Shown here piece after piece: positions 1 through 41,462 of a stretch of 41,462 bases of DNA. The number at the start of each line of letters is the position of its first letter. Positions within the stretch are counted from its first letter, which is position 1. The notes beneath the pieces are model-generated. The model did not search any database and was not told the origin of the DNA. It saw nothing but the letters and a program-made list of their open reading frames with translations. Location of the stretch: NCBI GenBank assembly GCA_001778235.1, contig MFGJ01000007.1, positions 31,116 to 72,577 on the forward strand, given 5' to 3'. This DNA comes from Candidatus Falkowbacteria bacterium RIFOXYC2_FULL_36_12 (lineage in GTDB: Bacteria > Patescibacteriota > Patescibacteriia > UBA11705). Made by a program: the position numbers and the translations under genes.

Positions 1-1047
<1,047 letters not shown>

Positions 1048-1108
1048 TTATTTCAATACTTTTCAGTAAAATTGTATCTATATATTATAATTATATTTAT
1101 TATAAAAA

Positions 1109-2062
1109 TTATTTATTTTCCAAAGCGGCTTTGCCTGAACTGATTTCAGCGATCTCCTGTGTAATGGCTGACTGTCTAGCTTGGTTGAAAACCAAGGTTA
1201 ACCCGTCTATCATGTCGGTGGCGGCATCACTGGCATTTCTCATAGACATCATGCGAGCACTGTGTTCTGATGCGTCTGACTCCAAAACTGCTTGATAAAT
1301 CTGAACTTCTAACAGTCTTGGCATTAATTTTTCCAAAACAGCCCTTGGATTTGGTTCAAAAATATATTCAAAATTCATGTCACCTTTTTTCAAATATTTT
1401 TCTTTTTTCTCTGAAATAAATTCTTTTGTCATCTCAATCCCAGCACTTTTTCCCACAATGCCTAAATATTCTTCTGGATTTGGATCAATTGGTAAAAGTT
1501 GCTTTACCCTGGCTTGCTGTTTTACAGCTGAAACATAATCGGTATAGGCAACCATAACTTTGTCGTATTTTTTCTCGGTATAATCTTTTATTATCATGTG
1601 GACCATACTAGAAACCTCGGCTGCACTGGTTGTGACATCTTGTTTGATAAAATCAGCTGTTACTGTCTGGTCCTCATTTAAAAGCAAATCTCTGGCTCTG
1701 GTTCCCAAAGTAATTATATCGGTTTTTTTGATATTTTTTTCATGCTTTCTTATGGAATTCATGGCTTTCTGCACCACAGCATTATTAAAGCCTCCACACA
1801 AACCACGATTTGAACTAATTACAATTAATGCAACATTTGTTACTGTTCGCTTTTGAAGTAGTGGATGATGAACAGTATCGGTTTTCTCTGATAAATGTAA
1901 AATCGTGGTCCAAGCTAAATTGGCATAATCTCGAGTAGCCAAAACATTCTCAACTGCTTTTCTCATCTTAGCAGCAGAGACCATTTCCATCGCCTTGGTA
2001 ATCTTGTGAGTATTACCAACGGATTTGATTCTTCTTTTTAATTCTCTTGTTCCAAGCGACAT
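1109..2062 (-). CDS. atpG: ATP synthase F1 gamma subunit
   Basis: KITKAMEMVSAAK, RGLCGGFN, SEHSARM, RQSAITQEIAEI motifs. Confidence 0.97.
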   Translation of the reverse strand: MSLGTRELKRRIKSVGNTHKITKAMEMVSAAKMRKAVENVLATRDYANLAWTTILHLSEKTDTVHHPLLQKRTVTNVALIVISSNRGLCGGFNNAVVQKAMNSIRKHEKNIKKTDIITLGTRARDLLLNEDQTVTADFIKQDVTTSAAEVSSMVHMIIKDYTEKKYDKVMVAYTDYVSAVKQQARVKQLLPIDPNPEEYLGIVGKSAGIEMTKEFISEKKEKYLKKGDMNFEYIFEPNPRAVLEKLMPRLLEVQIYQAVLESDASEHSARMMSMRNASDAATDMIDGLTLVFNQARQSAITQEIAEISSGKAALENK

Positions 2063-2065
2063 AGC

Positions 2066-2094
2066 TTGACAAATTTAATAATTTATTATAATAT
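2066..2094 (+). promoter_or_regulatory. Sigma70-type promoter of orphan cassette
   Basis: TTGACA (2066-2071), 17 bp, TAATAT (2089-2094). Confidence 0.6.
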
Positions 2095-2170
2095 ATTGGT
2101 TGTAACCGTGCGCCAACCCCTGAAGTATTTATCTCTCATGATAAAACTTCTGGGCAAGGGAGGACTAGTA

Positions 2171-2449
2171 ATGAGCGACAAGGTACGAGATGCATGCAGA
2201 TTCTGTCGTCCTTGTGATCATTTTGACGCTTATCATGGATTTGACTGTACATTGATTGCTGGAAATTCTGAACGATGCTGTGAATTTGGTGCTTGTACAA
2301 AAGCAAGAATTTCTGGCAAGCCTGTAAATCTGATGACGGCAACTTATGCGACGGTTGAAATGTGTGATGGCAATGTTACTGACATTTCCCGAAGGGGTCC
2401 TGATTTTATTGGTCGAATGGCTCAAATTGAGGTAATGCCTCCGCGATAA
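2171..2449 (+). CDS. Cys-rich orphan protein (92 aa), antisense inside the atp operon
   Basis: ATG 2171 preceded by GGGAGG; CRFCRPC...C...CC...C; upstream promoter and downstream hairpin with T-run. Confidence 0.6.
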   Translation: MSDKVRDACRFCRPCDHFDAYHGFDCTLIAGNSERCCEFGACTKARISGKPVNLMTATYATVEMCDGNVTDISRRGPDFIGRMAQIEVMPPR

Positions 2450-2477
2450 CTATTAGAAAACTTCTAGTAGTTTTTTT
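2449..2477 (+). terminator. Intrinsic terminator-like hairpin
   Basis: ACTATTAGAA-AAC-TTCTAGTAGT followed by a T-run. Confidence 0.55.
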
Positions 2478-2479
2478 AT

Positions 2480-4054
2480 TTAATTTGTTTTATCCTCGGC
2501 TTTTTCATCCTTGGCAATCATAAATTCTGGGTTGGCAGATTTAAATTCCTCAAGAACTGATTTTAATAGCTTCTCAATTTCTTCGGTTAATTCTTTTTCA
2601 GTTTCGATTTTCAGTAGCAGATCTTTGGCATTGGCATTTAGATATTTATGCAAAGCTGATTCAAAATCTTGAACTTTAACAATCTCAACATCATCTAAAT
2701 AACCATTAATTACTGCATATATAATAATGACTTGATTGGCTACAGGTACTGGTTCATAAATACCTTGTTTCAATATTTCAGTAATACGAGCACCGCGTGT
2801 AAGTTGTTTCTGGGTTTCTTCATCTAAATCAGAACCAAACTGCGCAAAAGCGGCTAATTCTCTGTATTGAGCTAACTCAAGTCTTAATTTCCCAGCAACT
2901 TTTTTCATGGCTTTTATTTGGGCTGATGATCCAACACGAGAAACTGACAAACCAGCATTTACAGCCGGACGAATACCCTGATAAAACAAATCATTTTCCA
3001 AATAAATTTGTCCATCTGTAATAGAAATTACATTGGTTGGAATGTAGGCAGAAACATCACCGGCCTGCGTCTCAATAATCGGTAAAGCAGTAAGAGAACC
3101 TCCACCATATTCATCGTTAAGCTTGCAAGCTCTCTCTAGTAATCGTGAATGCAAGTAGAAAATATCCCCAGGATAAGCTTCACGACCTGGTGGTCGACGC
3201 AATAAAAGAGAGACTTCTCTATAGGCGACCGCGTGTTTACTCAAATCATCATATATTACCAAAACATCTTTTCCCTGCTCCATAAAATATTCACCCATAG
3301 CAACTCCAGCGTAAGGAGCAATAAAGCTCAATGATGCTGGATCTGAAGCGCCGGCAAGTACAACTGTAGTATATTCCATGGCTCCATGTTCTTCTAATTT
3401 ATTTACAATACGAGCGATTTTTGATTCTTTTTGACCAATTGCAACATAGATACAAATCATGTCTTGTCCTTTTTGGTTTATGATAGTATCAATCGCAATT
3501 GCGGTCTTACCTGTTTGACGATCACCAATGATTAATTCGCGTTGACCTCGTCCAATTGGGATCATGGAATCAATAGCTTTTATTCCGGTCTGAACTGGCT
3601 GGTGAACAGATTTTCGAGTAATAACACCTGGCGCAATTTTTTCCACTGGATTAAATTTTGTGGTTTTTATTTCACCTTTACCATCTTTTGGGAAGCCCAA
3701 TGGATCAACAACTCGGCCGATCAAAGCCTCACCAACTGGAACCTCAAGAATTCTACCTGTGCTTTTGACTTCATCGCCTTCTTTTATCTTCAAATAATCA
3801 CCCAAAATCATTGCACCAACAAAATCTTCTTCCAAGTTCAGCACAACGCCAAAAACATTGTTACCAAAATCAATCATTTCTGATGCCTTGGCATTACTCA
3901 AACCAGATATCTTAGCAATACCATCTCCAACCTCAACCACTCGTCCAACATGATCAACAGAAACTTGTTGCTGAAAATTTTCTATCTGCTGTCTAAGAGC
4001 ATCAATAATATAATCCTTGTTTATTACTTTTTCATTTAGTTTTTTTCCTGACAT
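2480..4054 (-). CDS. atpA: ATP synthase F1 alpha subunit
   Basis: [41 protein letters not shown]. Confidence 0.98.
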
Positions 4055-4066
4055 AAGTATAAAAAT

Positions 4067-4603
4067 TTATAGATTAGAAATTTTCGACTGCAATCTACTG
4101 ATTTTGCCAATGACAGACGAGTCAACGACCTTGTCACCAAGTTGCAAACGCAAACCACCAATCAAATGTTTATTAATTATATTTTTTACAATTATCTGCT
4201 GTTCAAGTTTAATTGAAAAAAGTTGTTTCAAAGTTTTTTCTTGCTTGGCGGTCAGAGGGACTACACTCTCAACATTTAGTTCGAAAATTGAATCCTCATC
4301 AAGATTGTTTTTTCTAGCTTCAGCAATAATTGAATCCAAAGTCAGAAGAGCTTTTGACTTCAATAATAAAAATATAAAATTATAAGTCATCTCACTGATA
4401 AAATCCTGGAAAACTACTTTCAGAGCTTTCTTTTTATCAGTAAAACTGATGTGCGGATTGGTCAAGTACTGTTTCAATTCCAGGTTAGCATTCAATTTTT
4501 CGCTGACATCTGTCAAATCTGCAAGCAACTGTTCGAGAATCCCCTTTTCACGACCAAGCCTTGTCAATGCCTTGGCAAAATGTTTTTTATTAATCTTTTT
4601 CAT
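4067..4603 (-). CDS. atpH: ATP synthase delta subunit
   Basis: Position between atpF and atpA; C-terminal LIGGLRLQLGDKVVDSS. Confidence 0.93.
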   Translation of the reverse strand: MKKINKKHFAKALTRLGREKGILEQLLADLTDVSEKLNANLELKQYLTNPHISFTDKKKALKVVFQDFISEMTYNFIFLLLKSKALLTLDSIIAEARKNNLDEDSIFELNVESVVPLTAKQEKTLKQLFSIKLEQQIIVKNIINKHLIGGLRLQLGDKVVDSSVIGKISRLQSKISNL

Positions 4604-4612
4604 GACAATTTA

Positions 4613-5125
4613 TTATTTTAGTTCAGTTTTTTCTAGGTCAAGCAAAACTTGATCTATTAACTTTTCTTGTTGTTTGTCTGTCATAGTATCAGCAGTTAAT
4701 TTACCTGATGCCAATAGAACCAATTCACCTAATTCTGATTTTACTTCCTTAATCATTTTTGCTCGTTCACTAGTTATTTCATTTTTTGCAGAGATAACAA
4801 TTTTTTCAGCTTCTAATTTTGTTTTGGCAAGTTTCTCCTGGCGAACAAGCTCTGCGTCTTTTTCTGATTGTCCAATGATTAATTGAGCCTGCTTTCGGCC
4901 TTCGGCGATTGCTTTTTTCTTTTCCTGCTCTGACTTCGACAGATTTTCTTCAATCAATTCAGCATTTTTCAAGCCATCATCAATTTTCTTACTACGATCT
5001 ACCATCAGCTTCATTAGTGGTCTTAGCCCAAAATAATACAAGACAGAAAAGACAATAATAAAATTGATTCCTTGGGCAATAAGTAATTTCCAATCAATGT
5101 GAAAAGTTTTAATTAATTCGTCCAT
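4613..5125 (-). CDS. atpF: ATP synthase Fo subunit b
   Basis: N-terminal TM helix (AQGINFIIVF) then charged coiled coil; operon position. Confidence 0.95.
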   Translation of the reverse strand: MDELIKTFHIDWKLLIAQGINFIIVFSVLYYFGLRPLMKLMVDRSKKIDDGLKNAELIEENLSKSEQEKKKAIAEGRKQAQLIIGQSEKDAELVRQEKLAKTKLEAEKIVISAKNEITSERAKMIKEVKSELGELVLLASGKLTADTMTDKQQEKLIDQVLLDLEKTELK

Positions 5126-5138
5126 ATATTATGAAATG

Positions 5139-5211
5139 AAGCGAGGTCAGCGAGTACAGCGAGTAAAGCTTATAAATTAACTCTTTACTTGCTGTAGTCT
5201 GTACTTGCTGT
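5139..5211. repeat. Hairpin built of ~9-nt tandem units (AGCGAGTAC-like) and their inverse (GTACTTGCT)
   Basis: agcgaggtc agcgagtac agcgagtaa agc ... ttacttgct gtagtct gtacttgctg; related copies at 5635, 31828, 33510. Confidence 0.7.
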
Positions 5212-5263
5212 TTTAATTTTCTATTTCTCCCCCACTAATTATTAATGAGGGAACAGCAAAAAA

Positions 5264-5509
<246 letters not shown>

Positions 5510-5634
5510 CTACAAATAAAACTGATGAATTCGCACATTTGTAAACTATTTACAATTCGTAATTTTACAAGTTAATTACTGTCGACTTTGAATGAATTTA
5601 TTTATAGTCGGTTTAACTTGATTTCAAGTGAATA

Positions 5635-5704
5635 AAGCGAGTACAGCGAGTACAGTAAATACAGTACCTGTACTTACCTCGCTTTACTTGCTTTAATCGC
5701 TGTT
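5635..5704. repeat. Second 9-nt-unit inverted repeat
   Basis: aagcgagtac agcgagtac agtaaatac ... gtacttacctcgct ttacttgct ttaatcgct, abutting the atpB stop. Confidence 0.7.
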
Positions 5705-6595
5705 TTAATGTTCTTCTGCTGTACCAGCGATGGTGTAATAAACTAGTGTCAACATACCAAAAATCAAGGCTTGGATAATCCCAACAATAACTTCCAAAAA
5801 CATAAATGGAATTGGTAGCCCAAAAGCAAAAATCACCGCAATCGAACTTAGCAAAACCTCACCAGCAAAAATATTACCGAACAGACGAAAACTTAAGGAA
5901 GCAACTTTGGCAATTTCACCAATTATTTCTACGAGCCCAACAAAAGCTTTGATCGGATTGACAAGAATTATAGCTGGTTCTTTTCTGATTTTCTTCGGTA
6001 TTTCAATCAGTGCATTGAAGTTTATAAATTTGTTGGTGTGTTTCCAAAAACCGACGGTGAACATGCCAAAAATATTTGCGCCAATAACAGAGATCAGGGC
6101 TAATGCCAAAGTAGTATTCAAATCAGCAGTTCCACCTCGAAAATATGGGATAAAAGTATCATTTTCAATAAAACCAATAGAACCTATCCCCGGCAATAGA
6201 CCAAGCCAATTATTCAATAATATAAAAATAAAAAAAGTGAACACAATCGGGAACACTTTCTCTGATTTTTTTCGATCATTGGTAACTGAATCACAAAGGT
6301 TTAGAGCCCCTTCAATCACCATTTCAAAAACATTTTGTAATCCTCTGGGAACTTGTTTTAATTTTAATCTTAGTACAACTGAAAAAATCAAGACTATCAG
6401 AACCACTAACCAGGTATTTAACAAAGAATTTGTTATATTAAAGCTTCCAATAGTGTATATCGGTTCAGCTGACAAGGAAATCTCATGCTCAAACTGTTCC
6501 CCACTTTGTTCAGTGTGGGCTTGAATCTCTCCAGTACGAGTTTCCACTGGTATTTCAATAGAATTATCCAGTTCATTACTAATCACTTGTGACAT
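5705..6595 (-). CDS. atpB: ATP synthase Fo subunit a
   Basis: TADLNTT, SLSFRLFGNIFAGE, IQALIF motifs. Confidence 0.97.
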   Translation of the reverse strand: MSQVISNELDNSIEIPVETRTGEIQAHTEQSGEQFEHEISLSAEPIYTIGSFNITNSLLNTWLVVLIVLIFSVVLRLKLKQVPRGLQNVFEMVIEGALNLCDSVTNDRKKSEKVFPIVFTFFIFILLNNWLGLLPGIGSIGFIENDTFIPYFRGGTADLNTTLALALISVIGANIFGMFTVGFWKHTNKFINFNALIEIPKKIRKEPAIILVNPIKAFVGLVEIIGEIAKVASLSFRLFGNIFAGEVLLSSIAVIFAFGLPIPFMFLEVIVGIIQALIFGMLTLVYYTIAGTAEEH

Positions 6596-6615
6596 AATAT
6601 GTGAAGCTGAAATTT

Positions 6616-6885
6616 TTATTTTTTATTCTTTTCAGTTTTTTTTGAATTTGATGAGATTTCATTCATGGCTTGGATTGACTTTTTTACAACAGCAATATTG
6701 GTAATGATAAAAGCAATTCCAATTGAAATTAGGAATATCCATGGTGATTTATTATATCTTTCATCAAGCCAATCCCCAACAAAAACTGCCACAATAATCG
6801 GTCCAGCGACCCAAGCTGTTAATTCACCAAATAACTTCATGGCTGGTTGCCACCATTTTTTTTCATTATTTTCGTTGTTCATCAA
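6616..6885 (-). CDS. AtpZ/AtpI-family membrane protein
   Basis: Two TM helices with GDWLDERY...PW; first gene of the atp operon. Confidence 0.85.
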   Translation of the reverse strand: MMNNENNEKKWWQPAMKLFGELTAWVAGPIIVAVFVGDWLDERYNKSPWIFLISIGIAFIITNIAVVKKSIQAMNEISSNSKKTEKNKK

Positions 6886-6928
6886 ATTTTCAAAATATAA
6901 TCACCTTTTATAAAAGGCTTTCGCCTAT

Positions 6929-6957
6929 ATTCTACTGAAAATAAATGCTTGTGTCAA
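6929..6957 (-). promoter_or_regulatory. atp operon promoter
   Basis: Minus strand TTGACA (6957-6952), 17 bp, TAGAAT (6934-6929). Confidence 0.7.
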
Positions 6958-7048
6958 TAAACCATGTTGATAAACACCAGTTTTTGACAAATAAACCAAA
7001 AAATGACTAAAAATAGTCATCTCTGTATATCTTTTTTTATATGAAAAA

Positions 7049-7891
7049 TTAAAAAACTAAATTAAACAGCTGTTTGGCATTTTTTACTGTCAAATCTGCG
7101 GCTGCATCAAAATTAATTTGACGAATTTCAGCAATCTTCTGAACAACATATTCAACATAGATTGGCTCATTTCTTTTGCCCCGATAAGGCTCTGGTGTTA
7201 AATATGGACAATCTGTCTCGGCTAATATTCGATCTAGAGGCATCTGGGAAATAATATTTTTTGTAGTCCCTGTTTTGTCAAAAGTTATAACACCGGTAAA
7301 ACCAAGGTAAAAGCCTAATTCCAAAAACTGCTTGGCTATTTCCCAATCTGATCCAAAACAATGAATCACTCCCCTTTTTTTCGGCAGATTCTTTTTCAAT
7401 TCACTCAAAATATCTTTGTAGGCATCTTTGGGATTGTCTTTGCTCCCGCGACAATGAAGTATCAATGGAAGCTTATTTTGGTTGGCTAAATCTATTTGGG
7501 AGTGTAAGGCTTTTTTCTGTTTTTCTTTTATTGAATAAATATCTCGAGTAACATCAACATGGTAATAATCCAGTCCACACTCTCCGATTGCGATGACTTT
7601 TTTTTCTTGAGCTAAAATATTAAATGCAGAGTGATCAAATTCTTCAGCTTTGGCGTGAAATTTTACATCATCTTCCTCGACAATAAAATCTTCGAGGTGC
7701 ACAGGATGAAGACCGATTGAAGCATAAGTTTTTTTGAAGTCTGCGGTCATATCAACCGCTCTTTTGCTGGTACTAAATTGTGAGCCAACATTTATAATAG
7801 CAACCTGATGTTTTTCAGCCCTGGCCATTACTTGCTGAAAATCTGATTTAAAATCATTGAAATTTACATGAGCATGAGTATCGATTAACAT
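7049..7891 (-). CDS. tatD: TatD-family nuclease
   Basis: IDTHAH, GLHP, IGECGLDY, GVIHCF, ETDCPYL. Confidence 0.95.
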   Translation of the reverse strand: MLIDTHAHVNFNDFKSDFQQVMARAEKHQVAIINVGSQFSTSKRAVDMTADFKKTYASIGLHPVHLEDFIVEEDDVKFHAKAEEFDHSAFNILAQEKKVIAIGECGLDYYHVDVTRDIYSIKEKQKKALHSQIDLANQNKLPLILHCRGSKDNPKDAYKDILSELKKNLPKKRGVIHCFGSDWEIAKQFLELGFYLGFTGVITFDKTGTTKNIISQMPLDRILAETDCPYLTPEPYRGKRNEPIYVEYVVQKIAEIRQINFDAAADLTVKNAKQLFNLVF

Positions 7892-7912
7892 AAAGAATCA
7901 TTATTTCACATT

Positions 7913-8410
7913 TTATAAAATACTTTTCAAGGCTTTCAAGGCTTCGGGAAGAAGAGGTAAGAAAATGTAGGAAATCATAAGTAATAATGGCGTAATTAAT
8001 GAATCTGCCATTTGGGAAATCAACCAATCATTGAGCGGATATTTACTTAGGAAATAAATAACAACGGATAAAACCAGAATGCCTTGGACAATCCCAAGAA
8101 CTGAACCAAGAAGTCTCTCAAAAGTTTTGAGAAAAGGAATAATTGCAATTATTTCAAAAACCTTGCCAAATCCCCAGAATAATAAGCTCATTATTTTCAA
8201 TATAAGCGAGAAAATCAGCAGAAAAGCAAAAAAATTGGATAAATTGTTTCCGCCCAGAAATGAGCCCAACAGAAGATAATATTTGCCGGCCAGTACCACG
8301 GCCACAACTAAACCTACCATACTGCCAACAACCTGGAGAAAACCCTGCTTAAAACCCCAAATAGCAAAAATCAAAATAACTCCGATTAGGATATAATCTA
8401 GAATGATCAT
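7913..8410 (-). CDS. cvpA: CvpA (colicin V production) family membrane protein
   Basis: LDYI...GFKQGF, ERLLGSVLGIVQG pattern. Confidence 0.85.
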   Translation of the reverse strand: MIILDYILIGVILIFAIWGFKQGFLQVVGSMVGLVVAVVLAGKYYLLLGSFLGGNNLSNFFAFLLIFSLILKIMSLLFWGFGKVFEIIAIIPFLKTFERLLGSVLGIVQGILVLSVVIYFLSKYPLNDWLISQMADSLITPLLLMISYIFLPLLPEALKALKSIL

Positions 8411-8436
8411 ATTTTTATTTTTATATTTTTATTTTT

Positions 8437-8814
8437 CTAATTTTTTTTACAAATATCGGCTATAGCCTGTAATACTTGCTCCAGCTCATTATATACTTGA
8501 TCGTTTCTAACTCTAAATACATTAATTTGTAGACTCTCCAAATAATCGGTTCGAATTCCGTCATAATAAACTGCCTTATCTGAATAATGCGATGGTCCAT
8601 CAACTTCAATTACCAATCTAGATTCAGGACAATAAAAATCAACAATGTAACGACCAATACTATGCTGTCGTCTAAACTTAATACCACAAAGTTGTTTGCC
8701 TTTAATTCTACTCCATAGCATGACTTCAGCTGAAGTCATGCTATTTCTTAGCTTCCTACGAAGTGGTAATAACTTTCTTTTATTGTGAATTTGTCCCATG
8801 TGTGATTTCCTCAT
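8437..8814 (-). CDS. DUF559 / Vsr-like endonuclease domain protein
   Basis: LRNSMTSAEVMLW, KFRRQHSIGRYIVDFYC, IEVDGPSH. Confidence 0.9.
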   Translation of the reverse strand: MRKSHMGQIHNKRKLLPLRRKLRNSMTSAEVMLWSRIKGKQLCGIKFRRQHSIGRYIVDFYCPESRLVIEVDGPSHYSDKAVYYDGIRTDYLESLQINVFRVRNDQVYNELEQVLQAIADICKKN

Positions 8815-8820
8815 TGTATA

Positions 8821-8888
8821 ACCACCCCAGAGAAAGGATGCTAATATTCCCCTCCTTTTAGGACAAGGAGGGGATAAGAGAGGTGGTA
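8821..8888. repeat. GC-rich REP-like palindrome upstream of DUF559 gene
   Basis: TCCCCTCCTT-N-AAGGAGGGGA nested within ACCACC...GGTGGT. Confidence 0.65.
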
Positions 8889-8892
8889 ATTT

Positions 8893-10404
8893 TTATTTTC
8901 GCATGAACAAAGACTCACCTTTGTCTAATTTTGTGCCCTCTTTTACTAAACCAATTTCACGATAATTTTCTTCAACAGATTGAATATTCAATTTCTTCAA
9001 TATTTGGTCTGATGTTTCTGGGAGGTATGGAGAAATAGCATAAGCTAAATGTCGAACAATCTCAATCAAATTATATAACACTTGTGACAATTTGTCATTG
9101 TTATTTTTTGCCAGTTCCCATGGTTTTTCTGAATCAATATAATTATCACACCATGAAACCAATTGCTGAATTAATTGAATGTTATCGTAAAGTTTTAAAT
9201 CAGAAAAATTCTTATCATATGTTTGCCAAAAACTTTTTAGATCAAAATCTGCTGTATATTTTCCTGCAGGAACAGAGCTAGAAAAATATTTTTCCGCCAT
9301 ACCTAAAACGCGACTGACAAGATTACCCAAACCATTAGCCAAATCAGCATTGTATTTCTTGACGAATTCTTCCGCCTTTATATCTCCATCATTACCAAAA
9401 GGAAATTGGGAAATAATTAGATATCTTGCAGCGTCTGAACCATAGGTATCAACTAATTCATTTGGATCAATAACATTACCAATACTTTTACTCATTTTTT
9501 GTCCATCAATAGTAAAAAATCCATGGGCAAAACAAACTTTTGGCAAGGGTAAATCAAGCGCCATTAATAAAGCCGGCAAGATAATTGCATGGAACTTCAA
9601 AATATCTTTGGCTAAAAGCTGAACTTCTGCTGGCCAAAATTTCTGGAATTTCTCACTATTATCCTTTATACCAAGTGCAGAAAGATAATTGAGGAGAGCA
9701 TCAACCCAAACATATATTGTTTGGTCCTGGTCAAAAGGAACTTTTATCCCCCAGTCAACACTTGCTCGACTGATAGCAATATCTTGTAAACCGTCGTGAA
9801 TAAAGCTAAGAACTTCGTTTTTTCTTGATTCTGGTTCAACTTTAAATGCTCCTGATTCAATTATTTTTTTTAAATCAGTTTGAAAATCAGATAAACGGAA
9901 AAACCAATTTGCTTCTTTTAGATGGTTTAATTTTTGCTTTGGATGGTCAGGACATTTTCCGTCAACTAAATCGCTCTCTGTTTTGTAGGCTTCACAACCA
10001 GTACAGTACAACCCTTCATATTCTCCCTGATACAATACTGGCTGACCAGAAGGGCCTTTGGCGTCTTTTAACTTTAATAATATTTCGATAACAGCTTCCT
10101 CGTGTCTGAATTCTGTAGTCCGAATAAAATCATTGTTTGATATGTTTAATTTTTGCCAAGTTGCTTGAAACTGCGCAGAAACTTCATCGCTAAAATCTTG
10201 CGGTAATTTACCGGCTTTTTCAGCTGCTTGAGCTATTTTTACTCCATGTTCATCAGTGCCTGTTAACAGAAAAACATTGTCATCCCCTATCTGCTTGCGA
10301 TAATAACGAGCTAAGATGTCGGCGGCAATTGTGGTATAAGCATGACCGAGATGAGGTTTATCGTTGACATAATAAATCGGAGTTGTGATGTAGAATTTGT
10401 TCAT
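8893..10404 (-). CDS. metG: Methionine--tRNA ligase (short form)
   Basis: YYVNDKPHLGHAY (HIGH), KMSKS, CTGC...CPDH knuckle. Confidence 0.97.
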   Translation of the reverse strand: MNKFYITTPIYYVNDKPHLGHAYTTIAADILARYYRKQIGDDNVFLLTGTDEHGVKIAQAAEKAGKLPQDFSDEVSAQFQATWQKLNISNNDFIRTTEFRHEEAVIEILLKLKDAKGPSGQPVLYQGEYEGLYCTGCEAYKTESDLVDGKCPDHPKQKLNHLKEANWFFRLSDFQTDLKKIIESGAFKVEPESRKNEVLSFIHDGLQDIAISRASVDWGIKVPFDQDQTIYVWVDALLNYLSALGIKDNSEKFQKFWPAEVQLLAKDILKFHAIILPALLMALDLPLPKVCFAHGFFTIDGQKMSKSIGNVIDPNELVDTYGSDAARYLIISQFPFGNDGDIKAEEFVKKYNADLANGLGNLVSRVLGMAEKYFSSSVPAGKYTADFDLKSFWQTYDKNFSDLKLYDNIQLIQQLVSWCDNYIDSEKPWELAKNNNDKLSQVLYNLIEIVRHLAYAISPYLPETSDQILKKLNIQSVEENYREIGLVKEGTKLDKGESLFMRK

Positions 10405-10591
10405 AGGTTATTAATTACGGATAATGTTCGTATGTTTTTTAAGCTTTTCAAATTTATTTTTTTTGGGTGAATGGTAGCCTTCCGTAAGCGGCATAGGCTG
10501 TTGAATGGAGGGTAATTAAAGGGGGTGAATTGCCCGAAATCCAAGGCACTTTATTGTAATATTAACATTTTTATATTGAAAATACAAACAA

Positions 10592-10620
10592 TTGATTTTT
10601 ATAGTTTGTTTTGGTATATT
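10592..10620 (+). promoter_or_regulatory. Promoter of alaS-HD unit
   Basis: TTGATT, 17 bp, TGn-TATATT. Confidence 0.5.
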
Positions 10621-10657
10621 ATTAACACAATCTTATTTTAAATTGTAAAAAAATATT

Positions 10658-12544
10658 ATGTTTCTATCAAGCAAGGACATCCGAAATACTTATTTAAATT
10701 TCTTTAATTCAAAGGAACATACGATAATTTCTTCCGCATCCCTAATCCCCCAGAACGACTCCACTCTTCTTTTCACAAACTCAGGGATGTCCCCATTAGT
10801 CCCTTATTTATTAGGAGAAAAACATCCAGGCGGAAGCCGGCTGACAAACTGTCAAAAATCATTTCGTACTGAAGATATTGAGGATGTAGGAGACAATCGC
10901 CATACAACATTTTTTGAAATGCTTGGGAACTGGTCACTTGGAGATTATTTCAAGAACGACCAATTGAACTGGTGGTATGAGCTTTTAATTGATAAATTCA
11001 AGCTGGATTCAAAAAAACTTTACCAGTCGGTTTATGTTGGTGATGATTCCATTGAAAAAGACAACGACTCTATTCGCATAATTAGCAATGTGTTTTCCAA
11101 ATACGGAATCATAGCTGACGAAGGACCTGAAACTACTGGTAAGGGGGACTTGGGGCCAGGCTTTGAAATTGATTTTAATAAATATCGTATCTTCGCATAC
11201 AGAGACAAGAACTGGTGGCAAAGAGGTGATGCAATCGGAGAACTTGGAGGGCCTGATTCTGAAACTTTTTATGACACAGGAAAAAAACACAACCCCAAAT
11301 TTGGGAGACATTGTCATGTAAATTGTGACTGCGGAAGATTCTTAGAAATTGGCAATTCGGTTTTTATGCAATATCAAAAGACCAAAAAAGGATGGGTGCC
11401 TCTGGCTAACAAAAATGTTGATTTTGGCGGAGGATTGGAGCGTATAACAATGATTTTGCAAAATAAAGATAATATATTTGAAACTGACCTGTTTATAAAT
11501 GTACTGAAAAAAATTGAATCTTTATCTGGAAAAAAATATCGGGACAATATGAGTCCATTTGAAATTATCGCTGATCATTTGAAAGCTGCTACATTTATAA
11601 TGGGAGATGATAAAGGAATTACACCATCAAATGTCGACCAAGGATATGTAGTTAGGAGGTTAATACGAAGAGCCTTGCGATACGGAATGCAAATTGGAAT
11701 TGCAAAAGAATCCTGGACATATGATATTGCCGAAACAATTATAAGCGACTACTCTGAAATATATCCGGAACTTGATCGAAATAAAAATTTTATTTTGAAC
11801 AGCTTGAACGATGAAGAAAATAAATTTATTAAAACGCTAGAAAAGGGTTTGATTGAAGTTGAAAAAATATATAATAACATCATCAATAAAGGAGCTGAAT
11901 TTACCATAACTGGAGAACAAGCCTTCAACATATACCAAACCTATGGATTCCCAATTGAAATGATTCACGAGGAAATAAAAAAAAGAAACGGGAAAATTAT
12001 AAACGAAGAAGATTTTCAGAAATTTTTCAAAAAGCATCAAGACACATCCAGAACTGCTGCTGCAGGAAAATTCAAAGGTGGATTGGCGGATCATAGCATT
12101 AAAACCACAGCATTGCATACCGCTGCTCACCTTTTGTTGGCTGCTCTACGAAAACTCTTAGGAGATCAAGTTACACAGAAAGGCTCCAATATTAATGCGG
12201 AAAGATTGCGCTATGATTTTTCTTATCCATCAAAACTTACGCCATCAGAATTAGAACAAATTGAAAACCTAGTGAATGATGCAATCAAAAAAAACTTATC
12301 CATAAGCCAAGAGGAATTGACAGTGAATGAAGCAAAAAAAAGAAATGCCATCGGGGTTTTCGATTCCAAATATGGGGAAAAAGTGAAGGTGTACAAAATT
12401 GCCAAGGATAGTGATGTTTTCTCATACGAAATATGCGGCGGTCCCCATCTGGATTACACTGGAAAAATGGGCAAGTTCAAAATTACAAAAGAAGAATCAA
12501 GCTCTGCCGGAGTGCGCAGAATTAAGGCTATCTTAATAAAATAA
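10658..12544 (+). CDS. alaS: Alanine--tRNA ligase, short form lacking C-Ala domain
   Basis: LLFTNSGM, HTTFFEMLGNWSLGDYFK, VDFGGGLER, IADH, GYVVRRLIRRA; editing HTAAH and CGGPH; ends GVRRIKA. Confidence 0.95.
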   Translation: MFLSSKDIRNTYLNFFNSKEHTIISSASLIPQNDSTLLFTNSGMSPLVPYLLGEKHPGGSRLTNCQKSFRTEDIEDVGDNRHTTFFEMLGNWSLGDYFKNDQLNWWYELLIDKFKLDSKKLYQSVYVGDDSIEKDNDSIRIISNVFSKYGIIADEGPETTGKGDLGPGFEIDFNKYRIFAYRDKNWWQRGDAIGELGGPDSETFYDTGKKHNPKFGRHCHVNCDCGRFLEIGNSVFMQYQKTKKGWVPLANKNVDFGGGLERITMILQNKDNIFETDLFINVLKKIESLSGKKYRDNMSPFEIIADHLKAATFIMGDDKGITPSNVDQGYVVRRLIRRALRYGMQIGIAKESWTYDIAETIISDYSEIYPELDRNKNFILNSLNDEENKFIKTLEKGLIEVEKIYNNIINKGAEFTITGEQAFNIYQTYGFPIEMIHEEIKKRNGKIINEEDFQKFFKKHQDTSRTAAAGKFKGGLADHSIKTTALHTAAHLLLAALRKLLGDQVTQKGSNINAERLRYDFSYPSKLTPSELEQIENLVNDAIKKNLSISQEELTVNEAKKRNAIGVFDSKYGEKVKVYKIAKDSDVFSYEICGGPHLDYTGKMGKFKITKEESSSAGVRRIKAILIK

Positions 12545-12553
12545 TATAACATT

Positions 12554-13135
12554 ATGCATCTCACAGCTCAACAGAAAGAAATAGTTAACAATACAAAAAA
12601 ATTCGTAGAAAAAAGAAAGACTAGATTTCCTAAAGGCGAGGATATGCTTTCTCATAATAAAAATGTTGAAAAATTTGCCGTCGAAATATACCAGGGGTAT
12701 AAAAACATAAAAATCTTTCCGCTCATATTAGCAGCACATTTACATGATATTGGATTATCAGAATCTTCCGACCACGAAAAACACGCTGCTATAGGCTACG
12801 ATATGACAAAAAAGTATCTAAGGAAATATAATTTTATTACTAGCGACCAAATCGAATTAGTAGCATTATGCGCTCTCAATCACCGAGGAGATAAAAAAAC
12901 AAAACGCTCAATAGAGGAAAAGATAATTTCATCAGCTGCGGCGATGGATTTCATTGATCGTTCCCTTTTCTTATTTACAGAAAAATGCAAACACAATAAA
13001 TACAATGACTCTGTAGCATGGATACAAAAAATACTAAATAAAATCATGACAAGAATTGAGCTGCCTGAAGCTCGCAAAATAATCAAACCAAAATACAATG
13101 CTGCCAAAAGAATTTTTGAATTAGAAAATATTTAA
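12554..13135 (+). CDS. HD-domain phosphohydrolase-like protein
   Basis: H...AAHLHDIG...HEKHA...NH; the final motif reads AAAMD instead of ADxxD. Confidence 0.85.
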   Translation: MHLTAQQKEIVNNTKKFVEKRKTRFPKGEDMLSHNKNVEKFAVEIYQGYKNIKIFPLILAAHLHDIGLSESSDHEKHAAIGYDMTKKYLRKYNFITSDQIELVALCALNHRGDKKTKRSIEEKIISSAAAMDFIDRSLFLFTEKCKHNKYNDSVAWIQKILNKIMTRIELPEARKIIKPKYNAAKRIFELENI

Positions 13136-14281
13136 AATATTTTTTCCATATTTTTTAGTCAAGCGATGCAAATTCATTTCCATAGAACAAGCGCCGCACG
13201 ATCCACAACCAGATGTTTTGGAAAGTTTATTTGTCAACCCTTTTTTGTCCATCAGAAGGATGGCTTTTTTTGTTATTCCCAAAAACCACACAGGATTAAT
13301 TCTCTCACGATTTTCTAATGATGACCCTGGAAATGAACGCAGACACAGGAGATTTGTCGGAACGCCGATTTCAGAAAGATATCTAATGCCATCTAATGTG
13401 TCCTGTTCATTCTCCAGGCCAGCGATTAGAACTGAAAAAACCTTAACTCCATTTGCTTTGTTATAATTGAATATATTTTTATATTCATTTACTTTTATTT
13501 CAGATTTACCGGGAAGAAACTCATTTCTAAATCTATCGGAATATACTTCGAGATTTGCAGAAAAAGTATCTAGCTTTAAATTTGCCAATTTTTTCATATT
13601 TTCTAGCTCTTTAGGAGGTGAAGCCTCAATTGCGATTTTAACCTTCCCATCAAATTCACGCAGCTTTTTTAGATATGGAATGTATTTTGCTAATCCTCTA
13701 TCCAGTGAAAAATTATTTCCTCCTGTTAATAAAATCTTTGGACGTCTACCAGTTTTATTAATAACCTGTTTGTAAGCCGACAGTAATGTTGTTGGGCTCA
13801 ACATAATCTTATCCTTTTTCAAAGCACAAAAGGCGCATGCCTTTTTAACTTCCTGGTAGCAACATCCTCTTATGCTGTTTGGAATCTGGGGTATAGCAGC
13901 AATAAGAGTTTCAAAATCCATGTTCACATTCTGATTTCTAATTTTAATTTCTGGAACCAGCGACACCCTAAATAATTTTATCCCATCAAACTCGATTATT
14001 GCATGTTTTTTATTGCCAATCATTTTTATTTTTATTGGATTATCGTTGCTGATATATGAAAATGGAACTAATGCTCTCAGTTGTTTATTCCCAACATAAA
14101 GCTGTATGCCACTATTTCCAGTTCTTTTATCCTTTTTATTACTAAGATCTAATCCCAAATCCACCGATGCCCCACAGCAGACAAGATATGCACAAATTTT
14201 TACCTTATTAGCAAGACAACACGGATTTTTAAAATCCAGATTCAATTCGGAAATATATTGGTTTAATATTTTTTCTTTCAT
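13121..14281 (-). CDS. Radical SAM protein (MSMEG_0568-like)
   Basis: Cx8Cx2C (CCYQEVKKACAFC), LTGG, PGK, C-terminal GCGSCGACS. Confidence 0.8.
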   Translation of the reverse strand: MKEKILNQYISELNLDFKNPCCLANKVKICAYLVCCGASVDLGLDLSNKKDKRTGNSGIQLYVGNKQLRALVPFSYISNDNPIKIKMIGNKKHAIIEFDGIKLFRVSLVPEIKIRNQNVNMDFETLIAAIPQIPNSIRGCCYQEVKKACAFCALKKDKIMLSPTTLLSAYKQVINKTGRRPKILLTGGNNFSLDRGLAKYIPYLKKLREFDGKVKIAIEASPPKELENMKKLANLKLDTFSANLEVYSDRFRNEFLPGKSEIKVNEYKNIFNYNKANGVKVFSVLIAGLENEQDTLDGIRYLSEIGVPTNLLCLRSFPGSSLENRERINPVWFLGITKKAILLMDKKGLTNKLSKTSGCGSCGACSMEMNLHRLTKKYGKNILNIF

Positions 14282-14282
14282 A

Positions 14283-14816
14283 TTAAATATTAAATTGATG
14301 AATTGAGCAACTTGTTATTTCCGGCATTTTTTCATGCGAATCAAATAAGGTGTATAACATTTTTATAGCTGCTCCATGCGTAACAATTGCAATTTTCTTA
14401 TTCCTTATTTCTTTTAAATATTCTAATCCGTCCAGTAGTCTCAATCTAAATGTTTCAAAGCTCTCAATATCTGGCACATCAGCATCGTCAATAAGTTTTC
14501 CATCTCTAAACCACTCCGGGGTTGTCTTCATTATTTCCAATTTGCATTTTCCTTCCAAAAAACCGAAATTTCTTTCTCTAAAACAACTTGATTCATACCC
14601 CATGGAAATTCCCGAACTCATCGATAAAATTTTTGCTGTCTCTATTGCCCTTCCTAAATCACTTGATATTATTATATCAACCTTATTTTTTAATAACTTC
14701 GCCAATTCCATCGCCTGAATTTTACCAACACTAGTTAAGGGGGAATCTAGCCATCCCTGATAAATGCCTGCTCTATTCCATTCAGTTTCAGCATGCTTAA
14801 TAAGTATGATTTCCAT
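14283..14816 (-). CDS. Histidine phosphatase family protein
   Basis: KHAETEWN (variant RHG), QGWLDSPLT, SSDLGRA, RERNFG, VTHG; likely start MEIILIK at 14816. Confidence 0.9.
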   Translation of the reverse strand: MEIILIKHAETEWNRAGIYQGWLDSPLTSVGKIQAMELAKLLKNKVDIIISSDLGRAIETAKILSMSSGISMGYESSCFRERNFGFLEGKCKLEIMKTTPEWFRDGKLIDDADVPDIESFETFRLRLLDGLEYLKEIRNKKIAIVTHGAAIKMLYTLFDSHEKMPEITSCSIHQFNI

Positions 14817-14817
14817 A

Positions 14818-16002
14818 TTAAGATAATTCACCATAAAATTGTTTATCCGTATCCCCAGAGCTTATATTCACCACAATTATTTTTTTGTTATTAATCCTTG
14901 CTTGCTTTATGACCGATGCAATAGCATACCCTGTTTCTAGCGCAACAAACCTTTCCTCACTCTTAAAAAATAACTCAGCAGCATTCTTCGCTTCATTTGA
15001 TGAAAATTGATCAACCTCAATTAATCCTCGACCATGAAAATACGCAACCGGACTAGCAACAATGGTTGATCCTAGACCTCCTATATAATTACCCTTTTTT
15101 AGGCCATCAATCCCATAAGTTTTCATAAGGGGGTAATATTTGAGATTATCAATTGAAAACATTCCAATCCTCCCTTCCGACAAAATCGGACATGTAGCTG
15201 CTTCAGCAGATACAATTTTTGTCTTTCTTTTGTCATCCAATATATCTGCCAAAAATATTGCCGATGTGCCCAGGAGATTGGCTCCGCCACCACAACTGCC
15301 TATAATAATATCCGGATATTGCCCCATTGCCGATAGTTGTTCTTTAATCTCTAATCCAATAATGGATTGTGGGATAATAAAATAACCATAAACTGAACCA
15401 AATATATATCGGGCATTTTTTAATTTTTTTGTATATTCTATAGCCGCATCGGCAGATAAACTAAGGAGATCTTTTACTTTTTCATCTTTTTTTGGATTTA
15501 CAATTATAACCTCTGCACCAAATTTTTCCATCAGACTTTTTCTATCCGGCCTTTTTCTATGACTTTCATAATCCATAAAGCAAATAGTCTTAACTCCAAA
15601 TTTATTGCCCGCCATAGCCAAAGCTATTCCCCAATTACCGGTAGTTTCGGTGGTTATTGTATCAATGCCATCTTTCTTGCAAAGATATGCGATTAAAAAA
15701 GCGCTATTTGCTTTATGGTTTTTCGTTGGAGATTCTCCCTCATCTTTGATATATATTTCGCAATCTGTCCCAATCGCATGCTCAAATTTCTTCGCCCTGA
15801 AAATAGAGGTAGGCCTATATGATTCATAAACTGGCCATAACTCCTCTGGAATTTCTATATATTTATCTCTGGATAGCTCTAATTTTGCCAATGACGGAGG
15901 GATAACTTCGGAAAGAGTATCTAGGGTTATCTCTTTTCCAGAGACAGGATCATGCAGATCAACTGGACAATAATGCTTCAGATTTAAAAATTTTTTAATC
16001 AT
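14818..16002 (-). CDS. TrpB2-like PLP-dependent beta-replacement enzyme (divergent)
   Basis: YRPT, SPTKNHKANSA (PLP Lys), TETTGNWG, CGGGAN, NISSG. Confidence 0.85.
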   Translation of the reverse strand: MIKKFLNLKHYCPVDLHDPVSGKEITLDTLSEVIPPSLAKLELSRDKYIEIPEELWPVYESYRPTSIFRAKKFEHAIGTDCEIYIKDEGESPTKNHKANSAFLIAYLCKKDGIDTITTETTGNWGIALAMAGNKFGVKTICFMDYESHRKRPDRKSLMEKFGAEVIIVNPKKDEKVKDLLSLSADAAIEYTKKLKNARYIFGSVYGYFIIPQSIIGLEIKEQLSAMGQYPDIIIGSCGGGANLLGTSAIFLADILDDKRKTKIVSAEAATCPILSEGRIGMFSIDNLKYYPLMKTYGIDGLKKGNYIGGLGSTIVASPVAYFHGRGLIEVDQFSSNEAKNAAELFFKSEERFVALETGYAIASVIKQARINNKKIIVVNISSGDTDKQFYGELS

Positions 16003-16008
16003 AATTTT

Positions 16009-17325
16009 TTATATGTATTGAAAATATTTAATAACAAAATTTGAAATTTGATCTGCGCCCGCAAATCCTTTTTGATAGTTTAAAACTGATCTCTGCTTAA
16101 CCGCAAGCTTATCTAAAGCTATATCAGTAGAATATTCATTTTTAAGTAAATCCAATAGATCTCTTTGATAGCTTCCTGACTCCTCCCATTCTTCGTATTT
16201 TTTATACATCCAATGCATTTCTTCTATGCCTGATTTAAATTTTATTTTTTTAAGATCCTTCTCTTTTTCATAGATAAGAATACCTGGAAATTCGCCCCCC
16301 ATTTTTCTGTAACCAAGAACCTGAGGATACTGTGTTGAATTTTGCTCTGGAAGAAATATAATAGGAACGCCATAATGAATAGCTTCATATATGGATTTTT
16401 TTCCGGGTGCAGTTATCAGAAGAAACGTTTTCTCCATTATTTTGAGCATTTCTCTATGACTAAAGGATTTCACCTTAATGCCAGCATGCAAATTGAAAAA
16501 TTTCTTATTTTTTTTGATTCTTTCGGCAATTTCAGGATGAACAACAATAATAAATTTCTTGTCTTTATATAATTCATTAATGACTGGGCTTATAAACTTA
16601 GCAATCATCTTTACGTATATATCTAAATCAGCATTATCATTAACTGGATTTTTCATTCCATTAAGATTAATCAAGATATAATCCTTTTTTATCTTTTTAT
16701 TTTTTACCACCGATAAATCTAAAACTGGACTTATTTCCGAAAATTTATTCTTACCTCCAAGGATATCACCCAGTCGAAAAATTCTTTTTTCAGTTCCAGG
16801 AAATTTTTCGTTAATATACGGGAATTTTTCCAAAAAGGAGTGCAGGGAACATTTATTAGACAACAACTGAGATTCGTGTGGCGTTAGGCCTGATTTTTCC
16901 AGCCTGGAAATTTTCTCTAAATAATTACCACCTTTTAATATGTGTTCCATTATTTGACTGTATTTATCATAATTTTTCTTATCTTTTGTCAGCAACCAAA
17001 ACCAAAAATTCGTATCAATATTAATAACTGGAATACAACAATCGTATCCAAAAATAGAGATGTATGGATTGCCACAAGAAATAATCAAATCAAATTTTTT
17101 ATCAATATTTGAAATTCCTTTTATATCTGTCTCTATTATTTTATCAGAATCAAATAACTCTTTATAATTTTTGAAAAAATGCGTAACATTTCCCCACCCC
17201 ACAAGATAATTATCAGATTTAAATCCCTTCCTCTTTAGATTTTTAAGAATATACGCTATGGTAGCTTGCGACCCAAAACCAAAATGCTGAGCCGAAAACA
17301 ATATTTTTGGAATTAATTTTTTCAT
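16009..17325 (-). CDS. GT-B glycosyltransferase-like protein, resembles cytosylglucuronate (CGA) synthase-related family
   Basis: N-terminal AQHFGFGS; C-terminal TAPGKKSIYEA...PIIFLPEQNSTQ; terminal GADQI. Confidence 0.6.
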   Translation of the reverse strand: MKKLIPKILFSAQHFGFGSQATIAYILKNLKRKGFKSDNYLVGWGNVTHFFKNYKELFDSDKIIETDIKGISNIDKKFDLIISCGNPYISIFGYDCCIPVINIDTNFWFWLLTKDKKNYDKYSQIMEHILKGGNYLEKISRLEKSGLTPHESQLLSNKCSLHSFLEKFPYINEKFPGTEKRIFRLGDILGGKNKFSEISPVLDLSVVKNKKIKKDYILINLNGMKNPVNDNADLDIYVKMIAKFISPVINELYKDKKFIIVVHPEIAERIKKNKKFFNLHAGIKVKSFSHREMLKIMEKTFLLITAPGKKSIYEAIHYGVPIIFLPEQNSTQYPQVLGYRKMGGEFPGILIYEKEKDLKKIKFKSGIEEMHWMYKKYEEWEESGSYQRDLLDLLKNEYSTDIALDKLAVKQRSVLNYQKGFAGADQISNFVIKYFQYI

Positions 17326-17332
17326 AACAGCT

Positions 17333-18364
17333 TTACTTTATAGGACTTGAATATTTTAAATTATTTGTAGTCGCAATGGATACACCTGCATGCAACATCA
17401 TAGGACAATATTTGCAGAAATCCATTCTATTTTTCCGGTATTCTTGCATTTCTTCTCCTTTCCATATGCCTAAAATAGATTCTTTGCGCACATTTCCCAC
17501 AATCGGCTTATGCGTATACTCAGACCCATTACATGGAAGCACATCTCCGTTTGGATAAATCAATAGAAACACATTTGGCCGATTGCATTTTTTGTGTATA
17601 ACTTTTTTCTCCCAATATACCCCATCATAAAACTTACTTTTTGCACTTTTTTTATTACCATAAAATCCACTCAAATTCAAAAGACTTTTTCTATCCAAAA
17701 CGATGTTGTCTTGTTTTTTACGATTATGGTAATCCTTGATTGCCTGTGGCAATATTTCATCCCTGAAAATTTTCAGATCTTTTTTACTCAACAAAAGATA
17801 TTTTTCCGAGTAATCATTCTCCGGGTAATTCAAGCTAAGCGAAGACGCATTAACATCAAACGAGTATGCAATAAAATCACTGAGTCTTTTATAATTATGC
17901 TTATTTACGACAATATGAACAACCAGCCTGACTTTACTTTTTCCTATTAATATTGCAGCGGCATTGGCATATTTAAAACTTCCGCGCCTTCCTCTAATGC
18001 GATCATGCTCTTTTCCATTCGTGCTATATAAAGAGAGCTTGATCTGATCAAGTCCAGACTTTTCTATTTTGTGCAGCAAAGGTCTATCCAGGAAACGGCC
18101 ATTTGTATTTAACGAAACAAAGAAACCCATCTTTTTCGCCTCATAAATCAGCTCTGTTAATTTTTCATAATGAGTTGGCTCACCGCCTGATATTGTAAGA
18201 TAAAAAACTCCCATGTCCCTTGCTTCCTTAAAAACTTTTTTCCATTCAGTTAATGAAATCTCGCTATTGCGCGAATTTAAAATTTGCTTCCTGCTGATGC
18301 AAAATGGGCAATTATGGTCGCAATATCCAGTAGGCTTGATAGTTAGGTGTTTTAATTTTCTCAT
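17333..18364 (-). CDS. Radical SAM protein with SPASM/twitch domain
   Basis: CDHNCPFC, ISGGEP, TNG, HDRIRG; C...IYPNGDVLPC...GNVR...IW...CKYCP. Confidence 0.93.
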   Translation of the reverse strand: MRKLKHLTIKPTGYCDHNCPFCISRKQILNSRNSEISLTEWKKVFKEARDMGVFYLTISGGEPTHYEKLTELIYEAKKMGFFVSLNTNGRFLDRPLLHKIEKSGLDQIKLSLYSTNGKEHDRIRGRRGSFKYANAAAILIGKSKVRLVVHIVVNKHNYKRLSDFIAYSFDVNASSLSLNYPENDYSEKYLLLSKKDLKIFRDEILPQAIKDYHNRKKQDNIVLDRKSLLNLSGFYGNKKSAKSKFYDGVYWEKKVIHKKCNRPNVFLLIYPNGDVLPCNGSEYTHKPIVGNVRKESILGIWKGEEMQEYRKNRMDFCKYCPMMLHAGVSIATTNNLKYSSPIK

Positions 18365-18373
18365 ATTTTTAAA

Positions 18374-20287
18374 CTAATCATTATGCCACCGATATTCTTC
18401 TTTGAGTATATTCTTGGGATTATTGTTGGTTAAAATTTTGTAAATTTTTCGAGACATAGTATCCGCTGAAATAAGTTTTAATTTGTCGGTTTTACAAAAG
18501 TTGTAAAAAAATCCGTCATCTTCTATCTTTTTAATTTTATTTATTGATTCAACAATTTTTGATTTTTTATATTTTGACGACAATATTTTAATTATATTAT
18601 TATCTTCCAGATAATCAAAATGTTGCAATATATCATAATCAACCTCTGATATTTCTTTTATTTTAGAGCTGCCTATGTCCATAACGAAAAATTTATCTTC
18701 TTCGTTGAAAGTAAAATAGCGATATTTTGAATCTGGCACCCTCAGCTTATCAAAAAATTTAATTTTGGAGTCCAAGAAACCTAAGTATTTATCAACTCTT
18801 TCCCTGATTTTATATGTTTCTCCCTTAATCTTTTCCTCATTTATCTCGCCGTTTTTTATCCAGATAATACTTTCTTTGGTAAAATTTGCGTATATATCAG
18901 TTAATTTTTTGAGTAATTTCTCATACTCTTCTCTGCCAGCTAACGACTTTTTATTTTTTATACCATTAATAACCCAGTGTCTATTTTTATTAATAATATC
19001 AATCCACTCCACAAAAATAATTTTTATCGCCATGTATGCCTTTGCAACATCCTTGTCCACATAATAATCATGGTAACCATCCATTACATTATTGTGAATA
19101 ATCTTTTTCTCATTTTCCAACATTTTTTGCAGGCTTGCCCCATCATGCACCTTTAATGCCTTATGAATATCAGTGCCATAACTTTTTATCTTTTCCAGGA
19201 ATTCTATGTCTTTCAAAATGGAATCCAATGTTGAATATGGATTAAATAGTATGGCAGCGGGGAAAACGGAGATCTCCAACTTTTTAAGTTTCCTGATAGC
19301 CTCCTTTATTTGCCCCGAACTTACTTGCTTGTTGAATTTTTTTAAAGTGTAATCATCTAATGTTTCCATTCCTACTAATAATCTTTCGAATCCGGCCTTT
19401 TTCATCTTTATTACTACATCTTCTCGAATATCGTCTGCTCTGCACAAGGCCATTAGATGTAATTTAAGCCCTCTTTTTATTATTAAATCACTAATTCCAA
19501 TCACGCGATCAATTCCTGCTTGTCCCGGCCCAAATAGCTCATCGTCTTGGAACTTTATAACTGAAACTCCAAATGTTTTATTTAGATATTCTAATTCATC
19601 AACCACATTTTCTGGCGATCTCCCTCTCCAACAGGAACCTACATTTATCCTATTAAACGAATTCTGGCTACAAAAAGTACAACTTCCGTAGCAACCCCTA
19701 CTTGAAAAGAAACAAGCATACCCAATACGCTTCATCGAATGCAACAGGAGATCCCTAGCGGGAAAAGGTATGGAATCAAGATTGCTTATTTTTTCTCTTG
19801 GCTTATTGAAATACAATAATCCGTTCTTTTTTCTATACGCCAGCCCCTTTATTTTTGCTAATGTTTTTTTCTCAAATATACGCTCTACAAGCTCAAGTAA
19901 TGTATCCTCTCCTTCCCCTAAAACAATTGAATCTAGTTGATCAATGGCATCAAACAAAGATCTCGGCGAAAGGGTTGGCGTTATGCCACCAAAACAAAGA
20001 TGAAAATTTTTATCTTTGTTTGTAACAAGATTTACTATGGTTTTTATCGTAGGCAACGCCCGCTGCGTCACGGAAAATCCCAATATTTTGAATTTTTTCA
20101 TTTTTATTATTTCTGCGGTCTGATTTGCGCTTAAACCAAACATGTCGGCATCCATTATGTCGACCGAATAACCATTTTTTCGCAAAACTGCTGCCAAATA
20201 CAAAATTCCAAGTGGCTCTTTAGGATCTTGATCTCCAAATCTCGTGGTCTTATAAATGGGGGGGTGAACCAATAGTATATCTGCCAT
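18374..20287 (-). CDS. Cobalamin-binding radical SAM protein with C-terminal RRE/winged-helix-like domain
   Basis: EPLGILYLAAVL, GGITPT, GEGE, SRGCYGSCTFC, RSPENVVDE, FQDD, GMET. Confidence 0.92.
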   Translation of the reverse strand: MADILLVHPPIYKTTRFGDQDPKEPLGILYLAAVLRKNGYSVDIMDADMFGLSANQTAEIIKMKKFKILGFSVTQRALPTIKTIVNLVTNKDKNFHLCFGGITPTLSPRSLFDAIDQLDSIVLGEGEDTLLELVERIFEKKTLAKIKGLAYRKKNGLLYFNKPREKISNLDSIPFPARDLLLHSMKRIGYACFFSSRGCYGSCTFCSQNSFNRINVGSCWRGRSPENVVDELEYLNKTFGVSVIKFQDDELFGPGQAGIDRVIGISDLIIKRGLKLHLMALCRADDIREDVVIKMKKAGFERLLVGMETLDDYTLKKFNKQVSSGQIKEAIRKLKKLEISVFPAAILFNPYSTLDSILKDIEFLEKIKSYGTDIHKALKVHDGASLQKMLENEKKIIHNNVMDGYHDYYVDKDVAKAYMAIKIIFVEWIDIINKNRHWVINGIKNKKSLAGREEYEKLLKKLTDIYANFTKESIIWIKNGEINEEKIKGETYKIRERVDKYLGFLDSKIKFFDKLRVPDSKYRYFTFNEEDKFFVMDIGSSKIKEISEVDYDILQHFDYLEDNNIIKILSSKYKKSKIVESINKIKKIEDDGFFYNFCKTDKLKLISADTMSRKIYKILTNNNPKNILKEEYRWHND

Positions 20288-20294
20288 AATTTAT

Positions 20295-21332
20295 TTAAAA
20301 TCCTTTAACTTGTAACTTGGAGCCAACTTCCTTGATCCATGACTTTTTGCAATCACATTTAAAAGCCAGGACAGCATCCGTAATTATACGCACATTTTTT
20401 TGATGCCGATTGATATCATTGAGATAATTCCTTATTTTATTTGAACAAGTGCAAATTTTTCCAGATTCGTCATAATTCGAAGGAACGGATATTGTTTCCA
20501 CATTATCCTTATAATTTCCCAAAATAATTTTAAAATCATATTTCTGCTCCTTTCTTATTTTGTCCAAAATTTCAATTGACTTGGCTATGCTATATAGCCA
20601 GATAGGTTTAAACTCATTTCTAAAATAAGGAATCTTAGCAATAAAAGAATTTTCCGCAACAAAAAATGGCTGGACCGCAACCACAAGACTGCTTGGTTTA
20701 TTTTTCATTAAACACACCAAATCCTTTACGCTTTTTGCCAAGTCCACAATTGATTCATATTCGCTCATATCAACGGGAGGTTTCAATAAAAGATAAGCTT
20801 GAAATCCCACTCCTTCTTTCTGTAACACATCGATAGCCTTGATGAATCTTTTTTTTGTAAATCCCTTTGCGGTCTTTCTCCTTATTTCATCGCTCATTGT
20901 TTCTAGGCCAACAGCGATAAATAATTTTTTTGGATCAATATATTTTGTTAAGTCTTTTATGTTTTTTGAATTGATAAATTCAGGTCTCGTTTCCAAAACT
21001 ATTTCCTTAATGGAATCTCGATTCAAGGTCTTTACAATCTCCTGACGCGAATTTGCCGAAACCTCACAATCATCAAAAAAACTTCCAGAACTATAAACCT
21101 CAACCCTTGAAATGCTTTTTGTATAATTTTTTTCGAAAAAATCCAAAAAATAACCCCCAACTTTTTGGGGTTCAATTGGTTTTTCCCAATTTATAAAGCC
21201 ACAGTATACGCATCTTTTTCCTTTTCGAACGCTAATACAAGGCACTGTGTTGATGCCTATTTTCCATCGGAGCCCATTTTCATATGGTTCCTTCAGATTT
21301 AGGGTTATTTTCGACTTATTTTTGAATTTCAT
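20295..21332 (-). CDS. Radical SAM protein, RaSEA/TIGR01210-like
   Basis: Cx8Cx2C (CISVRKGKRCVYC), YSSGSFFD, ETRPEFI, AVGLET, KGFT, YLLLKPP, PIWLYS. Confidence 0.82.
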   Translation of the reverse strand: MKFKNKSKITLNLKEPYENGLRWKIGINTVPCISVRKGKRCVYCGFINWEKPIEPQKVGGYFLDFFEKNYTKSISRVEVYSSGSFFDDCEVSANSRQEIVKTLNRDSIKEIVLETRPEFINSKNIKDLTKYIDPKKLFIAVGLETMSDEIRRKTAKGFTKKRFIKAIDVLQKEGVGFQAYLLLKPPVDMSEYESIVDLAKSVKDLVCLMKNKPSSLVVAVQPFFVAENSFIAKIPYFRNEFKPIWLYSIAKSIEILDKIRKEQKYDFKIILGNYKDNVETISVPSNYDESGKICTCSNKIRNYLNDINRHQKNVRIITDAVLAFKCDCKKSWIKEVGSKLQVKGF

Positions 21333-21363
21333 CGATGCGTATTACATATTTAAACTTCGATTA

Positions 21364-21392
21364 ACCGTAGCACTTTATGAATAAAAAATCAA
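21364..21392 (-). promoter_or_regulatory. Candidate promoter of radical SAM operon
   Basis: Minus strand TTGATT, 17 bp, TGn-TACGGT. Confidence 0.4.
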
Positions 21393-21507
21393 TTACAAGT
21401 AGAAACGCACAACATTATTTGGCGAGATAAACTATGTGTCTGCCTGCGGTTCGACTGAACTCGCCGAATGTCCGTTAGACAGATAGCTAATTTGTTATTT
21501 ATTGAAA

Positions 21508-22179
21508 CTATTTTCCTCTGACTACAACTACGAATTCACCTTTTTGTTTTTCAATGACTTGTTCAATAACTTCGGAAAGTGTTCCACGATAGATTGTTTC
21601 AAATTTCTTGGTAAGCTCACGGCCAACAATGATTTGTCTTGAATCGTCAATAAAATCTTTCATTTCTGCCAATGTTTTTATCACTCTGTGTGGTGAGTCG
21701 TAATAAATTGTAGTTATTTTTGAATCATTTATTTGCTGAAATATTTTTGTTTTGCCCTTGTGAGGCATGAAACCAAGAAATAAAAATTTATCGGTCGGAA
21801 AACCTGAAGCACTCAAAATAGTTGTGACAGCACTGGCTCCTGGAATGGGAATTACTTCAATATTGTTTTTTATTGCAAGCTCAACAATTTTGCCACCTGG
21901 ATCTGAAATTCCTGGGGTACCAGCATCAGAAATGTAAGCAATGTTTTTTCCTTGTAATAATGATTCTCCAATTAATCTTTCAATTTTTTCATCTGATGAA
22001 TGCTGGTGCAAACCAATTGTTTTCTTTTTTATATCAAAATGAGACAGTAATTTTGCAGACTGCCTGGTATCTTCACACCAAATAACATCAACACTTTCCA
22101 AGGTTTCCTTGGCTCTAAAGGTTAAATCAGAAAGATTACCGATTGGTGTGGCAACTATGTATAAAATTCCATTTTCCAT
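21508..22179 (-). CDS. rsmI: 16S rRNA C1402 2'-O-methyltransferase
   Basis: LYIVATPIGNL, CEDTR, SDAGTPGISDPG, RELTKKFE. Confidence 0.96.
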   Translation of the reverse strand: MENGILYIVATPIGNLSDLTFRAKETLESVDVIWCEDTRQSAKLLSHFDIKKKTIGLHQHSSDEKIERLIGESLLQGKNIAYISDAGTPGISDPGGKIVELAIKNNIEVIPIPGASAVTTILSASGFPTDKFLFLGFMPHKGKTKIFQQINDSKITTIYYDSPHRVIKTLAEMKDFIDDSRQIIVGRELTKKFETIYRGTLSEVIEQVIEKQKGEFVVVVRGK

Positions 22180-22253
22180 ATAGCTAAACTATAACAGAAT
22201 AATATAAATAAAACAAGTTTTTGCCCAGTTTTAGTATAATAAATTAGCACCTA

Positions 22254-22282
22254 TTGACATTTATTAATGAATATGCTATAAT
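22254..22282 (+). promoter_or_regulatory. Perfect-consensus sigma70 promoter
   Basis: TTGACA, 17 bp, TGn-TATAAT. Confidence 0.8.
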
Positions 22283-22288
22283 TGTTAG

Positions 22289-22777
22289 TTGTAAATTAAA
22301 AAAAGGCAATTTCGCATCACAACCAAGAACATAAGTACGAGGTAAAAATGCGGAAGAGGCTCTAGGACCGTCAAGGAAACGAAGAACGACTTGGCGGGAT
22401 CAGGCTGAAGCAGACAGTGAAGAAGACACTGCTGAAGCCTAAAGGTTCTTCACCCCTCAATCCCAAGTGTCCACAACCCTTCAAAATGTGGGCAAAAATG
22501 GGAGATGAGGGTCGTCAGCTGAAATGCTGATCTCGTCGGCAGGAACATATTTATGTTACCTGGCCGTTAACCCATTTGCAGTGGCTCTTTCATCTCCCTA
22601 GCTGAGGCTAAGGAGAAAAAGGAAACTTCGTGGAGCGTCATAGTTAACCACCCCGGGAATAGGAATTAGGGCGCCCGGCCAGTGGAAAACCCGAGAAAAT
22701 CTCGGGCAGAAAATTGGGATAGCTAACAAAGCGATTCCCTTAGGTCCTCCCCCCGTCGCAAGTGTCGGGGTTTTTTT
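22289..22777 (+). ncRNA. Candidate large structured non-coding RNA of unknown class
   Basis: No ORF of 60 aa or more in any frame; GC-elevated; about seven consecutive helical domains; possible closing stem AGGACC/GGTCCT; own promoter and terminator. Confidence 0.65.
22751..22777 (+). terminator. Intrinsic terminator
   Basis: CCCCG...CGGGG followed by T7. Confidence 0.7.
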
Positions 22778-22871
22778 ATTTTTTAAATTAGAAGGCTACA
22801 ATGAGTTGACAATTTTATCAAATTGATGTATTGTACCTAGTTATGCATTCACCCACAGGCAGGAGGATCAA

Positions 22872-23384
22872 ATGCAGTTTATTGGAGTTTTTGTGGCAAT
22901 TGTAACGGTGATTGCTGTAATTATTGCAATTTTGTATTCTGTTGGAGTGATGCTTATTGGTATCTTGTTGCCGGCGATTGTTTTAATTTTGATCGGTGGC
23001 GGTTTGGCGCTTTACTTTTTCGAAAAGAATAAAACCGGGTCGGCTGTATCGGTGATTTTGGCAACACTTTTGTTGGGGGCAATTTATTACACCAGCGATG
23101 CAAGTACACATAACTTGGGTAAGGTATTAAGTTGCGCAATGCCTGATAATTTTATGGTGTGTCCTTTGTCAAACCAGCTTAAGGTGGAAATTAGATGCAG
23201 ATGGGAGATGAGATGTAAACAGGTAGCTGACCATATCTATACTATCTCGGGTAAGTCTCAACAGGAATTGTACGAATGGGCTCTGCATACCTGTTCTAAA
23301 AGAGTGGGTTACCCACCGTTTGATGCGTATCTAAATTGTCTTGATCGGGCGATGAATCAAGATGATTATAATCGTTGCCAGTGA
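22872..23384 (+). CDS. Orphan membrane protein with Cys-rich C-terminal domain
   Basis: Promoter TTGACA-17-TATTGT (22806-22834), AGGAGG at 22861; about 3 TM helices then 7 Cys. Confidence 0.75.
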   Translation: MQFIGVFVAIVTVIAVIIAILYSVGVMLIGILLPAIVLILIGGGLALYFFEKNKTGSAVSVILATLLLGAIYYTSDASTHNLGKVLSCAMPDNFMVCPLSNQLKVEIRCRWEMRCKQVADHIYTISGKSQQELYEWALHTCSKRVGYPPFDAYLNCLDRAMNQDDYNRCQ

Positions 23385-23425
23385 GACTATTAGAGTTTAT
23401 TTGAGGAGAAAAACTTCATTGGATA

Positions 23426-23454
23426 TTGACAATTATCTTGCGCTATGATATAAT
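23426..23454 (+). promoter_or_regulatory. Perfect-consensus sigma70 promoter
   Basis: TTGACA, 17 bp, TGn-TATAAT. Confidence 0.8.
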
Positions 23455-23460
23455 ATAAAC

Positions 23461-23657
23461 TCGTATGGTCCTGACGGAAGGACCATACAGATTCTCATAC
23501 AATGTCTTGGAAGACTCGAAACACTGAAGGAGGACGCAATGAGGCGTGGATGGTGAGCCAAAAGCCCAAAGCCATCCAGTTCAAGCTCAAAGCTTGGACC
23601 ATGCCAACAACAAATGTTAATATAGACCCCCCGACATGTCGGAGGGTCGTTTATTTT
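23461..23657 (+). ncRNA. Candidate ~200 nt structured RNA
   Basis: GTATGGTCCT/AGGACCATAC hairpin at predicted +1, TGGATGG/CCATCCA, TCAAGC/GCTTGG, terminator GACCCCCCGAC/GTCGGAGGGTC with T-rich tail. Confidence 0.5.
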
Positions 23658-23687
23658 AAAAATGTTATTTTCTGTTATAATAGCTTT

Positions 23688-24542
23688 ATGAAGTCTGCAA
23701 GAAATAAAACTATCTACATCAACCCAACTGAAATTAAATCTTTTCAAGATTTTGAGTTATTACCAAAAGAAATAAATGCGCGTGATTTACAAAATAAAAT
23801 TTATCTAACAAACTCAATAATCGCTTTAGCAAAAATACCTTCTGGTTCAATTGATCTAATTGTTGCAGATCCACCCTATAATATTAATAAAAATTTTGGT
23901 CGAGGATCAATAAAATTACCTGAAGCTGATTTTCGCGATTGGTGTGATAATTGGATTGAACAATGTGCAAGAATACTGAAACCAACCGGATCAATTTACA
24001 TCTGCATTGATTGGGTCAGCTCTGGGATGATCCAAAACATCTTATCAAAATATTTTTTTGTCAGAAATAGAATTACTTGGAAACGAGAAAAAGGCCGAGG
24101 GTCAAAAAATAACTGGAAAAATAATATGGAAGACATCTGGTTCGCGACTAAGTCAGATAATTATACTTTTAACTTGGATGCTGTGAAGGAAAAGAAAAAA
24201 GTCCTAGCGCCATATGTTGATAAATTTGGTGAAGCAAAAGACTGGACTGAAAAAAATGGTGAGAAATTCCGAATGACTCACCCATCAAATATTTGGGTTG
24301 ATCAGGTTGTGCCCTTCTGGTCGATGCCTGAAAATACTGAACATCCGACACAAAAGCCGGAAAAATTGATTGAACGAATAATCCTAGCATCATCTGATGA
24401 AAAAGATTTGGTTTTTGACCCTTTTCTAGGTTCTGGAACAACTGCGGTCGTGGCAAAAAAACTGGGACGAAAATATTGTGGGTTTGAAATTGAAAAAAAG
24501 TTTTATATAATTGCCTGGAAAAGATTAAAAAAAACTGTTTGA
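23688..24542 (+). CDS. Site-specific DNA methyltransferase (N4-C/N6-A, beta class), orphan
   Basis: DPPY precedes HPTQKP and DPFLGSGTT; likely start MKSARNK at 23688. Confidence 0.92.
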   Translation: MKSARNKTIYINPTEIKSFQDFELLPKEINARDLQNKIYLTNSIIALAKIPSGSIDLIVADPPYNINKNFGRGSIKLPEADFRDWCDNWIEQCARILKPTGSIYICIDWVSSGMIQNILSKYFFVRNRITWKREKGRGSKNNWKNNMEDIWFATKSDNYTFNLDAVKEKKKVLAPYVDKFGEAKDWTEKNGEKFRMTHPSNIWVDQVVPFWSMPENTEHPTQKPEKLIERIILASSDEKDLVFDPFLGSGTTAVVAKKLGRKYCGFEIEKKFYIIAWKRLKKTV

Positions 24543-24554
24543 TTAAACAGTTTT
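24531..24554. terminator. Bidirectional hairpin between convergent genes
   Basis: AAAACTGTTT-GATT-AAACAGTTTT. Confidence 0.55.
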
Positions 24555-24949
24555 CAAGATTCAGACTCCCCATTCATCATTTTTAGATAATGACTATAAC
24601 CGATAAAGACCTCCAGCATCTTTTGAATGTCCACAACCTCAAAAGTCTCAATGAGATAAAGCTCCAAATCTTCAAGAAAAATATTAAAATTATATCTCGC
24701 ACCTACTTGATCCTGACAGCTGACAACCATTTTTGTTTTATCTTCAGAAGGATAAATATCATTGGCCATGGATAATAGATCAGATTCAACAGGTCTTGGG
24801 GTTGGACAAATTACCCCTCTAAGAACGAAAGGACCTGGTGTCAGAGAAAAACCAAAAATCGATCCCTTGATATTCTTCAATCTTCTTATCTCAACTACAG
24901 TACCTGCTGGTAGATTCAGAAAATCCTCAAAATTTTCAACTCTTTTCAT
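24554..24949 (-). CDS. Orphan protein (131 aa)
   Basis: Promoter TTGACA(25014)-17-TAATAT, SD CAGGAGGG, then ATG 24949. Confidence 0.7.
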   Translation of the reverse strand: MKRVENFEDFLNLPAGTVVEIRRLKNIKGSIFGFSLTPGPFVLRGVICPTPRPVESDLLSMANDIYPSEDKTKMVVSCQDQVGARYNFNIFLEDLELYLIETFEVVDIQKMLEVFIGYSHYLKMMNGESES

Positions 24950-25120
24950 GTTGGCTTCCCTCCTGGTTTGCCACTGGGAAAATTTATATTAACAATAATT
25001 AATAAAAATGTCAAATACACTTCGATAATTCGATCACGCACTAGAAACAAGTTTAAGTGCATGGGAAGAAGGCTCAATGCAGGCGAAATTCAGAGTGAAA
25101 AGTGAGTGGTGGTTGATTAT

Positions 25121-25290
25121 ACCCTGAAATAAATTCAGGGTGACAAGTGAGGGGTAGTGACAAATTTGGAGATCCTGAATTGACATTAGAGGAAGGAATG
25201 GAAAAATTAATTTGATTTTTGAAGAATTATATCCTGAAACAAGTTCAGGATGACAAATTGGGAGATCCTGAAACAAGTTCAGGATGACAA
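25121..25290. repeat. Cluster of REP-like palindromes ATCCTGAAACAAGTTCAGGATGACAA
   Basis: Identical copies at 25231-25256 and 25265-25290, variant at 25121-25146, partial at 25158-25179. Confidence 0.8.
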
Positions 25291-25304
25291 GAGTGTGAGG
25301 TAGG

Positions 25305-25880
25305 CTATTTTTTCTTCATGTTGATATCGTATAGAATGTATTCAATTTTATTCAAATTTTTCTTGGCTTGATCAAATTTTGTACGAAGATAACCGCCAAG
25401 ATTGTATTCAAGCAATAAATGAATTATGTCTGAAATTTCTTCGGCGATTTTTTTTACTTTTTCAAATTCATCCTTGGATGAAAGCAGGACTGCTTGCCGA
25501 TGAAGCTCTCCAGTAAAATCCGATAATCCCCCGACATATTCGTCAGCATGAATATCCACGCCAACAATTTCTCCGACTTCTTCGCCTTTTTGGTAGGCTA
25601 AAAATAATTTTGCTTCGGCAAATTCTTCAACAGCTGAACTCCAGGTCGGCTCATTTCTTAATTTTTGATTTTGCTTAAAATCAATTTCCATTTTCTGAAT
25701 TAGTTGCTGACTTTCGGCTAATTTTTCTTCTGCTTCTACCATGTTATCTCTGTGAAGTGCAAAAATCGCCTGTTTGGCCAAATGCTGGGCTTGAGCTGAC
25801 TGCCCGATAATTATTCGACGAAATTTATCATAATCTGCTTGATTTGAATTAATTTTTCTCCAAAAATCTTTGTTGATCAT
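25305..25880 (-). CDS. Translin/TRAX-family protein
   Basis: AKQAIFALHR, VEEFAEA, YVGGLSDFTGELHR, LRTKFD. Confidence 0.82.
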   Translation of the reverse strand: MINKDFWRKINSNQADYDKFRRIIIGQSAQAQHLAKQAIFALHRDNMVEAEEKLAESQQLIQKMEIDFKQNQKLRNEPTWSSAVEEFAEAKLFLAYQKGEEVGEIVGVDIHADEYVGGLSDFTGELHRQAVLLSSKDEFEKVKKIAEEISDIIHLLLEYNLGGYLRTKFDQAKKNLNKIEYILYDINMKKK

Positions 25881-26003
25881 AGATGTTGTGATGTGTAATA
25901 CTGAAATATTGAAATAATGTAATATTGGGTTATGATCCTATTTTTACATTTTTCAAATAAGTCATTTTTATAAATTTATTAATTCTGTTTTGTAATTCAT
26001 TCC

Positions 26004-26030
26004 ATAATAATAATAATAATAATAATAATA
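26004..26030. repeat. (ATA)9 microsatellite
   Basis: 27 nt perfect trinucleotide run in the mltG-translin spacer. Confidence 0.9.
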
Positions 26031-26088
26031 TTTCTCGTAGAAGGACGAATCCGTCCTCTGGTTGATATTATTACAATATATCAATATT

Positions 26089-27096
26089 TCAATCGAGATA
26101 TTTATTTCTATTCATAATATGTTCCTCGTGATTTCGGCTGAAGATTATTTCATTGGTTGGGGTTGTAAGGAAAAAATAATATGGAGTTGATTGGGGATAA
26201 ATTACTGCTTTGATTGACTCGATGCTTGGATTGGAAATTGGGGTTGGTGGTAAACCAATTATCTGATAAGTATTATAAGGATTTTCAATAACCGTGTCAT
26301 CAATGCTAGGTCTGGTTGTACCTTTGTTGGTAATATAGTTTACGGTTGCATCTGACTGGAGAGGATAATTATCGCCAATTCTTTTCCAAAAAATATTAGC
26401 CACAATTTGCCTGTTTTCATAACCAAACATTTCTTTTTCCACAATACTAGCCAGGGTTAGAATATGATAAAAATCTTTTTTTTGTGCTTTTACCTCCGCT
26501 AGTAAGTCACTCGTAACCTTGTATTCAAAATTATCCAGCATTTTACGAACAACTTCTTCAGGAGTTGAGTCTACATATACTTTATATGTGTCAGGATAAA
26601 GAAACCCTTCGAGACTGGCTGATTTAGGCTTGTATTTCAAAATTTCATAATCCAGATTTGGTGTATCTTCTACAATCTTGAGAAAATCAGTTGCTTTGAA
26701 AAGTTCTTTTGATTCAAGGTATTCGGCAATCTCTTCCTTTTTCCAACCTTCAAGAATTGTAATTGAAATTTCCTGTCTAACTTCTTTGCCGGCAGTTAAA
26801 ATACTGATTATTTTCTTCAAACTCATATCAGTTGAAAGATGATATTCACCTGGTTTGAAATTTTTACGAGCACCAGAAAGAACAACGAAAATTTTTGCAG
26901 TGAAATCTTTGCTCGAAAAACCTTGTTTTTTCAAACTATCAATAATTTGGGTGACGCCTTGACCTTCTTCAATAACAAATGTTTTAGACCCAAATGGATT
27001 ATTGTTTGGACTCTCAACTAAAATATTGAGTCCAACCCAGAAAAGAAAAGTCAACCCAATAATCGCGATAATAGAATTTAGAACTTTTTTTGTCAT
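26089..27096 (-). CDS. mltG: Endolytic transglycosylase MltG
   Basis: LEGFLYPDTY, LASIVEKE, LQSDATVNY, PYNTY, GLPPTPISNP. Confidence 0.95.
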   Translation of the reverse strand: MTKKVLNSIIAIIGLTFLFWVGLNILVESPNNNPFGSKTFVIEEGQGVTQIIDSLKKQGFSSKDFTAKIFVVLSGARKNFKPGEYHLSTDMSLKKIISILTAGKEVRQEISITILEGWKKEEIAEYLESKELFKATDFLKIVEDTPNLDYEILKYKPKSASLEGFLYPDTYKVYVDSTPEEVVRKMLDNFEYKVTSDLLAEVKAQKKDFYHILTLASIVEKEMFGYENRQIVANIFWKRIGDNYPLQSDATVNYITNKGTTRPSIDDTVIENPYNTYQIIGLPPTPISNPSIESIKAVIYPQSTPYYFFLTTPTNEIIFSRNHEEHIMNRNKYLD

Positions 27097-28172
27097 AAAA
27101 ACTTATTTTGGTTATTTTTTTTTAATCTTTCAACTATTTTTTTTACTTCCTGCGATTTGCTTTTGGGACAGATTAGGAGAACATCTGGCGTATCAATAAT
27201 TGCCAAGTCATTTAGGCCGATGGTTGCTATCAATTTATTTTTTGGGGCGTAGATCAGACAGTCTGATGAATTTTCATGAATATGATTTGCCTTGGCAACA
27301 TTGGCATGATCATCTACTGAATTTTGTTGAGCTTCATAGAGAACATCAAAAGCACCAACATCACTCCAGCCAAAATTTCCTTTGATTATGATTACTTCAC
27401 TTGGATCAATTTTTTCAGTAATGGCATAATCAAAAGAAATTTTTTCCATTTGATTGAAGGCTGAACAAACTAGTTCCTGATTGTTAATTGCCAAAGCTTC
27501 AACAATTTGATGAAGTTTTTCTGAATGAGCTGGGCTATGTTTAGAAAAGGCTTCAAGAATTTTTCGTGGAGTCCACATGTAATAATTGGCATGCCAAAGA
27601 TAGTCGCCTGCTTCTAAATACTGTTTTGCTAATTCAAAAACTGGTTTTTCAGTGTGACCTCTGAATTCATATACTTCTGCGGAGTTATTTTCAAGGCAAT
27701 TTCCAATTCGGGTGTAGCCGAGTACTGTGCTGGGAAAAGTCGGTTGGATAGCGATGTCAATCATTTTTGAGGTTGAGCGAATTAATTCGTCAGCTTTTTT
27801 TATTGTCTGAATAAATTTGTTGTTATCAAAAATATAGTGGTCTGATGGGATATAGGCGATCGGTTCATCAGGGAATTGATTATAAAGTTTGGCAGCAATA
27901 AAACCCATTGCCGGTGCTGTATCACGCTTTTCTGGTTCTATTATATAATTTTCTAATGGAATTTCCGGCACAAGTTCTCTAGCTTGGGCAACTAAATCCG
28001 GATTCAGACTGACATAGATATCTGTAATTGGAAATTCAGATTTAAAACGATTAACTGTTTGTTCAAACAGTGTTTTTTCACCTACTATTTTGCTAAATTG
28101 TTTTGGCTTACTTTCACGGCTAAGTGGCCATAATCGTGTACCACCGCCACCAGCGAGAATTACGAGTTTCAT
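27093..28172 (-). CDS. manC: Mannose-1-phosphate guanylyltransferase
   Basis: ILAGGGGTRLWPLSR..PKQF, EPEKRDTAPA, PSDH, ISFDYA, GWSDVG. Confidence 0.92.
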   Translation of the reverse strand: MKLVILAGGGGTRLWPLSRESKPKQFSKIVGEKTLFEQTVNRFKSEFPITDIYVSLNPDLVAQARELVPEIPLENYIIEPEKRDTAPAMGFIAAKLYNQFPDEPIAYIPSDHYIFDNNKFIQTIKKADELIRSTSKMIDIAIQPTFPSTVLGYTRIGNCLENNSAEVYEFRGHTEKPVFELAKQYLEAGDYLWHANYYMWTPRKILEAFSKHSPAHSEKLHQIVEALAINNQELVCSAFNQMEKISFDYAITEKIDPSEVIIIKGNFGWSDVGAFDVLYEAQQNSVDDHANVAKANHIHENSSDCLIYAPKNKLIATIGLNDLAIIDTPDVLLICPKSKSQEVKKIVERLKKNNQNKFL

Positions 28173-28385
28173 GGGATTACTAATTACGAATAACTATGAA
28201 TCTACCACTGCTAGTATTATCTTAATTTAAGCATAAATAATGAAATATTGAAATAGTGTAATAGTGAAATATGGTCGAAAATATGTGAAAAACATTTTTC
28301 CGTGAGGAGTCTGCAAGAACGACATAACAGTCTCTGACACCTCGAATTTATTTACCTAATTTTAGTATAAAAATCAAGTGCATTA

Positions 28386-28414
28386 TTGACTTTTTATCGA
28401 ATATATGCTATAAT
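28386..28414 (+). promoter_or_regulatory. Sigma70 promoter of GC-rich cassette
   Basis: TTGACT, 17 bp, TGn-TATAAT. Confidence 0.75.
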
Positions 28415-28504
28415 TATAAGAAGTACCTAGACAACTGAACGGCCGCTTTAGGCGGACATGCACCCCACAGCATTGGAGCTTTAGGCTCCAGGAGGGTAAT
28501 TATC

Positions 28505-28984
28505 ATGACGACGAGCTACGACTACTACTTCGCCAACATCCGAAAAGAGGGCGAGAAGTTCTTCGAGAACTATGGTCCCGAGGAGCACATGAGCCTCAAG
28601 GAAAGCATCCTTAGGGAGACATCGGAACAAGGATCAGAAGGGGCTCTGAACGCACTCCAGCTCAAGGTGCTGGAGGTGCTCACGAGCTTCGCGAAGATGA
28701 TCTTGTTCGGCTGGCTGACCGAGGTGAACATCAGCGCCCCGGCCAAGATCGAGAACGAGTACTTCGTCTCGGTCGAGTTCAAGCTCCGCAACCGCGAGAA
28801 AAGCAACTTCGCCAGGATCTACCTGGTAGAGAGGTGGCAAAACACCTTCTACGCGCAGGCCATCGTGGCCGAGATCCCCACCCACCCCGAGACCCAGGTG
28901 TTCAAGCTCCTCGTCCATGACAAGGGGAGCGACGAGTTCACCTTCCGCGCGCTCGAGCACACGGATCGGAAGTGGAGCTTCTAG
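28505..28984 (+). CDS. GC-rich orphan protein (159 aa)
   Basis: CAGGAGGG SD; codons overwhelmingly end in G/C, unlike flanking genes. Confidence 0.8.
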   Translation: MTTSYDYYFANIRKEGEKFFENYGPEEHMSLKESILRETSEQGSEGALNALQLKVLEVLTSFAKMILFGWLTEVNISAPAKIENEYFVSVEFKLRNREKSNFARIYLVERWQNTFYAQAIVAEIPTHPETQVFKLLVHDKGSDEFTFRALEHTDRKWSF

Positions 28985-29240
28985 CTCCGGTCCGCGCACC
29001 CACAACGAGACAAGCCTGTCTCAAATCACACGAACAAATAAAAGTTGATTATGCAATGCATGGTCAGCTTTTCAGTTTAAATAATGAAAGATTGAAATAT
29101 TGTGAAATAAAATTGGAAATAGATGGAAATACAGTTGTAAATAAATTGAAATATGTTGTAAATAACCTTGATTGACATTTTGATAAAAACCGATTAAAAT
29201 AAAGTCTTAATTGTTCCTCATACAGCAGGAGGGCGGGAAA

Positions 29241-29666
29241 ATGAGCATTGGATTGTCAATTATCTTGTTAATTTCAATTTTTAGTGCAATCGGTTTCCTG
29301 CTGGCTTGGCACAGATGGAATATTTTTCACCTTTATTCCAAAAATCATCAGGTGGTTTCAAAAGTATTTGAGAATGGGTATGGAGTAGAGACTGAACAAT
29401 GTTTAATCACATTTTGGCCGATTAAGAAAAGTAGACTAAATAAACTACTGTTTCCTCGACCAACTGGTAGCAGACAAAGAATGGTAGATATATCGGGTAA
29501 TTCAAGTTTGAATATTCAAAATTTGTCACAAGCTGTCTACTGTATAATTGTTGGGCTAGCTTTCCCTGTTCTCCTTTGCGTCAACGCATTGGGAATAATC
29601 CCTGCCCTACTTGCCAGATTGATTACAACCGCCATTGAAAGAAATAAAAATTGCAATCTCATTTAA
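29241..29666 (+). CDS. Orphan membrane protein (141 aa)
   Basis: Promoter TTGACA-17-TAAAAT (29172-29200), CAGGAGGG SD, N- and C-terminal hydrophobic helices, terminator hairpin at 29654-29682. Confidence 0.7.
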   Translation: MSIGLSIILLISIFSAIGFLLAWHRWNIFHLYSKNHQVVSKVFENGYGVETEQCLITFWPIKKSRLNKLLFPRPTGSRQRMVDISGNSSLNIQNLSQAVYCIIVGLAFPVLLCVNALGIIPALLARLITTAIERNKNCNLI

Positions 29667-29683
29667 ATCAATGAGGTTTTTTA

Positions 29684-30493
29684 TTATAATAGCGCAATTA
29701 ATAAAATGACTATTCCTAAAATTATCCTGTACCAAGCAAAGACTGAAAGTGAATGTTTTTCAAGAAATTTGAGGAAATATTTTATTATTAAATACCCAAC
29801 AATAAATGCTGTTAGAAAACCGACAAGAAATAAATACTGTTCTGTTTTTTCAAGAGTAAAAATACTAATGTCCAACATTTTTTTTATGCCAGCGCCGAGT
29901 ACAATTGGGATACTTAACAAGAAAGAAAACTTGGCTGCTTCGGAACGCTTTAATTTCAAAACCATTCCTGTTATAATAGTACTGCCGGATCGGGAAACTC
30001 CAGGGATTAAGGCTAATGCTTGGGCACAACCTATGATGATTGCTTCGGGGATTGATAATCCTTCAAAAGAGGCTGTTTTCCTAGACCACTTTTCTACAAT
30101 GAAAATTATAATTGCACCGACAATTAATGAAATAGAAACAACCAACAGACTTCTGAAATATAGTTCAATGTAATAATCGAGGAAATATCCAGCGAGGACC
30201 GCTGGGACTGTGGCAACCAGAAGATTTAAAACTGTTTTTTGTTCATCATTACCAAGGTTAAAGCTACGAAACATTTGCAAGAATGCTAGAAAATATTTCT
30301 TTAAATCTTGTCTGAAAAAAATTATCAGGGCCAAAACCGTACCTAGATGAAGAGCAATGTCAAAGCTTAGAGCATTAATTTGATTAAGAGGTAGAATCTG
30401 GTGTAAAATAACTAAGTGACCTGAACTTGAGACTGGCCAGAACTCTGTGACCGCCTGAACAATTGCTAAAATTATAGCGTACAAAAAATACAT
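29684..30493 (-). CDS. uppP: Undecaprenyl-diphosphatase (BacA)
   Basis: TEFWPVSSSGHL, PGVSRSGSTI, FSFLLSIP. Confidence 0.96.
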   Translation of the reverse strand: MYFLYAIILAIVQAVTEFWPVSSSGHLVILHQILPLNQINALSFDIALHLGTVLALIIFFRQDLKKYFLAFLQMFRSFNLGNDEQKTVLNLLVATVPAVLAGYFLDYYIELYFRSLLVVSISLIVGAIIIFIVEKWSRKTASFEGLSIPEAIIIGCAQALALIPGVSRSGSTIITGMVLKLKRSEAAKFSFLLSIPIVLGAGIKKMLDISIFTLEKTEQYLFLVGFLTAFIVGYLIIKYFLKFLEKHSLSVFAWYRIILGIVILLIALL

Positions 30494-30511
30494 ACTTATA
30501 TTTATTTAATT

Positions 30512-30952
30512 TTGAAAACTATGATGTATTATTTATTAATTATCCCAATTTTATCAGCCATCATCGCACAAATCATGAAAATGATAATTGATGCGCTGAA
30601 AAAACAGTTCTCGTGGAATGACTTGAATAGCTACGGTGGTATGCCATCATCACATTCAGCCATGGTAGCATCCCTAGCTTCGGCTGTTGGCTATTTTGAA
30701 GGTTGGGACTCGGCAACTTTTGCGATATGCATTGTGCTAGCTTTAATTGTAATCCGTGATGCCGGAGGATTCAGAAGACAAATTGGTTTCCAAGCCAAAA
30801 CTATAAATCAACACATTGCTCAAATTTCGTCTGAACAAAGTTCTGAATTTGAACATTTACGAGAACGAATGGGTCATTCACCTCTAGAGATTTTGGTCGG
30901 AATTGTCCTTGGTGTCTTGATCACAACAATTTTTATACTATATATTGTTTAA
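30512..30952 (+). CDS. Divergent PAP2 / DUF212 family protein
   Basis: GGMPSSHSA, DA.G.RR..G, GHSPLE; start may be 30521 or 30524. Confidence 0.9.
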   Translation: MKTMMYYLLIIPILSAIIAQIMKMIIDALKKQFSWNDLNSYGGMPSSHSAMVASLASAVGYFEGWDSATFAICIVLALIVIRDAGGFRRQIGFQAKTINQHIAQISSEQSSEFEHLRERMGHSPLEILVGIVLGVLITTIFILYIV

Positions 30953-31822
30953 TTACTTCTGACAATTTGGACAAAAGCTGGTCCCTCTGCCGACCAGTTT
31001 TATTTTTTTTATTTCAGTTTGACCACATCTTAGACACGGCTCACCGGCTCGACCATAAACTCTTAGGAATTGAGCATAACTGCCTCTTTGTCCACTGCCA
31101 TCAACATAGGTATTGACTGATGAACCTCTATATTTTATGGCTTTTTTCAAAATTGATTTCAATGATTTACGGATATTTTCTCGATCAATTGATGTTAAGG
31201 TTTGAACTTTTCGCGTGCAAAGAATTCCGGCTTCAAAACAAGCTTCATCAGCGTAAATATTGCCAATACCTGAAATTAAATCTTGTGTTAATAAAAATTT
31301 TTTAATACTCCAGTCTGGACGACGATCCAATAATTTAGTAAACTCAATCATGGTAAACTTGCGGTCAACCGGTTCAATTCCGAATTTCTGCTGTTCAAGC
31401 TCGGCTAACTGGTCATTAACCAATTTTAAATAACCAAATTTGCGGATGTCATTATAATACAGCTTACCATGACGACCAAAATTAAAAAAAACTTTGTTGA
31501 AACGATGAGGTTGGTCAGAAATTTGCTTGATTGGGTGACCAGCCGAAACTGAACCAGTTACAGGATGGACAAAAACAAATTGTCCTGTCATCTTCATGTG
31601 TGCCAGGACCTTTTTATTCTTGCCAAAGTCAAACACAAGCATCTTGCCGGTGCGCGTAATATTTTTCAGCACTCTATTTTCAACAGCCCTGATTAATTCT
31701 TCCATTGATGGCTGTATCTTTTTTGCAAAATCAGCTGATATGTTAATCTCAATAACTTTTTTTCCTTTGACAAATTTATCTAAGTCTCGACGGACTGTTT
31801 CAACCTCTGGTAATTCGGGCAT
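30953..31822 (-). CDS. mutM: Formamidopyrimidine-DNA glycosylase
   Basis: MPELPEVET, HMKMTG, GIGNIYADE, C-terminal zinc finger. Confidence 0.97.
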   Translation of the reverse strand: MPELPEVETVRRDLDKFVKGKKVIEINISADFAKKIQPSMEELIRAVENRVLKNITRTGKMLVFDFGKNKKVLAHMKMTGQFVFVHPVTGSVSAGHPIKQISDQPHRFNKVFFNFGRHGKLYYNDIRKFGYLKLVNDQLAELEQQKFGIEPVDRKFTMIEFTKLLDRRPDWSIKKFLLTQDLISGIGNIYADEACFEAGILCTRKVQTLTSIDRENIRKSLKSILKKAIKYRGSSVNTYVDGSGQRGSYAQFLRVYGRAGEPCLRCGQTEIKKIKLVGRGTSFCPNCQK

Positions 31823-31827
31823 ATTGA

Positions 31828-31922
31828 AAGCGAGAAAAGCGAGGTCAGTAAATAAAGCAAGTAAAGCTGTGATTTAATTTATGTTGTATTTACTGCACTT
31901 GCTGAACAGGCTGTACTTGCTT
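31828..31922. repeat. Third 9-nt-unit inverted repeat
   Basis: agcgagaaa agcgaggtc agtaaataa agcaagtaa agc ... gtatttact gcacttgct gaacaggct gtacttgct. Confidence 0.7.
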
Positions 31923-33498
31923 AAATCAATGGTTTTCCAGAAAGGTATTTTGGGATTTCTATCTCCATCATTTTCAAGGCTGTGGCTGTAATATCACTTA
32001 GAAGACCGACTGGACGGACAAGACTCAAGTCTGTGCCGATTAGCTGTGAATTTGGATCTGACTTGCCACGAAAATTTTCGCCAACAATAATACATGGAAC
32101 TGGGTTGGTAGTATGGTCCTTGGTAATTTCGCCTGTCTGCAGATTTCGAAGCTCTTCAACATTGCCATGATCGGCGGTAACAATACATTGTCCACCTTTT
32201 GACATAACCAGATCAACAATCTGGCCAATACAATAATCTGTGGTTTCAACGGCTTTGATTGCGGCTCTTATATCACCGGTGTGACCAACCATGTCTGGAT
32301 TGGCAAAATTGACTACAATAAAATCATGCTTTTCCTGCATTATGACTTTTGTTAATTTCCTGGTGACTTCAAGCGCAGACATCTCTGGTTTTTCCGCATA
32401 ACTAGCAACTCGGGGAGAAGGAATGACTTCACGGTCCTCTGATTTGTAAGGATCTTCTTCTCCACCATTGAAAAAGAAAGTTACATGGGCATATTTTTCT
32501 GTTTCTGCAATATGAAATTGATTCAAACCTGCCTCACTTACGACTTTGGCCAAACCGGTTTCAACACCTTCCTTTTTCATCGCAACTTCAACCGGCAAAC
32601 CAGCTTCATATTCAGTCATGGTTACGAAAAATAAATTATTGATTTTTTTACTTTCAAACTTGTCAAAATTATCAAGAACAAAAGCTTTGGTTAATTGTCT
32701 TGCTCGGTCAGAACGGTAATTAGCAAAAATTATCGCGTCCCCATCTTCAACTAAGGCAGTTGGTTTACCCTCGGAACCAATAACAAATGTTTCAAATTCC
32801 TCGTCATAAACCTTTTTAGAGTAGGACTCCTCAATTGCGCCCACTGGATCTTTTGAATAATGCTCCGCTGTCCCGTTGACCATCGCATTGTAAACTTTTT
32901 CAATTCTCTCCCAATGATTATCACGATCCATGGCATAAAATCTTCCAGCTAGAGTCGCAAGTTCTCCGACTCCAATTTGTTTAATTTTTGCTAGCAATTC
33001 TTCGATATAACCTTTTCCACCATTATAAAGCGTATCACGACCATCTAGGAAAGCGTGGACAAAAACATTTTTTATTTTATTTTTTTTAGCGAGCTCAAGT
33101 AAAGCATAAATATGAGCATTTGATGAATGGACTTTGCCGTCGCTCATCAAGCCAAAAATATGAAGCTTGGAATTGTTTTTCCTCACATGCTCAACTGCGT
33201 TCAAGAAGCTCTGATTGTCAAAAAATTTACCGTCACTTATTTCCCGATCAATTCTTGGTAAATTCTGAAATAAAATTTTGCCAACACCAAGATTTATATG
33301 ACCAACTTCAGAATTACCAATTTCCCCCCAAGACAAACCGACTGACTCACCAGAAGCGAGCAAAGTAAAAACAGGAAAATTTACCAATAAATTATTGAAA
33401 TTGGTTGTTTTGCCGAGAGTGACTGCATTACTATCACACGGAGGAGCAATTCCCCAGCCGTCCATAATTATGAGTACAAATGGTTTTCTTTGGGACAT
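31921..33498 (-). CDS. gpmI: 2,3-BPG-independent phosphoglycerate mutase (copy 2)
   Basis: DGWG, GNSEVGH, DGRD, GRFYAMDRD, AETEKYAHVTFF, DMVGHTG, TADHGN. Confidence 0.96.
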   Translation of the reverse strand: MSQRKPFVLIIMDGWGIAPPCDSNAVTLGKTTNFNNLLVNFPVFTLLASGESVGLSWGEIGNSEVGHINLGVGKILFQNLPRIDREISDGKFFDNQSFLNAVEHVRKNNSKLHIFGLMSDGKVHSSNAHIYALLELAKKNKIKNVFVHAFLDGRDTLYNGGKGYIEELLAKIKQIGVGELATLAGRFYAMDRDNHWERIEKVYNAMVNGTAEHYSKDPVGAIEESYSKKVYDEEFETFVIGSEGKPTALVEDGDAIIFANYRSDRARQLTKAFVLDNFDKFESKKINNLFFVTMTEYEAGLPVEVAMKKEGVETGLAKVVSEAGLNQFHIAETEKYAHVTFFFNGGEEDPYKSEDREVIPSPRVASYAEKPEMSALEVTRKLTKVIMQEKHDFIVVNFANPDMVGHTGDIRAAIKAVETTDYCIGQIVDLVMSKGGQCIVTADHGNVEELRNLQTGEITKDHTTNPVPCIIVGENFRGKSDPNSQLIGTDLSLVRPVGLLSDITATALKMMEIEIPKYLSGKPLI

Positions 33499-33509
33499 AT
33501 TTTTGAAAT

Positions 33510-33580
33510 GAGTTCAGCAAGTTCAGCGAGAAAAGCTAGTAAAGTTTTTGACCGTACTTGCTGGACTTGCTGTATTTACT
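33510..33580. repeat. Fourth 9-nt-unit inverted repeat
   Basis: gagttc agcaagttc agcgagaaa agctagtaa ... gtacttgct ggacttgct gtatttact. Confidence 0.7.
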
Positions 33581-35144
33581 TTTTTCTTGTTATTAATGAT
33601 TGACCTGAAAGATATTCGGGTTTAGCAATATCAAAATAATCGTAAATTGTTGGGGCGATATCTCCAAGATTACCAGAAGTTAGCTTTAGGTTCTTATCAT
33701 GATTAGCAACAATGAATGGAACTGGATTGCTTGTATGTTGGACATTAAATTCATTATTCTGTGTTAACATGGTTTCTGCATTGCCATGATCAGCGGTCAA
33801 AAATAGTGTTCCTGACCGTGAAATAAGCTCGGACATTATTTTCCCGATACAAATATCGACATGACTAACCCCCTCAACTGTAGCATTAAAATCACCTGTA
33901 TGTCCAAGCATATCAGCATTAGCAAAATTTGCAACGATAAAATCGTGCTTCTTATGTTTCAAGCTTTTTATAATATAATCAGTAATTTTATAAACGGACA
34001 TTTCTGGTTTTTCGGCATAAGACTGAACAACAGGAGATGGAATCATTACCCTGTCTTCAGCAAAGACTGGATCTGCATGACCTCCATTCATAAAATAAGT
34101 AACATGTGCAAACTTTTCGGTTTCAGCGATATACAATTGCTTGTAGGTGTTCATAACAAATGGCAATGTACCAATCAAATCATCTCCTTGAAAGGCAGTG
34201 ACTATGTTATTTGATAAATCTGGACCAAAATCTGTCAGAGCGCAAAACAAAACATTCTTTGGGACTTTGCTTCGTTTGAATGAACCTGGATTTTTTTTAT
34301 TGAAATCTCTCTGCGCAAATGTTTTGGCGATTTGTCTAGCCCGATCAGAACGCAAATTGAAAAAAATAATAGCATCATTGTCAGAAATTCTTGTCTGTTT
34401 GTAATCTCCGTCTTCGGAAATTATTGCTGGTTCTAAATATTCATCAGTATATCCAGCATTGTATGAATGTTTAATCGCTTGATCAACAGAAGTAAACCTC
34501 TGGCATTTTGATCCAACCAAACAATCATAAGCAACTTTTGTCCGGTCCCAATTTTTTCCTCGATCCATGGTGTAAAATCTTCCTGCCAAGGTAACAATTT
34601 CAACACCGTTATAACCTTTATCAAGTTTTTTAATTTGAGCTTTTACAGATTTAATAATTTTTTCAATTGACCTCTGCGGAGAGTCTCTTCCGTCTGTAAA
34701 TAAATGAAGATATACTTTTTTTATTTTATTTAATCGAGCAAATTCTATTAACGCATACAGATGTTTCAAAGAACTATGCGGGCTGGTACCATCACAGATT
34801 AATCCCATGAAGTGTAATTGTGATTTATAAGCGTTCAAATGATCCAGAACATGCAAGAAAGATGTGTTAGAAAAAAAAGTTTTATCCGAAATTGAACGGT
34901 CAATAACACTGGCATCCTGCAGTACAATTCTACCTGCACCAATATTTAAATGGCCTGATTCTGAATTACCAGGCTGATGCTCGGGCAAACCAACACAACT
35001 ACCACTAGCGCAAAGCTGGCTATGTGGATATTGCTTGATTAACTTATCGAAATTACTTGTCTTGGCTTTGACAATGGCATTGCCACGACTTTTTGGGGCT
35101 ATACCCCAACCATCGAGAATTAATAATACAATTGGTTTATGCAT
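33576..35144 (-). CDS. gpmI: 2,3-BPG-independent phosphoglycerate mutase (copy 1)
   Basis: DGWG, GNSESGH, DGRD, AETEKFAHVTYF, DMLGHTG, TADHGNAE. Confidence 0.95.
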   Translation of the reverse strand: MHKPIVLLILDGWGIAPKSRGNAIVKAKTSNFDKLIKQYPHSQLCASGSCVGLPEHQPGNSESGHLNIGAGRIVLQDASVIDRSISDKTFFSNTSFLHVLDHLNAYKSQLHFMGLICDGTSPHSSLKHLYALIEFARLNKIKKVYLHLFTDGRDSPQRSIEKIIKSVKAQIKKLDKGYNGVEIVTLAGRFYTMDRGKNWDRTKVAYDCLVGSKCQRFTSVDQAIKHSYNAGYTDEYLEPAIISEDGDYKQTRISDNDAIIFFNLRSDRARQIAKTFAQRDFNKKNPGSFKRSKVPKNVLFCALTDFGPDLSNNIVTAFQGDDLIGTLPFVMNTYKQLYIAETEKFAHVTYFMNGGHADPVFAEDRVMIPSPVVQSYAEKPEMSVYKITDYIIKSLKHKKHDFIVANFANADMLGHTGDFNATVEGVSHVDICIGKIMSELISRSGTLFLTADHGNAETMLTQNNEFNVQHTSNPVPFIVANHDKNLKLTSGNLGDIAPTIYDYFDIAKPEYLSGQSLITRKK

Positions 35145-35192
35145 ATTTCAATTGATGAATTGAAGTTAGACAATCAATTCAGGTTTGAGATT

Positions 35193-36455
35193 TTATTTAT
35201 TCAGTTCTCTTTCTATCTCCATCAAACGATTATACTTTGAAACTCTTTCAGATCGAGACAATGAGCCTGTCTTGATAAAATCTGAATTTACAGCGACTGC
35301 CAAATCAGCAATAAATGTATCGCAAGTTTCACCTGAACGATGAGAAACACTGACTTTGTAATTATTGGCTTTGGCAAGATAGATTGTTTCAATGGTTTCA
35401 CTCAATGAACCTATCTGATTTAATTTAATTAAAATTGCATTGGCGACATAATTTTCAATACCATGATACAAGCGAGATGAATTGGTAACAAATAGATCAT
35501 CCCCAACTAAAGTAACCTGCTGTCCAAGATAGTTGGTAAGTTTATTCCAATTAATCCAATCATCCTCGTGCAAAGGATCCTCAATGGAAATAATCGGGTA
35601 TTTATTCAACCATTGTTCCAGAATTTTAATAACTTCATCGGCTGAAATAAATTTCTTGCCTTTTTTATCATTCAAAGAATATTCTTTGGTCTTGGGATCA
35701 AAATATTCTGACAAAGCTAAATCCATAGCCAAAAAAGCATCCTTACCCGGTTTGTAACCAGCTTTTTTTATGGCTTCAACAATAAACTGGAGGGCCTGCT
35801 CATTGGATCGAAGGTTTGGAGCAAAACCACCTTCATCACCAACTAAAGTGTGGAAGCCGGCTTGTTTTAACAATGTTTTCAAGTGGTGAAACACTTCAGC
35901 TCCGATCTGAATACTTCTGGCAATAGTTGAAGCCTTTGGGACAACCATGAATTCTTGGATGGTCAGAGAATTATCAGCGTGCTTGCCACCATTTAGAATA
36001 TTCATAGTCGGAATTGGCATGCGCCAGCCCTTTTCTTTCAACTTAAAGGTTTCGCGGATATAGCGATAAAGCGGTTTTTTCTTGGCAAGAGATCCGGCTC
36101 TAGCACAAGCAAGTGAAACTGCCAGAATAGCGTTAGCACCAAGTTTTCTTTTATTATCAGTACCATCTAATTTAATCATTGTAGAATCAATTTTTGCTTG
36201 ATTGGTGATGGTCATTCCCTTTAAAGCTGGTGCAATTTTTTTCTCAATATTATTTACAGCTTTTAGCACTCCACGGCCAAGATATCTTTTTTTATCTCCA
36301 TCTCGTAGTTCAAGGGCTTCATGAATTCCAGTTGACGCGCCTGAAGGGACCGAAGCTTTGGCAATAACTTTATTGGTTAATTCAACTGTTGCTTCAACGG
36401 TTGGGTTACCTCGAGAATCAAGAATTTCTCGGGCTGTGATTTTTCTTATTTTCAT
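35193..36455 (-). CDS. eno: Enolase
   Basis: AREILDSRGNPTVE, VPSGASTG, GDEGGFAP, SHRSGET; likely start at 36455. Confidence 0.97.
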   Translation of the reverse strand: MKIRKITAREILDSRGNPTVEATVELTNKVIAKASVPSGASTGIHEALELRDGDKKRYLGRGVLKAVNNIEKKIAPALKGMTITNQAKIDSTMIKLDGTDNKRKLGANAILAVSLACARAGSLAKKKPLYRYIRETFKLKEKGWRMPIPTMNILNGGKHADNSLTIQEFMVVPKASTIARSIQIGAEVFHHLKTLLKQAGFHTLVGDEGGFAPNLRSNEQALQFIVEAIKKAGYKPGKDAFLAMDLALSEYFDPKTKEYSLNDKKGKKFISADEVIKILEQWLNKYPIISIEDPLHEDDWINWNKLTNYLGQQVTLVGDDLFVTNSSRLYHGIENYVANAILIKLNQIGSLSETIETIYLAKANNYKVSVSHRSGETCDTFIADLAVAVNSDFIKTGSLSRSERVSKYNRLMEIERELNK

Positions 36456-36504
36456 AAATCTTACTCTAAATTGATTGAAAAATAATTCTTTAGCTATCAA
36501 CTAT

Positions 36505-37287
36505 TTATAAAATTTCGTATTCAACTGTAACATTTACTGTAATTTCCTGACTACCTGCTTCAATTGAAGTGGTACCTTCTGGCATGCTTTCAGCTGAACC
36601 ACCTAGCCCAAAGGTATCTTTGTAATAAGCTGGATTGGCTGAACTTTCGTAAAATGAAACCACTTTGCCCAATTTTACACCGGCGGCCTCGGCCAAATCA
36701 ATTGCCTTGGATTTGGCTTGTTCGATCGCTATTATTCGAGCTTCAGATTTTATTTTTTCTTCATCATCAACTGAAAAAGTCAACCCACCGACTTGGTTTA
36801 ATTTGAATTCACCTATGAGTGAGATAACATCACTTATTTTTTCTAAGTTGCGAATTTTAACTTTGACGGTTTGATCAACTTTGTACCCAGTCAAAACACT
36901 GCCAGAATCACGCCAGTCATAATTTGGATAAACATTGTAGCTCTCTGTCTGTATATCCTCTTTTTCAACATTAAATTCCTTTAATTTTTTTATTACATTA
37001 TTAATTTTGTCAGAATTCTCTCTTTGGGCAACGGCAACATCCTTATTTTCAGTAGATAAGCCCAATCGAATTTCTGCAATATCAGGAACAACAACAACCT
37101 TGCCCTCTCCAGTCATAGAAATTTTATCTTTTTGGTCCAATGATTTTCCAACATAATTGTACTGTTTCCAAGCGTTGCGTGAGAGCAAAATCAGGAAAAT
37201 CGAAACAAAGACTATAAGAACTGTCATCAATATCAATTTCCATAATGTTTGTTGACCACAACATGATGAGTTTGTTTGTTCTTGCAT
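36505..37287 (-). CDS. SIMPL (DUF541) domain protein
   Basis: TGEGKVVVVPD, AIEQAKSKA..LAEAAGVKLG, IEAGSQEI. Confidence 0.9.
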   Translation of the reverse strand: MQEQTNSSCCGQQTLWKLILMTVLIVFVSIFLILLSRNAWKQYNYVGKSLDQKDKISMTGEGKVVVVPDIAEIRLGLSTENKDVAVAQRENSDKINNVIKKLKEFNVEKEDIQTESYNVYPNYDWRDSGSVLTGYKVDQTVKVKIRNLEKISDVISLIGEFKLNQVGGLTFSVDDEEKIKSEARIIAIEQAKSKAIDLAEAAGVKLGKVVSFYESSANPAYYKDTFGLGGSAESMPEGTTSIEAGSQEITVNVTVEYEIL

Positions 37288-37304
37288 AAATTTTATATTA
37301 TTTA

Positions 37305-38495
37305 TTATTTATTTTTAATTAGAGGTTTTATGCCAGGGAGAATAATGCCTTCTAGAAATTCAAGCATTGCCCCGCCACCGGTTGAGATAAAATCAATTTT
37401 ATCTTTCAAACCAAACTGTCCAAAGGCAGCTATAGTTTCTCCACCACCGATTATGGTAGTTACATTTTTCTTTCGACTCCGAGAAGCAACAAACTTGGCT
37501 AGAATTTTTGTTCCACGAGAAAAGTCTTTGAGTTCAGTATTACCAACTGGACCACCCCAAACTATAAGCCGAGCGCCTTGCAAGGCATTAATATAGCGAC
37601 GAATTGTTTCTGGTCCGATATCTAAAATCATTTCGTTTTTTGAGGCGATCTGTGAATCCCAACTAAGTTTGTGATACCTAGATTGAGTCATCTTTTTCTT
37701 GTCAGATACAATATAATCTATTGGATATAAAATTGTTCGTCTTTTTAATAAAACTTTAGCCCGACGCAAAAATCTATCGTCACAAACTGAAGCTCCAATA
37801 TCAGCTCCGGCTGCTTTGAGAAAAAGATTACCAACACCACCAGCAACCAATACGCTGCTATATTTCGAAGAAAGAGCTTCCACAACGGGAAATTTTGAAT
37901 CTATTTTTATCCCACCGATAATGGCAACGGCATAAGATTTTTGATTTATTGCCCGTGATAAAAAGTCAACCTCTTGGTCCATGTTCAAGCCTGAAAAACT
38001 TGGCAAACATTTTGTAATAGCTGAAACAGAAGCTGCTTTACGATGGCAAACGGCAAAAGCATCATTAACATAAATATCTGCCATTGAAGCTAATAGCTCG
38101 GCAAAACGACGGCTATTTTTTTCTTCAGCTTCATCAAACCTTAAATTTTCTAAAACAATAATCTTTATACTACTATGTTTTATACTCCTAGCAGTTGATT
38201 CATTTAGTCGGTCTGTAACGAATTTGATTGCTTGACCAGGTAAGTCTTTTTTTAACACACGGACAATTGGTGCCAAGGAATACTTCTTCTGTCTGCGTCC
38301 CTCTGGCCGACCGAGATGTGAGGCAATAATCAATTGACAGTTCCGTCGTAGAAGATACTTGATTGTTGGGATTGTTCTCTCAATACGATATGGCTCAAGA
38401 ATCTTGTTGTTTTTCATCGCAACATTCCAATCAACTCGCAAAAATACTTTTTTGCCTTTTAAATCTTTTACATCTTTGATGCTGTATAATTTCAT
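37305..38495 (-). CDS. pgk: Phosphoglycerate kinase
   Basis: RVDWNV, SHLGRP, LENLRF, DIGPET, STGGGAMLEFLEG. Confidence 0.96.
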   Translation of the reverse strand: MKLYSIKDVKDLKGKKVFLRVDWNVAMKNNKILEPYRIERTIPTIKYLLRRNCQLIIASHLGRPEGRRQKKYSLAPIVRVLKKDLPGQAIKFVTDRLNESTARSIKHSSIKIIVLENLRFDEAEEKNSRRFAELLASMADIYVNDAFAVCHRKAASVSAITKCLPSFSGLNMDQEVDFLSRAINQKSYAVAIIGGIKIDSKFPVVEALSSKYSSVLVAGGVGNLFLKAAGADIGASVCDDRFLRRAKVLLKRRTILYPIDYIVSDKKKMTQSRYHKLSWDSQIASKNEMILDIGPETIRRYINALQGARLIVWGGPVGNTELKDFSRGTKILAKFVASRSRKKNVTTIIGGGETIAAFGQFGLKDKIDFISTGGGAMLEFLEGIILPGIKPLIKNK

Positions 38496-38529
38496 ATTTT
38501 AATATATACGATTTGAAATTTCGTAAGCT

Positions 38530-39039
38530 TTAATTGTTTGTCCGGGTAGAAACCCCTGATTTTGGACTAAACATTTGGGCACCTTGACCAGACAGGACAG
38601 AAACTATTTGATCTGGATTACTAGTTGAAATAAAATATTTTTGCTGGCTATTTTTATCTTTGAATCTTATGCCAGACCCTTGTCTGGCGATAAAACCTTT
38701 GACTCCATTTCGACCATGACGAAAACCAAATCCGCCGAATTCTGAAAATTTATAATCATGTATTTCTAGATCTACAATATTTTTTACATAGACTTCTTGC
38801 TTCATAAAAGCAAAGCGAAACTTAAACAGATCACGACTTATACATAGGTGTAAATGGTTGAAAGAAAAACTGGCTAGAATCAATAACCCTGCCGCGAAAA
38901 TCATAACAATCAGGGCTATTGGTTGATTGAATAATTGGTAATAATAAACTAGATAGCCCAGCACAAATATTGTAGCTAAATTCATGGCTAAAAATATAGG
39001 CTGAAATCTTTGTTTCTCCTCATAAATGATATTTTCCAT
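38530..39039 (-). CDS. Hypothetical membrane protein (2 TM plus soluble domain)
   Basis: IYEEKQRF, two TM helices, EFGGFGFR, ISTSNPD; likely start at 39039. Confidence 0.7.
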   Translation of the reverse strand: MENIIYEEKQRFQPIFLAMNLATIFVLGYLVYYYQLFNQPIALIVMIFAAGLLILASFSFNHLHLCISRDLFKFRFAFMKQEVYVKNIVDLEIHDYKFSEFGGFGFRHGRNGVKGFIARQGSGIRFKDKNSQQKYFISTSNPDQIVSVLSGQGAQMFSPKSGVSTRTNN

Positions 39040-39140
39040 AAGATCAAGAACTTCACACAATTTTACCTAATAATTATAACAAATCTTTGCTCGGATGCAA
39101 AATGTGGTAAAACAAAAAACAGGCTCAAATGAACCTATTT

Positions 39141-39260
39141 TTATACCTTACTTTTTTTCTTTATCCGCAAAGCTTGTCTTTTTATGGTTTTTGAACGGCG
39201 GTCTTTCTTTACCGGATTCATATGCTTGTTTGCACGATCATTTGGTCTTATTTTTCTCAT
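39141..39260 (-). CDS. Small highly basic peptide (39 aa)
   Basis: MRKIRPNDRANKHMNPVKKDRRSKTIKRQALRIKKKSKV; promoter TTGACT-17-TAGTCT (39336-39308) and terminator at 39114-39140. Confidence 0.65.
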   Translation of the reverse strand: MRKIRPNDRANKHMNPVKKDRRSKTIKRQALRIKKKSKV

Positions 39261-39370
39261 ATTATTTAAGCTTTTTCAACATCCAATTCTTAAATCCTAA
39301 TAAATAAAGACTATCATAGTTAATAATATTAGTCAAGAAATGAAAAAATCCATTGATAATATCAATGAAT

Positions 39371-39691
39371 TTAGTGAATAAGATTTCGAGCTTCTTGACC
39401 AAGAAGCCAACCACATTCATCTTGCCAAAATTTCAACCAATTCTTTCTCTCTAGAAATGTCGGAGGATCTCTCATCAAAAAGCCTTGAGTGCTTGCAGAG
39501 GCAAAACTTGATGAAAGATAAATACTGACTCTAGCCAATCTGTGGCCAACTTCTCGAATCAAAATGTCATTGTGTCGAACACTACGCATGAGTCTTGCCA
39601 GTGCATCACTAGCAGTTTGGTAATGAGCATCAGTGACATGTCGAATAATATTTTGGATTAGTTGTTCTTGTTCAGATGTCAAAGGTACCAT
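39371..39691 (-). CDS. Orphan protein (106 aa)
   Basis: Promoter TTGACG-17-TAGAAT (39772-39744), GAGGAGGG SD, hairpin with T-run after the stop. Confidence 0.7.
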   Translation of the reverse strand: MVPLTSEQEQLIQNIIRHVTDAHYQTASDALARLMRSVRHNDILIREVGHRLARVSIYLSSSFASASTQGFLMRDPPTFLERKNWLKFWQDECGWLLGQEARNLIH

Positions 39692-39777
39692 GACCCAGCC
39701 CTCCTCGGCGCTGATTGTTTATTCAAGTATAAGTCAACTGTTTATTCTAACATAAAACATAACTTTCGTCAACAAAA

Positions 39778-41001
39778 CTAACTAAAATCATCAGATCCTT
39801 GACGGAATCCTCCTATTTTTTTTCTTAATCTGGATAATTTTAATAGATGAGCTGGCTTAACGGTTAACTCGCCATATCTATCATTTATTTGATCCAAATA
39901 CGGTACCAGTTCAAACCGCTGACGGTCAGCCTGAAACAAGGGAATTTGGCGAGAGTTCGGAGCTAAATTGCTAACTCTGATGCCGATTAAACGAACTGCG
40001 CTAGGTAAACGATAACGACTTAAAATTTCTAATCCCCTTTTGTACAACTCTAAACTATCATTAATATAACTATCAAGAGTTACACGAAAACCAGAATGAG
40101 TGAAATCAGAAAAACGCCAAAAAAATTGCAATGTTCGTCCTGCCAATTTTTTATGCCGTAGCTCCCGTCCACATTTTTCACAAAGATGAAGCAACACCTG
40201 TAAAATTTCCTGTTTATCAAAAGTATCATAAGGCAGAGTATAAGCTCGGCTAATTGATTTTACTTCAGCCTCTTGCTCGGCTGAAATTACAACTGAATCA
40301 TCATGACCATTACTCATATCTTTCAATTTCTGACCGTAAAATGGTCCAAACTCTCGAACAAGTTTTTCAACTGGGTATTGGCGAAGTTTCTTGACTGATT
40401 CAACACCAATATTTTCTAATCGTTGTAAAATGCGTCGACCAATACCACAAAAGTCATCTAATTTTATGCTATCTAATACTTGAATTTTATTTTTTTCATT
40501 AATAACAACCAGACCATTAGGCTTTTGCATATCAGAAGCAAGTTTAGCCAGTAACTTATTGGTTGCAATGCCGATTGAACAGGTAATTCTCTCGCCTATT
40601 TGTTGCTTTATCTCAAATTTAATTTTATTAGCCTTGTCTCTTGCTGACTGCCAATTTTTGCACCAGCCAGTCATATCGAGAAAAGCTTCATCAATACTGA
40701 AAACTTCTACTTTGTCAGAAAACTGATTAAATATTTTGAGAAACATCTTAGTTGTTTGCATGTATTTACTGCCATCTGGCTCAAGGAAGATCAAATTTGG
40801 ACAAAGTTTTTTGGCTTCGAAAGTCGGCATTGCAGTTTTTATCCCAAACTTTTTGGCTTCAATCGAGGCAGCGACAATTACGGACCTAGAACCCTCTTTG
40901 CCACCGACCACAATTGGCTTACCTCGGAGAAAAGGATTAGCTTGTTGCTCAACGGAAGCAAAATAGGAATTCATATCAATGTGGAAAATAATTTTTTTCA
41001 T
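39778..41001 (-). CDS. dinB: DNA polymerase IV (Y family)
   Basis: HIDMNSYFASVEQ, SIDEAFLD, KLLAKLASDMQKPNG. Confidence 0.95.
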   Translation of the reverse strand: MKKIIFHIDMNSYFASVEQQANPFLRGKPIVVGGKEGSRSVIVAASIEAKKFGIKTAMPTFEAKKLCPNLIFLEPDGSKYMQTTKMFLKIFNQFSDKVEVFSIDEAFLDMTGWCKNWQSARDKANKIKFEIKQQIGERITCSIGIATNKLLAKLASDMQKPNGLVVINEKNKIQVLDSIKLDDFCGIGRRILQRLENIGVESVKKLRQYPVEKLVREFGPFYGQKLKDMSNGHDDSVVISAEQEAEVKSISRAYTLPYDTFDKQEILQVLLHLCEKCGRELRHKKLAGRTLQFFWRFSDFTHSGFRVTLDSYINDSLELYKRGLEILSRYRLPSAVRLIGIRVSNLAPNSRQIPLFQADRQRFELVPYLDQINDRYGELTVKPAHLLKLSRLRKKIGGFRQGSDDFS

Positions 41002-41092
41002 ACTTCATATTTTTTCAAACAAAAAACTACTAATCTTGTTTTTGAACTTAAACCGATATTTTAATGGTTAGTAAAATAGATGATTAGTAGTC

Positions 41093-41338
41093 TTACTCTG
41101 AATAACTTTCATTTAATGTCCAGCAATTTTTTTCAGTATCAAAACACAATTTAAAATAATTAGACTTATTACTGACTGAATAAAAATACAATTTATCTCT
41201 GCCTCGTCTGACAGAATGAACTAGATTTACTTTGTCGATTTTGTATCTTCTATTGCCCCAACGGAAGTAAAGAGGCAAAGATTTATTTTTCAAAAATGCA
41301 CAGATCACTTCAATTGGTTCGTCAATTTTATTAAACAT
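41093..41338 (-). CDS. Small hypothetical protein upstream of dinB (DUF6504-like)
   Basis: DEPIEV...P..F.W..RRY.I...F.L.FD....W.L pattern. Confidence 0.65.
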   Translation of the reverse strand: MFNKIDEPIEVICAFLKNKSLPLYFRWGNRRYKIDKVNLVHSVRRGRDKLYFYSVSNKSNYFKLCFDTEKNCWTLNESYSE

Positions 41339-41462
41339 ACATTGTTAGGTCCTGCCAGAAACCTTTTATAGTACGACGATAAAAAGCTCGGAATCTTCGT
41401 TTTGACATAAATTTTGTTTTTGCTTTCGGGGGAAAGGATCAGACAACCCCATGCTTGAATAA

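What the first reader, a model, noticed from the sequence alone, without database searches (positions are those of the whole stretch)
22254..22777. Large, multi-domain non-coding RNA candidate with perfect promoter and terminator
Seen: TTGACA-17-TGnTATAAT, ~490 nt with no ORF of 60 aa or more, then CCCCG/CGGGG-T7. By-eye pairings: closing stem AGGACC(22364)/GGTCCT(22743); GAAGAAC(22381)/GTTCTTC(22445) enclosing AGGCT/AGCCT; CCCTCA-TCCCA-CCACA with TGTGG-TGGGA-TGAGGG (22452-22512); TCAGC/GCTGA; CGGC-AGG-AACATA with TATGTT-CCT-GCCG; GTTAAC/GTTAAC enclosing TCTCCCTAGC/GCTAAGGAGA; CCGGG/CCCGG; CCCGAGA/TCTCGGG. The helices follow each other with almost no linker, like a multiway junction. I see no hallmark of RNase P, tmRNA, SRP or group I/II introns. 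Inferred: a highly expressed structured RNA of possibly undescribed class.
Basis: partly seen in the sequence, partly recalled or inferred. Interest (0 to 1): 0.8.

Follow-up and report, generated by a model that had tools for sequence, protein, structure and literature searches.

The report
Orphan 490-base structured RNA gene
A small groundwater bacterium carries a strongly promoted, protein-free, hairpin-rich RNA gene of about 490 bases that matches no known RNA family and no relative searched, so it looks real but its job cannot yet be worked out.

Summary
Window 22254-22282 is a 12/12 sigma-70 promoter with a TG extension. No start-codon ORF in the unit exceeds 43 aa. It ends in a CCCCG/CGGGG hairpin followed by T7. 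The RNA folds far better than shuffles: z -4.5 for all 488 nt and -5.7 for the 385-nt core. Same-length neighbour mRNAs give z +0.6 and -0.2.

It matches no Rfam family. RNase P RNA and tmRNA lie elsewhere in the genome. It shows no coding signal.

It is a single-copy orphan. BLAST, nhmmer and two covariance models found no real match in up to 400 genomes of the class, 58 metagenome loci, or phage and plasmid collections. The same BLAST found the genome's RNase P RNA in 27 of 40 relatives. Covariation therefore cannot be tested, and expression evidence is one ambiguous 176-nt contig.

The unit sits in a slot between two conserved genes. Each relative fills that slot with different content: other ORF-free RNAs, a tRNA, or small genes.

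Best reading: a lineage-specific stand-alone structured ncRNA of unknown function. The scan has noted this kind before, on other DNA.

The parts
22254..22282 (+). Sigma-70-type promoter: -35 TTGACA, 17-nt spacer with TG extension, -10 TATAAT. The predicted start is near 22289-22290.
   Evidence: 12/12, TG yes. It is one of 37 matches to this strict pattern in the 1.09-Mb genome, and others drive a tRNA operon and small genes.
22290..22777 (+). Predicted ~488-nt non-coding transcript, 48% GC in a 35% GC genome
   Evidence: No ORF above 43 aa, no Pfam hit and no period-3 signal.
22310..22355 (+). 5' hairpin. It encloses an SD-like GAGGT (22339-22343). A 5-codon mini-ORF (ATG 22348 to TAG 22365) starts in its 3' arm.
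   Evidence: -11.5 kcal/mol, z -4.19; sequence.
22364..22748 (+). Core closed by AGGACC (22364-22369) / GGTCCT (22743-22748), with about eight helices branching from it
   Evidence: -145.1 kcal/mol, z -5.70, and the MFE is nearly equal to the centroid (-143.5).
22454..22511 (+). Longest hairpin: CCCTCA-TCCCA-TGTCCACA with its partner, containing one U-G pair
   Evidence: -28.0 kcal/mol, z -5.25.
22537..22566 (+). Hairpin CGGCAGGAACAT / ATGTTACCTGGCCG
   Evidence: -12.4 kcal/mol, z -4.13.
22575..22686 (+). Least certain part of the fold. It contains the TCTCCCTAGC/GCTAAGGAGA hairpin and CCGGG/CCCGG.
   Evidence: z -0.44 for the whole stretch. The minimum-energy folds differ here.
22690..22706 (+). 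Hairpin CCCGAGA-AAA-TCTCGGG
   Evidence: A nearly coincident stretch has z -4.42.
22751..22777 (+). Intrinsic terminator: CCCCG / CGGGG stem followed by T7
   Evidence: A weak anti-hemB alignment covers only this terminator.
22806..22834 (+). Second, weaker promoter-like site (TTGACA-17-TATTGT, 10/12) between the terminator and the next gene
22872..23384 (+). Downstream orphan gene P0001: 170 aa, hydrophobic N-terminal part, Cys-rich C-terminal part. It shares the variable slot with the RNA.
   Evidence: No real homologue in 400 genomes of the class.
21508..22179 (-). Divergent conserved neighbour: PF00590 methylase-fold protein, the left anchor of the variable slot
   Evidence: 63-71% identical in relatives.
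23502..24542 (+). Conserved N6/N4 DNA methylase gene, the right anchor of the variable slot
   Evidence: 61-68% identical in relatives.

Best explanation
This is a stand-alone gene for a non-coding RNA of about 490 nt. A near-perfect sigma-70 promoter starts transcription near 22290, and an intrinsic terminator stops it at 22777.

The RNA is predicted to fold into a 5' hairpin plus a core closed by the 22364/22743 stem. Tight hairpins separated by short A-rich linkers branch from that core.

The gene is lineage-specific. It occupies a slot between two conserved, divergently transcribed genes, and every relative examined fills that slot with different content.

The promoter, terminator, lack of coding capacity, excess folding and orphan status are shown. 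It is inferred that the RNA is made, is stable, and acts in trans as a folded RNA. A protein-binding or scaffold role seems more likely than antisense pairing. Its target and function are unknown.
For: Transcription signals:
- Promoter 12/12 with TG. The same promoter type drives a tRNA operon and small genes in this genome.
- Terminator hairpin plus T7.

No coding signal:
- Longest start-codon ORF is 43 aa.
- 0 of 5 frame peptides reach a Pfam cut-off.
- 28 six-frame peptides give no tblastn hit below E 0.4 outside the locus.
- Period-3 GC power is 3.1, against 51 for a GC-rich gene 6 kb away.

Excess folding:
- z -4.47 for the full RNA and -5.70 for the core.
- Same-length controls give +0.56, -0.17 and -3.01.
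- 8 of 10 segments have z <= -2.8.

Strand and composition:
- The + strand fold scores -145.1 kcal/mol against -129.3 when mirrored on the - strand, with 10 G-U among 119 pairs.
- GC is 48% in a 35% GC genome.

Independence from the next gene: a separate 10/12 promoter lies between the terminator and that gene.

Not antisense: no outlying complementarity to 484 predicted gene starts. The four neighbouring gene starts scored rank 60, 251, 252 and 337.
Against: - No homologue was found anywhere, so there is no covariation and no evidence of purifying selection: 0 of 40 relatives, 0 real of 25 other genomes of the order, and 0 real of 400 genomes of the class.
- Two single-sequence covariance models found 0 of 100 relatives each. 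Their best scores on 16 syntenic loci with filters off were only 14.1 and 11.1 bits.
- The same BLAST finds the genome's RNase P RNA in 27 of 40 relatives. This RNA is therefore not conserved the way a core RNA is.
- All contigs laid from 4 runs are identical, so strains add no information.
- A GC-rich protein gene in the window also folds well (z -3.0). Excess folding is thus not unique to RNA genes here.
- The - strand folds almost as well (z -4.37).
- The 112-nt stretch 22575-22686 folds no better than shuffles.
- Transcription has not been shown.
Confidence: 0.5

Rival explanations
1. It is a transcribed but functionless or very young unit. It could be a leftover or a proto-gene of the strongly promoted, GC-rich, orphan 'promoter-body-terminator' islets common in this genome and phylum, and the RNA fold has no dedicated role.
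For: - The RNA and the adjacent gene P0001 are both orphans and share one GC-elevated 1.2-kb slot.
- The slot content differs in every relative and shows no similarity to the window's.
- The genome holds other orphan ORF-free units, such as C6:59044-59664, which was found in 0 of 40 relatives.
- 17 of 18 long GC-rich ORF-free gaps have no Rfam match.
- GC-rich orphan protein genes sit behind the same promoter type.
Against: - There is no residual coding periodicity (3.1 against 51) and no translated similarity to anything, so a decayed gene is unlikely.
- z -5.7, with most individual hairpins significant on their own, is hard to obtain without selection for folding.
- In a 35% GC genome, 48% GC should erode unless the unit is recent or under selection. 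This is an inference.
Confidence: 0.25
2. It is a long cis-acting 5' leader of the downstream gene P0001. Read-through of the terminator at 22751-22777 would be controlled by a ligand, a protein, or translation of the SD-preceded mini-ORFs. The first mini-ORF is the 5-codon one at 22348-22365. The second follows AAGGAG at 22612-22617, with a GTG start at 22630.
For: - It is on the same strand as P0001, and its terminator ends 95 nt before that gene's start codon.
- Two strong SD-like sequences are each followed by a start codon and a 5-codon ORF.
- There are alternative pairings, such as GGGAGATGA (22500) with TCATCTCCC (22590), 9/9 complementary.
Against: - A 10/12 promoter lies between the terminator and P0001.
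- No riboswitch, T-box or leader family matches, even at E<=10.
- About 490 nt is several times the size of known attenuators (general knowledge).
- A 9-nt perfect complement is expected about 0.45 times by chance in 488 nt (own arithmetic).
- P0001 has no homologues, so association with the leader cannot be tested.
Confidence: 0.1
3. It is a DNA-level element: folded-DNA recombination sites or cassette boundaries of the integron-like arrays, or a REP/BIME-like hairpin repeat cluster. Earlier scan notes report both in this genome.
For: - The hairpins are nearly as stable on the - strand.
- Earlier notes e1-1024986, e1-1345942 and e1-1323263 report hairpin cassettes and mosaic repeats in this genome.
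- A DNA methylase gene lies nearby.
Against: - It is single-copy. No hairpin recurs in the genome by blastn with word size 7 or by nhmmer.
- There are no internal repeat units.
- None of the 38 ORFs of the 41-kb window scanned against Pfam matches a recombinase, transposase or integrase family.
- A promoter and a terminator bracket the hairpins precisely.
Confidence: 0.05
4. It is a highly divergent version of a universal RNA that was not located in this genome, namely SRP RNA or 6S RNA.
For: Neither small nor large bacterial SRP RNA nor 6S RNA was found in the 99.8%-complete genome.
Against: - No SRP or 6S model touches the candidate, even at E<=10 with permissive filters.
- The fold is a multi-hairpin junction rather than a rod. 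Size and shape expectations for SRP and 6S RNA are recalled.
- A universal RNA should be detectable in relatives, as RNase P RNA is (27 of 40). This one is found in 0 of 40.
Confidence: 0.03

Closest known systems
Generic bacterial stand-alone small or large ncRNA gene (own sigma-70 promoter, structured body, Rho-independent terminator)
   Same: A consensus promoter, a hairpin-rich body without an ORF, and an intrinsic terminator, sitting between protein genes.
   Different: At about 490 nt it is far longer than typical base-pairing sRNAs (recalled). No Hfq- or CsrA-type partner is known here: CsrA was not found. No target complementarity stands out. It is confined to one species-level lineage.
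Large 'ornate' bacterial RNAs found as long GC-rich intergenic regions in AT-rich genomes (OLE, ROOL, GOLLD, raiA). For the discovery approach (PMC6429828, PMC11109978, PMC8723152) I saw only the search listing and the start of each abstract.
   Same: It is a long, GC-enriched, ORF-free intergenic region in an AT-rich genome. Its gap ranks 7th of 191 ORF-free gaps of 200 nt or more by length times GC excess. The predicted fold is elaborate.
   Different: No match to any of these Rfam models, even at E<=10. Those families are defined by many members with covariation, and this one has a single member.
Other orphan promoter-to-terminator RNAs noted by this scan in the same genome (e1-1032625, e1-1032624) and in other Patescibacteria (e1-2116925, e1-766194)
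   Same: The same recipe: a consensus promoter, a GC-rich hairpin-dense body, a terminator, and no or few relatives. In e1-2116925 the position and promoter are kept but not the sequence, as here.
   Different: No sequence similarity to the units of this genome that I compared. Those notes are unchecked AI notes.
Phage 'morons' and horizontally acquired single-gene islets
   Same: An autonomous unit with its own promoter and terminator and atypical GC, lying in a variable slot between conserved genes.
   Different: It carries no protein gene. There is no match in 50,697 phage or 72,556 plasmid records, and no mobility gene in the window.

Membership tests
Any Rfam 15 family (4227 models) | Covariance-model score at or above the family's gathering threshold | tested here: not met
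   0 matches in the whole window at gathering thresholds. At E<=10 on 22150-22900 there were only 3 chance-level matches; the best was 14.4 bits against a threshold of 37.
RNase P RNA (RF00010) | Match to the model, with one gene per genome | tested here: not met
   The genome's RNase P RNA lies at C1:11382-11713 (71 bits, E 5.9e-22). The candidate has no match.
tmRNA (RF00023) | tRNA-like ends and a tag reading frame | tested here: not met
   ARAGORN finds no tmRNA or tRNA in the window. The genome's tmRNA lies at C7:170999-171388 (133.8 bits).
SRP RNA (RF00169, RF01854) | Match to an SRP model | tested here: not met
   No SRP match on the candidate at E<=10.
SRP RNA (RF00169, RF01854) | The genome's SRP RNA is accounted for elsewhere, which would exclude the candidate by elimination | tested here: inconclusive
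   Neither model finds anything in the genome. A short-motif scan of my own also found nothing convincing.
6S RNA (RF00013) | Match to the model, and a rod of about 180-200 nt with a central bubble | tested here: not met
   No match on the candidate or in the genome. The predicted fold is a multi-hairpin junction.
OLE / ROOL / GOLLD / raiA / HEARO large RNAs | Match to the family's covariance model | tested here: not met
   Searches show no match. That these families are in Rfam is recalled.
CsrB/RsmZ-type protein-sponge RNA | A CsrA/RsmA partner encoded in the genome | tested here: not met
   PF02599 was not found in the own genome, while the control genomes gave hits.
Stand-alone bacterial ncRNA gene | Own promoter and own intrinsic terminator | tested here: met
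Stand-alone bacterial ncRNA gene | No protein-coding capacity | tested here: met
Stand-alone bacterial ncRNA gene | A discrete transcript is observed | tested here: inconclusive
   One 176-nt contig (22520-22695), and nothing else on 21000-24000, in a run labelled metatranscriptomic but marked 'probably DNA'.
Stand-alone bacterial ncRNA gene | Structure supported by covariation among homologues | not testable with these tools
   No homologue was found.
Riboswitch or attenuator leader | A known aptamer or leader fold directly upstream of the regulated gene, with competing terminator and antiterminator | tested here: inconclusive
   No family match. A separate promoter lies before the gene. Alternative pairings are at chance level.
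Integron-like cassette boundary / REP-like repeat | Multiple copies in the genome, or a recombinase nearby | tested here: not met
   Single copy. No recombinase family among the 38 window ORFs scanned against Pfam.

The most novel reading that the evidence does not exclude
The RNA is functional. It is one instance of a phylum-wide, fast-turnover population of strongly expressed, GC-rich, hairpin-dense RNAs that ultra-small Patescibacteria keep in variable slots between conserved genes. That would be an undescribed kind of lineage-specific large RNA, whose sequences are replaced faster than proteins diverge. Such RNAs might serve as protein-binding scaffolds or decoys in the symbiont's dealings with its host or its phages.
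Probability: 0.2. Interest if true: 0.65.

Novelty: new member of a known kind. Interest (0 to 1): 0.35.

Why it matters
If the RNA is real and functional, a 1.09-Mb genome is spending a top-strength promoter on a 490-nt RNA that no relative shares. This same genome also holds several other orphan RNA units and many GC-rich intergenic regions with no known RNA family.

Together these would suggest that ultra-small bacteria carry a sizeable, rapidly changing set of non-coding RNAs that family-based annotation cannot see. On its own, this single-member case cannot be tested by comparative methods, and it adds one more example to a pattern the scan has already recorded.

Tried and rejected
Homologue searches, all empty or at chance level:
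- BLAST in 40 relatives.
- BLAST in the 25 other genomes of the order. The two hits (E 0.002-0.003) lie inside ORFs of 644 and 415 codons.
- BLAST in 400 genomes of the class. The one hit (E 6e-4) lies inside a 571-codon ORF.
- nhmmer and short-word blastn on 9 syntenic loci and on 58 metagenome loci anchored on the methylase gene. The best anchor identity was 72%, so no same-genus genome was available.
- Distant blastn against phages and plasmids.
- Five exact-pattern scans of hairpin arms: 2 of genome contigs and 3 of viral contigs.
- Two single-sequence covariance models, on 16 loci with filters off and on 100 relatives each.

Expression:
- No holder on record as RNA was listed among 12 runs from 6 studies.
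- The parts of 21000-24000 without cover in run X11 say nothing either way.
- All contigs of the 4 runs laid were identical to the window, so there was no strain variation to exploit.

Pseudogene test:
- No Pfam hit and no translated similarity.
- 104 ORF peptides from nine relatives' slots against the window's slot gave a best E of 0.023.
- No codon periodicity.

Other tests:
- Antisense targets: duplex energies against 484 predicted gene starts gave a best z of -3.2, and the neighbours did not stand out. The method allows unrealistically long loops and is weak.
- CsrB-like sponge: CsrA is absent, and GGA motifs occur at about the expected number by my own by-eye count.
- Dispersed repeat or array: single copy, with no internal repeat units.
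- Shared motifs with other orphan units of this genome and of the relatives' slots: none.
- Cluster look-up of the flanking proteins gave only 99%-identical strain variants and no names.

Literature and scan notes:
- Three searches listed no paper on such RNAs in Patescibacteria. I saw only listings and the starts of abstracts, and supplements were not consulted.
- Scan-note look-ups by place and by sequence found nothing for this stretch.

Full report
**What is there.**
- Promoter: TTGACA at 22254, a 17-nt spacer ending in TG, and TATAAT ending at 22282. The scanner scores it 12/12 with TG, one of only two such sites in 21000-25000. Promoter-like sites overall are no more frequent than in shuffles (12 found, 12.0 expected), so the quality of this site is what counts, not the number of sites.
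- Body: about 490 nt in which the longest start-codon ORF is 43 aa. The longest stop-to-stop frames are 65 aa (- strand) and 60 aa (+ strand, running past the terminator).
- Terminator: CCCCG (22751-22755) / CGGGG (22766-22770) followed by seven T. The scanner missed it because the loop exceeds its 8-nt limit. Folded alone it gives -10.0 kcal/mol.
- Composition: 48% GC in a genome of 35%.

**Is the folding more than chance?**
- The 488-nt RNA folds at -171.5 kcal/mol, against -139.5 ± 7.2 for dinucleotide shuffles (z -4.47, 0 of 100 as good).
- The 385-nt core closed by AGGACC/GGTCCT folds at -145.1 (z -5.70), and its minimum-energy and centroid structures nearly coincide.
- Same-length controls from the window:

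| Control | z |
|---|---|
| Upstream methylase mRNA | +0.56 |
| Downstream P0001 mRNA | -0.17 |
| GC-rich protein gene at 28505 | -3.01 |

- Taken one by one, 8 of 10 segments have z <= -2.8. The 112-nt stretch 22575-22686 does not (z -0.44), so that third of the 'multi-domain' drawing is unreliable.
GAAGAAC/GTTCTTC and GTTAAC/GTTAAC are not. The former would compete with, or pseudoknot onto, the GTCAAG/CTTGGC helix.
- The - strand folds almost as well (z -4.37). The + strand structure loses 16 kcal/mol when mirrored, because 10 of its 119 pairs are G-U. That favours the + strand only mildly; the promoter and terminator decide the strand.

**What it is not.**
- No Rfam family reaches threshold in the window. 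A permissive scan of the region at E<=10 gives three chance-level alignments, one of them to the terminator alone.
- ARAGORN finds no tRNA or tmRNA.
- The genome (1.09 Mb, 8 contigs, 99.8% complete) has its RNase P RNA at C1:11382 and its tmRNA at C7:170999.
- SRP RNA and 6S RNA were not found anywhere in the genome. A 'divergent SRP or 6S RNA' reading therefore cannot be excluded by elimination. But no such model touches the candidate, and a universal RNA should be visible in relatives.
- It is not coding. Five frame peptides have no Pfam match above cut-off. 28 six-frame peptides have no tblastn match below E 0.4 outside the locus. The period-3 GC signal is 3.1, against 51 for the GC-rich gene at 28505-28984.
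- It is not a repeat. It is single-copy by BLAST, short-word blastn and nhmmer, with no internal repeat units.
- None of the 38 ORFs of the 41-kb window scanned against Pfam matches a recombinase, reverse transcriptase, Cas or transposon family. The surroundings are ATP synthase, tRNA synthetases, glycolysis and a radical-SAM cluster.

**Orphan status.**

| Search | Result |
|---|---|
| BLAST, 40 relatives | 0 hits |
| BLAST, 25 other genomes of the order | 2 marginal hits, both inside long ORFs |
| BLAST, 400 genomes of the class | 1 marginal hit, inside a 571-codon ORF |
| nhmmer and blastn, 9 syntenic loci | 0 |
| nhmmer and blastn, 58 metagenome loci anchored on the neighbouring methylase | 0 |
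| Distant blastn, phage and plasmid collections | 0 |
| Five exact-pattern scans | 0 |
| Two single-sequence covariance models (171 and 176 positions), 16 syntenic loci, filters off | best 14.1 and 11.1 bits |
| The same two models, 100 relatives each | 0 of 100 |

- As a positive control, the same BLAST with the genome's own RNase P RNA finds 27 of 40 relatives, including 24 of the 25 other genomes of the order.
- The candidate is therefore truly lineage-specific, or it evolves far faster than a core RNA.
- The best metagenome anchor is 72% identical in protein, so no same-genus genome exists in the collections. The four runs laid carry only identical copies. Covariation cannot be tested.

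**Context.**
- The RNA lies between a conserved PF00590 methylase-fold gene (21508-22179, - strand) and a conserved DNA methylase gene (23502-24542). Both anchors, and translin and YceG beyond them, are syntenic in relatives.
- The interval between the two anchors is different in every genome examined:
  - G001: an ORF-free unit of about 260 nt.
  - G005: four small promoter-to-terminator units.
  - G002: a 1.6-kb stretch of 55-63% GC.
  - One metagenome locus (L025): a GC-rich stretch of about 1 kb.
  - Another locus (L022): a tRNA.
  - G003 and G004: protein genes.
- Most of these stand behind a strong promoter at a similar distance from the methylase gene.
- None resembles the window's content in DNA or in translation.
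- The downstream 170-aa gene P0001, which shares the slot, is also an orphan, with 0 real hits in 400 genomes of the class.

**Within the genome.**
- The strict promoter pattern occurs 37 times. It drives a tRNA operon, small GC-rich genes, and at least one other ORF-free unit (C6:59044-59664, 621 nt), itself found in 0 of 40 relatives.
- 17 of 18 long GC-rich ORF-free gaps have no Rfam match.
- Earlier scan notes, which are unchecked, call the organism a groundwater Candidatus Falkowbacteria. They describe two further orphan RNA units in this genome and many in other Patescibacteria. The scan has therefore seen this kind before, on other DNA.

**How it most likely works.**
- Shown: a top-quality promoter, a terminator, no coding capacity, excess folding, and orphan status.
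- Inferred: the unit is transcribed into a stable RNA whose ends are tucked into helices, and it acts in trans.
- Antisense action has no support. No complementarity to 484 predicted gene starts stands out, and the neighbours rank 60th or lower. This was a crude test.
- A CsrB-like sponge is excluded by the lack of CsrA.
- A cis-leader role for P0001 is possible. The RNA is on the same strand, its terminator ends 95 nt before the gene's start codon, and it holds two SD-preceded 5-codon mini-ORFs. Against this stand an intervening 10/12 promoter, the size of the RNA, and the lack of any leader-family match.
- A functionless young or decaying islet cannot be excluded, because nothing shows purifying selection. 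The absence of codon periodicity argues against a decayed gene, and the hairpin statistics argue for selection on folding.

**Expression.** Twelve runs from six studies hold the stretch: 11 are labelled groundwater and 1 soil, and several may be the source of the assembly itself. In one run labelled metatranscriptomic, but marked by the tool as probably DNA, the only contig on 21000-24000 is a 176-nt piece lying wholly inside the RNA (22520-22695). This is at most a weak hint.

**Verdict.** This is a credible but unverifiable single-member RNA gene, an orphan member of the known kind 'stand-alone bacterial ncRNA gene', in a hypervariable slot. Interest is moderate to low for the element alone. 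The wider pattern of strongly promoted orphan GC-rich RNAs in these genomes is the more interesting thread.

Noticed in passing
window 22180-23501, with loci L013-L026: The interval between the conserved methylase-fold gene and the conserved DNA methylase gene is a hypervariable slot. Each relative holds different content: ORF-free GC-rich units of 260 nt to 1.6 kb, a tRNA, or small protein genes. The content usually sits behind a strong promoter at a similar distance from the methylase gene.
   Followed up: partly
own genome C6:59009-59664 (locus L085:245-865): A second orphan unit: a consensus promoter, 621 nt without an ORF above 42 aa, and a terminator. It has no Rfam match and was found in 0 of 40 relatives by BLAST.
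   Followed up: partly
own genome (whole): Small and large bacterial SRP RNA and 6S RNA were not found by their Rfam models in a 99.8%-complete genome. The RNase P RNA scores only 71 bits, below the family cut-off of 100.
   Followed up: partly
own genome, 18 long GC-rich ORF-free gaps (loci L085-L102): Only one of the 18 gaps is explained by Rfam (the 23S 3' end plus 5S). The other 17 have no credible match at E<=0.01.
   Followed up: partly
window 28387-28990: An orphan 159-aa gene with GC3 of 0.88 in a 35% GC genome. It has a TTGACT-17-TGCTATAAT promoter and an AGGAGG ribosome-binding site, and its mRNA folds with z -3.0.
   Followed up: partly
L015:2325-3645 / L016:290-1950 (relative G002): About 1.6 kb of 55-63% GC sequence behind a consensus promoter, with only short overlapping ORFs and an internally repeated module (CCCCCACC...TGGAGGTG...GGGGGCAGA, seen twice). 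It has no Rfam match.
   Followed up: no
window 22339-22365 and 22612-22647: Two strong Shine-Dalgarno-like sequences inside the RNA (GAGGT and AAGGAG). Each is followed by a start codon and a 5-codon ORF (MRKRL and MERHS by my reading).
   Followed up: no
window 13121-21332: A run of four radical-SAM genes on the - strand, one with a SPASM domain and one with a B12-binding domain, together with a PLP enzyme, a glycosyltransferase and a histidine phosphatase. It looks like a small modification or biosynthesis cluster.
   Followed up: no
window 31921-35144: Two tandem paralogues of cofactor-independent phosphoglycerate mutase, 525 and 522 aa.
   Followed up: no
L013:2555-2680 (relative G005): One of the four small units in that relative's slot has a ribosome-binding site and a short ORF running into its terminator. 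It may be a small-peptide gene rather than an RNA.
   Followed up: no
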